From Gemmatimonadota bacterium (lineage in GTDB: Bacteria; Gemmatimonadota; Gemmatimonadetes; Gemmatimonadales; Gemmatimonadaceae): a DNA stretch of 64,000 nucleotides. The stretch's first letter is position 1, and each line of letters starts with the position of its first letter. Below the pieces are notes generated by a model, which did not search any database, was not told the DNA's origin, and saw only the letters and a program-made list of their open reading frames with translations. Shown piece after piece: positions 1 to 64,000 of the stretch. The stretch covers positions 1 to 64,000 of the forward strand of contig JANMLN010000057.1 in the NCBI GenBank assembly GCA_031372565.1, given 5' to 3'. Both the position numbers and the translations under genes were made by a program.

Positions 1-2
1 CG

Positions 3-926
3 CAGCGCTCCTACCAGCGCTCGGCCGACATCCGCAAGACGAACCCGGGCCTGATCTCCGAGGAGCAGCTCGAGCAGCTGCGCACCACGGCCGAGGTCAA
101 CAAGGAGCTGCTCTCCGCCGCGCAGCATCAGGTTGACCAGAACGCGGCGAGCCTGAAGGACGCGAAGTGGCAGCTGTCGCGCACCACGATCCTCGCGCCC
201 ATGAGCGGCCGTATCACCCGGTTGAACGTCGAGAACGGCGAAACGGCCATCCAGGGGACGCTCAACAAGGATGCCGCCACGCTGCTCACGATCTCGGACA
301 TGAGCGTGCTCGAGACCAAGGTGAAGGTCGACGAGACCGATGTCGCGCGCATCTCGATCGGTGACTCGGCCATCGTGCAGGTCGACGCCTTCCCCGACAC
401 GACGTTCCTCGGCAAGGTGGTGAAGATCTCGAACAGCTCGGTGAAGGCGGCCGGCGCGACGGGGACGTCGAGCGACCAGGCCATCGACTACGAGGTCACG
501 ATCCAGCTCGTGAACGCGCCCAAGGACACGCGCCCCGATTTCTCGGCGACCGCCAAGATCATCACCGACACCCGCAAGGGGGTGCTCTCGATTCCGATCA
601 TCGCGCTCACCGTGCGCGAGAACGAGGAGCTGCAGAACAAGGACACCGCGGTCACCGTCGGCGGGAAGGCGGCGCCCACCAAGCAGGTCGGCAAGAAGGA
701 CGTGGAAGGGGTGTTCGTCGTCGCGGCCGACAACAAGGTCAGCTTCCGTCCGGTGAAGGTCGGCATTGCCGGCGAGAAGTACTTCGAAGTCGTGAACGGC
801 CTCAAGGACGGCGACAAGATCGTGGGCGGTACGTACCAGGCCATTCGTGAGCTCAAGGACGGCGCCATGGTGAAGGAAGCGGCGGCCAAGGACGCCAAGA
901 AGGGCGCGGCGGAGAAGAAGTCGTGA
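3..926 (+). CDS. Efflux periplasmic adaptor (MacA/HlyD-like membrane fusion protein), 5' truncated by window edge
   Basis: Frame is open from position 3 ([12 protein letters not shown]...). Coiled-coil followed by [11 protein letters not shown] lipoyl half-motif, VKVDETDV and a C-terminal V-K-V-G...GLKDGDKIV; overlaps the ABC ATPase start. Confidence 0.9.
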
Positions 927-1741
927 GCGCCGTGACGGAGCTTCCCGCCGAGATTGCGATGAGCAGCGCGACGGAGCGAGGCGCCGTCACCGCTGCTGTG
1001 GGCCAGGCACCAGCGAGCGAGTGGATCATCGTCACGCGGGGCATCAAGCGGAATTACGACATGGGGGGCGAAGTCGTGCGCGCGCTCCGCGGCGTCGACA
1101 TTGCCGTGAAGCGCAACGAGTACGTGGCCATCATGGGCCCGTCGGGCTCGGGCAAGTCGACCCTCATGAACATGATCGGGTGTCTCGATACGCCGAATGA
1201 AGGCGAGTACTGGCTCAACGGGCAGCAAGTCTCGCGCATGAGCGACGATGAACTCGCGCGCGTGCGCAACAAGGAGATCGGGTTCGTGTTCCAGACGTTC
1301 AACCTGCTCCCGCGCGCGAGTGCGCTCGCCAATGTCGAACTGCCGCTCGTGTACGCCGGCGTGCCGGCGGCCGAGCGCAAGGCGCGCGCGATGGAAGCGC
1401 TCACGCGCGTGCAGCTCGGCTCGCGCGTGCACCACAAGCCCAACGAGCTCTCGGGCGGTCAGCGGCAACGCGTGGCGATCGCGCGTGCCCTGGTGAACCG
1501 GCCGTCGATCCTGCTGGCTGACGAACCGACGGGCAACCTCGACTCGACGACCTCCGAGGAGATCATGCGCGTGTTCGAGGAGCTGGCCACGCAGGGGCAG
1601 ACCGTGATCATGGTGACGCACGAGCCCGACATCGCCAGTCATGCCCGGCGTGTCGTGGTGCTCAAGGACGGTGTGGTCAGCAGCGATGAACGGAAGGAGC
1701 AGTTCGTGGAGCGGATCGCGCAGGGCGGCAAGGCGCACTAG
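923..1741 (+). CDS. ABC transporter ATP-binding protein (MacB/LolD family)
   Basis: Walker [18 protein letters not shown], signature LSGGQRQR, Walker [13 protein letters not shown]-loop VTHE. Start could be 923 (GTG) or 959. Confidence 0.95.
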
Positions 1742-1769
1742 GCGCGCGTCCATTCGCGTGTGAGGTATT

Positions 1770-1799
1770 GCGGGGGGCGCTGAAACCAGCGCCCCCCGC
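1770..1799. other. Perfect 13-bp GC-rich inverted repeat (intercistronic stem-loop)
   Basis: GCGGGGGGCGCTG-aaac-CAGCGCCCCCCGC between the ATPase and first permease; no U-tract follows. Confidence 0.75.
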
Positions 1800-1831
1800 T
1801 GCCGTAGGGGGGATGTCTCCTGCCCCCGCCG

Positions 1832-3076
1832 ATGCCCTTCCTCGACGCCATTCGCCTCGCGCTTTCCACGATCCGCGCGCAGAAGCTCAAGAGCTTCTTC
1901 ACGCTGCTGGGCGTCACCATCGGCGTGATGTTCCTGATCGCGGTCGTCTCCATCGTCGAGGGGATGAGCCGCTACATGGAGAACGACCTGGTCGGGAAGC
2001 TCCTCGCGGTCAACTCGTTCGAGCTGCGGAAGAACCCGAACATCAACATCGGCGACGTGGACGAGTCGGTGTGGATGTCGTATCGCAAGCGCCGTCGCAT
2101 CATGGAGGACGACGTGGCGTCCGTCGTCGCGGTCCTCCCGCCGGGTACCCGGTGGGCGATGAACTCCGAGGACAACCTCAACGTCGAGTCGCGCTACTCG
2201 CGTCCGCGTTCGGCGCACGTGTTCGCCGTTGGTGGCGAGTACCTCGCGATCAAGAAGCTCGGCGTCGAGCGCGGGCGCGTCTTCAGCCAGCAGGAGCTCG
2301 AGCGCGGCGACAACGTGATCATCATCGGGCAGGACCTGCAGGAGCGCCTCTTCCCCGGCGTGGATCCGGTCGGCCGCGAACTCAAGATGGGCGGGCTGCC
2401 GTACACCGTGATCGGGATCGGCGACAAGCAGGGCTCCACCTTCGGCGTTTCCTTCGACAACTACGTGATCGCGCCGTACAAGGCGCCGGTGCACCGGCTG
2501 CTCAATCGGCGGCCGCGCGTCATCGACGCCGTGATCGTGCAGGCGACGGACAAGGTCATTCTCGCCGACGCGTCCGAGCGCGTCCGCGCGGTCATGCGCG
2601 CGCGCCACAAGTTGCACCCGGCCCAGCCGGACGACTTCTCGCTCGAGACCCCCGAGTCCGCGCTCGCATTCTTCAACAAGATCAAGCAGTACATGGTGCT
2701 CGCCGGCGTGGCCTTGCCCGCGCTTGGCCTGGTCGTTGGCGCGATCGTCATCATGAACATCATGCTCGTGGCGGTCGCCGAGCGGACGCGGGAGATCGGC
2801 GTCCGCAAGGCACTCGGCGCCCGGAGCCGCGACATCCTGACGCAGTTCCTGATCGAGTCGGCCACGCTCTCCACCGTGGGCGCGCTGCTTGGCATTGCCC
2901 TGGGGTTCGTGCTCGCCTGGGTGGTCACCGAGGTCACGCCGATGCCCGCATCGGTGGCCCCGTGGTCCATCATCGTCGGCGTCCTCGTTGGCGCCGGGAC
3001 GGGGGTCGTCTCCGGCGTGTATCCCGCGAGTCGCGCCGCGCGCCTCGATCCGATCGCCGCGCTGCGGCAGGAGTAG
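1832..3076 (+). CDS. MacB/FtsX-type ABC permease, type A1
   Basis: KLKSFFTLLG N-terminal TM, large periplasmic domain, IMNIMLVAVAERTREIGVRKALGA, ends LDPIAALRQE. Confidence 0.93.
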   Translation: MPFLDAIRLALSTIRAQKLKSFFTLLGVTIGVMFLIAVVSIVEGMSRYMENDLVGKLLAVNSFELRKNPNINIGDVDESVWMSYRKRRRIMEDDVASVVAVLPPGTRWAMNSEDNLNVESRYSRPRSAHVFAVGGEYLAIKKLGVERGRVFSQQELERGDNVIIIGQDLQERLFPGVDPVGRELKMGGLPYTVIGIGDKQGSTFGVSFDNYVIAPYKAPVHRLLNRRPRVIDAVIVQATDKVILADASERVRAVMRARHKLHPAQPDDFSLETPESALAFFNKIKQYMVLAGVALPALGLVVGAIVIMNIMLVAVAERTREIGVRKALGARSRDILTQFLIESATLSTVGALLGIALGFVLAWVVTEVTPMPASVAPWSIIVGVLVGAGTGVVSGVYPASRAARLDPIAALRQE

Positions 3077-3079
3077 CTG

Positions 3080-4336
3080 ATGAGCCGGTTGGGGATGCGT
3101 CTCTTCTCGATCACCGAGGGGGTCCAGATGGGCTTGGACGCCCTGCGCGCCAACCGCGTGCGGGCAGGCCTCACGATCCTCGGTGTTGCCGTCGGCGTCT
3201 TCGCCGTCACGAGCATCGCGGCGGCCATCCACGGCATCAACGAGAGCGTGGCCAAGGACTTCGAGTCCACCGGGCCGACGACCTTCTTCGTCACGCGCTA
3301 TCCGATCTCGTTCGAAGCGTGCGACGGATCGGGCGACACGTGCAAGTGGCTCTCGAACCCGCCGATCCGGTGGAGCGAGCTCGACGCGCTGCAACGCCTG
3401 CCCGGTGCGCTCGCGGTCGGTGCGCGCCTCGACTGGTCCGCCGCGGCCCGCCACCGGGATCGCTCGCTGGGCTCCGTGCACATCGAGGCCTACACCGGCA
3501 ACTGGTCGATCATCTCCGCGCCCGAACTGCTGCCCGGTGGCCGCGCCTTCACGGATCAGGAGGCACGGTCCGCCGCACGCGTTGCGGTCCTGAGCACGGT
3601 CACGGCCGAACGACTCTTCGGCGAGGCAGACCCGCTCGACAAGGAAGTCCTGCTGAATGGCAACCCCTTCCGGGTGATCGGCGTCTACAAGGACAACTCG
3701 AGCTTCCTGAGCGGCGGCGAGCAGTCCAAGGCGGTCATTCCCATCATGTCGGCCGTGCGCCATCTCAACGCACGCGCCTACGACATGGGGCTCGCGGTCA
3801 AGCCGCGCGAGAACGTCAGTCGCGACGAGATGATCGACGAGGTGACGGCGGCCATGCGCGGCATGCGCGGTCTCCGCCCGAGTCAGCCCTCGTCCTTCAA
3901 CATCCTGACGCAGGACAAGCTGTTCGAGACGTACAACAAGATCTTCGGCACGCTGTTCCTCGTCATGTTCGTGCTCTCGGCGGTTGGCCTGCTCGTCGGC
4001 GGCGTGGGGGTGGTGGCGATCATGATGATCTCGGTCACGGAACGCACGCGCGAGATCGGCGTCCGCAAGGCGCTCGGCGCGACCAAGGCAACGATCCTCT
4101 TCCAGTTCCTGGTCGAAGCCGTGACGTTGACCGGTGTCGGCGTGGCCGTCGGGTTCGTGGCCGGATGGGCGCTCGCCTTCGTCGTGCGGTCGGTGACGCC
4201 GATTCAGGCGTCGATTCCGCCGATGGCGTTGCTCCTGGCCGCGCTCGCCAGCGTCGTCACCGGTGTCGTGTTCGGGTTGGTGCCGGCGTTCCGCGCCGCA
4301 CGGCTCGACCCCGTCGAAGCCCTCCGCTTCGAGTAG
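3080..4336 (+). CDS. MacB/FtsX-type ABC permease, type B1
   Basis: ANRVRAGLTILG, IMMISVTERTREIGVRKALGA, ends LDPVEALRFE. Confidence 0.93.
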   Translation: MSRLGMRLFSITEGVQMGLDALRANRVRAGLTILGVAVGVFAVTSIAAAIHGINESVAKDFESTGPTTFFVTRYPISFEACDGSGDTCKWLSNPPIRWSELDALQRLPGALAVGARLDWSAAARHRDRSLGSVHIEAYTGNWSIISAPELLPGGRAFTDQEARSAARVAVLSTVTAERLFGEADPLDKEVLLNGNPFRVIGVYKDNSSFLSGGEQSKAVIPIMSAVRHLNARAYDMGLAVKPRENVSRDEMIDEVTAAMRGMRGLRPSQPSSFNILTQDKLFETYNKIFGTLFLVMFVLSAVGLLVGGVGVVAIMMISVTERTREIGVRKALGATKATILFQFLVEAVTLTGVGVAVGFVAGWALAFVVRSVTPIQASIPPMALLLAALASVVTGVVFGLVPAFRAARLDPVEALRFE

Positions 4337-4340
4337 CGCC

Positions 4341-5582
4341 GTGAATTACTGGGAATCGGTCCGCCTCGCCCTCGACACGATCCGGGTGCAGAAGCTCAAG
4401 AGCTTCTTCACCCTGCTGGGCGTCATGATCGGCGTGATGTTCCTGGTGGCCGTCGTCTCGATCGTCGAGGGCATGAGTCGCTACATGAAGGAGGACTTTG
4501 CCGCTAAGCTCATCGGCGTCAACACCTTCAATGTTCGCCGTTCCCCCGACTTCTCCTTCGGGAATGTGTCCGAGTCGCAGTGGCGCGACTGGCAGCGGCG
4601 CCCGCGTCTGTACGAGCCTGACATCGCCGCCATCCGCTCGACGCTCGGTCCGGACTTCCGCACCGCCATCGAGAACATCGAGTTTCTCACGTCCAGCACG
4701 CCCTATGCCCGTCCGCGGCAGGTCATGGGCGTCGCCGCCGACAGGGACTACTTCGCGATCAAGAAGTACGGCATCGCGCGTGGGCGCGCCTTCACGCAGC
4801 AGGAGGAGGCGCTCGGGCTGCCGGTGCTCGTGATCGGCACCGAGATCGCGGAGCACTTTTTTCCGAACCTCGATCCGGTCGGGCGCGAGCTGCGCGTGAA
4901 GGGGGTGCCGTTCCGCGTCATCGGCACGATCGAGAAGCAGGGCAACGTGCTCGGCTTCTCCATGGACCGTCTCGCGATCGCGCCCTATCACTCGCCGATG
5001 ACGCGGCTCACCAACCCGCTCGGCAACATCGATCAGCTCATCGTGCAGGCTCCGACCGAATCGGCCGTCGATGAAGGGCGCGAAACGGTGCGGGAGCTGC
5101 TCCGCTCGATTCGCAAGCTCCCGCCCACGCGCCCGGACAACTTCGAGCTCGAGTCGTCGGAGTCCGCGCTCGGGTTCTTCAACGACCTGAAGTCGAAGCT
5201 GATCGTCTTCGGGACGGCCCTGCCCGCCATCGGCCTCGTCGTCGGCGCGATGGTCATCATGAACATCATGCTGGTGGCCGTCGCCGAGCGCACGCGCGAG
5301 ATCGGGATCCGGAAGGCGCTCGGGGCGAGGCGACGCGACATCATGGGGCAATTCCTCGTCGAGGCTGCCACGCTCTCCGTGGTCGGCGCCGCCGTCGGCA
5401 TCGTGCTCGGGCTCGCGGGCGCGAAGCTGATTGCCGCGCTCACGCCGCTGCCGGCGTCGGTCGCGCCGTGGAGCATCGTCGCGGCGCTGTTCGTCGGTGC
5501 GGGCGTGGGCATCACCGCGGGGCTCTACCCCGCGAGCCGCGCCTCCCGGCTCGATCCGATCGCCGCCCTGAGGCAGGAGTAG
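4341..5582 (+). CDS. MacB/FtsX-type ABC permease, type A2
   Basis: GTG start at 4341 (VNYWESVRLALD) aligns with paralogue starts; ERTREIG motif; ends LDPIAALRQE. Confidence 0.92.
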   Translation: MNYWESVRLALDTIRVQKLKSFFTLLGVMIGVMFLVAVVSIVEGMSRYMKEDFAAKLIGVNTFNVRRSPDFSFGNVSESQWRDWQRRPRLYEPDIAAIRSTLGPDFRTAIENIEFLTSSTPYARPRQVMGVAADRDYFAIKKYGIARGRAFTQQEEALGLPVLVIGTEIAEHFFPNLDPVGRELRVKGVPFRVIGTIEKQGNVLGFSMDRLAIAPYHSPMTRLTNPLGNIDQLIVQAPTESAVDEGRETVRELLRSIRKLPPTRPDNFELESSESALGFFNDLKSKLIVFGTALPAIGLVVGAMVIMNIMLVAVAERTREIGIRKALGARRRDIMGQFLVEAATLSVVGAAVGIVLGLAGAKLIAALTPLPASVAPWSIVAALFVGAGVGITAGLYPASRASRLDPIAALRQE

Positions 5583-5585
5583 CCG

Positions 5586-6851
5586 ATGCGTGTCATCGAC
5601 CGGGTACTGAGCGCCAGCGAGGGTGTGCTGATCGCCCTCGACGCGCTGCGGGCCAACAAGGTGCGCGCCGCGCTCACCATCATGGGGATCGCCGTGGGCG
5701 TGTTCGTGGTGGTGGCCATGGCCGCTGCGACCCATGGCATCAAGCAGAGCTTCCGCGAGGACGTGGATGCGTTCGGCGCCACGTCCTTCCAGGTGCGCCG
5801 CCGTTCCATCGGCCTCAACAGCTGTGACGGCTCCGACGACAGCTGCCCCGAGCGCAAGAACCCGCCGATCTCGGCCGAGGAGGCCCAACTCATCCGTGGG
5901 CTGCCCACCGTCCAGGCCGTCACCGAGATCTGGGTGTCCGCCGCGCCCATGCGGTACCGTGACCGCTCACTCGGCTCCGTGGGCTACGACGCCTTCAGCG
6001 CGGACTGGATCCAGACCGACGTCGGCGACATCGATCCGGGGCGCAACTTCTCGCAGAAGGAGAACGAGAACGGCGAGCCGGTGCTGATCATCAACGACTC
6101 GCTCAAGTCACAGCTGTTCGGCGACTCCGATCCGATCGGGAAGCAGATGACGGTGAAGGAGAAGCAGTTCACGGTGATCGGCGTCTACCACACGAAGGGC
6201 GGCTTTCTCAAGACGATGGATGGCCGAGGGCCCGACAAGCCGCGCGCGATCATTCCGATCGTGACGGCCAAGCGGCAGCTCGACATGTGGCGTCGCGGCA
6301 TCGTGCTCATGGTCAAGCCGCGCGACGGCACCGATCAGGCCGACGTCATGGATGACGTGACGGCGCTGCTGCGCGGCCGCCGCGGGCTGCATCCCGGGGC
6401 GCCGAACAACTTCTTCCTGGTGACGCAGGAGCGGATGATGGCGGTCTTCGACCAGCTCTTCGGCGCCATCTTCATGGTCGGGCTCGCGCTCTCGGCCGTG
6501 GGATTGCTGGTGGGTGGCGTCGGCGTCGTGGCCATCATGATGATCTCGGTCACCGAGCGGACGCGGGAGATCGGCGTGCGGAAAGCCCTCGGCGCGACCA
6601 AGGCGACGATCTTGTGGCAGTTTCTGGTCGAGGCCGCCACCCTCACGAGCATCGGGGCGGCGATCGGGCTCGCGATCGGCTCCGTGATCGCGTGGGTGGT
6701 GCGCGCGACCACGCCGGTACCGGCGGCTGTCCCCGGCGAGGCGGTCTTCCTCGCGATCGGCGGGGCCGTCGTGACCGGGGTCGTGTTTGGCATGCTGCCG
6801 GCCATTCGCGCCGCCAGGCTCGATCCGGTCGAGGCGCTGCGCTACGAGTAG
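5586..6851 (+). CDS. MacB/FtsX-type ABC permease, type B2
   Basis: ANKVRAALTIMG, ERTREIG, ends LDPVEALRYE. Confidence 0.93.
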   Translation: MRVIDRVLSASEGVLIALDALRANKVRAALTIMGIAVGVFVVVAMAAATHGIKQSFREDVDAFGATSFQVRRRSIGLNSCDGSDDSCPERKNPPISAEEAQLIRGLPTVQAVTEIWVSAAPMRYRDRSLGSVGYDAFSADWIQTDVGDIDPGRNFSQKENENGEPVLIINDSLKSQLFGDSDPIGKQMTVKEKQFTVIGVYHTKGGFLKTMDGRGPDKPRAIIPIVTAKRQLDMWRRGIVLMVKPRDGTDQADVMDDVTALLRGRRGLHPGAPNNFFLVTQERMMAVFDQLFGAIFMVGLALSAVGLLVGGVGVVAIMMISVTERTREIGVRKALGATKATILWQFLVEAATLTSIGAAIGLAIGSVIAWVVRATTPVPAAVPGEAVFLAIGGAVVTGVVFGMLPAIRAARLDPVEALRYE

Positions 6852-6896
6852 GCCGCGCCCCTTGGTGGGACCCCCGCAAGCCGTCAGCTTTCGGGG

Positions 6897-8141
6897 ATGT
6901 CAATCATCGAGGCCATTCGCCTCGCCCTCTACCAGATCCGCGTCCAGAAGCTGAAATCGTTTTTCACCCTTCTCGGGGTGATGATCGGCGTCATGTTCCT
7001 CATCACGGTCGTGTCGATCGTCGAGGGGATGTCGCGCTACGTGGAAACGGATTTTGCCGCGCGCATCCTGGGCGGCGTGAACACGTTCAGCCTGAGCCGG
7101 CGGCCGGCCTCCTTCTTCGGTCCACCGAACGAGGCCCAGCGCAGACTGTACGCCCGGCGTCCGCGCATCTTCGCGCGCGACATCCCCGCCATCCGCGCCG
7201 TGCTCCCTGCCGGGACCCTCGCGTCGGTGAACGGCACCACGTTCGCGAACGCCAATTCCGCATGGAACCGCCCGCGCAATGTGCAGGCGACCGCGAGTGA
7301 GCCCGACTTCTTCGCCATCAAGCGCTACAAGATCACCTCGGGGCGCGTCTTCAACGGCAGGGAGCAGGCCGACGGCGCCCGCGTGATCGTGATCGGCACG
7401 GAAGTCGCCGAGCACTTCTTCCCCAACCTGAATCCGCTGGGCCGCGCCCTGCGCGTCGGCGGCGATTCGTACGAAGTCATCGGCATCATCGAGAAGCAGG
7501 GCAGCGTGTTCGGGTTCTCGCTCGACCGCCTGGCGATCGCGCCCTCGACGTCGCCGATGATGCGCGTGACGAATCCCGCGGGCGACGTCGGCAGCCTGAC
7601 CGTGGAAGCGCGCGATGCGGCATCCATGGTCGATGCCATGGAGCGCGTCCGCGAAGTCATGCGCGGCCAGCGCCATCTGGGGCCCGCCATACCGGACAAC
7701 TTCTCGATCGAGGCGGCGGCGACCGGCGCCTCCTTCTTCGACTCCATCAAGGAGAAGCTGGTGCTCTTCGGCACCGCGCTCCCGGCCATCGGCCTCGTGG
7801 TGGGCGCCATGGTCATCATGAACATCATGCTGGTGGCGGTGGCCGAGCGCACGCGCGAGATCGGCGTGCGCAAGGCGCTCGGTGCGCGACGCAAGGACAT
7901 CCTGGCGCAGTTTCTCATCGAGGCCGCCACGCTCTCCGTGCTCGGCGCGGTCATCGGCATTGGCCTCGGCATCGCGCTGGCAAAGCTCATTTCGGCTGTC
8001 ACGCCGTTGCCCGCCAGCGTGGCTCCGTGGTCGGTCGCGATGGCGCTGACCCTGGGCGCCGGCGTGGGCGTGGCGGCCGGATACTACCCCGCGAGCCGCG
8101 CCTCCCGACTCGATCCGATCGAAGCCCTCCGGTCCGACTGA
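6897..8141 (+). CDS. MacB/FtsX-type ABC permease, type A3
   Basis: KLKSFFTLLG, ERTREIG, ends LDPIEALRSD. Confidence 0.93.
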   Translation: MSIIEAIRLALYQIRVQKLKSFFTLLGVMIGVMFLITVVSIVEGMSRYVETDFAARILGGVNTFSLSRRPASFFGPPNEAQRRLYARRPRIFARDIPAIRAVLPAGTLASVNGTTFANANSAWNRPRNVQATASEPDFFAIKRYKITSGRVFNGREQADGARVIVIGTEVAEHFFPNLNPLGRALRVGGDSYEVIGIIEKQGSVFGFSLDRLAIAPSTSPMMRVTNPAGDVGSLTVEARDAASMVDAMERVREVMRGQRHLGPAIPDNFSIEAAATGASFFDSIKEKLVLFGTALPAIGLVVGAMVIMNIMLVAVAERTREIGVRKALGARRKDILAQFLIEAATLSVLGAVIGIGLGIALAKLISAVTPLPASVAPWSVAMALTLGAGVGVAAGYYPASRASRLDPIEALRSD

Positions 8142-8143
8142 CG

Positions 8144-9406
8144 ATGACGCTGCTTGATCGCCTGGCTTTCCTCCTCGATGGCGTCCGCATGGCCGTCGAT
8201 GCGCTCACGGCCAATCGCGTGCGCGCCCTCCTGACCATCTCGGGAGTCGCGGTTGGCGTGTTCGTCGTGGTCATCATGGCGGCCGCCGTCAACGGCGTGA
8301 ACCAGAGCGTCAAGCAGGATGTCGAGTCGCTCGGACCGCAGACCTTCTCGCTCGCGCGCCGCGGCATCACGCTCGGGTGTGACGGCTCGGACGAGAAGTG
8401 TCCCGACCGGCGCAACCCGCCCCTGCTCCTGACCGAAGCGCGCGCCATCCGGGAGCTGCCCGAGGTCGTGGCCGTCACCGCGATCGCGACCGGGCTGGCC
8501 AGCATGAAGTACCGCGAACGCGCCCTCGAGAGCGTGGGCTATGAAGCGTACTCATCGCAGTGGATGGAGACCGACGCCGGCGACATCATGCCGGGGCGCA
8601 ACTTCACCGCGGCCGAGGAAGCGGGCGGGGCGCGCGTGATGCTCATCAATGATTCGCTCGCCAATGCCCTGTTTGATGGCGAGACGGCGCTCGGCAAGCA
8701 GGTGCTCGTCGCTGGCCAGCCGTTCACGGTGATCGGCGTGTACGAGCCCAAGGCCGGCTTCCTGTTGCAACTGCAGGGCCGGGGCAACGACAAGCCACGG
8801 GCGATCTTTCCGCTCGAGAGCGCCCGCCGGTCGCTCGGCCTGGACATCCGGACCATCTCCATGCGGGTCAAGCCTCGCGAGAATGCGGACGGCGTGGAAG
8901 TCATGGACGCCGTGACCGCCACCATCCGCGGCCGCCGCGGCCTGCGCCCCGGCCTCCGCAGCAACTTCGCCATCATCACGCAGGACCGATTGCTGGAAAC
9001 CTTCGACCAACTCTTCGGCGCCATCTTCGCCGTCGGGATCGGGCTGTCGGCGGTCGGGTTGCTCGTGGGCGGCGTGGGCGTGGTGGCGATCATGATGATC
9101 TCGGTCACCGAGCGCACGCGCGAGATCGGCGTGCGCAAGGCGCTGGGCGCCACCAAGGGGCTGATCCTCTGGCAGTTCCTCATCGAGGCCGTCACGGTCA
9201 CGACCATCGGTGCGGGGGTCGGACTCCTGATCGGCGTGGGGCTCGCGTGGCTCGTGAAGGCGACCACATCGATTCCAGCCTCCGTACCCGCCAGCGGGAT
9301 CGTGAGCGCGCTCGCGGCCAGTGCGCTCACCGGCATCGTCTTCGGCATCGTGCCCGCGTTTCGTGCCGCGCGACTCGATCCGGTCGAAGCGCTCCGCTAC
9401 GAGTAG
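8144..9406 (+). CDS. MacB/FtsX-type ABC permease, type B3
   Basis: ATG at 8144, 2 nt after the previous stop (MTLLDRLAF); ANRVRALLTISG; ends LDPVEALRYE. Confidence 0.92.
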   Translation: MTLLDRLAFLLDGVRMAVDALTANRVRALLTISGVAVGVFVVVIMAAAVNGVNQSVKQDVESLGPQTFSLARRGITLGCDGSDEKCPDRRNPPLLLTEARAIRELPEVVAVTAIATGLASMKYRERALESVGYEAYSSQWMETDAGDIMPGRNFTAAEEAGGARVMLINDSLANALFDGETALGKQVLVAGQPFTVIGVYEPKAGFLLQLQGRGNDKPRAIFPLESARRSLGLDIRTISMRVKPRENADGVEVMDAVTATIRGRRGLRPGLRSNFAIITQDRLLETFDQLFGAIFAVGIGLSAVGLLVGGVGVVAIMMISVTERTREIGVRKALGATKGLILWQFLIEAVTVTTIGAGVGLLIGVGLAWLVKATTSIPASVPASGIVSALAASALTGIVFGIVPAFRAARLDPVEALRYE

Positions 9407-9496
9407 CTCGCCGCACCGGGCAAGCGCCGTGGGAGGCGCCCTGAACCCCGCGCCCGCCCACTGTGAGGTCACCCGCACCGCGACCACCTTTCACCT

Positions 9497-10738
<1,242 letters not shown>

Positions 10739-10739
10739 C

Positions 10740-11987
10740 ATGCGCCTCACGCTCGACCAGCTCCGCGAGAACGTGGCGATGGCCGTCGACGCGCTGCGCG
10801 TCTCGCGCCTGCGCTCCGGCCTCACGATTCTCGGCGTCGTGATTGGCGTCGCCACCGTGATGACCATGGCCACGATCGTGCAGGGGATCCAGGAGCAGAT
10901 CGTGCACACGATCGAGGTGGCAGGTCCGACCACCTTCTATGTGCTCAAGGTCTTCTCCAAGACGCCGGTCAATCCCGAGGCACTGCCCAAGTACATCCGC
11001 GTGCGCCCGGATCTCTCGAGCGCCGAAGCTCGGCGCATTGCCGAACTGCCCGAGATCGGGTTCGCGGCGCTGTGGGCGCAGGCCTTCGGCCGCCTCGAGT
11101 ACAATGGGCTCCGCACGCGCGGCGTGGCCATCTTCGGCGCCGATGATCGCTACCAGGAGATCCAGGGCGGCGAACTGCTCGCCGGTCGCTGGTTCACGAA
11201 GGCCGAGCTGCGCAGCGGCGCGAACGTCGTCGTCGTGAGCGACGCGCAGGTCGCGCGCCTCTTCGGACGGATCTCGCCGCTTGGCAAGACGATGCAGGTC
11301 GCGGGCCGGCCAGCCGTGGTGATCGGACTCTACCAGGAACCGGCCAACATCTTCGCACCACCCGGACAGGCCGTCGGGGCCATCATCCCGTACGAGATGA
11401 TGAACCACCAGCTCACCATCGACAAGACCAACGCGCTCTGGATTCCGGTCAAGCCCAAGCCTGGCGTGAGCGTGGCCGCGGCGCAGGAGGCGGTCACCAC
11501 GACGCTGCGCGAGATGCGCAAGCTGCGCCCCGGCGAGAAGAGCACCTTCGACCTGATCACGCAGGACCAGATCCTCGACACCTTCAACTCGATCACGAGC
11601 GTGTTCTTCCTCGTCATGATCGTGCTGGCCTCGGTGGCGCTGATGGTCGGCGGTATCGGCGTCATGGCCATCATGATGGTGTCGGTGACCGCGCGCACGC
11701 GCGAGATCGGCGTGCGCAAGGCGCTCGGTGCCACGCGCACCGACATCCTGCTGCAATTCCTCATCGAGGCCTCCACCCTCACCGGCATCGGCGGCGTGCT
11801 CGGCATCGTCGTGGGCCTGCTGGCGGGACGCGGCGTCACATGGGCCATGTCCATCAAGGGCGAAGCCCCCTTGGGCCTCACCCTGCTGGCACTGGCGGTC
11901 TCGATCGGCATCGGCATCATCTTTGGCGTCGTGCCGGCCCGCCGCGCCAGCCGACTCGACCCGATCGAGGCGCTCCGCTACGAGTAG
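10740..11987 (+). CDS. MacB/FtsX-type ABC permease, type B4
   Basis: ATG at 10740, 1 nt after the previous stop; RLRSGLTILG; ARTREIG; ends LDPIEALRYE. Confidence 0.92.
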   Translation: MRLTLDQLRENVAMAVDALRVSRLRSGLTILGVVIGVATVMTMATIVQGIQEQIVHTIEVAGPTTFYVLKVFSKTPVNPEALPKYIRVRPDLSSAEARRIAELPEIGFAALWAQAFGRLEYNGLRTRGVAIFGADDRYQEIQGGELLAGRWFTKAELRSGANVVVVSDAQVARLFGRISPLGKTMQVAGRPAVVIGLYQEPANIFAPPGQAVGAIIPYEMMNHQLTIDKTNALWIPVKPKPGVSVAAAQEAVTTTLREMRKLRPGEKSTFDLITQDQILDTFNSITSVFFLVMIVLASVALMVGGIGVMAIMMVSVTARTREIGVRKALGATRTDILLQFLIEASTLTGIGGVLGIVVGLLAGRGVTWAMSIKGEAPLGLTLLALAVSIGIGIIFGVVPARRASRLDPIEALRYE

Positions 11988-11992
11988 CATCC

Positions 11993-12036
11993 TGTTCGCC
12001 TCGTGTTCGCCTCGTGTTCACATCGACTTCGCCTCG
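11993..12036 (+). repeat. 11-bp tandem direct repeat TGTTCGCCTCG (about 2.5 copies plus a partial copy)
   Basis: TGTTCGCCTCG-TGTTCGCCTCG-TGTTC...TTCGCCTCG in the intergenic gap. Confidence 0.6.
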
Positions 12037-12068
12037 TTCCCCGCCCTCGGCTCCCCTACCTTTCCGTC

Positions 12069-13034
12069 ATGCGCCCGCTTCGATCCATCCTCCTGACCGT
12101 CGGTCTCCTCGGCGGCTGCGTCACGCGCCAGTCGGTGACCAACAGCGTCACCCAGCTGCCGGCCGGTACCGAGGCCGTGTCACTGTTCAACGAGCCCTTC
12201 AGCGCTCCGGTCCTCCCCGCCGCGACCAAGGCTCCCCTCGAAGCCAACCTCGCCGCGGCCGTCGCGGTCGCGCGCGCCAACCCCGACAGCGTGCTCGCGC
12301 AGATCTGGGTGGGACGGCGGCTCGGCTACCTCGGTCGCTTCCAGGAAGCGATCGCCACGTTCTCCGAGGCGCTGGAGAAGTTCCCGGATGAGCCACGCCT
12401 GCTCCGCTTTCGCGGGCACCGCTACATCAGCGTGCGCAACTTCGACGGCGCGGTGAAGGACCTCGAGCGTGCCCGCTCACTGGTGCGTGGGCAGCTCGAT
12501 GCCGTCGAACCCGATGGCGCACCGAATCCGCGCGGCATCCCCACGAGCACGCTGCACTCCAACATCCGGTATCACCTCTTCCTCGCGTACTACCTGCTCG
12601 GCGACTTCCGCCGCGCCGCCCTCATCCAGCGCGAGGACCTCGACGCGGCCCCGAACGTGGATACGCGCGTCGCCACCGGCTACTGGTACGTGATGACGCT
12701 GCGCCGACTCGGACGCGAGGCGGAGGCGCAGCGCATGCTCGACGGCATCACCGGCGACATGCCCGTGATCGAGAACCAGTCGTATCACCGCCTGCTGCTG
12801 CTGTACAAGGGCGCACTGCCGGTCGATTCACTGGTGCCGCGGGCGCCGGACCCGGCCAATGCGCTCGACGAGGCGACGTACAACAATGGCATCGGTGCGT
12901 GGCACCTGCTCGGCGGACGACGCGACGCGGCCATCGCCGCCTGGCGCCGCGCGCGGAGCGCCGGTCCGTGGGCTGCGTTCGGCACGATTGCCGCAGAAGC
13001 GGAACTCAAGCGCCTCGGCGTGGACGTGCGCTGA
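12069..13034 (+). CDS. TPR-repeat lipoprotein
   Basis: Lipobox LLGGC after MRPLRSILLTVG; TPR-like helices (LGYLGRFQEAIATFSEALEKFP; RNFDGAVKDLERA). Confidence 0.8.
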   Translation: MRPLRSILLTVGLLGGCVTRQSVTNSVTQLPAGTEAVSLFNEPFSAPVLPAATKAPLEANLAAAVAVARANPDSVLAQIWVGRRLGYLGRFQEAIATFSEALEKFPDEPRLLRFRGHRYISVRNFDGAVKDLERARSLVRGQLDAVEPDGAPNPRGIPTSTLHSNIRYHLFLAYYLLGDFRRAALIQREDLDAAPNVDTRVATGYWYVMTLRRLGREAEAQRMLDGITGDMPVIENQSYHRLLLLYKGALPVDSLVPRAPDPANALDEATYNNGIGAWHLLGGRRDAAIAAWRRARSAGPWAAFGTIAAEAELKRLGVDVR

Positions 13035-14125
13035 TGTCCGGCGGCTTCCTCGACTCGCCGCGCAACGTCACCGGCGCGATCATCCTCGCGCTCGGGATCG
13101 CGATTGCCATTGCGCTCTCGCCGTTCGCGGTCGGGCTGCTCGGCGCGCTCGTGCTCGCGGTGCTGGTCGGTCCGCTGCATCGGCGACTTACGACGCTCCT
13201 CGGCTCGTCACGCGCCTCGACGCTCGTCGTGATTCTCGTGACGCTGCTCGTCCTCGTCCCGGGCGGCATCGTGCTCGGGCTCGTGATCGGCGAAGGGCCG
13301 GCCGCCATGCGTGCCGTCCAGGACAACGCCCTGATCGCGTGGCTGCGTGAAAAGCGGGTCGCCGGCGTCGACGTCGGCGCGCAGCTCGCCAAAGCCAGCG
13401 GAACAATCCTCGAATGGATCAGCGCACAGGCGCTGGGCGTCGCAGGGTCCGCAGCCCGTGGCGCCGTGAACCTGCTCATCGCGCTCTTCGCACTGTACTT
13501 CCTGCTCCAGTCGGGCGGAGGCCTGTGGCAGCGCAGCAAGCGATACCTCCCCTTCTCGGACGCGAACGCCGATGCGTTGGCCGCACAGTTCGTGAGCGTC
13601 ACGCAGGCGACCTTCGTCGGGCTCGCCGCGGCGGCCACGCTGCAGGGCACGCTCGTCGGGATCGGCTTCCTGATCGTCGGCCTGCCCGGCGCGGCCTTCT
13701 GGGGCCTGATCACGGCCGTCGCGTCGGTGATTCCGGTCTTTGGCGCCGCCCTGGTCTGGGTGCCCGGATGCCTCGTGCTGATCGTCGAGAAGCAGTACGG
13801 CAACGCCGCCCTCCTCGCGGGGATCGGCGCTTTGGTCGTGTCCAACATCGACAACGTGGTGCGTCCGTACATCTACCGGCGCGTTTCGGATATCCACCCA
13901 CTCGTCACGTTGGTGGGCGCATTCGCCGGACTCCGCTATTTCGGCCTGCTCGGGGTGCTCTTGGGCCCCTTGGCCATCACGTACTTCTTCCAGCTCCTGC
14001 ACATCTACGACGAAGAGTACGGCGTGACGGTATCGGCGCGCGAGTTCGCCCGGGCGCGCAACACCGGTCAGCGCCCCGTGGTCACCGACACCGCTGGCAC
14101 CACCGGCTCGGGCACCGCCCGCTGA
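13034..14125 (+). CDS. AI-2E (PerM/YhhT) family transporter
   Basis: TGATG overlap; many TM helices; SVIPVFGAALVWVP, SNIDNVVRP, HPLVTLVGAFAG...FGLLGVLLGP. Confidence 0.9.
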   Translation: MSGGFLDSPRNVTGAIILALGIAIAIALSPFAVGLLGALVLAVLVGPLHRRLTTLLGSSRASTLVVILVTLLVLVPGGIVLGLVIGEGPAAMRAVQDNALIAWLREKRVAGVDVGAQLAKASGTILEWISAQALGVAGSAARGAVNLLIALFALYFLLQSGGGLWQRSKRYLPFSDANADALAAQFVSVTQATFVGLAAAATLQGTLVGIGFLIVGLPGAAFWGLITAVASVIPVFGAALVWVPGCLVLIVEKQYGNAALLAGIGALVVSNIDNVVRPYIYRRVSDIHPLVTLVGAFAGLRYFGLLGVLLGPLAITYFFQLLHIYDEEYGVTVSAREFARARNTGQRPVVTDTAGTTGSGTAR

Positions 14126-14808
14126 CGATCGAGCCACGCCGAGAGCGCGTGGCCCAGTCGGAGTGCGAGCACGTCCAGCACACAGTAGCCGCCCGCGATG
14201 CCGGTGGGCGGGTTGCCCATGGTCAGAAACGGGAGCGCTGTCGCCGGCGCCCACGCCCAGTTGCCGAGTCCGGTACCGAGGAGCTCGAGCCACGTCGTGA
14301 GGATCCAACACCCGACGGCGATCATCGGCGCTCCGCCGCGCAGCGCGAACGCCGCCCAGGCGATGTACAGCACGAAGCCGAACCGGTCACTCCGCGCGGC
14401 TGCCGTGATGCCCCAGGCGGCCCACGCGCCGCCCGCGATCACGGTCGCCACGAGGAGCCGATGGCCCCACGGTCCCGTCAGCGTCGACCGTGCGAGGTTC
14501 AGCGCGGCAAGGTAGACGAGACCGTGCCCCGGCGGCACGAAGCTCGGGACGCCCGCGAAGCGATACTCGTACAGCCCGAGCCCCGGCGAGAGCGCGTACT
14601 CCCCGAGCGTCGCGATCACGAGGGCGATCATCACCTGCACGCGCACCGCGCGCGTCTCGCGCGCGAGCGCCAGCGCCAGCAGCGTCCACGTTGCAACACC
14701 GACCAGACGCTGCCCATCGAGCGACGCCGCCCGATCGAGCCAGAGCCCGAGTCCGATCCACAGGGCGACACCGAGCGCGAGCCACGGATCCCCTCGACGC
14801 GGGGTCAC
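14068..14808 (-). CDS. Multi-pass membrane protein of unknown function
   Basis: GTG start overlapping the upstream stop; 6-7 hydrophobic segments; motifs GEY...LYEYR..GVP..VPPGHG and LELLGT..GNW.W. Confidence 0.7.
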   Translation of the reverse strand: MTPRRGDPWLALGVALWIGLGLWLDRAASLDGQRLVGVATWTLLALALARETRAVRVQVMIALVIATLGEYALSPGLGLYEYRFAGVPSFVPPGHGLVYLAALNLARSTLTGPWGHRLLVATVIAGGAWAAWGITAAARSDRFGFVLYIAWAAFALRGGAPMIAVGCWILTTWLELLGTGLGNWAWAPATALPFLTMGNPPTGIAGGYCVLDVLALRLGHALSAWLDRQRAVPEPVVPAVSVTTGR

Positions 14809-15092
14809 GCGACCACCGATGCCCGTGCCGCGCGCACCACGGCGCCGAGCGCGCCGATGAGCGGCATCCCGTGCTCGGGCTCCCACGCCGCCACGGCGCG
14901 CACAAGTTCCCCGAGGCGGATCATGTCGATGGGGTCGGCAACGCGCAGCGCGTCGAAGTCGCGCGCAACCTGCTCGAAGGCAGCGCGTGCCGCCGCCGTC
15001 CCCTCGAGGTGCCAGCGCATGCGCTTGATGCGCTCCACTTCAGCGGCGGCGGTGGCCAAGGCCACGGCAAGCCGCGCGTCGCGCTCGGGCAT
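14805..15092 (-). CDS. Hypothetical protein (95 aa, helical)
   Basis: ATG 2 nt after the upstream stop; own stop overlaps the next GTG, so it fits the operon geometry. Confidence 0.55.
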   Translation of the reverse strand: MPERDARLAVALATAAAEVERIKRMRWHLEGTAAARAAFEQVARDFDALRVADPIDMIRLGELVRAVAAWEPEHGMPLIGALGAVVRAARASVVA

Positions 15093-15094
15093 GC

Positions 15095-15850
15095 TTACGG
15101 TGCGCGAGCGTCCGGACGCCGTGCGCGGCGCGCCATCTCGGACACCATGTCGACGATGGCCGCCGCACGTTGCGCTTCCGACTGCTGTAGCAATCGCGGA
15201 TTGGTATACGAGTACGTCCGGTACACTGCGCCGTCGAGCACTTCGACGGTGACCATCACGTTCTCGGCGACGCGTCGCTGATCGGCGGCGCTCACCACCG
15301 ACTCGGCCCGCGGCAGCGCGTCCTGATCCGGCAGCGTGAAGGCACGCAACGAGTCGAGCTGCGCCAGCACCGTGCGCCACTCGGGCTCCTGCCGCAGGCG
15401 CAGTCGGCAGGCCTCGTTGCCGCCGGCACGCATCAGCGCCGAACAGGTCACCGCCGCTTGCACCGAGTCGCGCGTCCGCGAGTTGAGTTCGCCGGTCGTG
15501 CCCGCCAGCGACCGATCGCCATCACCAGAGGGCAGCGTCCACCAGGCCCACAGTTCGCCGTTTGACCCGCCGCGCGGACCGCCAAAGCTGGCCACACGCA
15601 GCAGCAGGTCCGGCGCGCCCGACGCCATCGCGAACCAGACACGAATCTCCCGCTGTCCCGACGGGAGCCGCAGCTCGCGCAGGAGGCTCATGCGCGCGAG
15701 CGCGGCGATGTCGCCCTGCTCCGCCCGCTCGGCCAGCGACAGGCCGGTCGCACGGCCGCGCATGCCCAGGAGCGTGCACCCGCCGGCCAGCGCCACACAT
15801 GCGGCAGCAAGGGCGACACGAAGCAGCGGTGGGTGCAGAGGCCGTCGCAT
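15095..15850 (-). CDS. Hypothetical lipoprotein
   Basis: MRRPLHPPLLRVALAAACVALAGGC lipobox; REIRVWF and YRTYSY.NP segments. Confidence 0.65.
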   Translation of the reverse strand: MRRPLHPPLLRVALAAACVALAGGCTLLGMRGRATGLSLAERAEQGDIAALARMSLLRELRLPSGQREIRVWFAMASGAPDLLLRVASFGGPRGGSNGELWAWWTLPSGDGDRSLAGTTGELNSRTRDSVQAAVTCSALMRAGGNEACRLRLRQEPEWRTVLAQLDSLRAFTLPDQDALPRAESVVSAADQRRVAENVMVTVEVLDGAVYRTYSYTNPRLLQQSEAQRAAAIVDMVSEMARRARRPDARAP

Positions 15851-15895
15851 GTTCCCTGCAAGATGAACAGGCCGCGCGTGCACCGCCACCGGCGT

Positions 15896-16408
15896 TTAGA
15901 CGTCGTAGCGGTCGCGGAAGAGCGCGTCGTGATGTCGCTCGTGTCCGGCAATGATGTACGGCAGCGCCCGCGCCGTTGCGCTGCCACCACTCATCGTCCC
16001 GCGATTGGCCCAGGCGGCCGCGGGCGCCGTCGCGATCAACGCCGCGGTCGACGCGCGCACCAGCGCGAACTCGTCGACCATCGCGCCGAAGTCGCGCGCG
16101 TGCGCGACGCTCGCCGGCACCCACGCATCGTGGTCGAACCCCGGCAGCGGCGTCTCCGCCCCACGCAGGATCGACAACATGCGGTAGGCAAAGACCCGTT
16201 CCGTGTCGATCATGTGCTGCAGCGACTCGGCCACTGACCACTTGCCGTCGGCGTAGCGATGGCCCGACCGCGTAGCCGCCGCGCGCAGCCGCGCCAGCAG
16301 CGCCGGGTGGCCGCTCGTCATGACATCGACAAAGTCGCCATCGGGGACCAAGGTCACGTACGTCGCGTAAAACTCGGCGTGCTCACCGGCAGCGGGACGC
16401 GTCAGCAT
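15896..16408 (-). CDS. DinB/YfiT family protein
   Basis: YADGKWSVAESLQHMIDTER and IAGHERHH (His triad); GAGG RBS upstream of ATG 16408. Confidence 0.9.
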   Translation of the reverse strand: MLTRPAAGEHAEFYATYVTLVPDGDFVDVMTSGHPALLARLRAAATRSGHRYADGKWSVAESLQHMIDTERVFAYRMLSILRGAETPLPGFDHDAWVPASVAHARDFGAMVDEFALVRASTAALIATAPAAAWANRGTMSGGSATARALPYIIAGHERHHDALFRDRYDV

Positions 16409-16441
16409 ACTCACCTCAAAAGGGGGTGGCGCGTACCGCGC

Positions 16442-17326
16442 TCAGTATCCGCGAAGTTCGAGGAAGAACTGCCAGAACGGGGCATTCCAGCGCGACGACA
16501 GGAAGAGATGCTCCACGACTGCGAGCGACATCAGCGTGGCGACCAGCGACCAGCCGCGCCGAAGATGCGGTCGCTGTTCGCGCACCGTCATGACCATCAT
16601 CGCGATCGTGGCGATCGTGAGCACCGTCAGGGAGAACGGCAGGAAGAGCGAGTTCTCGAGCGGTCCGAAGAAGCGGGCGAGGTGCGCCAATTGCGGCGGC
16701 AGAAACTGCGTCCCCGGATTCTTCACCCCCCAGAAGATGTTCAGCTTCGAACTCTGCAGGGTGATCCAGAACGCGACGTACGTCCAGAACCCGATCCGGT
16801 TGATGCCGCCACGCGTCAGGAACCAGGCCGCGCCCATGGCGGCCAGCGACGCCACCTCGGAGTTCCATGTCGACCAGAGGGCCTGCACGGCCAGCGCCAT
16901 CGATCCTGACGGACCCTCGAGCGACGCCGTGGCCGCCTCGGCAGGACCGGCAATCCACCCCGTGTAGAGCGTCGCGGTCACCCAGCCCCAGAGCAGCGCG
17001 CCGCCGAAGAACGAGGCCGTCGCCGCACGGTCCGTGGCCACGTTGCGGCGGCTCGCCACGAGCCACGCTCCCCAGCCCGCCAGCGCGGTGCAGACCAGCA
17101 CGCCGGCCGAGCGCGAGACGGCCGTGGCCTGCATCGCCAGGATGACCCCGGTCGTGAGCCACCAAAAGCCCACGACGGAGAGGCCCGACGTGGCCATCAG
17201 CCGCACGAACGGAATGGGCGGCGCGCTGGGCTCCGACACCGGCACGTCGGCTGCGGCGAGCGCCCCGATGACCGGAGACGACACCGCCACGGCACCGCCG
17301 CGCGTCCGCACGAGGGGCTCGGTCAT
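16442..17326 (-). CDS. puhE: Photosynthetic complex assembly protein PuhE (DUF3623)
   Basis: FWWLTTGVIL, AFFGGALLWGW-like segment, SSKLNIFWGV.N, FLPPQLAHL, LAVVEH; coupled to bchD. Confidence 0.85.
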   Translation of the reverse strand: MTEPLVRTRGGAVAVSSPVIGALAAADVPVSEPSAPPIPFVRLMATSGLSVVGFWWLTTGVILAMQATAVSRSAGVLVCTALAGWGAWLVASRRNVATDRAATASFFGGALLWGWVTATLYTGWIAGPAEAATASLEGPSGSMALAVQALWSTWNSEVASLAAMGAAWFLTRGGINRIGFWTYVAFWITLQSSKLNIFWGVKNPGTQFLPPQLAHLARFFGPLENSLFLPFSLTVLTIATIAMMVMTVREQRPHLRRGWSLVATLMSLAVVEHLFLSSRWNAPFWQFFLELRGY

Positions 17327-19125
17327 GTGCTCACGCCGCGCATCCCCTGCACCGCGCCGCTGACTGTTTGCGCATCCGCATTTGGCAGGGGAAGATAGCG
17401 CGCACCCATCGCCACCGCGATCTCGCGCGCGAACGGCTCCCCGCGCGGCGACGTGTCCACGAACAGGGCGCTGGTCCCGGAGGCGCGCACGGCCGCGGCG
17501 GCGACGAGCGCATCCGCGGCGGCCTTGGGGCGCCCCGGCGTGCCGTCCCGCGCAATGTTGGCGCGCGCATCGGTGAGCAGCACGATCATCGGCGTGTTCC
17601 CCCCGCGGCGCGCCAGTGCCGCTGCCTCGCGCGCCGCATCGAGCGCGTGCGCGAGCGGCGTGCCGCCGCCGCCGGGCAGTCCCTGCAGCGCCCGCTTGGC
17701 CCGCGCCAGCGCCCGTGTGGGCGCCAGGAGCAGCTCGGCGGTGGTTCCGCGAAACGCGATCAACGCGACTTCATCGCGCCGAGCGTAGCTCTCGGCGAGG
17801 ATCAGTTCGATGGCGCCCTTGGCCTCCGCGAGTCGGTTGAGCGCGAGCGATCCCGATGCGTCCACGGCAAAGATCACCGTGGTGCCGGTCTTCTCGATGA
17901 ACCGGCGAATCCGGAAATCCTCGCGCCGAATCTTCACGCGTCCGTTGGCCTGCCCGGCGGTGCCACCACGCATCCGCTGCCATGGTGCGGCCGCGCGCAG
18001 CGTCTCGAGCACGTGCAATCGCTTGCCGCCGCGCGGCTCACCATGGCGCGACCCCACCTGACGACCGCGCAACGCACTCGCCTGCGACTGTCCCGCCTGT
18101 CCGGCGGCCGCACGTACGCGACCCGCGCGCGCCAGCAGCGCAGCGAGCAGATCCGCGGGGAGCACCGCCTTCATCGACTCCACCACGACATCCTCGAGCG
18201 GCTTCTCCTCTTGCTGCGCCTGGTCCTGCTCGCCCGCGTCGTTCTCCTGCTCCGGCGGAGGCGGTGGTTGCTCCTGCGGCTCCTCCGGCGGCGGTTCGCT
18301 CGACGGAATGCGCGTGGCACGGGGCGCGAGCACCAGCTTGGCAGCGACCGACACGTCATCGTCACTCACCGCGTCCCGGCCGTCGAGCGCCGCGAGCACG
18401 CGCGCGGTGCGCACGGCCAGCACCGGCGCGCGCAACGTCGGGACGCCAAACGCGAGCGCCGCCCCGACGAGGACCTCGATCTGCTCGTGCGTGGCGGTGA
18501 CCGTCGCAAAGCGTGCGCGCGCGAGCGCCACATCGGCTGCGTCTGGCAACAGGGCGTCGGCCGCGCGCCACCGCGCCGGAATCACGACGCCGAACGCGAG
18601 GCGGTCCGAGAGCGCGGCGCTCACCGGCGCTTCGTCCTCCATCGACTCATCCACGGCAATGACGCCGATCCGCGCGTCGAATGTGGCGCCCACACCATCG
18701 CGCGCGACCTGGATCTCCGACGTGTCGAGCGCCTGCGCGAGCCGCGAGACGAGCGCCGCGCTGGCCCGTTCCGCCATGGGAATGACGACGATGCCACCAT
18801 CCGCGTCGGCGAGCACGCCGCGCTCTGCCACGACCGTCCCGCGCGCGAGCGTTGCCGTGAGGTCGAGCCCGCCGAGCAGGCGATCATCGGTGACCCCCGC
18901 AGGCACGCGGCGGACCGGCGTGTCGGTACCCAGCAACTGTTGCAACTGCTGCAGCCACTCCGCGAGCGCGTCATGCGCCCCCGCGCGCACATGGGCGCCG
19001 CCCAGCGCATGCGGTGCCACCGCCAGACAGGCGAGGGCGGTGGCAGCCAACACCGCGGGCCCCGCCGTCACGTCGGAGCGATCGGCCGCATCCAGTGCGT
19101 CCGCGGACACGGGGGACTCGATCAC
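17323..19125 (-). CDS. bchD: Magnesium chelatase subunit D
   Basis: RLLGGLDL..TL, Pro/acidic linker (EPPPEEPQEQPPPPPEQ), C-terminal vWA domain with DASGS, GGGTPLA, LLTDARAN. Confidence 0.95.
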   Translation of the reverse strand: MIESPVSADALDAADRSDVTAGPAVLAATALACLAVAPHALGGAHVRAGAHDALAEWLQQLQQLLGTDTPVRRVPAGVTDDRLLGGLDLTATLARGTVVAERGVLADADGGIVVIPMAERASAALVSRLAQALDTSEIQVARDGVGATFDARIGVIAVDESMEDEAPVSAALSDRLAFGVVIPARWRAADALLPDAADVALARARFATVTATHEQIEVLVGAALAFGVPTLRAPVLAVRTARVLAALDGRDAVSDDDVSVAAKLVLAPRATRIPSSEPPPEEPQEQPPPPPEQENDAGEQDQAQQEEKPLEDVVVESMKAVLPADLLAALLARAGRVRAAAGQAGQSQASALRGRQVGSRHGEPRGGKRLHVLETLRAAAPWQRMRGGTAGQANGRVKIRREDFRIRRFIEKTGTTVIFAVDASGSLALNRLAEAKGAIELILAESYARRDEVALIAFRGTTAELLLAPTRALARAKRALQGLPGGGGTPLAHALDAAREAAALARRGGNTPMIVLLTDARANIARDGTPGRPKAAADALVAAAAVRASGTSALFVDTSPRGEPFAREIAVAMGARYLPLPNADAQTVSGAVQGMRGVST

Positions 19126-20153
19126 TCCGGTCCCAGCACCTCGACCACCGCCCGCGCCACGCGCGACGTGGAGCCGGTGTCATCGAGCACGTTGCGACGC
19201 AAGCGGTGCCGGAGCGCCATCGGCGCCACGCGACGCAGATGGACGCGGGTCGCCGCCTTCGCGCCCTCGAGCGCCGCGGCCGCGCGCGCCGCGCGCAGCA
19301 GCGTCAGCTCCCCGCGCAGGCCATCGGTCCCCAGCGCCTTGCAGAGCGTCGCACCGAGCACGAGCAACTCGTCCGCGACCGTCACCTCGCGCACATGCTC
19401 CTTGGCCTTCACCAGATGGCGTCGCACCTTCGCGTCTTCCTTCTCGTACTCGTGCGCAAAGGCGTCGGCATCGCGATCGTACGCGTCACGCCGACGCACC
19501 ACCTCGACGCGGGTCGGGATGTCCTCGGGCGTGCGCACCTCCACCGAGAGGCCGAAGCGATCGAGCAGCTGCGGACGGAGTTCGCCCTCCTCGGGGTTGC
19601 CGCTCCCCACGAGCACGAACCGCGCCGGGTGCCGCACGCTCACCCCTTCGCGCTCGACCACGTTCTCGCCCGTCGTCGCGACGTCGAGCAGGAGGTCGAC
19701 CAGATGGTCCTCGAGCAGGTTCACCTCGTCCACGTACAGGAAGCCACGATTGGCGCGCGCCAGCAACCCTGGCTCAAACGCCTTTTCCCCGCGCGCAAGC
19801 GCGCGCTCGAGATCGAGCGCACCGACGACCCGATCCTCAGTCGCGCCCAGCGGCAGATCCACGACCGGCACCGGCGCGGCCACGGCCTTGAGCACCTCCC
19901 CGGCACGCTCGCGGGCGTGGCACTCGCTGCACTGGCGCCCCACATCGGCCGGGTTGCACCCGTACCGGCATCCCTTGACCACCTTCATCGGCGGCAGCAG
20001 CGACGGGAGGGCGCGGACGACCGTCGACTTGCCCGTGCCACGATCGCCGAACACCATCACCCCACCGACCTCGTGATCGGTCGCGGCGATCAGGAGAGCC
20101 AGCTTCATCTCCTCCTGACCAACAATGGCAGAGAACGGAAAGGGAGTGCGCAC
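19122..20153 (-). CDS. bchI: Magnesium chelatase ATPase subunit I
   Basis: FPFSAIVGQEEMK, GDRGTGKST, LYVDEVNLL, NPEEGELRPQLLDRFG. Confidence 0.97.
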   Translation of the reverse strand: MRTPFPFSAIVGQEEMKLALLIAATDHEVGGVMVFGDRGTGKSTVVRALPSLLPPMKVVKGCRYGCNPADVGRQCSECHARERAGEVLKAVAAPVPVVDLPLGATEDRVVGALDLERALARGEKAFEPGLLARANRGFLYVDEVNLLEDHLVDLLLDVATTGENVVEREGVSVRHPARFVLVGSGNPEEGELRPQLLDRFGLSVEVRTPEDIPTRVEVVRRRDAYDRDADAFAHEYEKEDAKVRRHLVKAKEHVREVTVADELLVLGATLCKALGTDGLRGELTLLRAARAAAALEGAKAATRVHLRRVAPMALRHRLRRNVLDDTGSTSRVARAVVEVLGPE

Positions 20154-20237
20154 GCGTGCGGTGGGGCGGTGGGGGGCGGGGCGGCGGCGAGCGGCGTCGG
20201 GGCGGTACCGACCGCCGACATGCCAAGCGAGAGGGCA

Positions 20238-20266
20238 AGGTTAGGCGCGCGCGAGGGGCATCGCAA
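20238..20266 (-). promoter_or_regulatory. Putative sigma70 promoter of bchI-bchD-puhE
   Basis: Minus strand TTGCGA (20266-20261), N17, TAACCT (20243-20238). Confidence 0.6.
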
Positions 20267-20283
20267 TGACATCGCCCGCCAAC

Positions 20284-20301
20284 TGTATCGAATGCTTGAC
20301 A
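20284..20301. promoter_or_regulatory. PpsR/CrtJ operator (TGT-N12-ACA)
   Basis: TGTATCGAATGCTTGACA is an exact consensus match and overlaps the crtF -35 box. Confidence 0.8.
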
Positions 20302-20324
20302 CTCCCCGGTACGCCTCGTAACGT
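20296..20324 (+). promoter_or_regulatory. sigma70 promoter of crtF
   Basis: TTGACA-N17-TAACGT. Confidence 0.75.
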
Positions 20325-20416
20325 CGCGCTCCACACCGCAGGCGCACTGCGGCGCGTGCGTCCGGTTGACGTACGATGGGGCGCCACCCGCGCCCCTTCC
20401 CTCCGCTTCGATCCGC

Positions 20417-21601
20417 GTGACCGTTCCCGAGGCCGCCACGACGGCGGCGCCGCCGACCGCCAGTGTTCGCCAAATTGCCGCTCCCTCGCGCAGCTGGCGT
20501 GACCGGCTGCTGGACCTGCGCGACCGGATCTACACGAGTCCGGCCTTTCAGAAGTGGGCCGCGTCGTTCGTGTTTACCCGCCCGATCGCGCTCAGCAGGG
20601 CGCATCGCGCCTTCGACCTCGCGTCCGGCTTCGTGTACAGCCAGACCCTGCTGGCTGTCGTGCGGCTGCGCCTGCTCGAGCAGCTGCAAGCGGGCCCCCG
20701 CTCCGTGGCGGAGCTGGCCAAGCACAACGACCTGCCGGTGGATTCCATGGAGCGTCTGCTCCGGGCCGCCCGTGCCTGTCGCTTGGTGGAACAGCGCCGC
20801 AGCGGGCTCTGGTCGTTGGGCATTCTGGGCGCGCCGTTCCTCGGCGATCCCACCCTGCCCATGCTCGTGGAGCACAACGCGGCGTACTACGGCGATCTCC
20901 GCGATCCGATCGCCCTCCTCTCCGGCGCCATGGCTGGCAAGACCGTCCTCGCCTCGTACTGGCCGTATGGTGACGCCGAGCGCGCCGCGCACGTGGAGAG
21001 CGCCGAGGCCAGCGAATACACCGCGATCATGGCCGCCACCCTTCCGCCGCTGGCCGAAGACGTCATCGATTCGTACGACTTCGGAGCGCATCGCGTGCAC
21101 ATGGACGTTGGCGGCGGCGAAGGGGTCTTCGTCAGCATGGCGGTCCGGCGCAATCCAGGGCTTCGCGGGATTGTCTACGACTTGCCAGCCGTGATCCCGC
21201 GCACCGAGGCGCGTCTGGCCACCGAGGGCCTCGCGGGTCGCGTGAGCGTCGCCGGGGGCAACTTCCACGCCGACCCCCTGCCGGTCGGGGCCGATCTCAT
21301 CACGCTCATCCGCGTGCTGCTCGACCACTCGGACGCGATGGCGGTCGCGCTCTTGAAGAAGATCCGTCAGGCGTTGCCGCCCAATGGCAGTCTCCTCATC
21401 GCCGAGCCGTTGTCGGGTCACCCGGGCGTCGAACGGGCGGCCGACGCCTACTTCGGCTTCTATCTGCTGGCGATGGGCCGCGGACGGTGTCGGTCGCGGG
21501 AGGAGCACGAACGGCTGCTGCGCGAGGCGGGATTCACGCGGTGCAGCGTGGTCCGGACCCGCTACCCGTTCCGCGCCTCCGTCCTCGTCGCGCGCCCCTG
21601 A
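20417..21601 (+). CDS. crtF: Carotenoid (hydroxyneurosporene-type) O-methyltransferase
   Basis: FQKWAASF..TRPIA, FDLASGFVYSQ, SAM motif MDVGGGEG, LIAEP; directly upstream of bchC. Start uncertain (TTG 20366 or GTG 20417). Confidence 0.9.
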   Translation: MTVPEAATTAAPPTASVRQIAAPSRSWRDRLLDLRDRIYTSPAFQKWAASFVFTRPIALSRAHRAFDLASGFVYSQTLLAVVRLRLLEQLQAGPRSVAELAKHNDLPVDSMERLLRAARACRLVEQRRSGLWSLGILGAPFLGDPTLPMLVEHNAAYYGDLRDPIALLSGAMAGKTVLASYWPYGDAERAAHVESAEASEYTAIMAATLPPLAEDVIDSYDFGAHRVHMDVGGGEGVFVSMAVRRNPGLRGIVYDLPAVIPRTEARLATEGLAGRVSVAGGNFHADPLPVGADLITLIRVLLDHSDAMAVALLKKIRQALPPNGSLLIAEPLSGHPGVERAADAYFGFYLLAMGRGRCRSREEHERLLREAGFTRCSVVRTRYPFRASVLVARP

Positions 21602-21677
21602 CGGTCGCGGAGACCCTACCCAAACGGGTGGTACCCCCGTCAAACCTTCGACTTGCAGCTACCCTAACGAAGTTCTG

Positions 21678-21695
21678 TGTCAACCTCCCTTGACG
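21678..21695. promoter_or_regulatory. PpsR-type operator overlapping the bchC -35 box
   Basis: TGTCAA-cctccc-TTGACG (palindrome with one mismatch); TTGACG, N17, CACCTT gives a plausible promoter. Confidence 0.7.
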
Positions 21696-21787
21696 GCTAG
21701 TGCAAACACGTGCACCTTAGCCGCGGTACTTAAGCCGCCGTCTGCAGTCCCTTCACTCACACCCCCCGATTTCGGGGAAGGATCAGC

Positions 21788-22729
21788 GTGGATACGCTGG
21801 CCGTGGTGTTTGAATCGCCCGAAGTCATGTCGATGCGCCGCCTGCCCCTCGTGCAGGCCGGCGACGCGGACGTGGTCGTGCGCATCGATTGGACCGGGAT
21901 CTCGACGGGCACCGAGCGGCTCTTGTGGACCGGCAAGATGCCGCCCTTCCCGGGCCTCGAGTATCCGCTCGTACCAGGCTACGAAGCGGTCGGAACGGTG
22001 GTGACCGCCGGCGCGACCTCAGGCCACGCCGTGGGCGATGTCGTCTTCGTCGCCGGGTCTCGCTCGTTCGAGGGGGTGCGCGGCCTCTTCGGTGGCGCGG
22101 CACGCACCCTCATTGTGCCAGGGGTCCGCGCGGTGACCATCGCGCCGCATGTGGCCGACAAGGGCACGCTGCTCGCGTTGGCCGCAACCGCGTACCACGC
22201 GATCACTGATGGCGGCGGCGCCTTCCCGGACCTTGTGGTCGGCCACGGCGCGCTCGGCCGCCTGATCGCGCGCCTAGTCCGCGCCCTCGACCCGTCGCAC
22301 GTGGTCACCGTCTGGGAAACGAACCCCGCCCGCCGCACCGGCGCGCTGGACTACCCCGTGATCGCGCCCGACGACGACACGCGGCGCGACTACGGGGTCA
22401 TCTGCGACGTGAGTGGGGTCGCCTCGCTCGTGGACGGGCTCCTCGCCCGCCTTCGCCCGCGTGGTGAGCTCGTGCTGGCCGGCTTCTATGACACGATCAG
22501 CTTCGTGTTCCCCGCCGCCTTCATGAAGGAGTCGCGCCTGCGCATCGCCGCCGAGTTCACGCCGGCGGATCTCGTGGCCGTCGCCGCCATGGCGGGTGAC
22601 GGTCGGTTGTCGCTTGATGGTCTGATTACCCACACGGCCCCAGCCAGCGAGGCCTCGGCAGCATATGCCACGGCCTTCGGCGATTCGGCTTGCGTCAAGA
22701 TGGTTCTCGATTGGAGGCATACCGCGTGA
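21788..22729 (+). CDS. bchC: Bacteriochlorophyllide a dehydrogenase
   Basis: GISTGTERLLWTG.MPPFPG..YPLVPGYE, VGHGALGRL, AFMKE.RLRIAAEF. Confidence 0.95.
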   Translation: MDTLAVVFESPEVMSMRRLPLVQAGDADVVVRIDWTGISTGTERLLWTGKMPPFPGLEYPLVPGYEAVGTVVTAGATSGHAVGDVVFVAGSRSFEGVRGLFGGAARTLIVPGVRAVTIAPHVADKGTLLALAATAYHAITDGGGAFPDLVVGHGALGRLIARLVRALDPSHVVTVWETNPARRTGALDYPVIAPDDDTRRDYGVICDVSGVASLVDGLLARLRPRGELVLAGFYDTISFVFPAAFMKESRLRIAAEFTPADLVAVAAMAGDGRLSLDGLITHTAPASEASAAYATAFGDSACVKMVLDWRHTA

Positions 22730-23742
22730 TTGAAAGCACCACTGGCAGCGCATCCGACGCCTTCGTGCAGCTTCGAAAGAACATGCAGGACGAAGCCGCG
22801 CAGGAACCGGCGCCCGTGTCGACCCGTCCGGTCACCAAGGAAACGCAGATCATCGCCATCTATGGCAAGGGCGGTATCGGCAAGAGCTTCACGCTCGCCA
22901 ACCTGTCCTACATGATGGCGCAGCAGGGCAAGAAAGTGCTGCTCATCGGGTGCGACCCCAAGAGCGACACGACCTCCCTGCTCTTCGGCGGCAAGGCCTG
23001 CCCGACCATCATCGAAACCTCGTCCAAGAAGAAGCTGGCCGGCGAAGCGGTCCAGATCGGCGACGTCTGCTTCAAGCGTGACGGGGTGTACGCCATGGAA
23101 CTCGGCGGCCCTGAAGTCGGGCGCGGCTGCGGCGGACGTGGCATCATCCACGGCTTCGAGATCCTCGAGAAGCTCGGCTTCCATGACTGGGGCTTCGACT
23201 ACGTCCTCCTCGACTTCCTGGGCGACGTGGTGTGCGGCGGCTTCGGCCTGCCGATCGCCCGCGACATGTGTCAGAAGGTGATTGTCGTGGCGTCGAACGA
23301 CCTCCAGTCGCTGTACGTCGCGAACAACGTCTGCAGCGCGGTCGAGTACTTCCGGAAGCTCGGCGGCAACGTCGGCGTCGCCGGCATGGTCGTCAACAAG
23401 GACGACGGCACGGGCGAGGCGGCGCGGTTCGCCGAGCTGGTGGGCATCCCCGTGCTGGCCAGCGTGCCGGCGCACGAGGACATCCGCCGCAAGAGCGCCA
23501 ACTACGAGATCATCGGCACCTCCACCTCGCAGTGGGGCCCGCTCTTCGCGGAACTCGCCGAGAACGTGGCGTCGGCGCCGCCGGTGCATCCGAATCCGAT
23601 GGTGATGGACAGCCTGCTCGACCTGTTCTCCCGCGATTCAGTGGGGCGCGACGTCGTGCTCGAGCCGGCCACGATGTTCGACATGTGCGGCAAGGAAGAC
23701 GTGATCAAGCCCTCCCTCGAAGTCGTCTACGACACCGTTTGA
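22726..23742 (+). CDS. bchX: Chlorophyllide a reductase iron protein X
   Basis: GGAGG RBS plus GTG overlapping the bchC stop; YGKGGIGKS, GCDPK.D, GRGCGGRG, DVVCGGF. Confidence 0.97.
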   Translation: MIESTTGSASDAFVQLRKNMQDEAAQEPAPVSTRPVTKETQIIAIYGKGGIGKSFTLANLSYMMAQQGKKVLLIGCDPKSDTTSLLFGGKACPTIIETSSKKKLAGEAVQIGDVCFKRDGVYAMELGGPEVGRGCGGRGIIHGFEILEKLGFHDWGFDYVLLDFLGDVVCGGFGLPIARDMCQKVIVVASNDLQSLYVANNVCSAVEYFRKLGGNVGVAGMVVNKDDGTGEAARFAELVGIPVLASVPAHEDIRRKSANYEIIGTSTSQWGPLFAELAENVASAPPVHPNPMVMDSLLDLFSRDSVGRDVVLEPATMFDMCGKEDVIKPSLEVVYDTV

Positions 23743-23747
23743 GCGAC

Positions 23748-25355
23748 ATGACACCGTCCGACGTGCGGAATGGCGCGGTTCCCACAGGCGAAGTCGTCTA
23801 TGACGACGTCGCCGTGGCGCCGATGCTGAACGATGGCGATGCGAGCCCGGCCGACGTGAACCTCGCGGCGACCCAGGGCGACGGCGTGGGCTGTCATGCC
23901 GGCGCCGCCGAGATGAAGAAGGCGGCCGCAGCGGCGGGCAAGAGCGAGACGCTCGCGCGCTACGCGGCGGATTACCCGACCGGTCCGCACGACCAGCCAC
24001 AGAGCATGTGCCCCGCCTTCGGCTCGTTGCGCGTCGGCCTGCGCATGCGTCGCACGGCGACGGTCCTCTCGGGCTCGGCGTGCTGCGTGTACGGTCTCAC
24101 GTTCACGTCGCACTTCTACGGCGCCCGCCGCACCGTGGGCTACGTGCCGTTCAACTCCGAGACGCTCGTCACCGGCAAGCTGTTCGAGGACATTCGCGAA
24201 GCGGTCTTCCAGCTGGCCGATCCGGCCAACTACGACGCGATCGTCATCACCAATCTCTGCGTCCCGACGGCCAGCGGCGTGCCGCTGCAGCTGCTGCCCA
24301 AGGAGATCAACGGCGTCCGCATCATCGGCATCGACGTGCCGGGCTTCGGCGTACCGACGCATGCGGAAGCCAAGGACGTGCTGGCCGGCGCCATGCTCAA
24401 GTACGCGCGCACCGAGGCCGAGCAGGGCCCGGTGATGGCGCCGCGCGGCGGCAAGACCGACAAGCCGACGATCACGCTGGTGGGCGAGATGTTTCCCGCC
24501 GACCCGGTCGGCATCGGCATGTTGCTCGAGCCGCTCGGACTCGCGGCCGGACCGGTGGTGCCCACGCGCGAATGGCGCGAGCTCTACGCGTCGCTCGACT
24601 GTGCGGCCGTCGCCGCGATTCACCCGTTCTATACCGCGGTGTACCGCGAGATGACCGCCGCCGGGCGCACCATGGTCGGCTCCGCCCCCGTGGGCCACGA
24701 TGGCACGGCCGCGTGGCTCGAAGCGATCGGCCAGACGTGCGGCATCGCCGCCGACAAGATCGCCGCGGCGCAGAACAAGTTCCTTCCGGCCATCAAGGGC
24801 GCGCTCGCCAGGATGCCGATCAAGGGCCGCATCACGATGTCGGGCTACGAGGGCTCCGAGTTGCTCGTGGCGCGCCTCCTCGTCGAGAGCGGCGCGGATG
24901 TGCGCTACGTCGGAACGGCCTGCCCCAAGACCGTCTGGTCGGACCCCGACCGCGAGTGGCTCGAGGCGCGCGGCGTCCGCATCCAGTACCGTGCGTCCCT
25001 GGAACAGGACGTGGCCGCGATGCACGAGTTCCAGCCGGACTTGGCCATCGGCACCACGCCCGTCGTGCAGAAGGCCAAGGAACTCGCCATCCCGGGCCTC
25101 TACTTCACCAACCTGATTTCGGCGCGGCCGCTCATGGGCCCGGCCGGTGCGGGTTCGCTCGCCACCGTCATCAACGCGGCGCTGGCCAACAAGCATCGGT
25201 TCGACGAGATGAAGGAGTTTTTCGAGGGCGTGGGCACCGGCTTCGCGACGGGCGTGTGGGAAGAGACGCCGGTGGATCACCCCGAGTTCCGCGAGCACTA
25301 CAAGCGTCACCTCACGCGCATCCAGAAGCGCAAGAAGGCGGAGGAGATGATCTAG
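23748..25355 (+). CDS. bchY: Chlorophyllide a reductase subunit Y
   Basis: [50 protein letters not shown]. Confidence 0.96.
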
Positions 25356-26809
25356 TGCTCGTCCTCGACCACGATCGCGCCGGCGGGTACTGGGGAGCCG
25401 TGTATGTCTTCACGGCCATCAAGGGACTGCAGGTCATCATCGACGGCCCGGTGGGGTGCGAGAACCTCCCGGTGACCTCGGTGCTGCACTACACCGACGC
25501 GCTGCCGCCGCATGAGCTGCCGATCGTCGTGACCGGGCTCGGCGAGGAGGAACTCGGCCAGCACGGCACCGAGGCCGCGATGAAGCGCGCCCACAAGACG
25601 CTCGACCCCGAGCTGCCGTCGGTCGTGGTCACGGGCTCGATCGCGGAGATGATCGGCGGCGGTGTGACGCCCGAAGGGACCAACCTCCAGCGGTTCCTGC
25701 CGCGCACGATCGACGAGGACCAGTGGCAGAGCGCGAATCGCGCCCTGTACTGGCTGTGGACCGAGTACGGCCTGAAGAAGGGGGTGCGCCCCGAGAAGGC
25801 GGTGCGTGCACCGGGAGCCAAGCCGAAGGTCAACATCATCGGCACGATCTACGGCACCTTCAACAGCCCGTCGGACATGACCGAGATGCGCCGCCTGGTC
25901 GAGGGGATCGGTGCCGAGGTCAACATGGTCTTCCCGCTGGGCAGCCATCTGCAGGACGTGCCGCGGCTGATCGATGCCGACGTGAATGTCTGCATGTACC
26001 GCGAGTTCGGACGCATGCTGTGCGAGTCGCTGGAGGTCCCGTACCTGCAGGCGCCGATCGGCCTGCACTCGACGACCAAGTTCCTCCGCACACTGGGCGA
26101 GATGCTCGGACTCGATCCCGAACCGTTCATCGAGAAGGAAAAGCACACGACCATCAAGCCCCTCTGGGACCTGTGGCGGTCGGTGACGCAGGACTTCTTC
26201 GGCACGGCCTCCTTCGCCATCGTGGCCAACGAGACCTACGCGCGCGGCGTCCGCCACTTCCTCGAGACGGAGATGGGGCTTCCCTGCACCTTCTCGTTCG
26301 CGCGACGTGCGGGGGTGAAGCCGGACAACGCCGCCGTGCGTCAGGCGATCAAGGAGAAGCCGCCGCTCATCATGTTCGGCAGCTACAACGAGCGCATGTA
26401 CATGGCGGAACTCGGCACGCGCGCGATGTACGTGCCGGCGTCGTTCCCCGGCGCGATCATCCGTCGGCACACGGGCACGCCCTTCATGGGCTACTCGGGC
26501 GCGACGTACATCGTGCAGGAAGTGTGCAACGCCCTGTTCGACGCGCTCTTTCACATCCTCCCGCTCGGCACGGAGATGGACAAGGTCGACGCCACGCCGG
26601 CGCGTCAGCACAAGGAGCTGCCGTGGACCGACGACGCGAAGTCGGCCTTCGATGACATCGTCGAGTCCTTGCCGGTGCTGGTGCGCATTTCGGCGGCCAA
26701 GCGGCTGCGTGATGCCGCAGAAAAGGACGCGCGCGATCTGGGCGACGACACGGTGACGCCCGATCACGTGATGGCCACGCGCAAGATGATCGCCGGAGTG
26801 CCTGCCTGA
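25355..26809 (+). CDS. bchZ: Chlorophyllide a reductase subunit Z
   Basis: GTG overlapping the bchY stop; [24 protein letters not shown]-terminal [11 protein letters not shown] domain. Confidence 0.96.
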
Positions 26810-26837
26810 TGTCCGACTGGGTCCTCCGGGGGCGCGC

Positions 26838-27710
26838 TCAGCGCGCCGATGCGTCGGCCACGAGTCCGGCGAGGAGTGCGGCTGCGTCGAGCGGTCGTTC
26901 CTCGTGGACCACGTGCCCGCCGCTCCACGAGAGGATCCTGGCCGACGGAAAGTGCTCCGCGAACACCTTGGCGAGCGGCACGGGCGGAATCCAGCGGTCC
27001 TCGGTGCCGAGCACGAAGGTGGCCGGCGACGCGAAGCGTGCCACCCGTGCGAGCAACGCGCGCAGGTCCCAGCCCGCCATGAGCGCGAGTGCCCCCTCGA
27101 CGTGCTTCGGATCGCGCATCAACCGCGCGTACCAGCCGCGCTGCGCCGCGGTGAGCGCTGATCCGGTGCTGTCGAGCAGCCGGTCGAGCACCGCCGGTTC
27201 GCGCGCGATGAGCGCGGCCACGGCGCGGACCGGGTCGGTGCGCAACAGCGGCAGCAGCCACGGCGCGATGAGCGCGGTGTACGCGCCCGGTGCTGGCACC
27301 AGTGATGGGTTGAAGCCGACGATGGCCGGGGCGTGCGCGCCGGCGTCGTGGGCCATGGCGACCGCGAGCGCTGCGCCGGCCGAATGGCCGGCAATGAGCG
27401 TGGGCGGTGGGAGCTCGAGCGAGACGAGGAGCGCGCGCAGCGCATCAGCGACGGCCGGGATGGTTGGTGGCGCGTCAGGCCATGCGCTCGTGAAGCCGTG
27501 TCCGGGTAAGTCGGGCACGACCACGGTGGCGACGGATGCCAGCGAGCGCGCGACGTCAGCCCACGAATGTGTCGAGGCGCCGGTGCCGTGCAACAATAGG
27601 ACCACCGGTCCGGCACCAAGTACTTGCACATGCCATGTGTTTGGGGGCAAGATAGCCGCGCGACTTTTTTCAGAATGCGGCCAGTCGGCTGGAATGCTGG
27701 TCAGGGGCAT
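26838..27710 (-). CDS. bchO: Alpha/beta hydrolase BchO (magnesium chelatase accessory protein)
   Basis: DWPH, WHVQ..G.GP..LLLHGTGASTHSW, PDLPGHGFT, GHSAG, GHVVHEE; photosynthesis-cluster context. Confidence 0.88.
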   Translation of the reverse strand: MPLTSIPADWPHSEKSRAAILPPNTWHVQVLGAGPVVLLLHGTGASTHSWADVARSLASVATVVVPDLPGHGFTSAWPDAPPTIPAVADALRALLVSLELPPPTLIAGHSAGAALAVAMAHDAGAHAPAIVGFNPSLVPAPGAYTALIAPWLLPLLRTDPVRAVAALIAREPAVLDRLLDSTGSALTAAQRGWYARLMRDPKHVEGALALMAGWDLRALLARVARFASPATFVLGTEDRWIPPVPLAKVFAEHFPSARILSWSGGHVVHEERPLDAAALLAGLVADASAR

Positions 27711-27822
27711 GCACGATTGTAGTACCGCAGTACCGTTTGGCGGCACCGAGCGAGCGCACTGAGGCGTTCGCTTCCCCGAACCGCGGGGGGCAGACCGCGG
27801 GATTTCCTGTTCGGAGGATAGC

Positions 27823-27960
27823 ATGAGCGACAACAACGGCGGCATGACGGAAGACGAAGCACGTCGGTTCCATGGCTACTTCATCATGGGCACGGCGGTG
27901 TTTGTTGGGACGGCGATCGCTGCCCACCTCGCGGCCTGGAGCTGGCGCCCCTGGTTCTAG
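27823..27960 (+). CDS. pufB: Light-harvesting antenna beta polypeptide (45 aa; not in ORF track)
   Basis: GGAGG RBS; hand translation MSDNNGGMTEDEARRFHGYFIMGTAVFVGTAIAAHLAAWSWRPWF shows EA..FH, BChl-ligand His and WxWRPW. Confidence 0.96.
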   Translation: MSDNNGGMTEDEARRFHGYFIMGTAVFVGTAIAAHLAAWSWRPWF

Positions 27961-27999
27961 GTCGCAGTCACGTCTTCCCACACTCTACTGGAGAGCAAT

Positions 28000-28158
28000 A
28001 TGTATCGGATCTGGATCGGGCTTGACCCGAAGATCGTGATGTCGCTGACGGGCACTGCCATCAGCGTCATGGTGCTGGTGATTCACCTCTTCGCGTTCAA
28101 GGTGGTGAACTATCCTGGCACGACTGTCGCCAAGTACGCTACCGCGGCCACTCGGTGA
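28000..28158 (+). CDS. pufA: Second antenna alpha polypeptide, probable outer-ring (LHh-type) alpha (52 aa; not in ORF track)
   Basis: GGAGAG RBS; MYRIWIGLDPKIVMSLTGTAISVMVLVIHLFAFKVVNYPGTTVAKYATAATR has the alpha-type RIW...DP start, a TM helix and His29. Confidence 0.9.
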   Translation: MYRIWIGLDPKIVMSLTGTAISVMVLVIHLFAFKVVNYPGTTVAKYATAATR

Positions 28159-28257
28159 CCATTCTGGGACGCCTGGGACATCGCGGTGGCCTGACGTCCG
28201 CGTTCGGGCTGTACACGTGTTCTCACCGTCGCCCTTTCAACCCTTAGGAGATGCAGA

Positions 28258-28473
28258 ATGCATCGCATTTGGCTGGCCTTTGATCCGCGCAGGGTGATGG
28301 TGGCCCTGACCGGATTCCTTGCAGTGCTGGCGCTGCTGATTCACTTCATCCTGCTCAGCAGCCACCGGTATTCGTGGATCGAAAACGGGACCATGTCCGC
28401 CGACCAGCTCAAGGTCGGTAGCGCGGCTCCCGCAGCGGCGGCTGAAATGGCCCCGCTCCCTCCCGGGCGGTAG
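28258..28473 (+). CDS. pufA: LH1 alpha polypeptide with long C-terminal extension
   Basis: [20 protein letters not shown]...[11 protein letters not shown], with Trp at His+11. Confidence 0.95.
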
Positions 28474-28490
28474 TCTGGCAAGTCGTGGCT

Positions 28491-28538
28491 GCAGGGGAGG
28501 GCGCCGTGTGGTTGGTACCGCCGACGCCCCCCCTCTGC
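28491..28538 (+). other. pufA-pufL intercistronic stem-loop
   Basis: GCAGGGGAGGGCG...CGCCCCCCCTCTGC imperfect stem with inner TGTGGT-TGGT-ACCGC pairing. Confidence 0.6.
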
Positions 28539-28587
28539 CCGACGCCGCTAAGCACCGGCCCGCGCTTCCCCACTGGGAGATCGCACC

Positions 28588-29412
28588 ATGGCAATGCTGA
28601 GTTTCGAGAAGAAGTACCGCGTCAAGGGTGGGACCCTCATCGGAGGGGATCTGTTTGATTTTTGGGTCGGGCCGTTTTACGTCGGCTTCTTCGGCGTGAC
28701 GGCGGCCTTCTGCGCCATCATGGGCACGTTGCTCATCGTGTACGGCGCCGCCGTCGGACCGACCTCGAACATCTGGCAGATCAACATCGCGCCGCCCGAC
28801 CTCAAGTACGGACTCGGCCTCGCGCCGATGAACGAGGGCGGGCTGTGGCAGTTCATCACGATCTTCGCGATCGGCGCCTTCGTGAGTTGGATTCTTCGTC
28901 AGGCGGAGATCAGCCGCAAGCTCGGCATGGGGATGCACATCCCGTGGGCGTACAGCGTGTGCGTCTTTGCCTACGTGACGCTCGTGGTGATCCGTCCCGT
29001 GCTGCTCGGCGCGTGGGGACACGCGTTCCCGTACGGGATCTTCAGTCATCTCGACTGGGTGTCGAACGTCGGCTATCAGTACCTGCACTTCCACTACAAT
29101 CCGGCGCACATGGTCGCGGTGACGTTCTTCTTCACCACGGTGCTCGCGCTGGCGATGCATGGCTCGCTGATTCTCTCGGTGACGAACCCGGGCAAGGGAA
29201 AGATTGTCAAGACGAGCGAGCACGAGAACGTGTTCTTCCGCGATTTCCTGGGCTACTCCATCGGCGCAATCGGTATTCACCGCCTCGGCCTCTTCCTGGC
29301 GCTGTCGGCGGGGATATGGAGCGCGATCTGTATCGTGCTGGCAGGTCCCTTCTGGACGAAGGGCTGGCCGGAATGGTGGGGCTGGTGGCTCAACATGCCC
29401 ATCTGGCGATAG
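28588..29412 (+). CDS. pufL: Type-II photosynthetic reaction centre L subunit
   Basis: [46 protein letters not shown]. Confidence 0.99.
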
Positions 29413-29424
29413 GGGGCCACACTG

Positions 29425-30522
29425 ATGCTCGAATACCAGAACCTGTTCACCCGCGTGCAGGTGCGGCATGCCCCGGACCCTGGGCTCCCGCTGCCCGCCG
29501 GGTCGGACAAGCGCATCGGCACCGGATTCTTCAACTACTGGATCGGCAAGTTCGGCGACGCCCAGATCGGGCCGTTCTACCTCGGGACTTACGGGTTGCT
29601 CTCCCTCCTCTTTGGCAGCATTGCCATCGAGATCATGGGACTCAACATGTGGGCGTCCGTGGGGTGGGACCCGGTCGAGTTCGTCCGACGCCTGCCCTGG
29701 TTGTCACTGGAGCCGCCCTCGCCGGAGTACGGCCTCCGCATGCCGCCCCTCGCGAAGGGAGGCTGGTACCTGCTGGCCGGCTTCTTCCTCTCGCTGTCGA
29801 TCGGGCTGTGGTGGCTGCGCACCTACAAGCGTGCGAAGGTGCTCGGGATGGGGACCCATCTCGCGTGGGCATTCGGCTCGGCCATCTTCCTCTACAGCAC
29901 CTTCTTCTTCCAGCCGTTGCTGGTCGGTAGCTGGAGCGAAATGGTCCCGTTCGGCCTCTTCCCGCACCTCGACTGGACTGCTGCGTTCAGCATCCGGTAC
30001 GGGAACCTGTACTACAACCCGTTCCACGCCCTCTCGATCGTCTTCCTGTATGGATCGACGCTGTTGTTCGCCATGCATGCGGCCACGATTCTCGCGACCA
30101 GCCGACTGGGCGGCGAGCGTGAGATCGAGCAGATCACCGACCGCGGGACGGCCGCCGAGCGCTCGCAGCTGTTCTGGCGCTGGGTCATGGGCTTCAACGC
30201 CACGATGGAGTCGATCCATCGCTGGGCCTGGTGGTTCGCGGTGCTGACCACTTTCACCGGCGGCATCGGCATCCTGCTCACCGGCACGGTTGTCGACAAC
30301 TGGTATCTCTGGGCGGTCAAGCACCATGTGGCGCCGCAGTACCCGGCGGCCAACAAGACGCTGACGCCGGCCCTGCTCGATTCCCTCCGCGGCCAGTATG
30401 CGGGGCCGATGAACAAGGGATTCCCGGTCTACGCCGTTCCCGCGGCGCCGATCGCACCTGCCGTCACCGACACGGCCGCGATGGCCGCGCCGGCCGCGCC
30501 CGACACCGGGAGGAAGCCATGA
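29425..30522 (+). CDS. pufM: Reaction centre M subunit with C-terminal extension (365 aa)
   Basis: [53 protein letters not shown]. Confidence 0.99.
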
Positions 30523-31607
30523 GTGCCGTGATGGTTCGTCGTCTCTCCACGAGGGCGCTCGCCGCGAGCGCCCTCCTCCTCACCGCCTGCGATCCGATCA
30601 CGCCGACCAACAATCGGAATCGGGACTTCGTGCAGACCGGTGAGCGCGGCACTTCGATGGCGCAGATCTACAACCGCGACGCCAACGCCGCGAAGTTCAA
30701 GGCGGTCAGCATTCCGACCACGCTCCCCCCGGCGGGCTTGAGCCCGCCGGGGCCGCTGCCGTGGAAGAACGTGCAGGTGCTCAACGACATCAGCGTGGCC
30801 GAGTTCAACCGGACGATGATCGCCTTCAGCACGTGGGTCGCGGGCACCGGCAACTGTGCCTACTGCCACAACGTGGCGAACTTCGCCTCCGACACGCTCA
30901 ACAACGGCAAGCCGATCTACACCAAGCTCACGGCGCGCCGCATGATCCAGATGACCCGCCACATCAACGGCAACTATGCCAGCCATGTGGCCAACACCGG
31001 GGTCACCTGCTACACCTGTCACCTGGGCAAGCCGCAGCCGAACGGCCTCTGGTTCTACAGCAACGAGAGCCAGTACCTGCGGAACTACCTCGACTACACG
31101 GGTGCGCGCGTGGTCTCGCACACGGTCGCGCCATCGCCGGCCAACCGCTCGTCGGTCAAGCAGACCGAGAACACCTACGCCCAGATGATCTCGATGTCGA
31201 CGGCGCTGGGCGTCAATTGCACCTACTGCCACAACTCGCGGCAGTTCGCGAGTTGGGAGCAGTCGCCGCCGGCGCGCGTCAAGGCGTACCGCGGCATCCA
31301 GATGATCCGCGACGTGAACTCCAACTACGTCGCGCCGCTGGCGAGCATTCTGCCGGCCATCCGCCTGGGTCCCATGGGTGATGGCCCCAAAGCCCAGTGC
31401 AGCACGTGCCATAACGGGGTCTACAAGCCGCTCTACGGCGCACAGATGGCCAAGGATTATCCGGCTGTCTGGGGTCGTACCGAGTGGAATGGCATCGCGT
31501 TCCCCGGGTTGCATCCGGGCACGGACACCACGAAGGCCAAGGTGGCATCGGCGGCTGCCCCTGCCACACCGATCGCGGCCGCTGGCGCGGGATCGACGGG
31601 GCACTAG
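30519..31607 (+). CDS. pufC: Reaction-centre-bound tetraheme cytochrome c (lipoprotein)
   Basis: ATGA overlap with pufM; lipobox LLTAC; four heme motifs CAYCH, CYTCH, CTYCH, CSTCH; KNVQVL. Confidence 0.97.
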
Positions 31608-31638
31608 GCACCGGTTGGTTCTCCGCCGCCGTACCGGT

Positions 31639-31676
31639 CAGGCCCCGCGCACCACGCGCGGGGCCTGCTCGTTTTC
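31639..31676 (+). terminator. Intrinsic terminator of the puf operon
   Basis: Perfect 12-bp stem CAGGCCCCGCGC-accac-GCGCGGGGCCTG followed by CTCGTTTTC. Confidence 0.8.
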
Positions 31677-31770
31677 GGGCACTTCGCATTCGTCTCGGGT
31701 GTTGGACTCCGGCTAGATTGTTCCGCCCAAGCCATCCTGCTCCCGCGCCCGACCGTCCGAGGATCTCTTC

Positions 31771-32415
31771 GTGAGCACCCGCCGACTTCCCGTCTACATT
31801 CTGGCCGACGTTTCCGGCTCCATGCAGGGCACTCCCATCGAGTCCGTCAAGGCCGGCATCCGCCAGCTGCATCGCGACCTGATGAGCGACCCGCAGGCGA
31901 TCGAGAGTGCCTATCTCTCCATCATCACCTTCGCCGACAGCGCGCAGCAGATCGTGCCGCTCACCGAGGTCGCCCAGTTCCAGCCGCCCGAGGCGATGTC
32001 CGCGTCGGGCTCCACGAACTTTGGCGACGGACTGCGGCTCCTCCTCGAGTGCTTCGACGCCGAACTCGTGCGCACCACGGCCGAACAGAAGGGCGACTGG
32101 AAGCCGCTCGTGTTCATCCTGTCCGATGGCGCTCCCACCGACAGCGCCTGGAGCGAGTACGCGAGCGCCCTCACCGCCAAGCGCCCCGCCAACATCATCG
32201 CGCTCGCCTGCGGCGATCAGGCCGACACGAGTGTGCTCAAGCGCGTGACCGAGACGGTCATCGAGATGCGCGACATGACCCCCGACGCCTTCAAGTCGTT
32301 CTTCAAGTTCGTGTCGGCCAGCGTCAGGCAGACCAGCGCCAAGGTGGGCGCACCCGGAGCCGGGGGCGCGATCACGCTGCCACCGCCGCCGCCGGGCATC
32401 ACGATCGTCCCGTAG
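31771..32415 (+). CDS. terY: TerY-type vWA domain protein
   Basis: RRLPVYIL.DVSGSM.G.PIE (MIDAS DxSxS), DP.A.E, GSTNFG, KGDWKPLVFILSDG.PTD, C-terminal LPPPPP. Confidence 0.9.
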   Translation: MSTRRLPVYILADVSGSMQGTPIESVKAGIRQLHRDLMSDPQAIESAYLSIITFADSAQQIVPLTEVAQFQPPEAMSASGSTNFGDGLRLLLECFDAELVRTTAEQKGDWKPLVFILSDGAPTDSAWSEYASALTAKRPANIIALACGDQADTSVLKRVTETVIEMRDMTPDAFKSFFKFVSASVRQTSAKVGAPGAGGAITLPPPPPGITIVP

Positions 32416-32421
32416 TCGGCG

Positions 32422-33429
32422 GTGGCCGAGACCGAGACGCGCGTGATCATTCCGACGGCCGCGGCGCCCGCAGCGGAGCCGCCGGTCGTCGCCGCCACCT
32501 GGCAGGAGCGCGAGCCACCGGACCCATGGTGCCCCGCGGAACTCACCGCGCACCTCCCGTGGGCGGATGAGGTCGTGCGCGCGCACGCGCACACCTGGTC
32601 CGCGCGCGGCCGCGCTGGGTGGACGCTCGTCGCCGGCACCCGTCGCGGCCGCTCGCACGCGCATCAGGCGCAGTGGCGGGAAGACGCGGCTGGCTTCGCG
32701 TCCCTTCCCGCCGCTGACGGGAGCGCCCTGCACCTGCTCGTGGCCGCCGATGGCGCCGGATCGGCCCGCTGGAGCCGGATCGGCTCGGAGGCGGCGTGCC
32801 GGGCCGTCGTGGACTTCGCGGCCCTCCACGGGCCCAATGCGGCCGATGGCGGGGCCCTCGTCACGGGCGCTGCCGCCTTCGCCGTCGACGAACTCCGCCG
32901 CCTCGCCGCCGTCGGCGGCGCGCTCCCACGCGACCTCCGCACAACCCTCCTCGTCGCCGCCCTCTGGGGGCACCCGGGACACGAGCAGCTGGCCTGCACG
33001 CAGGTCGGCGATGGCGCCATTCTCGTGCGCACGAGCGATGGCAACGTCACGCAGCTCGGTGTCGGCGACAGCGGCGAGTTCTCGGGAGAGGTCACCTGCT
33101 TCGTGCCCGATCCGGAGGCCACCGCCCGCGCCGCGAGTGCACTGGTGCGGCGCGACGCGCGCGAGGTGACGCACTGCCTGCTGCTCACCGACGGCATCGA
33201 GGATCCGTTCTACCCGCTGGCACGCCGCGGTGCCGGGCTGCTGGCCCAACTCATGGACGGCGTGCGCGAGCCCGCTGAGCACTTTCAGCGGCAAGCGGTC
33301 CACGGCCCCGTCTTGGGCGACCCGGCGATGCATGAGCGACTGGCCGAGTGGCTCACCTTCGAGCGGCGTGGCGAGAACGACGATCGCACACTCGTGGCCG
33401 CCGTGCGGGCGGCAGCGGTGGAGCGCTGA
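32422..33429 (+). CDS. PP2C-family protein phosphatase (TerY-P type)
   Basis: RRGRSH...REDA, ADGAGSA, TTLL, VGDG, LLTDGI.D, DDRTL. Confidence 0.88.
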   Translation: MAETETRVIIPTAAAPAAEPPVVAATWQEREPPDPWCPAELTAHLPWADEVVRAHAHTWSARGRAGWTLVAGTRRGRSHAHQAQWREDAAGFASLPAADGSALHLLVAADGAGSARWSRIGSEAACRAVVDFAALHGPNAADGGALVTGAAAFAVDELRRLAAVGGALPRDLRTTLLVAALWGHPGHEQLACTQVGDGAILVRTSDGNVTQLGVGDSGEFSGEVTCFVPDPEATARAASALVRRDAREVTHCLLLTDGIEDPFYPLARRGAGLLAQLMDGVREPAEHFQRQAVHGPVLGDPAMHERLAEWLTFERRGENDDRTLVAAVRAAAVER

Positions 33430-33430
33430 C

Positions 33431-34867
33431 GTGAGCTTCCTCTCGGCACGCCTCACGGACGGTCGCACGATCGAGTTCGAGGATCGGGCCCTCAACTCGG
33501 GCGGCGAGAAAGTCGTGTTCCGCACACGCGACCGGCAGCACGTGGTCGGGTTCTTCCATGGCCGCCTGAGCGACCGCCGTGAACGCGCCGACCGGTTGCA
33601 GCGCATCATCACGCGCTACAATCCGACCACAGGCAAGCACGGTGCCTTCTGGCATCCGTACTTCTGCTGGCCTACCGGCGTTGTCGATGGCGACGGGGGG
33701 ATTCCGCCGCGCTTCGCCCAGCAGAACGGACTCGTCCTTCCCGCATTGGGCGTGGTCGCGCCGATCTACCGCAAGGAGTTCTTCTTCCGCGACCGGTTCG
33801 GCACGCTGCAGGAGAAGGAGGTGAAGTGGTTCACCGGGCGCAAGGCGGCGACGTTCGTCCCGGAGCACGAGTTCGGATCGTTTCTCACGCGCCTGCAGGT
33901 GTGCACGCGCCTCACGCGCGCCGTGCGCCGCATGCACTTCGCCGGACTCGCGCATTCCGACCTGTCGAACAAGAACGTGCTCATCGATCCCAAGGGAGGC
34001 GATGCGTGCGTGATCGACATCGACTCGCTCGTGGTGCCGGGCATCGCGCCGCCGTCGGTGCTGGGCACGCCGGGATACATCGCCCCGGAAGTGATGGCCG
34101 GTCGGGCCCGGCCGAGCATCGACACCGACAAGCACGCGCTCGCGGTGCTGCTCTACCAGATCCTGCTCAACCGGCATCCGCTGCAGGGTCGCAAGGTCCA
34201 CAGCCGCCGCTCCGCGGAGGAGGACGAGACGTTGTCGATGGGCGACAAGGCGCTCTTTGTCGAGCATCCACTGGATCACAGCAACCCGCCCGTGCACCCG
34301 ATCCGCGTGCCGATGGGACGGCTCGGACCCTATCTCGCGCCGCTGTTCGAGCAGACGTTCGTGCGCGGGCTGCACCATCCGGCGCGTCGCGCGGACGCCG
34401 CCGAGTGGGAAGTGGCGCTGTATCGCACGCTCAACCTCGTCCACCCGACGCCGAGCGGGCGCGAGTGGTTGGTCGTCGCACCGGGACTGCCGATGCAGTG
34501 CCCCTTCACGGGCGAGCGGCTGAAGCATCCGGTGCCGATCGCGCACTTCCTGCGCGACGCGCATGGCGCCGTCGCGGACGAACACCAGGCGTTGGTGCTC
34601 TTCCACCACCTGCGCCTGCAGGCGTGGCACCTGCGGCCCAACGTGCTGCCGGATGAGTCCGCCGACCGTACCGCGCTGGGCTACGTGTCGCATCATGACG
34701 GGGCGTGGTGGATGGTCAACCTCGGCGACGACGTCTGGCGGCCGTCACGGGGCGTGGCGGTCCATCGCAATGAAGCGCTGGAACTAACCCCGGGCCTCGA
34801 CGTGCGCGTGGGTGAGGGCGATCCGGCGCGCATCTTCCGCATCGAGTTCCGCAGTCCCACGGCCTGA
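33431..34867 (+). CDS. Ser/Thr protein kinase (TerY-P type) with probable degenerate FHA-like C-terminal domain
   Basis: GTG 1 nt after the PP2C stop; SGGEK, FCWP, HSDLSNKNVL, IDIDSL, GTPGYIAPE, D.HALAVL, HPL.G. Confidence 0.88.
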   Translation: MSFLSARLTDGRTIEFEDRALNSGGEKVVFRTRDRQHVVGFFHGRLSDRRERADRLQRIITRYNPTTGKHGAFWHPYFCWPTGVVDGDGGIPPRFAQQNGLVLPALGVVAPIYRKEFFFRDRFGTLQEKEVKWFTGRKAATFVPEHEFGSFLTRLQVCTRLTRAVRRMHFAGLAHSDLSNKNVLIDPKGGDACVIDIDSLVVPGIAPPSVLGTPGYIAPEVMAGRARPSIDTDKHALAVLLYQILLNRHPLQGRKVHSRRSAEEDETLSMGDKALFVEHPLDHSNPPVHPIRVPMGRLGPYLAPLFEQTFVRGLHHPARRADAAEWEVALYRTLNLVHPTPSGREWLVVAPGLPMQCPFTGERLKHPVPIAHFLRDAHGAVADEHQALVLFHHLRLQAWHLRPNVLPDESADRTALGYVSHHDGAWWMVNLGDDVWRPSRGVAVHRNEALELTPGLDVRVGEGDPARIFRIEFRSPTA

Positions 34868-34870
34868 GCG

Positions 34871-36334
34871 ATGGACGTTCGCGCGCTGGTGCGGCAGGCG
34901 CTCGTTGCCCGTGTGGCCGACACGACGTGGTGGCCACCCGCGGATGCCACGCGGTTCCACAACCGGTTGCTGGATGATTGCGGTGACGTGGCGCGCCCCG
35001 ACGTCGCGCTGCTCATGCAACTGCACGCACGCGACGTGGGCGGACGGCTGCCGCAAGCGGTGCTGTCGCACGCGGCGTGGCACCGCGAGCGCGCGATGCT
35101 CACGATGGTGTTCGCGCATGAACTCTCGGCCGAGGGCGGCGTGCACGAGCACGATCTGCTCTGGGCCGTGGAGAGCTGGGCACTCGCGCTGTCGGTGATC
35201 GACGCTGCCCTGCTCATCCCGCCACCACCGGTGCGCGCACCCAGGCGGACGGCGACATCGGGACCGCAGGCATCGGCCGGCCGCACCTCGCGTGCGGGAA
35301 CGGGCCCGAGCGGGACCGGCGCCTCCCCCTCGGTGCCCACCTCCTCCCCCTCGGTGCCCACCTCGACGAAGCGCGGTCGAGGGTGGCCGCACGGCCCCAT
35401 CGCGCGTGCTGCCCCCACCCCGAATCACTGGACGTACCGGTGGCCGCTCGACGCCATCACGTTCGGCATGATGGCCTTTCTGGGCGTCGGCGTCGCGGTG
35501 GCCGAATGGGCGATGGCGCGTGATGCCCGGCTCGCGCGCGAGCGGACGCAGCGGGCCGCGGTCACGGCGGCCTCGTCCGACGTTCGCAGCGCGAACCAGG
35601 CCACCACGCTCGTCGCATCGGCAGCAGGCAGCGTGATGGCGACGGCGACGCCCGAGCCGGAGGACGCCGTGCGCGCCCCGCAACTGCGCGTGCTGCCGAA
35701 CACCGGGCCTGTCGTGGCTGTGGCGGGGGATCGCGCGCCAAGCGCCGTGGACACCGTGCAGCTGCGCGACGGGCGTCTCCTTGTGGGCACGATCGGCGTG
35801 ATCACCGAATCGCACCTGTACCTGACCGACGCCGCGACCGGACTCCCCTTCGAGTTGCGCGTGGGCGCCGTGACGCGCGTGCGCACACACGCCGGTCGGC
35901 AGCTGCGCTTCGACGCCGCGGGTGACGACAGCGCACGGAGCCCCTCGCTGATCGTGCGCGGCGTGGGGGGACGCTATGTCGTGCGCCGACGCGTCCTCGC
36001 GGCCAGCGGCGACGCGAGTTGCGAGGGTACGGGGCGCGCCATCGATCCGGTCGAGCAGACCGACGAGGAGATCACGCATGCGCCCGGGAGCGCCACCTTC
36101 ACGATGCCATCGCGGCCCGGCGTGCACGGCACCATCGCACCCGACGGACGGTTCGAGACGGTTCTCCTGAGCGGCATCCGTGCCATGGGCGACTACAGCT
36201 GGCGCATGGTCGGCCACTTCACGCCGACCGGCTTCATCGCCGAGGCCGACGCCAGCACCGTCGTGGTCACACGCTGGCGCGACAGCCAGCGCTGCCGCTT
36301 CCTGACCGAGCTCACCGGAGTCCGCCGACCATGA
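34871..36334 (+). CDS. Uncharacterised single-pass membrane protein, paralogue 1 (helical N-domain, S/T/P linker, TM, two beta domains)
   Basis: 3 nt after the kinase stop; WAVESWALAL motif; TM AITFGMMAFLGVGVAVA; colinear similarity with the next gene. Confidence 0.8.
   Translation: MDVRALVRQALVARVADTTWWPPADATRFHNRLLDDCGDVARPDVALLMQLHARDVGGRLPQAVLSHAAWHRERAMLTMVFAHELSAEGGVHEHDLLWAVESWALALSVIDAALLIPPPPVRAPRRTATSGPQASAGRTSRAGTGPSGTGASPSVPTSSPSVPTSTKRGRGWPHGPIARAAPTPNHWTYRWPLDAITFGMMAFLGVGVAVAEWAMARDARLARERTQRAAVTAASSDVRSANQATTLVASAAGSVMATATPEPEDAVRAPQLRVLPNTGPVVAVAGDRAPSAVDTVQLRDGRLLVGTIGVITESHLYLTDAATGLPFELRVGAVTRVRTHAGRQLRFDAAGDDSARSPSLIVRGVGGRYVVRRRVLAASGDASCEGTGRAIDPVEQTDEEITHAPGSATFTMPSRPGVHGTIAPDGRFETVLLSGIRAMGDYSWRMVGHFTPTGFIAEADASTVVVTRWRDSQRCRFLTELTGVRRP
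35322..35363 (+). repeat. Perfect in-frame 21-bp tandem duplication encoding (SPSVPTS)x2
   Basis: CCTCCCCCTCGGTGCCCACCT occurs twice. Confidence 0.85.
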
Positions 36335-37962
36335 CGGACGAACGTCGCGTCGTGCAGGGCGGGCTGCGCCGCCTGATCAACCGGGAACCACGCTGGGCCG
36401 AATGGTCGGTCGATACGCTGCGCGGCCGCTTCCTCGACGAGGTGGGCAGCGACTACAAGCCGCTCGTGCTGCTGTTGCTGCGCGTCCACGACATGGGCAT
36501 TCCGCAGCGGTTGCCGCCCGCGATCATCGACGCGGCGCACTGGGATCGCACGCGTGGAACGCTCGGCCAGCGGCTCGCCGCGGAGCTGTTCCTGCAGCCC
36601 CAGATGGCGGAGTGGGCGGTCGAATCGTGGGCCTGGGCGCTGCACGTGATCGACGAGGAGTTTCTGCTCGATCCGCCGCAGGCACGGCCCGCGGCGGCCG
36701 TCGCGGCTGGACGCCCGGTCGCCGGCCGGTCGCCCAGCAGTGCGCCCCGTTCGACCAGCGCTGGTCGCTCGAGCTCCGCCGCGGGCCGCGCCCAAGCCCG
36801 CGCACCGATGCGCACCACGGCGTCGGTGCCAGCGACCTCGGCCGGCGGGGTGATGCGCTCGAGCAGTGCCGGCGGATCCGGTATCCCCGAGTGGGCGATC
36901 AAGGCGGCCTACATCTTCATCCCGGCGGTGTACGGCGGCTTCCTGCTCTTCATGGGCATCCAGATGGCGCGCAGGAAATCGTTCGATGCGACGCCTGCGA
37001 GATCGGCCGCGTTGGTCAGCGCGACCGCAGAGACGACGCCGAGCGGGGCTCCGCCCGTATCGAGCGCCGACCTCTCACCCCTGCGCGCCGCGACCGCGAG
37101 CCCCGTTGCGGACCCCTCTCGTCCGGCGCTCGACCCGGTCGTGCAGCCGTACGCCAACACCACCCCCACCGGCGCACCGACCTCCACCAATCAGGCGCTC
37201 GCTGCCGACCCGTTGCCCGGCGTCACGCGCAGTGCCCTGCCGATGACTGCGAACGACTCTGCCAAGGCCATGGCAGCCACGCCACCACGACGCGCGAGCT
37301 TTGCCACCGAGCAGGCGCCCCGCAATCCGACGTCGGCGGCCGGTGGACTCGACCAGGTGATCACGACCGATGGGCGGACCATGACCGGACGGGTGGAAGT
37401 GATTCGTGCGGGCTCGATCGTGTTCAAGGACCAGAGCAGCGGACTGCGCTACGAGTTGCCCAAGACATCCGTGGTGCAGGTGCTGACCGAGTTCGGCACG
37501 GTCGTGAAATTCGACGGCGGCGAGCGCGTTGCCGTGAGCCCGGTCGTGAAGCGGGGGGTGGCCGGCCGCTACCGGGTGCACTACGTGATCAACGAAGTCA
37601 CGGGTACCCCCGAGTGCGCGTCGCTGTGGAAGAATGCCGCGCCGCCTGATGCCGACACGGAGGTGCGACACCTTCCCGGCGCCGACACGCTCCAATTGGC
37701 ATTCGTGCGCGGCGGCACGTTCAACGCCGTGATGGATCGGGAGGCGCGCTTCACGTCGACGTTCGTCATCGTGCCGGATCAGGCGCTCACGGCCTCGGCG
37801 GTGACGTCGCGCATTCGCGGCACGTTCACCGCGACGGGGTTCTCGGGGCAGGTCACGCTCATCGGTTTTCGCCGCGCGCGGCCGGGGTCGGGACTGACCG
37901 ACACGGCGTGCCAAAGCGTGCTGGACGTGACGGGCACCCGCCTGCCGCCAGCGCCGCGATAG
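36331..37962 (+). CDS. Uncharacterised single-pass membrane protein, paralogue 2
   Basis: ATGA overlap; WAVESWAWAL; TM AAYIFIPAVYGGFLLFMGI; same C-terminal domains as paralogue 1. Confidence 0.82.
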   Translation: MTDERRVVQGGLRRLINREPRWAEWSVDTLRGRFLDEVGSDYKPLVLLLLRVHDMGIPQRLPPAIIDAAHWDRTRGTLGQRLAAELFLQPQMAEWAVESWAWALHVIDEEFLLDPPQARPAAAVAAGRPVAGRSPSSAPRSTSAGRSSSAAGRAQARAPMRTTASVPATSAGGVMRSSSAGGSGIPEWAIKAAYIFIPAVYGGFLLFMGIQMARRKSFDATPARSAALVSATAETTPSGAPPVSSADLSPLRAATASPVADPSRPALDPVVQPYANTTPTGAPTSTNQALAADPLPGVTRSALPMTANDSAKAMAATPPRRASFATEQAPRNPTSAAGGLDQVITTDGRTMTGRVEVIRAGSIVFKDQSSGLRYELPKTSVVQVLTEFGTVVKFDGGERVAVSPVVKRGVAGRYRVHYVINEVTGTPECASLWKNAAPPDADTEVRHLPGADTLQLAFVRGGTFNAVMDREARFTSTFVIVPDQALTASAVTSRIRGTFTATGFSGQVTLIGFRRARPGSGLTDTACQSVLDVTGTRLPPAPR

Positions 37963-38027
37963 GGGCGGCTGGTGACCCCCGCCTGGTGCGGGGATGTGGG
38001 CGCCGCACGGAAGCGGTAACTTCCGCC

Positions 38028-40115
38028 ATGATCCAGTCTGCTGAGCACTCCTGCGCGCCCGCACGCCGTGCCGCGCGCCGTCTGGCTGCCGTGACCGTCC
38101 CGGCGGCCGTCCTCGCGCTGCTCACGTTCGGCGCGGAGGTGCACGCCCAGCGCGTCGAGCGCGTGGCGTCCCCCGACGGACGCACGCAGGTATCGGTCGA
38201 GATACGCGATGGGCGGCTCACCTATGCCGTCCTGCGCAACGGGGCCAAGCTGGTCCTTCCGAGCGCGCTCGGCTTCGCGTTCAAGGGCGCGCCGCCCCTC
38301 CGGGACAGCGTGCAGATCGTCGACGTCGCACGCCAGTCGCACGATGCGACGTGGACGCAGCCGTGGGGCGAAGTCCGCCGCGTGCGCGATCACCACAACG
38401 AGCTGCGCGTCACGGTGCAGGAAACCGCGCTGCGCGCGCGCCGATTCACGGTCGTCTTTCGCGCCTTCAACGACGGGCTGGGGTTCCGCTACGAACTGCC
38501 GGCGCAGCCCAACCTGACGGAGTTCGCGATCACCGAGGAGCTCACCGAGTTCGCGTTCGCCACCGATGGCCGGGCGTGGTGGATTCCGTCGTTCCAGCAG
38601 AACCGGTACGAGTACCTGTACCGCGCGTCGCCGATGAGCACGCTCGACACGGTGCACACGCCGCTGACGATCGAGTTTCCCTCGGGCACGCACGTGGTCG
38701 TGCACGAGGCCGACCTCGAGGATTACGCGGCGCTCAACCTTCGCGGCGGCAAGGAGCAGAACCGCACGCTCCGGCCCGTGCTGGCCCTCATGCACGATGG
38801 CGTGGCCGCGTACGGCCGCACACCGTTCGCGACACCGTGGCGCACGCTGCAGATCGCGGACCGCGCGGCGGACCTGCTACCCTCCGTGCTCGGGCTCAAC
38901 CTGAATCCGCCGAGCCGGATCGCCGATACGACGTTCGTGACGCCGATGAAGTACAACGGCATCTGGTGGGGGATGCACATCAACACGATGACGTGGGAGT
39001 CGGGCCCCATCCATGGCGCCACGACCGCCAATGCCAAGCGCTACATCGATTTCGCCGCCGCCAACAACCTCGGTGGCATGCTGGTGGAGGGGTGGAACGT
39101 CGGATGGGACGGTGGCTGGGTCGACAACGGCGACAAGTTCTCCTTCACCAAGGCCTACCCCGACTACGATCTCGTCTCCGTCGCCGCGTACGCCAAGCTC
39201 AAGGGGGTCCAGCTCATCGGCCACAACGAGACGGCGATGGGGATCGACAACTACGAGCGCCAGCTCGACAGCGCCTTCTCCCTGTACAGGAAGCTGGGCA
39301 TCACGTCGGTCAAGACGGGCTATGTCGGCGACAAGATGCGCAACGGCGACTATCACCATTCGCAGACGATGGTGCGGCACTATCGCAAGGTGATCGAGAC
39401 CGCGGCCCGGTACGGCATCAGCATCGACGCGCATGAGCCGATTCACGACACGGGCGAACGGCGCACCTGGCCCAACATGATCACGCGCGAAGGCGCGCGC
39501 GGGCAGGAGTACAACGCCTGGGGCGGCGACGGTGGCAACCCGCCCGAACACGAAACGATCCTGTTCTTCACGCGCATGATTGCCGGGCCCTTCGACTTCA
39601 CCCCCGGCATCTTCGACCTGACCATCACGCGACCCACGGGTACGCCGCGCCCCATCGAGGCCTCGCGCCCGCGCACCACGCTCGCCAAGCAGCTGGCGCT
39701 GTACGTGGTCCTGTACTCGCCCATCCAGATGGCGGCGGATCTGCCCGAGAACTACGAAGGCCAGCCCGCCTTCCAGTTCATCCGCGACGTCGCGGTCGAC
39801 TGGGACACGACGCGCGTGATCGACGGCAAGATCGGTGACTTCGTGCTCGTCGCCCGCAAGGCACGCGGCAAGGACGAATGGTTCGTCGGCGCCATCACCG
39901 ACGAAGCGTCGCGCTCGATGGAGATCAAGCTCGACTTCCTCAGCGCCGGCAAGCGATACGTCGCCGAGATCTATGCCGATGGACCGAAGGCGCACTTCCT
40001 CGACAACCCGACCGCTGTGGCCATCTCGTCGCAGCCGGTGACCGCCGCCACGCGGCTCACCCTGCGACTCGCAGCGGGCGGGGGACAGGCGATCCGCATT
40101 CGCCCCGCCAAGTGA
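38028..40115 (+). CDS. Glycoside hydrolase family 97 (SusB-like alpha-glucosidase), secreted
   Basis: Signal peptide then SPDGR; FRAFNDGLGFRY, KY.GIWWGMH, LVEGWN.GW, GHNET, REGARGQEY, GPFDFTPGIF, YSPIQMAADLPENY. Confidence 0.93.
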   Translation: MIQSAEHSCAPARRAARRLAAVTVPAAVLALLTFGAEVHAQRVERVASPDGRTQVSVEIRDGRLTYAVLRNGAKLVLPSALGFAFKGAPPLRDSVQIVDVARQSHDATWTQPWGEVRRVRDHHNELRVTVQETALRARRFTVVFRAFNDGLGFRYELPAQPNLTEFAITEELTEFAFATDGRAWWIPSFQQNRYEYLYRASPMSTLDTVHTPLTIEFPSGTHVVVHEADLEDYAALNLRGGKEQNRTLRPVLALMHDGVAAYGRTPFATPWRTLQIADRAADLLPSVLGLNLNPPSRIADTTFVTPMKYNGIWWGMHINTMTWESGPIHGATTANAKRYIDFAAANNLGGMLVEGWNVGWDGGWVDNGDKFSFTKAYPDYDLVSVAAYAKLKGVQLIGHNETAMGIDNYERQLDSAFSLYRKLGITSVKTGYVGDKMRNGDYHHSQTMVRHYRKVIETAARYGISIDAHEPIHDTGERRTWPNMITREGARGQEYNAWGGDGGNPPEHETILFFTRMIAGPFDFTPGIFDLTITRPTGTPRPIEASRPRTTLAKQLALYVVLYSPIQMAADLPENYEGQPAFQFIRDVAVDWDTTRVIDGKIGDFVLVARKARGKDEWFVGAITDEASRSMEIKLDFLSAGKRYVAEIYADGPKAHFLDNPTAVAISSQPVTAATRLTLRLAAGGGQAIRIRPAK

Positions 40116-40123
40116 CCGCCCCC

Positions 40124-41548
40124 ATGCACACGCGCCTCCGCTCCGGCACGCAACGCGCCGCGCGCATCGCCGTCGTCCTCCTCTCGCTCGGGGCCTGCTC
40201 CAAGCCGGCGCCGGCGACGAACGCCGCGGTGCCACCGTCCGCCGCTGCCCTCGACGCCGCCACCACCCACCCCGCCTGGTCGGCGCAGGCGACCATCTAC
40301 GAGGTGAACATCCGGCAGTACACCCCCGAGGGCACGCTCGCCGCCTTCACGCGGGAGATCCCGCGCCTCAAGCGGCTCGGCGTGGATATCCTCTGGATCA
40401 TGCCGGTGCAGCCCATTGGCCGGAAGAATCGCAAGGGCTCGCTCGGCAGCTACTACTCCATTGCCGACTATCGGGCGATCAATCCCGAGTTCGGCACGAT
40501 GGCCGACTTCCGTGACCTCGTGACCTCCGCGCACAAACAGGGGCTCAAGGTCATTCTCGACTGGGTGCCCAATCACACGGCCTTCGATCATCCGTGGACC
40601 ACGGCGCACCCGGATTTCTACACGCACAACGCCGATGGGTCGATCTCGGTGGCCCGCAACAACGACGGGACGCTCACCGACTGGACCGACGTTGCCGATC
40701 TCGACTACGAGAACCCGGCCATGCGGCAGGCGATGATCGGCGAGCTGCGCTGGTGGGTCGACTCGACCGGCATTGACGGCTTCCGGCAGGACGTGGCGTG
40801 GGGCGTCCCGCACAGCTTCTGGAAGGAAGTGCACGACACCTTCCGCCCGTCGCATCCCGACCTGTTCTTTCTTGCCGAAGCCGAGGACGCGGCACTGCAC
40901 GAGTCGTTCGATGCCACGTACACCTGGGAGATGCACCACCTGCTCAACGCCATCGCGCAGGGCAAGAAGGGCTTCGGCGAGCTGACGGCGTACTTCGAGC
41001 GGCAGGTGAAAACGTACAATCCCGGCGCCTTCCGGATGTCGTTCACGAGCAACCACGACGAGAACAGCTGGCAGGGTACCGAGTTCGAGCGGATGGGCAG
41101 CAACCACCAGGCCGCGTTCATTCTTGCCGCGACGCTCCAGGGCTCCTTCCCGTTGCTCTACACGGGGCAGGAGGTGAGCCTGAACAAGCGGCTCCGCTTC
41201 TTCGACAAGGACACCGTCCCCATGACGGGCGCGTCGCTGGCCGACTTCTACGCGTCGGTGTTTGCGCTGAAGCACGCCCAGCCGGCCTTGGCCAACGGCG
41301 GGTGGGGCGCGCCGCAGGTGGCGCTCCGCCACACCGCCGGGGAGCGGGTCTTCGCCTTCACGCGCACCAAGGGCGCCAACACGGTGCTGGTGGCGGTGAA
41401 CTTCGGCGATGCGCCCACGGCCGTGGCGTACGCCGGCCTCGCCGAGGCCGGCACGTACACCGACTGGTTCTCGAAGGCCGGCGTGACACTCGGTGCCACC
41501 GGTACCATCGACGTGCCCGCGCACGGCTGGCGCGTGCTCACGCGCTGA
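40124..41548 (+). CDS. GH13 alpha-amylase-family lipoprotein
   Basis: Lipobox LGAC; regions DWVPNH, GFRQDVA, LAEAE, FTSNHDE. Alternative start GTG 40112. Confidence 0.92.
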   Translation: MHTRLRSGTQRAARIAVVLLSLGACSKPAPATNAAVPPSAAALDAATTHPAWSAQATIYEVNIRQYTPEGTLAAFTREIPRLKRLGVDILWIMPVQPIGRKNRKGSLGSYYSIADYRAINPEFGTMADFRDLVTSAHKQGLKVILDWVPNHTAFDHPWTTAHPDFYTHNADGSISVARNNDGTLTDWTDVADLDYENPAMRQAMIGELRWWVDSTGIDGFRQDVAWGVPHSFWKEVHDTFRPSHPDLFFLAEAEDAALHESFDATYTWEMHHLLNAIAQGKKGFGELTAYFERQVKTYNPGAFRMSFTSNHDENSWQGTEFERMGSNHQAAFILAATLQGSFPLLYTGQEVSLNKRLRFFDKDTVPMTGASLADFYASVFALKHAQPALANGGWGAPQVALRHTAGERVFAFTRTKGANTVLVAVNFGDAPTAVAYAGLAEAGTYTDWFSKAGVTLGATGTIDVPAHGWRVLTR

Positions 41549-41591
41549 GCGTGTAGTCGTCCTCGACCCTGCCCTTCGCACTCCTCCCGTG

Positions 41592-42563
41592 ATGACCGCC
41601 ATGCGCATGCACGCACTGTTGGCCCTGGGCCTCGCCGTCGCCGCCCCGTCCGCCACGCTCCACGCCAGCCCGGTGGTGTCCACCCGTGCGGCGGCCGCGC
41701 CGAACGACATTCTTGGGCGCTGGGACCTCACGGTGCAGGGCGCCAACGGGCCGCATCCTTCGTGGCTCGAAGTCGCGCTCTCGGGCAGGGCCACGCTGGT
41801 CGGCCGCTTCGTGTCGCAGTTTGGCAGCGCACGGCCCGTGGCCAAGGTGGCCTATGCGGCCGAGGGCACCTACCGCTTCGAGATTCCGCCGCAATGGGAA
41901 GCCGGGGCCGGCGACCTGCTCTTCGAGGGGCGCCTCGACGGCGACAAGCTCTCCGGCTTCATCACCGAACCGAATGGCACGCGTGCCCCCTTCACCGGTG
42001 TACGCGCGCCCGACCTGCGCCACCCCGAGCCCGCGTGGGGAGAGCCGGCCGCGATCTTCAATGGCAAGGACCTCGCTGGCTGGGAGGCGATGGGACCCGG
42101 GAGCCAGTGGACCGTCGTGAACGGCATCCTCACCAACACCAAGAGCGGTGCGAACCTGCGCACGACCGCGACGTATGGCGATTTCAAGCTGCACGTCGAG
42201 TTCCGCGTGCCACCGCAGGGCAACAGTGGGCTCTACCTGCGCGGGCGACACGAGGTGCAGGTGGAGGATAGCAAGGGCCTCGGCAAGAACAGCCACCACG
42301 AAGGGGGCGTCTATGGCTTCCTGGTGCCCAACGAGAACGCGGCCGGTGCGCCCCTCGAGTGGCAGACGTACGACATCACGCTCGTCGGGCGGCTCGTCAC
42401 CGTGACGCTCAACGGCCGGACGGTCATCCGCGACCAGGAAATCCCGGGGCCAACGGGCGGTGCCATGGACAGCAACGAGGGCGAACCGGGCCCGTTGTAC
42501 CTGCAGGGCGACCACACGTCCATCGAGTATCGCAAGATCGTGATGACGACGCCGCGACGATGA
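41592..42563 (+). CDS. DUF1080 (3-keto-disaccharide hydrolase/lyase-like) secreted protein
   Basis: Signal peptide; IFNGKDLAGW, YGDFKLHVEF, GNSGLYLRG..EVQV.D, EWQTYDI, LQGDH..IEYR.I. Confidence 0.88.
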   Translation: MTAMRMHALLALGLAVAAPSATLHASPVVSTRAAAAPNDILGRWDLTVQGANGPHPSWLEVALSGRATLVGRFVSQFGSARPVAKVAYAAEGTYRFEIPPQWEAGAGDLLFEGRLDGDKLSGFITEPNGTRAPFTGVRAPDLRHPEPAWGEPAAIFNGKDLAGWEAMGPGSQWTVVNGILTNTKSGANLRTTATYGDFKLHVEFRVPPQGNSGLYLRGRHEVQVEDSKGLGKNSHHEGGVYGFLVPNENAAGAPLEWQTYDITLVGRLVTVTLNGRTVIRDQEIPGPTGGAMDSNEGEPGPLYLQGDHTSIEYRKIVMTTPRR

Positions 42564-42692
42564 CGCGGCGCTGCTGATCTTTCCTTCGGCGCTCCCCGAT
42601 GCCAGAATGTCATCGCTGACGTCGGGTTTCGGCCTTACCTTCCGTGCGACCCCCGTGGTGGTGTCGTGCGCCCCAGCTTCGAGGAACACGTT

Positions 42693-44372
42693 GTGCAGAC
42701 AACAGAGTTCGACGCAATCGTGGTAGGCTCCGGCATCTCCGGGGGCTGGGCGGCCAAGGAGCTCACCGAAAAGGGGCTCAAGGTCCTGCTGCTCGAGCGC
42801 GGTCGGGATGTCAAGCACGTCGTGGACTACAAGAACGCGACCAAGGCCCCGTGGGACTACGCCCATCGTGGCGGGCGCACCACGGAGATGGAGCGGCAGT
42901 ATCCCGTGCTCAAGCGCGACTATCCGCTCAACGAGAAGAACCTCGACTTCTGGGTGAAGGACGAAGAGTCCCCCTACACCGAGGTCAAGCGCTTCGATTG
43001 GTACCGCGGGTACCAGGTCGGCGGACGCTCGCTGATGTGGGGGCGCCAGAGCTATCGACTGAGCGACCTCGACTTCGAGGCCAACGCCAAGGAGGGGATC
43101 GCTGTCGATTGGCCGATCCGTTACGCGGAGATCGCGCCGTGGTACGACAAGGTCGAGCGTTTTGCCGGCATCTCCGGATCGCTCGAGGGCTTGCCGCACC
43201 TCCCCGATGGCCAGTTCCAGCCGGCGATGCCGCTCAACTGCGGCGAGGAACTCGTCTCGAAGCGGCTCAAGACGAAGTTCGGCGGTACGCGCCGACTGAT
43301 CCCGGGACGCACGGCCAACCTGACCAAGGCGCTGCAGGGTCGCGCGCCGTGCCAGTCGCGCAACGCCTGCTGGCTGGGCTGTCCCTATGGCGCCTACTTC
43401 AGCACGCAGTCGTCCACGCTGCCCGCAGCCGTCGCCACCAAGCGCCTCACGCTCAAGCCCTTCTCGATCGCCAGCGAAGTGCTGTACGACAAGGACAAGA
43501 AGCGGGCGACCGGCGTGCGCGTGATCGACGCCAACACCAACGCGGTCACCGACTACAAGGCGAAGGTCATCTTCCTCTGCGCATCGACGCTCAACTCGAC
43601 GTGGCTCCTGATGCGCTCGGCGACCGACCTGTGGCCGCAGGGGCTCGGCTCGAGCTCGGGTGAGCTTGGCCACAACCTGATGGACCATCACTTCCGCCTC
43701 GGCGCCTCGGGCAAGATCGAGGGGCTCGAGGACAAGTATGTCTTTGGAAGCCGCCCGACCGGCTACTACATCCCGCGCTTCCGCAACATCGGGAGCGACA
43801 AGCGCGAATACCTGCGTGGCTTCGGCTACCAGGGTGGTGCGTCGCGCGAAGGATGGGGCCGCGCGGTCGCGGAACTCGGTGTGGGCGGCGGCTTCAAGGA
43901 CGCGATGGCGATGCCCGGCGGCTGGACGATCGGCGGCACGGCCTTCGGCGAGATGCTGCCGAACCATGACAACAAGGTCTCGCTCGACGAGGCCAAGAAG
44001 GACAAGTGGGGCATGCCGGTGCTCAAGATCGACTGCGCGATCGGCGAGAACGAACAGAAGATGCGCAAGGACATGACGGCCGACATGGCGGAGATGCTCA
44101 CCGAGTCCGGCGTGAAGGATGTCCGGACGTTCGACGCCGGCTACTTCCCGGGGCAAGGCATCCACGAAATGGGTACCGCGCGCATGGGCAGGGACCCCAA
44201 GACGTCGGTGCTGAACAAGCACAACCAGGTCTGGGACGCGCCGAACGTCTTTGTCACCGATGGCTCGGGGATGACCTCGGCCTCCTGCGTCAATCCGTCG
44301 CTGACCTACATGGCCCTCACCGCCCGGGCTGCCGATTTCGCGGTGCGGGAACTCAAGAAGCGCACCCTCTAG
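42693..44372 (+). CDS. GMC-family FAD oxidoreductase (glycoside 3-dehydrogenase large subunit-like)
   Basis: GAGGA RBS plus GTG; VVGSGISGGWAAKELTEKG, VGGRSLMWGRQ, Cys cluster C...C..GCP, IHEMGTARMG, NPSLTYMALTARA. Confidence 0.92.
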   Translation: MQTTEFDAIVVGSGISGGWAAKELTEKGLKVLLLERGRDVKHVVDYKNATKAPWDYAHRGGRTTEMERQYPVLKRDYPLNEKNLDFWVKDEESPYTEVKRFDWYRGYQVGGRSLMWGRQSYRLSDLDFEANAKEGIAVDWPIRYAEIAPWYDKVERFAGISGSLEGLPHLPDGQFQPAMPLNCGEELVSKRLKTKFGGTRRLIPGRTANLTKALQGRAPCQSRNACWLGCPYGAYFSTQSSTLPAAVATKRLTLKPFSIASEVLYDKDKKRATGVRVIDANTNAVTDYKAKVIFLCASTLNSTWLLMRSATDLWPQGLGSSSGELGHNLMDHHFRLGASGKIEGLEDKYVFGSRPTGYYIPRFRNIGSDKREYLRGFGYQGGASREGWGRAVAELGVGGGFKDAMAMPGGWTIGGTAFGEMLPNHDNKVSLDEAKKDKWGMPVLKIDCAIGENEQKMRKDMTADMAEMLTESGVKDVRTFDAGYFPGQGIHEMGTARMGRDPKTSVLNKHNQVWDAPNVFVTDGSGMTSASCVNPSLTYMALTARAADFAVRELKKRTL

Positions 44373-44386
44373 GCGAGGTCATGCAC

Positions 44387-44992
44387 ATGTCGAACGAAAC
44401 CCACGACTCGACCGGGATCGACCGCCGCGAAGCGGTGCGGCGCGTCTCGATGATGCTCGGCGGTGTCGCGCTGATCGGGAGCAACGGGCTCCTCACCGGC
44501 TTCCGACGCGCGTTGTCGCCGGAGGAACTCGCCGACGGCCTCTTCACCGCCGCCGACATCGCCTGGCTGGATGAGGTGGCCGACACGATCCTGCCGACGA
44601 CGAGCACCCCGGGCGCGAAGGCGGCGCAGGTCGGCGCCTTCATCGCGGTGATGGTCACCGACACCTACGAGAAGGCGAAGCAGCAGACCTTCCTCGAGGG
44701 GATGAAGACGCTCGAGACCGAAAGCGTCAACGCGCACGCTGTCGGCTTCCTCGCGGCGACATCCGCACAGCGCCTGTCGCTGCTTGAGCGGATCGACCGT
44801 GAGGCGCATGCCGCCATGAAGAAGCCCGGTGCCACGCATTACTTCCGGATGATCAAGGAACTCACCCTGCTCGGGTACTTCACCTCGAAGATCGGCTGCA
44901 CGCAGGCGCAGCGATATGTCGAGTCGCCAGGGCGGTTCGATCCCTGCGTGCCGTACACGAAGGGCGAGAAGAGCTGGGCCGGGCACGCCTGA
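44387..44992 (+). CDS. Gluconate-2-dehydrogenase subunit 3 family protein (Tat-exported small subunit)
   Basis: DRREAVRR twin-arginine-like leader; ADTILP.TSTPGAK, KELTLLGYFTS.IG. Confidence 0.88.
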   Translation: MSNETHDSTGIDRREAVRRVSMMLGGVALIGSNGLLTGFRRALSPEELADGLFTAADIAWLDEVADTILPTTSTPGAKAAQVGAFIAVMVTDTYEKAKQQTFLEGMKTLETESVNAHAVGFLAATSAQRLSLLERIDREAHAAMKKPGATHYFRMIKELTLLGYFTSKIGCTQAQRYVESPGRFDPCVPYTKGEKSWAGHA

Positions 44993-45061
44993 GTCCTGAT
45001 GAGCATCGCCCCGGCTGGCAGCGCCGGCCTCACCTTGCCTGACGCCGGTGCCGTTCAGCCC

Positions 45062-46390
45062 ATGAACGGTCGCCTCTTCTACTGGGCCGTCACGTCGGCG
45101 CTGGCCGGGTTCCTGTTCGGCTTCGATACGGTGGTGATCTCGGGCGCCGAGCAGACGATCCAGTCGTTGTGGGGGCTGAGCGCGGCGATGCACGGCATCG
45201 CGATGGGGGCGGCGCTGTACGGCACGGTGCTCGGCTCGCTGGTCGGGGGCTGGCCCGCGGACCGCTTCGGCCGGCGGGCCACCCTGCTCTCGATCGGCCT
45301 CCTCTACATCGTCTCCGCGGTCGGCTGCGGCTTCGCGTGGAACGTGCAGGTGTTCATCCTGGCGCGACTCATTGGCGGAATCGGCATCGGCGTGTCCACC
45401 GTGGTGGCGCCCCTGTACATCAGCGAGATCGCGACGCCGGCCCATCGCGGCAAGCTCGCCGGCATGTTCCAGTTCAACATCGTGTTCGGCATCGTCGTCG
45501 CGTTCGCCTCGAACGCGCTCCTGGCCGGCATCGGCGACGACGCGTGGCGCTGGATGCTCGGCGTGGCGGCCATTCCGTCGGTGATCTACACGGTGATGTG
45601 CCTCGGCATCCCCGAGAGCCCGCGCTGGCTGCTCACGCGCCGGAACGACCGCGCGGCGGGGCTCAAGGTGCTCGCGCTCATCGAGCCGACGGCCACGCCG
45701 GCGCAGCTCGAGCAGGCCGCCACCGACATCACCGCCGGCGCCACGGCGCAGACGAGCACGCGCGGCTTCTGGTCGATGCGCCTCAAGGTGCCGATCCTGC
45801 TCGCGTTTCTCGTCGCGTTCTTCAACCAGCTCTCGGGGATCAACGCGATCCTGTACTTCGCGCCGCGCATCTTCGAGATGACGGGCTTGGGCGCCAAGGC
45901 GGCGCTGCTGCAGTCGGTGGGGATCGGCATCACCAACCTGGTCTTCACGTTCGTCGGGTTGTGGCTCATCGATCGCCTGGGCCGCAAGACGCTGCTCACG
46001 ATCGGATCGTACGGCTACATCGCGTCGCTTGGGCTCTGCGCGTGGGCCTTCTTCACCGGACACTTCGCGATCGTGCCGGCGTGCATCTTCGCCTTCATCG
46101 CCGCGCATGCGATCGGCCAAGGCACGGTCATCTGGGTGCTCATCTCGGAGATCTTTCCCAACCAGTACCGCGCCACGGGCCAGTCGCTCGGCAGCGCCAC
46201 GCACTGGGTCTTCGCGGCGCTGCTCACGACGGTCTTTCCCGCGATGGTCAGCGCCTTCCCGCCCGGGTACATCTTCCTGTTCTTCTGCGGGATGATGGTG
46301 CTGCAGCTCCTGTGGGTGCGCACGATGGTGCCCGAGACCAAGGGAGTGCCGCTCGAGGAGATCCAGCGCCAGCTCGGCGTCGTGGCATGA
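45062..46390 (+). CDS. Sugar porter family MFS transporter (probably fructose)
   Basis: LFGFDTVVISG, DRFGRR, PESPRWL, NQLSGINAILY, DRLGRK, PETKG..LE. Confidence 0.92.
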   Translation: MNGRLFYWAVTSALAGFLFGFDTVVISGAEQTIQSLWGLSAAMHGIAMGAALYGTVLGSLVGGWPADRFGRRATLLSIGLLYIVSAVGCGFAWNVQVFILARLIGGIGIGVSTVVAPLYISEIATPAHRGKLAGMFQFNIVFGIVVAFASNALLAGIGDDAWRWMLGVAAIPSVIYTVMCLGIPESPRWLLTRRNDRAAGLKVLALIEPTATPAQLEQAATDITAGATAQTSTRGFWSMRLKVPILLAFLVAFFNQLSGINAILYFAPRIFEMTGLGAKAALLQSVGIGITNLVFTFVGLWLIDRLGRKTLLTIGSYGYIASLGLCAWAFFTGHFAIVPACIFAFIAAHAIGQGTVIWVLISEIFPNQYRATGQSLGSATHWVFAALLTTVFPAMVSAFPPGYIFLFFCGMMVLQLLWVRTMVPETKGVPLEEIQRQLGVVA

Positions 46391-47277
46391 ACCAGCCGCC
46401 GGTGGTCGTCGGCCTTGGCGAAGTGCTGTGGGACGTCTATCCCGATGGCGCGCACTTCGGCGGGGCGCCGGCGAATTTCGCGTGCCACGCCGCCAACCTG
46501 GGCGCCGACGCGTGGATGGTGAGCGCGGTGGGCGCCGATGCGCTGGGTGACCGCGCGCTGGCCGCGTTGAACGAGCGCCACGTGCATTGCGACCCGGTGC
46601 AGCGCGACCCCGCACACGCCACCGGCCAGGTGCACGTGATGCTCGACGCGACCGGGAAGCCCTGCTACCGGATCGCCCTCGGTACCGCGTGGGACCACAT
46701 CGCCTGGACCGACGTGCTGGCGCGCTTGGCGACGCGCTGCGACGCCGTGTGCTTCGGCACGCTCGGGCAGCGGTCGTCCACGTCCCGCGCGACGATCCGC
46801 CGCTTCGTCGAGGCCACACCGCGCGGCGCTCTTCGCGTGTTCGACGTGAACCTGCGCCAGGCGTTCTACGATGCCGAGACGATCAACGCGTCGCTGCAGC
46901 TCGCCTCGGCGGTCAAGTTGAACGACGAGGAGCTGCCGATCATCGCCGAGCTGTGCGGCATTGGCGGGGACACGCCGCGCGAGACGCTGCGCGCCCTGAT
47001 GAGCCGCTACGAGCTGCGGCTGGCTGCGCTCACGCGCGGGGCGCGAGGGGCGCTGTTGATGGAGGAGCGCGGCGAGGATGAATGCGCGGCTCCGTCGCTG
47101 GCCGCGGTGGATACCGTCGGCGCCGGCGATGCGTTCACCGCGACGCTCGTCGCGGGCGTCCTGCGCGGGTTGCCGCTGTCGCAGATCAACGTGCACGCCA
47201 ATGCCGTGGCGTCGTTCGTCTGTTCGCAGGCGGGTGCCACGCCCTCGCTGCCCGATTCCCTCCGGTCGTTCGCATGA
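46387..47277 (+). CDS. PfkB-family carbohydrate kinase (fructokinase-like)
   Basis: GLGEVLWD, GGAPANFA, FDVNLR, KLNDEEL, DTVGAGDAF; ATGA overlaps on both sides. Confidence 0.92.
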   Translation: MNQPPVVVGLGEVLWDVYPDGAHFGGAPANFACHAANLGADAWMVSAVGADALGDRALAALNERHVHCDPVQRDPAHATGQVHVMLDATGKPCYRIALGTAWDHIAWTDVLARLATRCDAVCFGTLGQRSSTSRATIRRFVEATPRGALRVFDVNLRQAFYDAETINASLQLASAVKLNDEELPIIAELCGIGGDTPRETLRALMSRYELRLAALTRGARGALLMEERGEDECAAPSLAAVDTVGAGDAFTATLVAGVLRGLPLSQINVHANAVASFVCSQAGATPSLPDSLRSFA

Positions 47278-48833
47278 GACGTCTCGTCGTGGTGGCGTCC
47301 CTCATCGCGGCCGTGTCGCTGGCGGCGACGCCGGCGCAGACACGGGCGCAGGCAGCGGCCGCCGCCGTTTCGTCCCGCGAGCCCTTCCGCCCCGGCTTCC
47401 ACTTCACGCCGGCTCGCAACTGGATGAACGACCCGAACGGCATGGTGTTCTACGACGGCGAGTGGCACCTGTTCTACCAGTACAACCCGTTCGGCGACAC
47501 GTGGGGCCACATGAGCTGGGGCCACGCGGTGAGCCGCGATCTCGTGCGGTGGGAGCATCTCCCCGTGGCGCTCGACGAGGCCGACAGGGTGATGATCTTC
47601 AGCGGCAGCGCGGTGATTGACTGGCGCAACACGAGTGGATTCGGCGTGGGGGGCAAGCCGCCGATGGTCGCGATCTACACCGGGCACCGCGAGGGGCACC
47701 AGGACCAGCGCATCGCGTACAGCAACGACCGCGGGCGCACCTGGACCAAGGCGCCGGGCGGTCCGGTGCTCGACCTGCAGATGGCCGACTTCCGCGATCC
47801 GAAGGTGTTCTGGCACGCGGCGACGGCGCGGTGGATCATGGCGGTGTCGATTCCCCTCGAGCACCGGCTGCACTTCTACGCGTCGAGCAACCTGAAGCAG
47901 TGGAGCAAGGTCGGTGAGTTCGGGCCGGCGGGGTCGGTGGATGGCATCTGGGAGTGTCCCGATCTCTTTCCGGTCCCCGTCGAGGGGGGCGGCACGAAGT
48001 GGGTGCTCATCGTGAACCTCAACCCGGGCGGGCCCGCAGGCGGCTCTGGGAGCCAGTACTTCGTGGGCGAGTTCGACGGCGCGCGCTTCGTGGCCGACAC
48101 CGCTGGCGGCCCGGGCCCGCACTGGGCCGACTTCGGCGCCGATTTCTACGCCGGCGTCTCGTGGAACGACGTGCCGGCCAAGGACGGCCGCCGCGTGTGG
48201 CTCGGGTGGATGAGCAACTGGAACTACGCGCAGGCGGTGCCCACGTCGCCGTGGCGGAGCGCGATGACCGTGCCGCGCGTGCTGACGCTGCGACGCACGA
48301 GCGACGGGTGGCGGCTCGTGCAGACGCCGGTGCGGGAGCTTGCATCGTTGCGCCGTGGCAGGCCGCGGGTCTTCGCCGGCGGCACCGTCGCGGACGCCAA
48401 TGCGTGGCTCGCGCGGCAGGGCGACCTGCCGGCGCTCCTCGATGTGGAGCTCACGTTCAGCGGAATGCGTGGCGCGTCCGCGTTCACGCTCGAGCTGTCC
48501 ATCGGCGGCGAAACTCGCACCACGCTGCAGGTGGATGCCGGACGAGCGCAACTCGTGCTCGACCGCTCGCGCTCGGGTCTGGTGGCGTTCCACAAGGACT
48601 TCTCGCTGCGCCACCCCGCGCCGCTGCGCCTCACCAATGGTGCCGTCCAACTGCGGCTGCTGCTCGATGCCTCCTCGCTCGAAGTCTTCGCGCAGCACGG
48701 GGAGACGGTGCTCACCGACCTGATCTTCCCGCCCGCCGGGGCGCGGCGGCTCTCGCTCACGTCGAGCGGCGATCCCCCGCGCGTGCAGGGCATCACGATC
48801 CGGCCCTTGGCGGCTGGCGCGACGGCGCGGTAG
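47274..48833 (+). CDS. GH32 beta-fructosidase/levanase, secreted
   Basis: Signal peptide; WMNDPNG, WGHAVS.DL, FSGS, FRDPKVFW, WECPDL, SSLEVF. Confidence 0.95.
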   Translation: MRRLVVVASLIAAVSLAATPAQTRAQAAAAAVSSREPFRPGFHFTPARNWMNDPNGMVFYDGEWHLFYQYNPFGDTWGHMSWGHAVSRDLVRWEHLPVALDEADRVMIFSGSAVIDWRNTSGFGVGGKPPMVAIYTGHREGHQDQRIAYSNDRGRTWTKAPGGPVLDLQMADFRDPKVFWHAATARWIMAVSIPLEHRLHFYASSNLKQWSKVGEFGPAGSVDGIWECPDLFPVPVEGGGTKWVLIVNLNPGGPAGGSGSQYFVGEFDGARFVADTAGGPGPHWADFGADFYAGVSWNDVPAKDGRRVWLGWMSNWNYAQAVPTSPWRSAMTVPRVLTLRRTSDGWRLVQTPVRELASLRRGRPRVFAGGTVADANAWLARQGDLPALLDVELTFSGMRGASAFTLELSIGGETRTTLQVDAGRAQLVLDRSRSGLVAFHKDFSLRHPAPLRLTNGAVQLRLLLDASSLEVFAQHGETVLTDLIFPPAGARRLSLTSSGDPPRVQGITIRPLAAGATAR

Positions 48834-49153
48834 GTCACCGCCCTGTGTGCCCGCAGCAGGTCCCGGCAGGCGATCGACGGACGGCCGCCCCCGCCTGCGG
48901 GTCGCCTCATGCCACGTCCACTCACCCACGCGTTGCTCCGCCTCGGACTCGCCTCCGCCGCAGCCGCATGGGCTGATCGCGCCAGCCCCTCGCTGCGCGC
49001 CCAAGCACACGACATACTTCCGATACCCCGCGTGAAGGTCCTGCCCCGTCACACGAGGGGCATCTGGTGAGGCGCCGCGCGAACGCCCGGTCGCCCGCGC
49101 CATGACGTAGCGTTCTCCTGTCCACGATGTTGTCGGCCGCCGACCCGCCCACC

Positions 49154-49819
49154 ATGCCTGTCGTTCTCACTGCGCGCGCCATTCTCTTCGACATGGACGG
49201 CACCATCGTGGACTCCAGCATCCCGATCCGCACATGCTGGGGACAATGGGCCGACCGTCATGGCCTCGACGTTCATGAGGTGCTGCACGTGGCGCACGGT
49301 CGACGCTCGCAGGACACGATCCGCCACCTGTTGGCGCACCGCGGTACGGACGTCGCGCGTGCCGAGACGGCGTGGCTCGACGACTGCGAGGTCCGCGAGG
49401 CGCACGCCACGCTCCCGTTGCCCGGAATCCGCGACGTCCTCGACGCCCTGCCGGTGGGTCGTTGGGGGATCGTGACATCGGCGGCGCTGGAAGTCTGCAA
49501 GCGCCGCCTCGAGGCGGCCGGACTTCCCCTCCCTGCGGTCATCGTCTCGGGAGAAGACGTCACGCTCGGCAAGCCCGCGCCGGACGGCTACCGACTCGGC
49601 GCCGCGCGACTGGGGTTTGCGCCGGCCGACTGTCTGGCGTGCGAGGACACGCCAACGGGCATCGCAGCGGGCCGCGACGCCGGCATGCGCATGGTCGGCC
49701 TTGTCACCACGAACACCGCCGATGCACTCGGCGGGTGCGAAGTGCTCTGCAGTGATTGGCTCGGCGTCCAGGTGACCACGACTCACGACGCCATCACCCT
49801 CACGTTCCCCACCCAATGA
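49154..49819 (+). CDS. HAD-family sugar phosphatase (YfbT-like)
   Basis: LFDMDGT, IVTSA, GKPAPDGY, EDTPTGI.AG. Confidence 0.88.
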   Translation: MPVVLTARAILFDMDGTIVDSSIPIRTCWGQWADRHGLDVHEVLHVAHGRRSQDTIRHLLAHRGTDVARAETAWLDDCEVREAHATLPLPGIRDVLDALPVGRWGIVTSAALEVCKRRLEAAGLPLPAVIVSGEDVTLGKPAPDGYRLGAARLGFAPADCLACEDTPTGIAAGRDAGMRMVGLVTTNTADALGGCEVLCSDWLGVQVTTTHDAITLTFPTQ

Positions 49820-51297
49820 ATCGTCGCGAGTTGCTCCGGCGCGCCGCGGCAGGCGCCGCCGCTCCGCTGCTGGGCGCCACCACGGCCGCACCTGCGGCTG
49901 CGGCTGTCAAGGCAGAAGCCGTCCCGACGCTCGGGCGCTTTCCCGCAAAGTTCAAATGGGGGGCCGCGACGGCGGCATATCAGGTGGAGGGAGCCGCCGA
50001 CGAGGACGGGCGCTCTCCCAGCATCTGGGACAGCTTCTCGCACACGCCCGGTCGCGTCCTCAACGGCGACACAGGCGATGTGGCGTGCGACCACTACCAC
50101 CGCGTCGCCGATGATGTTCGCCTCATGGCCGACCTCGGCGTGCGCCACTACCGCTTCTCGATCGCGTGGCCGCGCATCGTGCCGGGTGGTCGAGGTGCGG
50201 TGAACGAGCGAGGGGTGGATTTTTACAAGCGCCTCCTCGACGCGCTGCAGCAACATGGCATCACGCCACACGCCACCCTGTATCACTGGGACCTCCCGCA
50301 GGCGCTGCAGGACCGGTACCGCGGATGGCAATCTCGCGAGGTGGCGGACGATTTCGCGGCCTATGCGGACGTGGTCGCGCGGCGCCTGGGCGACCGGATC
50401 ACGAGCTGGATGACGATCAACGAGATCTCCACGATGGCATTCGTGGGGTATGGTGTCGGCAGCCCCGGGGCCCACGCGCCCGGGCTCGCGCTCGCGCGGC
50501 CGCGCGACCGATGGCAGGTGATCCATCACGCCCTGCTTGCCCACGGGCGCGCGGTGCAGGCGATCCGGGCCTCGGCTTCGCGGCGTCCGTCCGTGGCGGC
50601 CGCCGAGAACGTGAATCCTTTCGTGCCCGTCATCGAGACGCCTGAAGATCTGGCCGCAGCGCGGCTCGCCTTCGCGCGCAGCGACGCGAACGCGACGATC
50701 ACCATGCCGATGCTCACGGGCAAGTACGACGCGTGGTGGTGGGACCACCAGGGCGCCGAGGTACCCGAGGTGCGCGACGGCGACATGGCGACGATCCACC
50801 AACGGCTGGACTGGTTCGGCTTCAATTGCTACACCGGCGCCTACGTCCGCGCCGCCAACACGCCGGCCGGCTTCGAACTGCTCGACACCCCCGCCGGATA
50901 TCCCCGGATGGCGCTGCCGTGGTTGCAGATGGTCCCCGAGTCCATCTACTGGGGCATCCGCCACATCGGCGAGGTCACCGGCCAGCGCCGGTTGCCGATC
51001 GTGATCACCGAGAATGGGTGCGCGGACGCCGGTCCGATCGTCCGCGACAACGACGTGCAGGACGTGGACCGCGTCATGTACCTGCGTTCCTACCTGCGGC
51101 AGGTGCTGCGCGCCGTCGACGAGGGGCTGCCGGTCGTCGGCTACTTCCCCTGGAGCCTGATGGACAACTTCGAGTGGGCCGAAGGCTACACGAAGCGGTT
51201 CGGTCTCGTGCACGTGGACTATCCGACGCAGCGCCGCACGCCGAAGCTCAGCGCGCACTGGTTCCGCGAGGTGATCCGCACGGGCCGCGTGGTGTGA
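49816..51297 (+). CDS. GH1 beta-glucosidase with Tat signal
   Basis: MNRRELL leader; WGAATAAYQVEG, YRFSIAWPRI, TINE, ITENG, DNFEWAEGY. Confidence 0.94.
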   Translation: MNRRELLRRAAAGAAAPLLGATTAAPAAAAVKAEAVPTLGRFPAKFKWGAATAAYQVEGAADEDGRSPSIWDSFSHTPGRVLNGDTGDVACDHYHRVADDVRLMADLGVRHYRFSIAWPRIVPGGRGAVNERGVDFYKRLLDALQQHGITPHATLYHWDLPQALQDRYRGWQSREVADDFAAYADVVARRLGDRITSWMTINEISTMAFVGYGVGSPGAHAPGLALARPRDRWQVIHHALLAHGRAVQAIRASASRRPSVAAAENVNPFVPVIETPEDLAAARLAFARSDANATITMPMLTGKYDAWWWDHQGAEVPEVRDGDMATIHQRLDWFGFNCYTGAYVRAANTPAGFELLDTPAGYPRMALPWLQMVPESIYWGIRHIGEVTGQRRLPIVITENGCADAGPIVRDNDVQDVDRVMYLRSYLRQVLRAVDEGLPVVGYFPWSLMDNFEWAEGYTKRFGLVHVDYPTQRRTPKLSAHWFREVIRTGRVV

Positions 51298-52754
51298 GCG
51301 TGCGCTGGCTCGCGGCGCCGACGCTCCTGCTGGCGCTCGCCGTCGCGGGGCCGGGGACGCCTGCGGCGGCCTCGGGCCAGGCCGCGGTCGCCGCGTCGCA
51401 CGCGGCACCATTGCGCTGGTGGCGCACCACCGCCGATGCGATCGAGCGCGTGGCCGCGCGTACACCGCTGTTGCCCACGCGCGCGGCCACCGGCGACGTC
51501 GTCGTGCGCGTGGACCACGTCCGCCGCTACCAGACGATCACGGGCTTTGGCGCCGCGCTCACCGATGCCTCGACCATGCTGGTTGAAGCGCTGCCTGCCG
51601 CGCGGCGTGATTCGCTCTGGCGCGCACTCTTCGCGCGTGGCGACGGTGGGACGGGCCTCTCGGTGCTGCGCGTGCCGATCGGCGCATCGGATTTCTCGGT
51701 GCGACACTACTCGTACGACGACGTCCCACCGGGCGAGACGGATTCCACACTCGCGCATTTCTCCACGGCGGCGGAACCTGCGGCACGGATGCCGCTCCTG
51801 CGGGCCGCGAAGGCGCTCAACCCGGACCTGCGCGTCGTGCTCGCACCATGGAGCGCGCCCGCATGGATGAAGACGAGCGGCTCGCTCATCGGCGGCACGC
51901 TGAAGGACGACCAACTGGCCGCCTACGCCCGCTACCTCGTCGAGACCGTGCTCGCCTATCGCGCGGCGGGCGTGCCCGTCGCCGCGCTGTCGGTGCAGAA
52001 CGAGCCGGCGTTCACGCCGCCCGACTACCCGGGCATGCGCCTGACCGCCGCTCAGCGGGCCGCCCTCGTGGCGCAGCACCTCGGTCCGGCACTCGCGCGC
52101 GCCGCGTCCGGCGTGCAGTTGCTCGAGTGGGACCACAACTGGGACCAGCCCGGCGAACCGCTGGCCGTTCTGCAAGACCCGGCCGCGCGACGCTGGATCG
52201 CCGGCGTGGCGTGGCACTGCTACGCCGGCGACGTGACCGCGCAGGACTCGGTGCATCGCGCCTTCCCTCGGGTCGCCACCTGGTTCACCGAATGCGCTGG
52301 GGGCCGCTGGGCACCCGAGTTCGCTGGCAACTTGCGCTGGAATGTGGCCACGCTGGTCGTCGGAGCGCTGCGGCATTGGGCCACCGCTGTGGTGTGGTGG
52401 AACCTCGCACTCGACGCCGACGGCGGGCCGCACCTCGGCGGCTGCGGCAACTGTCGCGGCGTTCTCGCCGTGGACACGCTGACCGGCATCGTCACGCCCA
52501 ATGTCGAGTACGACGTGCTGGCGCACGCGAGCCGCGTCCTGCGCCCGGGCTCCGTGCGCGTCGCGTCCGATGACCGGCCCGGCGGGATCCGCAGCGTGGC
52601 GGTCGTCCACGCCGATGGCGGCCGCGGCATCGTGCTCCTCAACGAGGGCACGACCGAGGTTATCGTCGCGCTCCGCGAGGGCTCGCGCACCTGGCGTCTG
52701 GTCCTGCCAGCCGGGGCCGTGGTGTCGGCGATGTGGGGACCGCCGCGCGACTGA
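51294..52754 (+). CDS. GH30 glycoside hydrolase (glucosylceramidase/beta-1,6-glucanase-like), secreted
   Basis: YQTITGFGAALTD, RVPIGASDFS, WSAPAWMK, VQNEP, WDHNWD, WFTEC. Confidence 0.9.
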   Translation: MSVRWLAAPTLLLALAVAGPGTPAAASGQAAVAASHAAPLRWWRTTADAIERVAARTPLLPTRAATGDVVVRVDHVRRYQTITGFGAALTDASTMLVEALPAARRDSLWRALFARGDGGTGLSVLRVPIGASDFSVRHYSYDDVPPGETDSTLAHFSTAAEPAARMPLLRAAKALNPDLRVVLAPWSAPAWMKTSGSLIGGTLKDDQLAAYARYLVETVLAYRAAGVPVAALSVQNEPAFTPPDYPGMRLTAAQRAALVAQHLGPALARAASGVQLLEWDHNWDQPGEPLAVLQDPAARRWIAGVAWHCYAGDVTAQDSVHRAFPRVATWFTECAGGRWAPEFAGNLRWNVATLVVGALRHWATAVVWWNLALDADGGPHLGGCGNCRGVLAVDTLTGIVTPNVEYDVLAHASRVLRPGSVRVASDDRPGGIRSVAVVHADGGRGIVLLNEGTTEVIVALREGSRTWRLVLPAGAVVSAMWGPPRD

Positions 52755-52837
52755 CGTATGAGACTGCGGAGCGCGTTCGCAACGTGCGACGCTGGCGTGC
52801 CGAAACAGCCGCGCGCCGCTCGGGCGCGGCGACCGCC

Positions 52838-53983
52838 CTACCAGCGCGTCGTCGCCGGCTGGAACGTGCGCCAGCTGTGCCAGTATTCCTGACTCGCGAG
52901 CAGGCGCGGAAGTTCACCCGACGGGCCACGACCATGCAGCGCGTAGGCGTGCCCGTCGCCGTCCATGAGCGAATCGCCACGCCACGCGTAGCGCAGCTCG
53001 GATGATGGTCGGCGAAACGCCGCGAAGCTGGCCGTATCGCGTCCCAGCGCGAGAAGCAGCGGCACGCCCCCGAGCGTGTCGAGCACGAGCCGCTCGCGCT
53101 TGAGCCGATTCCAGTCATACGCGCGGCTTGCGCCGCCTGCCGAGATGCCCACCACCCAGGACTTGTCCTGCCACGACGCCGTGTCGGTGCCGGTGAGTCG
53201 GCTGCGACTCGCGCCGATCTCCATCGAGTCGCTCTTCGGATAGCGCGCAAGAGCGGCCGTGTCGGCCTGCATGATGCGGCTCTCTGGGTAGAGGCTCAGC
53301 CACTGCCGCAGTGTCACCTGCATGCTGGGGACCTCGCGCATGACCTGACCGAGCCGAGGACCGGCCACCGCCTCGCCGTTCGCCTGCCGCCACCAGCTGC
53401 CGGTGGTGCGATCCTCGAGCATCGCGTTGAAGTGATCCATGCCCACCAGGCGGAACGTCTCGGCGCGCCCGTCGAGCACCGGCGAGAAGACGCGCCCGGT
53501 GCGGCAGACCGTGCAGTAGGACACCAGCACCGGCTGCCCCCCGACGGAGTCGGGCACCTGATGGTGATAGCCGATGAACTTGAGCGGATACGCCTTGGCC
53601 TCGCCGTTGATCGCGACGCCCACGACGAGGCGTTCGAGCGCCACCGTGTTGCGCTCCGGCGTGGCCATCACGAGGTGCTGCGGCACGAGGAACATGTGGT
53701 CGGCGGACATCCGCATGTTCACCGTCCACGCCACGCAGGCCGCGACCACGGCTCCCACCAGCGCGAGCCACCGTTGACGCGGCGCGACGCTGACGAGGGC
53801 TGGGAGACCGGCGAGCGCTACCAGAGCAAGCGCACCGCGCACCCACCACCGCCACTGGTAGACGGCGTACGCGAACTCGAGGCTTCGCATGCGCTGGCTG
53901 CCGGGCATGGGCATGATGAAATACACGTTCGCGAATTCGAACAGCACGAACGCGACACACGCTGCGAGGAACAGCTTCTTCAC
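52838..53983 (-). CDS. DUF3179-like CxxC protein with N-terminal membrane helices
   Basis: GTG overlapping the trehalase stop; AKAYP...YHH.V.D..GG.PVLVSYCTVCRTG, D..TGSWW.Q..GEA..GP, YWHSW..F.P.T. Confidence 0.78.
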   Translation of the reverse strand: MKKLFLAACVAFVLFEFANVYFIMPMPGSQRMRSLEFAYAVYQWRWWVRGALALVALAGLPALVSVAPRQRWLALVGAVVAACVAWTVNMRMSADHMFLVPQHLVMATPERNTVALERLVVGVAINGEAKAYPLKFIGYHHQVPDSVGGQPVLVSYCTVCRTGRVFSPVLDGRAETFRLVGMDHFNAMLEDRTTGSWWRQANGEAVAGPRLGQVMREVPSMQVTLRQWLSLYPESRIMQADTAALARYPKSDSMEIGASRSRLTGTDTASWQDKSWVVGISAGGASRAYDWNRLKRERLVLDTLGGVPLLLALGRDTASFAAFRRPSSELRYAWRGDSLMDGDGHAYALHGRGPSGELPRLLASQEYWHSWRTFQPATTRW

Positions 53984-55626
53984 GGCACGGCTCGCTGTCG
54001 CATGAACGTGAGCGTCACGCCATTGGTCCACCCGAATCCGTCCTGACCAGGATACTCCCCACCGCCGCCGGGGCGGCTCGCATCGATCATGTCGTACTTC
54101 TCCGTCAGCTTGCCCGTTGCGGCATACACCCGTTGTGCCGCCGCCAACCACCGCTCTCGCCCCGCGTCGGCGACATCCCCGCGCCCGTAACGCCGTGCGC
54201 CCTCGGCCGCGAGCCACTGCAGCGGCGCCCACCCGTTGGGTGCATCCCACTGCTGACCGCTCGTGATCGTCGTCGTCACGAAGCCGCCCGCGCGCAGGAA
54301 GTCGCGCGCGATGCGGTCCGCCACGCGCGCACCTTGTGCAGGCGTCGCGATATCGAAGTACAGCGCGCTCGCGGCCGCGAGCGTGGGGCGGTCGGTCACC
54401 CGCTCCCGCGAGCGCCAGCGCACGTCGTAGTAGAAGCCGGAGGCGTCATCCCACATGAGCGCGCGCATCGCGGCGCGCCGCGCCTCGGCGCGCGCGTCGT
54501 ACCCCCGCGCGACCTCCGCGTCGCCATTCGCACCGCGTGCACGACGCAGGGCCGCGATCGTCCGCTCGGTGTTGTACAGCAGCGCGTTCAGGTCCACCGG
54601 AACCAGCGCCGTGGTCTCGAGCGTGCGCAGGTCGGACGGGTCGCGCATCCAGCGGCTGGAGAAGTCCCACCCGCTCTCGGCGGCCGCGCGCAGCTCGCGC
54701 CACAGCGCCGGGCGATCCGCGCTCGGGAGCGACGCAGCCGTGACGACGTCCTCGCGGTACGACTCGGGACGGGGATCCTCCCGATCGTCCCAGTAGCGAT
54801 TGAGCACCCCGCCATCGGCGAGGCGCACGACACGGCGCACGGCCGTGCCCGGCGCAGCATCGCGCTCGCCGGCCATCCAGAACGCGTGCTCTGCCTCGAT
54901 CGCGCTCAGGAACGCCAACGCCTGCGTCGTGTCCGCGGCCCGCGCGTAGAGACCCACCATCGCCGCGAAGTACGGCGGCTGGCTGCGGCTGAGGTAGTAC
55001 GACCGGTTGCCGTTGGGGATGTGCCCGTGCGTGCGGACGAGGTGGGCAAAGTTCTCGAGCATTCCACGAATGGTCGCGGTACGTCCACTGGCCGCGAGGC
55101 CGAGCATGGTGAAGTACGAATCCCAGTAGTAGACCTCGCGGAACCGCCCGCCCGGAACCACATACGGCTGCGGCAGCGGCAGGCGCGACGACCACCGCTG
55201 CGGTGCGTCTGCAGGCCGAGTCAGTGCGCTCCACAGTTCATCGATGTGCCGCTCAAGTGGGGACGCGTTGTAAGCCGGCGCGGGAAGCACTGGCGCAGCG
55301 GGAAGCTCGAAATGCGTCGCGACGAATGCGGGCAGGTTCACCGGCCCCGCCCGGCGCGCACTCTCGTACGCAGCGCGCACGGCCGGGGCGCCGTCGCGCG
55401 GGATGGCATCGGCGAATGTCTTCGAGTCTGGAAAGACGCGCGCCAACTGCACGTCGGCAAAGAGCGACCCCAGGTCGCGCGACGGGTCGTACATCGTCGA
55501 TCCGGCCTCGGACGCGATCGTGGACGCCACCGTGCTCTTCGTCTCTGTCGGGCGGCATCCGGCAACGGCCAACGCAGCCACCACGGCCAGCGCCACAGAG
55601 CGGCGCTCCAACGCCTGTCGACGCAT
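53980..55626 (-). CDS. treA: Alpha,alpha-trehalase (GH37), lipoprotein
   Basis: Lipobox VAGC; DSKTFAD, PGGRFREVYYWDSY, NGNRSYYLSRSQPP, AAAESGWDFSSRW, QQWDAPNGWAP, GFGWTNG. Confidence 0.93.
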   Translation of the reverse strand: MRRQALERRSVALAVVAALAVAGCRPTETKSTVASTIASEAGSTMYDPSRDLGSLFADVQLARVFPDSKTFADAIPRDGAPAVRAAYESARRAGPVNLPAFVATHFELPAAPVLPAPAYNASPLERHIDELWSALTRPADAPQRWSSRLPLPQPYVVPGGRFREVYYWDSYFTMLGLAASGRTATIRGMLENFAHLVRTHGHIPNGNRSYYLSRSQPPYFAAMVGLYARAADTTQALAFLSAIEAEHAFWMAGERDAAPGTAVRRVVRLADGGVLNRYWDDREDPRPESYREDVVTAASLPSADRPALWRELRAAAESGWDFSSRWMRDPSDLRTLETTALVPVDLNALLYNTERTIAALRRARGANGDAEVARGYDARAEARRAAMRALMWDDASGFYYDVRWRSRERVTDRPTLAAASALYFDIATPAQGARVADRIARDFLRAGGFVTTTITSGQQWDAPNGWAPLQWLAAEGARRYGRGDVADAGRERWLAAAQRVYAATGKLTEKYDMIDASRPGGGGEYPGQDGFGWTNGVTLTFMRQRAVP

Positions 55627-56984
55627 CAGTGCACCGGCGCCGGCGTCGGTACCGCCGAGCCGGCGGCGCGCGACGTTCGAACAAACAGCGCCGCCACCGC
55701 GGCACAGAGCAGCAGCCCGCCGGCCAGACGCACCACGTTGCGCGGATCGCCCGCGAGCAGGCTGTGGTAATACAGCGGGAGCGTCAGGATCTGGATCATC
55801 ATCGGGATGACGATGAACATGTTGAAGATCCCCATGTAGACCCCCGTCCGCTCTGGTGGGATGCTGCCCGCGAGCATGATGTACGGGTTGCCCATGATGC
55901 TCGCCCAGCACAGCCCGATGCCGATCATCGGCACGAAGAGCAGGGCACGGTCGGTAATGGACGGAATCCACAACATGGCGAGTCCCGCGAGCGTCAGGCA
56001 GAGCGCGTGTACCACCTTCGGTCCGAGCCGCCGCGCAAAAGGTACCATCGCGAACGCCGCCACGAACGCGATTGCGTTGTAGAAACCGCCGATCTGTCCG
56101 TTCACCAGCACCGCCTCCCGGAATCCGTTCGAGGTCGCGTCGCGCGTGTCGAAGAGCGTGACCCCCAGCGACAGCACGATGTACTGCCAATAGCAGAACA
56201 TGGCGTACCACTGGAAGAGCTTCATCACGGCGAGTTGCCGCATGGTCAGGGGCATGTCCCGCACCGCTTCGACAATCTCGGTCAGGATGGCGCCCGGCCC
56301 CCGCGCCTGCGCCTGGAGGCGCGCACGCTCCTCTGGCGAGAGCGGCAACTCCGGCGTCGTCCGCACGGTAATCAGCACGCTCGCGATCGAACACACGGCC
56401 CCGACGAGGAAGGCGATCATCGTGATGAGCGGAATCCCCCGTCCCGTCAGGGCATCGCGGTTCATCCCGAGGAACACGAGCAGGCTTGGCGTCAGGTACG
56501 ACAGCGTCTGTCCGAGCCCGGTGAACGCGCTCTGCGTCAGGAAGCCGATCGAGTGTTGCGTCGCGTCCAGTCGATCGGTGACGAACGCGCGGTACGGCTC
56601 CATCGTCACGTTGTTGGCCGCATCGAGAATCCACAGCAGCCCCGCGGCCATCCAGAGCGATCGGCTGAACGGCATCGCCAGAAGGCTCAACGAACAGATC
56701 CATGCCCCCACGAGGAAGTACGGCGTTCGGCGACCGCGCGGGCTGTCGGTCCGGTCGCTCATGGCGCCGATGATCGGCTGCACGATCAATCCGGTCACGG
56801 GCCCGGCCAGCCACAGCAGCGGGAGCGACACCTCATCGGCGCCCAGGATCCGGTAAATCGGGCTCATGTTGCTCTGCTGCAGCCCGAAGCTGTACTGGAT
56901 TCCGAAGAACCCGACGTTCATGTTCAGGATCTGGCTGAACGTCAGGTGTGGCCGAACCGCCGTGGGAGCCAAGGGGCTTGTCAT
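55626..56984 (-). CDS. MFS/GPH disaccharide (maltose/sucrose/trehalose-type) transporter
   Basis: [59 protein letters not shown]. Confidence 0.9.
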
Positions 56985-57007
56985 GGCACAAATCTCCCCA
57001 AGGGACC

Positions 57008-58219
57008 GTGACTGTAAAGGCCAATTCCCAAGCTGCCGAAACGGATGTCCCGCCGCGTGCGAGCGGTACTCCGTCCGCCGATGTCCTCCCCGAGGCGGCG
57101 CTCTCCCTGCTACGGCAGCTGACCGGGCCGCACGGCATTCAGGCGTCCGCCGCTCACGGGGCGACGGCGGAGTATCACGCCGTCTTCACGCGCGACGCCA
57201 TCATGGCGGGGATCGCCGGCCTCCTGGCCGACGATCCGAGGATCGCCGAGGGGCTGGGATGCACGCTCGACACGCTGTGCGCCAACCTGGGCGCCGAAGG
57301 ACAAGTCCCCTCCAACGTGCGCATCCTCTCCAGCGGAGAGGCGCACGTCTCATTCGGATCCCTCGCGCCGCGTCTCGACGGTGCCGGCTGGTTCCTCGTG
57401 GGTGCCGGGCTTGCCGTGCGGCATGGCGTGCGCGAGGCCGCCCCGTTGGCGGACGCGGTGCATCGCGTGGTGCGGCTGCTCGACGCCCTCGAGTACAACG
57501 GGCGGCACCTGCTCTATCTGCCCGCCGGCGGCAACTGGGCTGACGAGTACGTGACCGACGGCTGGACACTCTCCGACCAGGCGCTGCGAGCGTGGGGCCT
57601 CCAGCTCTGCGCCACGGCCTTTGGCCAGCCGGCATGGGCAACGAAGGCCGACGCCATCGGCGCTGCGGTCGCCGAGCGCTTCCGCGATCACGACGCCGAC
57701 GGCCCCGGCCCACACTGGCCGCTGGCGAGCGTGAACCCCACCGGCGCTCGCCGCACACTTGACCTCGCGGGCTGTGCCCTCCTCGGCGTGGCAGGCACAG
57801 CCGGGCCGCTCGCGGACGACGCCCTCGACGCGATCACGGCGCGGTTCCTGACCGCGGGGCGGCTGCCTCCTGCCTTCCACCCGGTGATTCACGAGGGCGA
57901 TGCCGAGTGGCCCGCCCTGCGGCGCTATCACCTGCATGCCTTCCGCAACGCGCCGCACGAATACCACAACGGCGGCATCTGGCCGATCTGGCTCGGCTGG
58001 CTCGCGCTCGCGCTTGCCGCGCGCCAGCGAACCGAGGCCCTCGCCACGTTGCGCGCGCTCGTGTCCCGCGCCGTCAACGTGCCGGGCTTCGCCCAGCACG
58101 AGTTCCTGCATGGCGAGACGCTGGCGCCGATGGGGAATGCCGACATGGCGTACACGGCCACAGGACTCGTGATGCTCGCGGTCGCCGGCACCCCCGCCCA
58201 ACGCCGCACCCTGGAATGA
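57008..58219 (+). CDS. (alpha/alpha)6-barrel glycoside hydrolase, GH100 (alkaline invertase)-like; start uncertain
   Basis: Y.AVFTRDA, GQVPSNV, GNWADEY, EYHNGGIWP, EFLHG.T. Confidence 0.72.
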   Translation: MTVKANSQAAETDVPPRASGTPSADVLPEAALSLLRQLTGPHGIQASAAHGATAEYHAVFTRDAIMAGIAGLLADDPRIAEGLGCTLDTLCANLGAEGQVPSNVRILSSGEAHVSFGSLAPRLDGAGWFLVGAGLAVRHGVREAAPLADAVHRVVRLLDALEYNGRHLLYLPAGGNWADEYVTDGWTLSDQALRAWGLQLCATAFGQPAWATKADAIGAAVAERFRDHDADGPGPHWPLASVNPTGARRTLDLAGCALLGVAGTAGPLADDALDAITARFLTAGRLPPAFHPVIHEGDAEWPALRRYHLHAFRNAPHEYHNGGIWPIWLGWLALALAARQRTEALATLRALVSRAVNVPGFAQHEFLHGETLAPMGNADMAYTATGLVMLAVAGTPAQRRTLE

Positions 58220-58893
58220 GCACGCCCGACGCGCACGCCAACAACGACGCGCACGCGATGCCGCGCGTCCCCGTCGGCACAGCCCTCGTAGGACTGCTGG
58301 CGCCGCTCCTCGGCGCCGTGCGCGCCGGCACCGCACGGCTCGTCATCGGATTCGGCGGTGAATCCGGGAGCGGCAAGAGCGAGACGGCGCGCGCCGTTGC
58401 GGTGGCCCTCGGCACCGAGGGAATCGACGCCATCGTCCTGCATCAGGACGACTACTTCCTGCGCCCCCCGTACACGAATCACGCTTGGCGGCAGGCAGGC
58501 GGCCTCGAACGCGTCGGGCCGCACGAGGTGGATCTGCCGCGGCTCACCACCCACATCGCGGCCTTCCGGCGAGGCGATGCCGACGTCACGGGGCCGCGCG
58601 TGGTCTATGCCGAGGACCGCTTCGACGAGCGGCGCCTCGATTTCTCCAGTGCCCGGGTGCTCTGCGTCGAGGGCACCTACGTCCTCACGCTCGACGATCT
58701 CGACGCGCGCGTGTTCTTCTCGGCCACGCATGCCCAGACCGCCGAGCGCCGCGCCGAGCGCGCGCGTGCGGCCGAGGAGCTGACACCATTCGTGGCCCGC
58801 GTGCTCGCACACGAACACGCGCTTATCGCGCCGCTCGCGGCGCGCGCCGACATCATCGTGGACGCGGACTTCCGGATCGTGTCGCCGCGCTGA
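58216..58893 (+). CDS. Uridine-kinase-like P-loop kinase
   Basis: ATGA overlap; IGFGGESGSGKS, LHQDDYF, VEGTY, RRAER, ADIIV. Confidence 0.8.
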   Translation: MSTPDAHANNDAHAMPRVPVGTALVGLLAPLLGAVRAGTARLVIGFGGESGSGKSETARAVAVALGTEGIDAIVLHQDDYFLRPPYTNHAWRQAGGLERVGPHEVDLPRLTTHIAAFRRGDADVTGPRVVYAEDRFDERRLDFSSARVLCVEGTYVLTLDDLDARVFFSATHAQTAERRAERARAAEELTPFVARVLAHEHALIAPLAARADIIVDADFRIVSPR

Positions 58894-61800
58894 CCGGTGG
58901 CGCGTCCGGGAGACGCAGAATCGTCAGGGTCTGGTTGTTGCGTGCGGCGACGATCGCCCGCCCTCCGCGAGCGAGGCGCAGCACGCGCAAGTGGCGTACA
59001 TCGCCGTCCAAGCGCAGGCCGCTCGAGTCCGGATGCACCGGCGCAAACTTCCCGTCCCCGGTTCCGCGCAGCAACAGCCCCTCGCCTGCGTCATACCAGC
59101 CTTGCAACGGCGGCGCTCCGTGTTCGTTGCCCGCCGCGAGTACATCCACGCGTCCGTCACCGTCCACGTCGGTGACGATCGCCGCATGGATCGGCGCGAG
59201 TTGCGCGAGCGTCGGCAGCGGCGTGAGCACGAAGCGCGCTCCGCGGTTCATGGCGATCGCGCTGGCAAAGGTGCGCGCCTCGCGCACGGTCGCCTTCGCC
59301 AGGTCCGCCGCCGGAAAGAGCTGCTCGAGCGTACTCGCGCCGAACGACGCATACGTCGGATACTTCGGTCGCAACGACGGCACCAGCTTCACGATCTCGT
59401 CGCGGCCTTGCATCGGGTAGGCCGCGCCGTGCTTGAAGAAGGTGAGCGGCTGCTCCAGCGTCCCGTTGTGCTGGAAGTCCGCGATCGTCAACCGCGCGGG
59501 CTCGGCGTCGCTTGCGGTGATGTAGGAATTGCGGCCCAGATTCCCGAGCACGAGGTCGTCGCGGCCGTCGCCATCCAGGTCGGCGGCGGTCACGTGGTTC
59601 CACCATCCTTCGGTGCGCGCAAGCCCGACCTGCGCTGTAGCGTCGGTGAAGCGCCCCTGCGCCTGCCGGAACACGCGCACCGGCATCCACTCGCCCACCA
59701 CGATCAGGTCCAACAGTCGGTCGCCGTCAACATCGGTCCACGCCGCCGATGCGACCATGCCGGCCTGCGCCAGCGCGGGCGCAACCTGCGCCGTCACGTC
59801 GGTGAACCGTCCCGTGCCGTCGTTGTGCAGCAGGTGGCTCGCGGGCGTGAGCCCGTACTGCCGTGAGACGACGCGTGCGCCGAGAAAGAGATCGGGGTGC
59901 CCGTCGCCGTCGTAGTCGCCGACTGTGACGCAGCCGAAGTTCTCGAAGATCGCCGGCAGCGCGTCGGGCGCGGCGCTGAAGCTGCCTCGGCCGTCGTTGA
60001 GGTACAGGCGCGGCCGCAGCTGCGGCGCGTTGCCCCAGAACTCGTTCCCAGCGGGCACCACGACCAGATCGAGGTCGCCGTCGCCGTCGACGTCCACAAA
60101 GGCCGCATCCACATCCTCTGAGGTGCTGTCGGCGGCGATCGCGGGCTGTGTCATCGGGACGAAGCGTCCGTCGGCCCCCTGTCGCAGGACGGTCGATGGC
60201 TGGAACTTGGCACCACCCACGAACAGATCGTCACGCCCGTCGCCGTCCACATCCCCGACCGCGAGCGCCGGACCGAGTCGCGAGAGGAGGTGCGGCATCA
60301 TCGGCTCGCGATCGAAGTCCTGCGACTCGGTCTCGTGGTGCACCCACGCGAGCCCCGTCATGGCCGTCACATCGCGCAGCAGCGTCGGCACCGTCAGCGG
60401 CGGTCGGGCCGAGCGCCGGACCGCGTCCGCTTGGCGCAGCACGAGTCCGCGATTGGCCGGCGGGCGCGCGATGACTTGATCCCGGCCGTCCGGCCACCTG
60501 ACCACGACGGAATCGACCACGGTGTCGCGCCCGAGACCGAAGTGCAACCGAGGGTCCACGCTGGACTGGAATCCACGCGTCGGCACGGCCTCGCGCAGTT
60601 GCGCCCCTCCGGCGGAATACAGGCGCACGCGCGCGCCGATTCCCCCGGTGTTCGCCCCGTCGCCCGAGAGCGTCACGGTGAGCGAAGCGTTGCCGTTCCG
60701 CTGCCTCGCCATGTTCCGGTAGATCGATGCCGGCGCGTTGATCCGGCTCAGCACCAGGTCCAGCGACCCGGTGTTGTCGAGGTCGACGTAGATCGCCCCA
60801 TTGGAGAAGCCGCGCTCACCCAGGCCCCACTCAGCGGCCTTGTCCGTGAAGTGCAGCTCCCCGTCATTCCGGAAAAGATGGTTCGCGACCGGCACCTGCG
60901 GCATGCGCGTGAGGAGCGCCAGCGCCTTCTCGTCGACGCCGTTCGCCAGCGACGCCTGCTGGGCATCATTGCCGACGAAGTTGATGTAGTCGAGGTCGTT
61001 CGGCCGGCGATAGATCCCGCTCGAGACGAACAGGTCCTGGCGGCCGTCGTTGTCCACGTCCGCAAAGAGCGGCGCCCAGCTCCAATCCGTCGCGGCAACG
61101 CCCGCGAGGAAGGCGACATCGGAGAAGCGCCCGCCCCCGCGATTGAGCTGCAACGTGTTGCGGGCAAACTGCGCGTGATACCCCGCCTTGAGTCGCAGAT
61201 TGAACAGGTTCCATGACTCCGACGCGGCCGACGTCTTGAGGACGTCCTCACGGTCGGGGAACATGTCGGCGACAAACAGGTCGGGCCGCCCGTCATTATC
61301 CACGTCCCCCGCGTCCACTCCCATCGAGAAGCGACTCGTGTGCCGGGTGGCAGACGAGATCCGCTCCGTGAAGCGGCCGTTGCACTCGTTGTGGTACAGG
61401 AAGTCCTGCTCCTGGAAGTCATTCGCGACGTAGACGTCGAGGCACCCGTCGCCGTCGTAGTCGGTGGCCACTACCCCTAAGCCGAACCCTTCGATGCCGC
61501 CGAAGATGCCGGCCTCGGCCGAGACATCGGCGAACCGTCCGCGATCATTGCGGAAGAGCCGACCGCCGCCGAGGGGGCTCCGCACGTCGCGCTTGAGCGC
61601 GCTGCCGATGGCGCGCTCGGTGTGCGTGGAGTGACTCAACAGGAACAGGTCGAGGTCGCCGTCGCGGTCGTAGTCGAGGAAGAGCGCTTGCGTCGAGTAG
61701 CCGACATGCGCCAGGCCCACTGACTCGGCGCGGTCGGTGAAGGTGCCGTCCCCGTTGTTGATGTACAGGGCGTTGCGTCCCTTCAGGCCGAGGTAGGTGA

Positions 61801-62272
61801 CGGTCGAGACGTAGATGTCGAGTCGGCCGTCGCCGTTGACGTCGGCCATCGCCACGCCGGTCTTCCATCCATCCGGCCCAGCGACGCCCGCGCGGTCGGT
61901 GACGTCCTCGAACCGGTAGCCGCCGCGGTTCAGGTAGAGCCGGTTCTTTCCGAGGTTGCTCGTGAAGTACAGGTCGGGGCGGCCATCGCCATCCACATCA
62001 CCCGCCGCGACGCCACCGCCGTTGTAGTAGTACAGGTAGTTCAGGATGTTGATGTCCTTCGCCTCGGGCAGCTCGTTGGCGAAGGACACCCCCGTCGCGG
62101 ACGGCGCAAGCGACTCGAACAGTGGCGCCTCCGCCGTGGGGGCCGCGCCTTTACCCGTTGAGGACACGCCTCCGGCGCGATCGCCGCATCCCGACAGCAC
62201 CACGAGCGTCGCGACCAGAGCACGTATCGCACGCGCAGCCGTGCCGCATGTTCGGCGACGACGCGGCACCAC
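58853..62272 (-). CDS. FG-GAP/VCBS-repeat ASPIC-UnbV (CRTAC1-like) lipoprotein
   Basis: Lipobox LSGC; YYYNGGGVAAGDVDGDGRPDLYF and many DxDxDGxxD Ca-binding loops; central GIGARV...RGFQSS...LHFGLG...V.WPDG (ASPIC/UnbV). Confidence 0.9.
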   Translation of the reverse strand: MVPRRRRTCGTAARAIRALVATLVVLSGCGDRAGGVSSTGKGAAPTAEAPLFESLAPSATGVSFANELPEAKDINILNYLYYYNGGGVAAGDVDGDGRPDLYFTSNLGKNRLYLNRGGYRFEDVTDRAGVAGPDGWKTGVAMADVNGDGRLDIYVSTVTYLGLKGRNALYINNGDGTFTDRAESVGLAHVGYSTQALFLDYDRDGDLDLFLLSHSTHTERAIGSALKRDVRSPLGGGRLFRNDRGRFADVSAEAGIFGGIEGFGLGVVATDYDGDGCLDVYVANDFQEQDFLYHNECNGRFTERISSATRHTSRFSMGVDAGDVDNDGRPDLFVADMFPDREDVLKTSAASESWNLFNLRLKAGYHAQFARNTLQLNRGGGRFSDVAFLAGVAATDWSWAPLFADVDNDGRQDLFVSSGIYRRPNDLDYINFVGNDAQQASLANGVDEKALALLTRMPQVPVANHLFRNDGELHFTDKAAEWGLGERGFSNGAIYVDLDNTGSLDLVLSRINAPASIYRNMARQRNGNASLTVTLSGDGANTGGIGARVRLYSAGGAQLREAVPTRGFQSSVDPRLHFGLGRDTVVDSVVVRWPDGRDQVIARPPANRGLVLRQADAVRRSARPPLTVPTLLRDVTAMTGLAWVHHETESQDFDREPMMPHLLSRLGPALAVGDVDGDGRDDLFVGGAKFQPSTVLRQGADGRFVPMTQPAIAADSTSEDVDAAFVDVDGDGDLDLVVVPAGNEFWGNAPQLRPRLYLNDGRGSFSAAPDALPAIFENFGCVTVGDYDGDGHPDLFLGARVVSRQYGLTPASHLLHNDGTGRFTDVTAQVAPALAQAGMVASAAWTDVDGDRLLDLIVVGEWMPVRVFRQAQGRFTDATAQVGLARTEGWWNHVTAADLDGDGRDDLVLGNLGRNSYITASDAEPARLTIADFQHNGTLEQPLTFFKHGAAYPMQGRDEIVKLVPSLRPKYPTYASFGASTLEQLFPAADLAKATVREARTFASAIAMNRGARFVLTPLPTLAQLAPIHAAIVTDVDGDGRVDVLAAGNEHGAPPLQGWYDAGEGLLLRGTGDGKFAPVHPDSSGLRLDGDVRHLRVLRLARGGRAIVAARNNQTLTILRLPDAPPVSAATRSGSPRPR

Positions 62273-63646
62273 TCAGCGACCGACCGTCGACGTCGCGCCG
62301 GCCTGGGCCACGGCCCGTCCACTCGGCAATCGCGCCGCCACGGCGGCGCCTACCTGACGGCCCGACTTGAGCCCCTCGTCGAGCGCCTGACGGTAGTGAA
62401 TGCCGCCGTAGAGCCGACTGATGGACGCCTCGTCCGCCGCCTGCTGGAACGAGGTGAAGGAGCGCACGGGCAGTCCGTACCCGATCTCGGAGGAGTCGGC
62501 GAAGGCGAACCCCTCGCCGAAGACGTGCGTGAGGGCCGTCGCTGCCGCGCCGGAGATGACGCTGTGCCCACTCGGATATTCCGGGAACGGCGGCGTCTGC
62601 AGCAACGGGGTCCACTGTTCGTCCACGTACTTGTTGATCACGGTTTCCGGGCGGATGCGGGCACTCCGGTACTTCTCCTCCCACGCCGCCAGAAAGCCGT
62701 CCGCCAGCGCGACCGCCACATGCACGTACGCGTCGGCGCTCGACATGATATCGGCCCCAGCCTTGCGGGCTGCGAGGGCCGCGATCCCCATCCAGTGTCC
62801 GCCTGGCGAGATCTTCTTCGTGGCGAACATCGTGTGTCCCTGCACGTTCATCACGTACGGGTTGCAGTCCCAGAACGCCGCGATCGCGCGCTGCTCGGCC
62901 GTGAGCGAGCGTCCCACGTCGCGCGCCTCGAGCACCTGACGCATGTACGGACTGCTGCGCGAGGTGTCGAAGGCGAACGGCGCCACCGGGCGGAACTGAC
63001 TGGCCGAATCGAGCACGAACGGCCGGATGCGCCCCCAGTTGGGCTCCACCGCGTCCATGTAGGCCGGCGGCGTCGGGATCCAGCGTCCAGGTTCGTCGCG
63101 GATCGTGAACTTCGATGCGCCGCGCGTGGCGAGGTACCCATCCGCCTTCGCCCACGCGAGGACGTGCTGCGCCACCTGCTCGGCCCACGCCACGGTACGA
63201 TCGGCGGTCGCGCCGTTCACTCCTGCAGCCCGGAAGACGCGATCCATGGAATCCTTCGTCGCCTTCACGCGGTCCTGCGAGAAGGTGAGGGGGGTCGCCA
63301 CGGCGAGGTAGGCATGCACACCGGCCATTGGCCAGTCCACCCCTTCCGGCGGTGCGGGGAGCGCGCCGAGGTCGCGCAGTCGACCGCCGAGCGTGGCGCG
63401 GCCTGGGTGCCCCGGACGCATCGCCTCGTAGGCCGCGATGCTGGCGTACGCGTACACACGCGCCGCCTGCGGCGGCGAGAAGATGTCGTACACGATCACG
63501 TCCGTCACGCGCTGGACGGCGGCGTGCAGCGTGGCCGCGTCGGAGGCGGCGGTGCGCGGCGTCGGGCGCGAACAGGCCGCGCCCACGATCAGCATCGCGA
63601 ACACGGCGCGACGCGCCGCACCGGTGGTTGGCATGGCTCCCATCAC
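62273..63646 (-). CDS. Vanadium-dependent haloperoxidase/PAP2-superfamily lipoprotein
   Basis: Lipobox GAAC; FSPPQAAR.YAY, PGGHW, K-x6-RP (KYRSARIRP), YPSGHS, SRLYGGIHY. Confidence 0.88.
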   Translation of the reverse strand: MMGAMPTTGAARRAVFAMLIVGAACSRPTPRTAASDAATLHAAVQRVTDVIVYDIFSPPQAARVYAYASIAAYEAMRPGHPGRATLGGRLRDLGALPAPPEGVDWPMAGVHAYLAVATPLTFSQDRVKATKDSMDRVFRAAGVNGATADRTVAWAEQVAQHVLAWAKADGYLATRGASKFTIRDEPGRWIPTPPAYMDAVEPNWGRIRPFVLDSASQFRPVAPFAFDTSRSSPYMRQVLEARDVGRSLTAEQRAIAAFWDCNPYVMNVQGHTMFATKKISPGGHWMGIAALAARKAGADIMSSADAYVHVAVALADGFLAAWEEKYRSARIRPETVINKYVDEQWTPLLQTPPFPEYPSGHSVISGAAATALTHVFGEGFAFADSSEIGYGLPVRSFTSFQQAADEASISRLYGGIHYRQALDEGLKSGRQVGAAVAARLPSGRAVAQAGATSTVGR

Positions 63647-63999
63647 TTGGCGCTCCGTGCCGCGGCAAAGACCCGCGGCGTGTCATTGTTCCTCACGGCG
63701 ACAATCTGCCAGCCCGCGCGCGTCCGCACGCGGTGCAGGGCACGCACCTCGCCGCGCACGTCGAACCCGCTCTCGAGCGCGCGCAGCGGGCGCCACGAGC
63801 CGTCGCGTGCACCCTCCAGCACGAGGCCATCGAGCCCTTCCATCCGCGCGAATTCCGGCTTCAGACCGAAGAAGTTGCCCGCGACGACGAGATCCGGTAC
63901 CCCATCCCCGGTGAGGTCCTGGGCGAGCAGGGCGTACAGCGGCGTCCGCTGCGCCTCGTCCGGGAGCGCCGTCACGGCGTAGCGTCCGCCCCCGAGGTT
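63643..63999 (-). CDS. C-terminus of a second FG-GAP/ASPIC-UnbV protein (truncated by window edge)
   Basis: LP..AQ..P...DLTGDGVPDLVVAGN...SG....GEVR...VAVRNND parallels the C-terminus of 58853..62272. Confidence 0.82.
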   Translation of the reverse strand, partial: NLGGGRYAVTALPDEAQRTPLYALLAQDLTGDGVPDLVVAGNFFGLKPEFARMEGLDGLVLEGARDGSWRPLRALESGFDVRGEVRALHRVRTRAGWQIVAVRNNDTPRVFAAARSAK

Positions 64000-64000
64000 C

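Follow-up and report, generated by a model that had tools for sequence, protein, structure and literature searches.

The window, a 64,000-nucleotide stretch of contig JANMLN010000057.1 from a Gemmatimonadaceae bacterium, carries five genes on its + strand (31771-37962) that we are inclined, on balance, to interpret as a split receptor-kinase system, in which a helical N-terminal domain docks ligand-binding receptors onto a vWA-PP2C-kinase switch. TerY-P-type triads are common in bacteria and, to our knowledge, no signal input into them has been described. Our analysis identifies a recurrent fourth component of the triad: a helical domain, encoded next to the kinase, that occurs in fusion with many kinds of binding module. 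This component makes the input side of TerY-P directly testable. The analysis also puts a name to the "hypothetical" insert interrupting the photosynthesis gene cluster of Gemmatimonas, which matters because the transcript data of PMC11406998 are reported to show that G. phototrophica regulates its acquired photosynthesis genes only minimally at that level.

A compact five-gene unit downstream of pufC

The unit follows the reaction-centre genes pufL (28588-29412) and pufM (29425-30522), both taken from the ORF listing, and pufC (about 30519-31607, with an inferred start and its stop at 31607), which is directly 5' of it; all are on the + strand, and homologous pufL, pufM and pufC genes also lie 5' of the cassette in related loci. 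The first-pass annotation had placed the unit after the puf terminator, and a terminator-like hairpin is indeed found at 31639-31667 (+), between the pufC stop and the start of the vWA gene at 31771. Its stem has 12 pairs, 11 of them G-C, and is followed by CTCGTTTTCG; the T tract is weak. The first three genes encode a TerY-like vWA protein of 214 amino acids (31771-32415; Pfam VWA, E 1.1e-9), a PP2C-type phosphatase of 335 amino acids (32422-33429; Pfam PP2C_2, E 2.3e-31) and a soluble Ser/Thr kinase of 478 amino acids (33431-34867; Pfam Pkinase, E 7.3e-12). They are followed by the genes for membrane protein A (gene 4; 34871-36334, 487 amino acids), characterised by an N-domain profile match and a paralogue alignment, and membrane protein B (gene 5; 36331-37962, 543 amino acids), characterised by an AlphaFold2 model, fold matches and alignment. 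With these starts the spacings are 6, 1, 3 and -4 nucleotides, in agreement with the tight packing described at first pass; the kinase start is backed by homologues that begin at the same position and is more certain than that of the PP2C gene.

Published expression data from G. phototrophica are consistent with a single expression unit. In Table S1 of PMC11406998 the five cassette genes are RS06570 to RS06550, annotated as VWA, PP2C, Ser/Thr kinase and two hypothetical proteins, with log CPM values of 7.75-8.5. All five rise in the light, by +0.30 to +0.54 at 2 h and by +0.59 to +0.91 at 8 h, a coherent response that is less than two-fold in that table; pufBALMC is down in the light at 2 h (-0.5 to -1.5).

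The soluble genes encode a TerY-P-type triad

The assignment of the vWA protein, phosphatase and kinase to a TerY-P-type triad stands because the kinase is a full-length homologue of the triad kinase of ter plasmids; the Pfam families of the three proteins and the 48-50% identity between the vWA protein and vWA genes of ter plasmids point the same way. The kinase matches 2318 plasmid records at less than 60% identity, and in 2186 of these a single place covers at least 80% of the query, the best matches reaching 38% identity over 99% of its length. Two ter-plasmid records were examined, where the gene context is vWA, TerD, vWA, TerY-C, PP2C, kinase and the annotation contains no N-domain gene. 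The vWA protein retains all of the MIDAS residues (D13, S15, S17, T82 and D119), which do not vary across 23 orthologues with a mean column identity of 92%; its C-terminal tail, ITLPPPPPGITIVP, is likewise invariant in the orthologue alignment. The phosphatase is about 40% identical to its orthologues.

The kinase, in which no hydrophobic segment was found, has a C-terminal extension of about 200 amino acids (residues 271-478) that it has in common with the ter-plasmid kinase. This extension holds one Cys, too few for a four-Cys zinc ribbon, and searches of Pfam and PDB sequences returned no match to it. Triad kinases are described in PMC11090510 as carrying a C-terminal zinc ribbon in CoCoNuT-linked triads and an OB fold in the defence version. 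The TerY-P triad of ter (tellurite-resistance) plasmids and related loci (Anantharaman et al. 2012, as cited in PMC11090510) likewise consists of adjacent, same-strand genes for a MIDAS vWA protein, a PP2C and a Ser/Thr kinase. The cassette in the window differs from it in having no Ter genes nearby, in a kinase tail with one Cys, too few for a four-Cys zinc ribbon, and no match to the OB-fold model, and in the addition of two membrane proteins with the N-domain. The E. coli YegL-PphC-YegI operon encodes the same vWA, PP2C and Ser/Thr kinase switch, of which the kinase and phosphatase are reported to be biochemically active, and we know of no membrane partner with this N-domain there.

Two paralogous single-pass membrane proteins

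Searches of Pfam, NCBIfam and PADLOC gave no match to either gene 4 or gene 5. An end-to-end BLASTP alignment (E 3e-27, 25% identity over 561 columns) bears out the earlier view that they are colinear paralogues. Both proteins share a four-part build, with a helical N-domain (about 115 amino acids), a single membrane helix, a small beta domain and an 8-stranded beta-barrel. In protein A the N-domain occupies residues 1-120 (34871-35230, +), the membrane helix residues 193-211 (35447-35503, +) and the C-terminal barrel about residues 355-487 (35933-36331, +). In protein B the N-domain (residues 1-120; 36331-36690, +) and membrane helix (residues 187-218; 36889-36984, +) are followed by a conserved stalk motif (residues 294-321; 37210-37293, +), the small beta domain (residues 341-393; 37351-37509, +) and the 8-stranded barrel (residues 401-541; 37531-37953, +). 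The motifs picked out at first pass are real family features, for L35, D36, P44, W95 and W100 are invariant in a 26-row alignment, as are the two aligned Cys (C429 and C527 in gene-5 numbering). One supposed trait had to be given up: throughout the family, the linker that precedes the membrane helix is Pro- and Ala-rich as well as basic, and "Ser/Thr-rich" does not describe the family because Ser+Thr, at 24-26% in the two proteins here, was anywhere between 5 and 27% in the 18 proteins that were checked.

The AlphaFold2 model of protein B shows a single membrane helix, and its pLDDT is about 95 in the N-domain and about 90 in the barrel. The modelled barrel aligns with Cap15 (Z 10.1, rmsd 2.7 over 98 residues), with designed barrels (Z 9.4-9.7), with the sensor domain of PknI (VIA Z 9.3, rmsd 4.0 over 121 residues; Foldseek E 1.6e-3) and with avidins (Z about 8.5). 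These matches are to small closed barrels and are generic; the barrel is predicted to be avidin- or lipocalin-like. Paralogy, model, fold matches and the single hydrophobic segment in each protein, at residues 193-211 in A and 192-210 in B, agree with the original description of single-pass membrane proteins that have a large, non-cytoplasmic, beta-rich part. We infer a topology with the N-terminus inside and the C-terminus outside because no signal peptide was found in either protein and because other proteins join the N-domain to cytoplasmic modules (MCPsignal, HEAT, PP2C) with no membrane helix between them. In a further kind of fusion, a membrane helix separates the N-domain from a solute-binding domain of periplasmic type.

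The predicted arrangement resembles that of M. tuberculosis PknI in its extracytoplasmic small beta-barrel sensor, its one membrane helix and its link to Ser/Thr phosphorylation, but the kinase in the window is a separate soluble protein and the membrane protein has a non-kinase helical domain instead. We rejected classification as a receptor Ser/Thr kinase of the PknB/PknI type, given that the kinase is encoded by its own gene and that Pfam detects no kinase domain in genes 4 and 5.

The N-domain defines a widespread family

No model in our Pfam-A copy or in NCBIfam 20.0 matched the N-domain, and the structural searches returned no confident relative (best VIA Z 5.4, best Foldseek E 2.4); it is a candidate for a new family entry, for which we use the name WAVESW. 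The family has at least 1293 members; the domain, helical and about 110 amino acids long, is homologous over its whole length and is marked by the motifs LL.D..G...R and A.WAVESWA.AL. Alignment by hhalign of the Gemmatimonadota N-domains with 22 diverse N-domains gave a probability of 99.06% (E 1.9e-18, 111 columns), and the diverse profile matches gene 4 (34889-35242, E 9.8e-10) and gene 5 (36430-36687, E 7.4e-12), the only matches in the whole genome to which the window belongs. Fusion partners in the family include Lcl_C/DUF1566, FGE-sulfatase, MCPsignal, WD40 and LRR, as well as beta-helix, ankyrin, SH3, Sel1 and PP2C_2 modules.

We collected 26 metagenome loci with a pattern built on the AxWAVE[SCT]W[AG] motif. 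A Pkinase gene (about 440-465 amino acids) directly adjoins the N-domain gene in 13 of them and a PP2C gene does so in one more; 12 have no adjacent kinase or PP2C gene, some despite several kb of flank. The vWA, PP2C_2 and kinase genes occur together in three. The set includes near-duplicates (L092/L093, L109/L122), so about 11 of the kinase-positive loci are distinct. The adjacent kinases are 38-63% identical to one another and align to residues about 150-464 of the window kinase (E 1e-20 to 1e-29). On the Methylomonas plasmid CP157007.1 the order is kinase, vWA, PP2C_2 and then five N-domain genes. The co-occurrence of domain and triad that the first-pass annotation had proposed to check was found: the family adjoins kinases of one family, often with vWA and PP2C, in many unrelated bacteria. 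Some of the diverse loci also adjoin type III CRISPR, reverse transcriptase, PIN, Prim-Pol/resolvase or restriction fragments. The wider family extends to non-phototrophs, among them Methylomonas and Competibacteraceae; in our searches the two membrane proteins themselves were found in Gemmatimonadota only.

A proposed receptor-kinase circuit

In the arrangement that we favour, the TerY-like vWA adaptor, the PP2C and the TerY-P-type kinase would form a soluble cytoplasmic phosphorylation switch which the two paralogous membrane proteins would serve as receptors. Each receptor would expose its stalk, small beta domain and 8-stranded barrel outside the cytoplasm and keep its helical N-domain inside. 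The N-domain would dock onto the switch, most likely onto the kinase, since the kinase gene is the most constant neighbour of the N-domain gene elsewhere. Binding of an external ligand would then change what the kinase phosphorylates and what the PP2C resets, if the signal runs in the direction that we suppose. No DNA-binding, effector or output domain is encoded in the cassette.

An accessory insert in the photosynthesis gene cluster

The link to the photosynthesis gene cluster, and the published status of these genes as "hypothetical", are absent from the first-pass annotation. Genes for TerY, PP2C, kinase and one or two receptors occur in fixed order at all 33 genome loci with enough flank (tblastn), and the same order is seen in 25 full-length metagenome loci. 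The cassette lies between pufC and puhC. Of the 33 loci that could be evaluated upstream of TerY, 31 have pufC no more than 1.6 kb away, and on the downstream side 36 of 44 loci have puhC within 1.5 kb. It is an accessory insert at the pufC|puhC junction in Gemmatimonadaceae, and for this reason it may serve to tune phototrophy or the envelope of phototrophic cells; the position after pufC may reflect insertion history only, because unrelated genes occupy the same site in other Gemmatimonadota. The cassette is the insert of "hypothetical genes" described as splitting the photosynthesis gene cluster of G. phototrophica and G. groenlandica (PMC7844134, PMC8547001); its position between the puf and puh operons and its pattern of presence and absence among MAGs are the same as in those accounts. 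The insert is treated there as hypothetical ORFs, and the descriptions of it make no mention of a TerY-P triad with two receptors or of a wider N-domain family.

The same distribution bears on the idea of a regulator specific to phototrophy, which would sense a periplasmic or membrane cue, such as redox state or a pigment, quinone or lipid bound in the barrel, and adjust the assembly or activity of the reaction-centre/antenna complex by phosphorylation. Beyond the pufC and puhC linkage and the rise in light, it draws on a sample of 301 Gemmatimonadota genomes in which the kinase is present in 8 of 15 pufM-positive and 0 of 286 pufM-negative genomes. Relatedness among the genomes means that they are not independent cases, and a single ancient insertion passed on together with the cluster would yield these same numbers. 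The window keeps its puf linkage despite having a GH97 gene as the downstream neighbour of the cassette, one genome (G015) has the cassette away from the photosynthesis cluster and is still pufM-positive, and the cassette appears in three lineages of the pufM tree. Against this, the kinase is missing from 7 of the 15 pufM-positive genomes, five of which were searched with the receptor profile and lack the receptors too, and the cassette is therefore dispensable for phototrophy. Two loci (L077 and L079) have no puf or puh genes nearby, and no pufM was found in two incomplete genomes of the same genus that carry the cassette: G001 (79% complete) has acsF, and G004 (85% complete) yielded none of the photosynthesis genes searched for. 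Together with the unrelated genes at this junction in other lineages and the non-phototrophs in the wider N-domain family, these observations make a dedicated phototrophy regulator rather unlikely.

Defence and passenger readings

We consider an anti-phage or conflict system, in which the triad would sense infection and the membrane proteins would be surface sensors or membrane-damaging effectors, to be improbable. TerY-P-like modules have been reported as stand-alone defence systems (Gao et al. 2020, as cited in PMC11090510), but such a system is recognised when all three proteins match PADLOC models; here, with E values up to 1 allowed, PADLOC assigned neither the vWA nor the PP2C protein to a family and matched the kinase only through generic cores (PD-T4-6, mad6, PglW), with a weak score for STK_OB (E 0.061). 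The defence role suggested at first pass thus found no direct support. Among the barrel matches the CBASS membrane effector Cap15 ranks first, yet its score is tied with those of designed barrels and avidins, and the cassette encodes no nuclease, pore-forming or NAD-degrading domain. It occupies a variable junction and is patchy within genera (6 of 13 in g35), as a defence system might be; its synteny and flanks are nevertheless stable across a whole genus and the conservation of TerY is high, unlike a fast-moving defence island. The CRISPR- and restriction-type neighbours of some diverse N-domain genes, and fused modules (FGE-sulfatase, DUF1566, LRR, WD40) that are typical of diversifying recognition proteins, favour a conflict role, while the receptor genes are confined in our searches to Gemmatimonadota.

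That a TerY-P triad and two lineage-specific membrane genes are merely co-located as a passenger insert is already disfavoured and highly improbable: the post-pufC junction does collect unrelated genes in other lineages, but about 58 loci keep the five genes in one order, tightly spaced or overlapping, the genes are coherently regulated in the PMC11406998 table, and unrelated bacteria independently show the N-domain in association with this kinase family.

Possible interchangeable subunits for a common switch

Returning to the split receptor-kinase reading, we tentatively extend it to the whole family. Proteins with the WAVESW domain could form a widespread class of receptors or adaptors that can take one another's place on soluble vWA-PP2C-kinase switches, a single switch serving an array of subunits with different recognition modules. 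Such a system would represent a split, modular form of receptor kinase. Phototrophic Gemmatimonadaceae, whose photosystem was acquired horizontally, could have recruited this class to signal a periplasmic cue to the cell. Examples of such arrays would be the two membrane receptors described here and the five assorted subunits on the Methylomonas plasmid.

The TerY-P triad and the two paralogous membrane-protein genes

The cassette that lies after pufL, pufM and pufC in the window is a TerY-P triad (vWA, PP2C and kinase) accompanied by a recurrent, unnamed fourth component, and the Gemmatimonadota receptors that represent this component here are a lineage-specific form set inside the photosynthesis gene cluster. 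Five genes lie on the forward strand with gaps of 6, 1, 3 and -4 nt: a TerY-like vWA gene (31771-32415; Pfam VWA), a PP2C gene (32422-33429; PP2C_2), a Ser/Thr kinase gene (33431-34867; Pkinase) and two genes for membrane proteins, gene 4 (34871-36334) and gene 5 (36331-37962), for which Pfam, NCBIfam and PADLOC offer no family. A hairpin of 12 pairs (31639-31667) lies 3' of the pufC stop codon. The first-pass annotation had described a tightly packed unit of this kind after puf, made up of a TerY-P triad and two paralogues. The ORFs and the hairpin agree with the arrangement, Pfam and ter-plasmid homology confirm the triad, and a BLASTP alignment of gene 4 with gene 5 spans both in full (E 3e-27, 25% identity). 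The finding is real, and it is more general than could be seen from the window.

On sequence grounds the first three genes are a TerY-P triad. The kinase matched 2318 plasmid records, with a single place covering at least 80% of the query in 2186 of them and best matches at 38% identity over 99%. In the two records that were opened, from Citrobacter and Moraxella, the kinase gene is the last in the series vWA, TerD, vWA, TerY-C, PP2C, kinase, and the short vWA genes of those plasmids are 48-50% identical to the window vWA. The MIDAS residues of the vWA protein are invariant among 23 orthologues (mean column identity 92%). So is its C-terminal tail (residues 201-214, ITLPPPPPGITIVP) in 22 of the 23, the remaining row ending before the end of the tail by the coordinates chosen; a polyproline docking peptide is one possibility for this tail. 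The C-terminal extension of the kinase, about 200 residues long and holding one Cys, gave no match in Pfam, even in a lenient search, or in a PDB sequence search. PMC11090510 reports a zinc ribbon in TerY-P kinases and an OB fold in those of the defence type; judged from its sequence, this tail appears to be neither. A by-eye impression that this extension is FHA-like was dropped, having had no support from any tool. An 841-aa protein (P0100) looks like a kinase-receptor fusion; its kinase alignment ends at residue 379, beyond which come about 150 residues that are unrelated, and we read it as a frameshifted gene call rather than as evidence of fusion.

Predicted structure and topology of the membrane proteins

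Relatives of the receptors numbered 35 in a word-indexed search and 113 when phmmer was run exhaustively against 1.84 billion representatives, and all 33 genome loci found belong to Gemmatimonadota. An AlphaFold2 model of gene 5, built on a 26-row alignment, begins with a helical N-domain (residues 1-120, pLDDT ~95), followed by a disordered basic linker, a single long helix (187-218), a disordered stalk in which the alignment has a conserved motif (294-321), a five-strand beta domain (341-393) and a C-terminal beta domain (401-541, pLDDT ~90) with two invariant Cys residues. The modelled C-terminal domain resembles small closed 8-stranded barrels, among them Cap15 (Z 10.1, rmsd 2.7 over 98 residues), designed barrels (Z 9.4-9.7), the PknI sensor domain (Z 9.3; Foldseek E 1.6e-3), a Bacteroides lipid-binding protein (Z 8.8) and avidins (Z ~8.5); since these scores are tied, they name the type of fold and not its function. 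In lenient Pfam searches neither the small beta domain nor the barrel nor the N-domain had a match. The receptor profile matched no PDB sequence, so the receptors are not chains in any deposited structure.

We infer an N-in, C-out topology because the receptors have no signal peptide, because the triad proteins have no hydrophobic segments and so are cytoplasmic, and because elsewhere the N-domain is joined straight to cytoplasmic modules, and to a periplasmic-type binding domain with a membrane helix in between. In a tree of N-domains the upstream and downstream copies of the other loci form two clades (support 88/88), and gene 4 of the window sits on a long branch near the downstream clade. 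Instead of two receptor genes, three paralogues seem to follow the kinase gene at G023:C468:3877-7750 (a genome locus) and at locus L085:4819-8127, and there is only one in locus L044 and in genome G015.

A widespread N-terminal domain

The N-domain modelled alone gave a confident structure (pLDDT 92, pTM 0.84), to which we assign no fold: the best hit of a VIA-wide structure search was Bcl-xL at Z 5.4 (rmsd 4.2 over 95 residues), a Foldseek search of the PDB found no convincing relative (best E 2.4) and the ESM Atlas gave unnamed clusters only. It matches no Pfam or NCBIfam model. A metagenome scan seeded with the pattern AxWAVE[SCT]W[AG] yielded 25 relatives matched along their full length and 42 loci matched in the N-domain alone, where it is N-terminal in its host proteins and the DNA has a G+C content of 41-69%. 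The homology extends beyond the seeding motif across the whole domain (hhalign 99.06%, E 1.9e-18, 111 columns). A diverse profile recovered genes 4 and 5 and nothing else from the window's genome, and a profile search found at least 1293 N-domain proteins of 220-2000 aa, with Competibacteraceae, Microcystis, Thiocystis and Chloroflexota among the source names.

The modules to which the domain is fused are varied. Among 21 host proteins scanned from the 42 loci, a membrane helix leads to a solute-binding domain (L090) or to TPR (L093), and the other fusions are to LRR (L096, L103, L114), MCPsignal (L098), FGE-sulfatase (L101, L109, L112, L119), beta-helix (L107, L120, L121), Lcl_C/DUF1566 (L123, L127), HEAT (L128) and a double zinc ribbon (L117). 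The 589-aa protein P0149, from the exhaustive phmmer search, has tandem N-domains (residues 5-121 and 135-253) with a gyrase-type beta-propeller blade, which hints that N-domains may work in pairs.

Kinase genes recur beside the domain. A neighbour scan covered 83 of 126 ORFs in those 26 of the 42 loci with usable flanks. In 13 of the 26 the N-domain gene has a Pkinase gene (about 440-465 aa) as its immediate neighbour, in 1 more PP2C adjoins it, and in the other 12 no kinase, PP2C or vWA neighbour was seen; once near-duplicates (L092/L093 and L109/L122) are discounted, about 11 distinct positive loci remain. The whole set of vWA, PP2C_2 and kinase occurs in three (L093, L098, L120). Co-occurrence of this 'WAVESW' domain with triad genes, which the first-pass annotation had proposed to check, is seen in these metagenome loci. 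The adjacent kinases are 38-63% identical among themselves and align to residues ~150-464 of the window kinase. On a plasmid of Methylomonas sp. AM2-LC (CP157007.1), kinase, vWA and PP2C_2 genes are followed by five N-domain genes. One of these has Sel1 repeats, another shows no known domain, and the other three have, one each, a Tim44-like domain, Clp_N and a ClpX zinc finger.

On the simplest account, the N-domain would link recognition modules of various kinds to one vWA-PP2C-kinase switch that they share. For Gemmatimonadaceae this module would be the periplasmic stalk, beta domain and barrel, present as two old paralogues.

Some other features of the family were seen at single loci or in its host proteins. 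At the C-terminus of many members there is an FGE-sulfatase or DUF1566 domain, which is what the variable domains of diversity-generating retroelements usually are, and a reverse transcriptase gene (L102:559-2142) lies next to one N-domain gene (L102:2387-3472); for these reasons some N-domain proteins may be hypervariable. At L114:4462-7512, type III CRISPR Cas10-like and RAMP genes lie directly 5' of the gene for an 822-aa N-domain-LRR protein.

Position in the photosynthesis gene cluster

Clustering of flanking genes places the cassette between pufLMC and a convergent puhC-puhB-puhA-lhaA-acsF-bchM-bchL-bchH block. Upstream of TerY, pufC is no more than 1.6 kb away in 31 of 33 evaluable loci; downstream, puhC is no more than 1.5 kb away in 36 of 44 evaluable loci; neither is near the cassette in L077 and L079. 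In four genomes (G247, G314, G237, G187) pufC and puhC face each other about 90-240 bp apart, which makes the cassette an insert at this junction. In other lineages the genes that follow pufC are unrelated: a deacetylase gene in G106, crtB and a hydrolase gene in G015, and rhodanese, TauE, SenC and PCuAC genes in G297; the G297 stretch (L052:2892-6915: rhodanese/MBL, TauE, DUF1295, SCO1/SenC, PCuAC) consists of genes for copper and sulfur handling at the cluster edge. The cassette of G015, with its single receptor gene, is on a different contig amid housekeeping genes. In the window the gene downstream of the cassette is GH97, and acsF is on another contig (C47), the photosynthesis gene cluster being split. 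A cluster fragment ahead of puf (16442-27845) includes DUF3623 (puhE-like), a crtF-like O-methyltransferase, bchC-like, nitrogenase-like chlorophyllide reductase and bchO-like hydrolase genes.

The cassette may have a role specific to phototrophy. In 301 sampled Gemmatimonadota genomes pufM is present in 15 and the kinase (E <=1e-30) in 8, all 8 of them pufM-positive, with none among the 286 pufM-negative genomes; the receptor profile had no match in the 5 searched of the 7 genomes with pufM and no kinase. These genomes are related and hence not independent, so function and shared history cannot be told apart by these numbers. In a tree of pufM the cassette-less G247 shares one clade with 26 cassette loci, the window groups with the cassette-less G314 and G297, and G015 falls with another family, a distribution that requires at least 3 changes. 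Two incomplete genomes of the window's genus, G001 (79% complete) and G004 (85% complete), carry the cassette, and pufM and bchYZ were found in neither; acsF is present in G001 and was not found in G004.

A role in defence may also be considered. Coupling of the receptors to the triad through the N-domain is the account that we prefer.

Published record and expression

Full-text literature searches turned up nothing that describes the N-domain or recognises the insert as a TerY-P triad with receptors. The insert itself has been noticed: PMC8547001 treats it as a distinct trait when a cluster is 'divided by a set of hypothetical genes', and reports this for 3 of 9 MAGs from one group and for no MAG of two other groups. 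In Table S1 of PMC11406998 the annotations of the five G. phototrophica genes read VWA, PP2C, Ser/Thr kinase and, twice, hypothetical protein, with log CPM values of 7.75-8.5. All five are up in light, by +0.30 to +0.54 at 2 h and +0.59 to +0.91 at 8 h, and pufBALMC are down at 2 h (-0.5 to -1.5). By these values the five genes behave as one expression unit distinct from puf, which fits the hairpin 3' of pufC.

At the start of the window an HlyD-like gene (201-923) precedes an ABC ATPase gene and five tandem MacB-like permease paralogues (MacB_PCD and FtsX; 923-11984).
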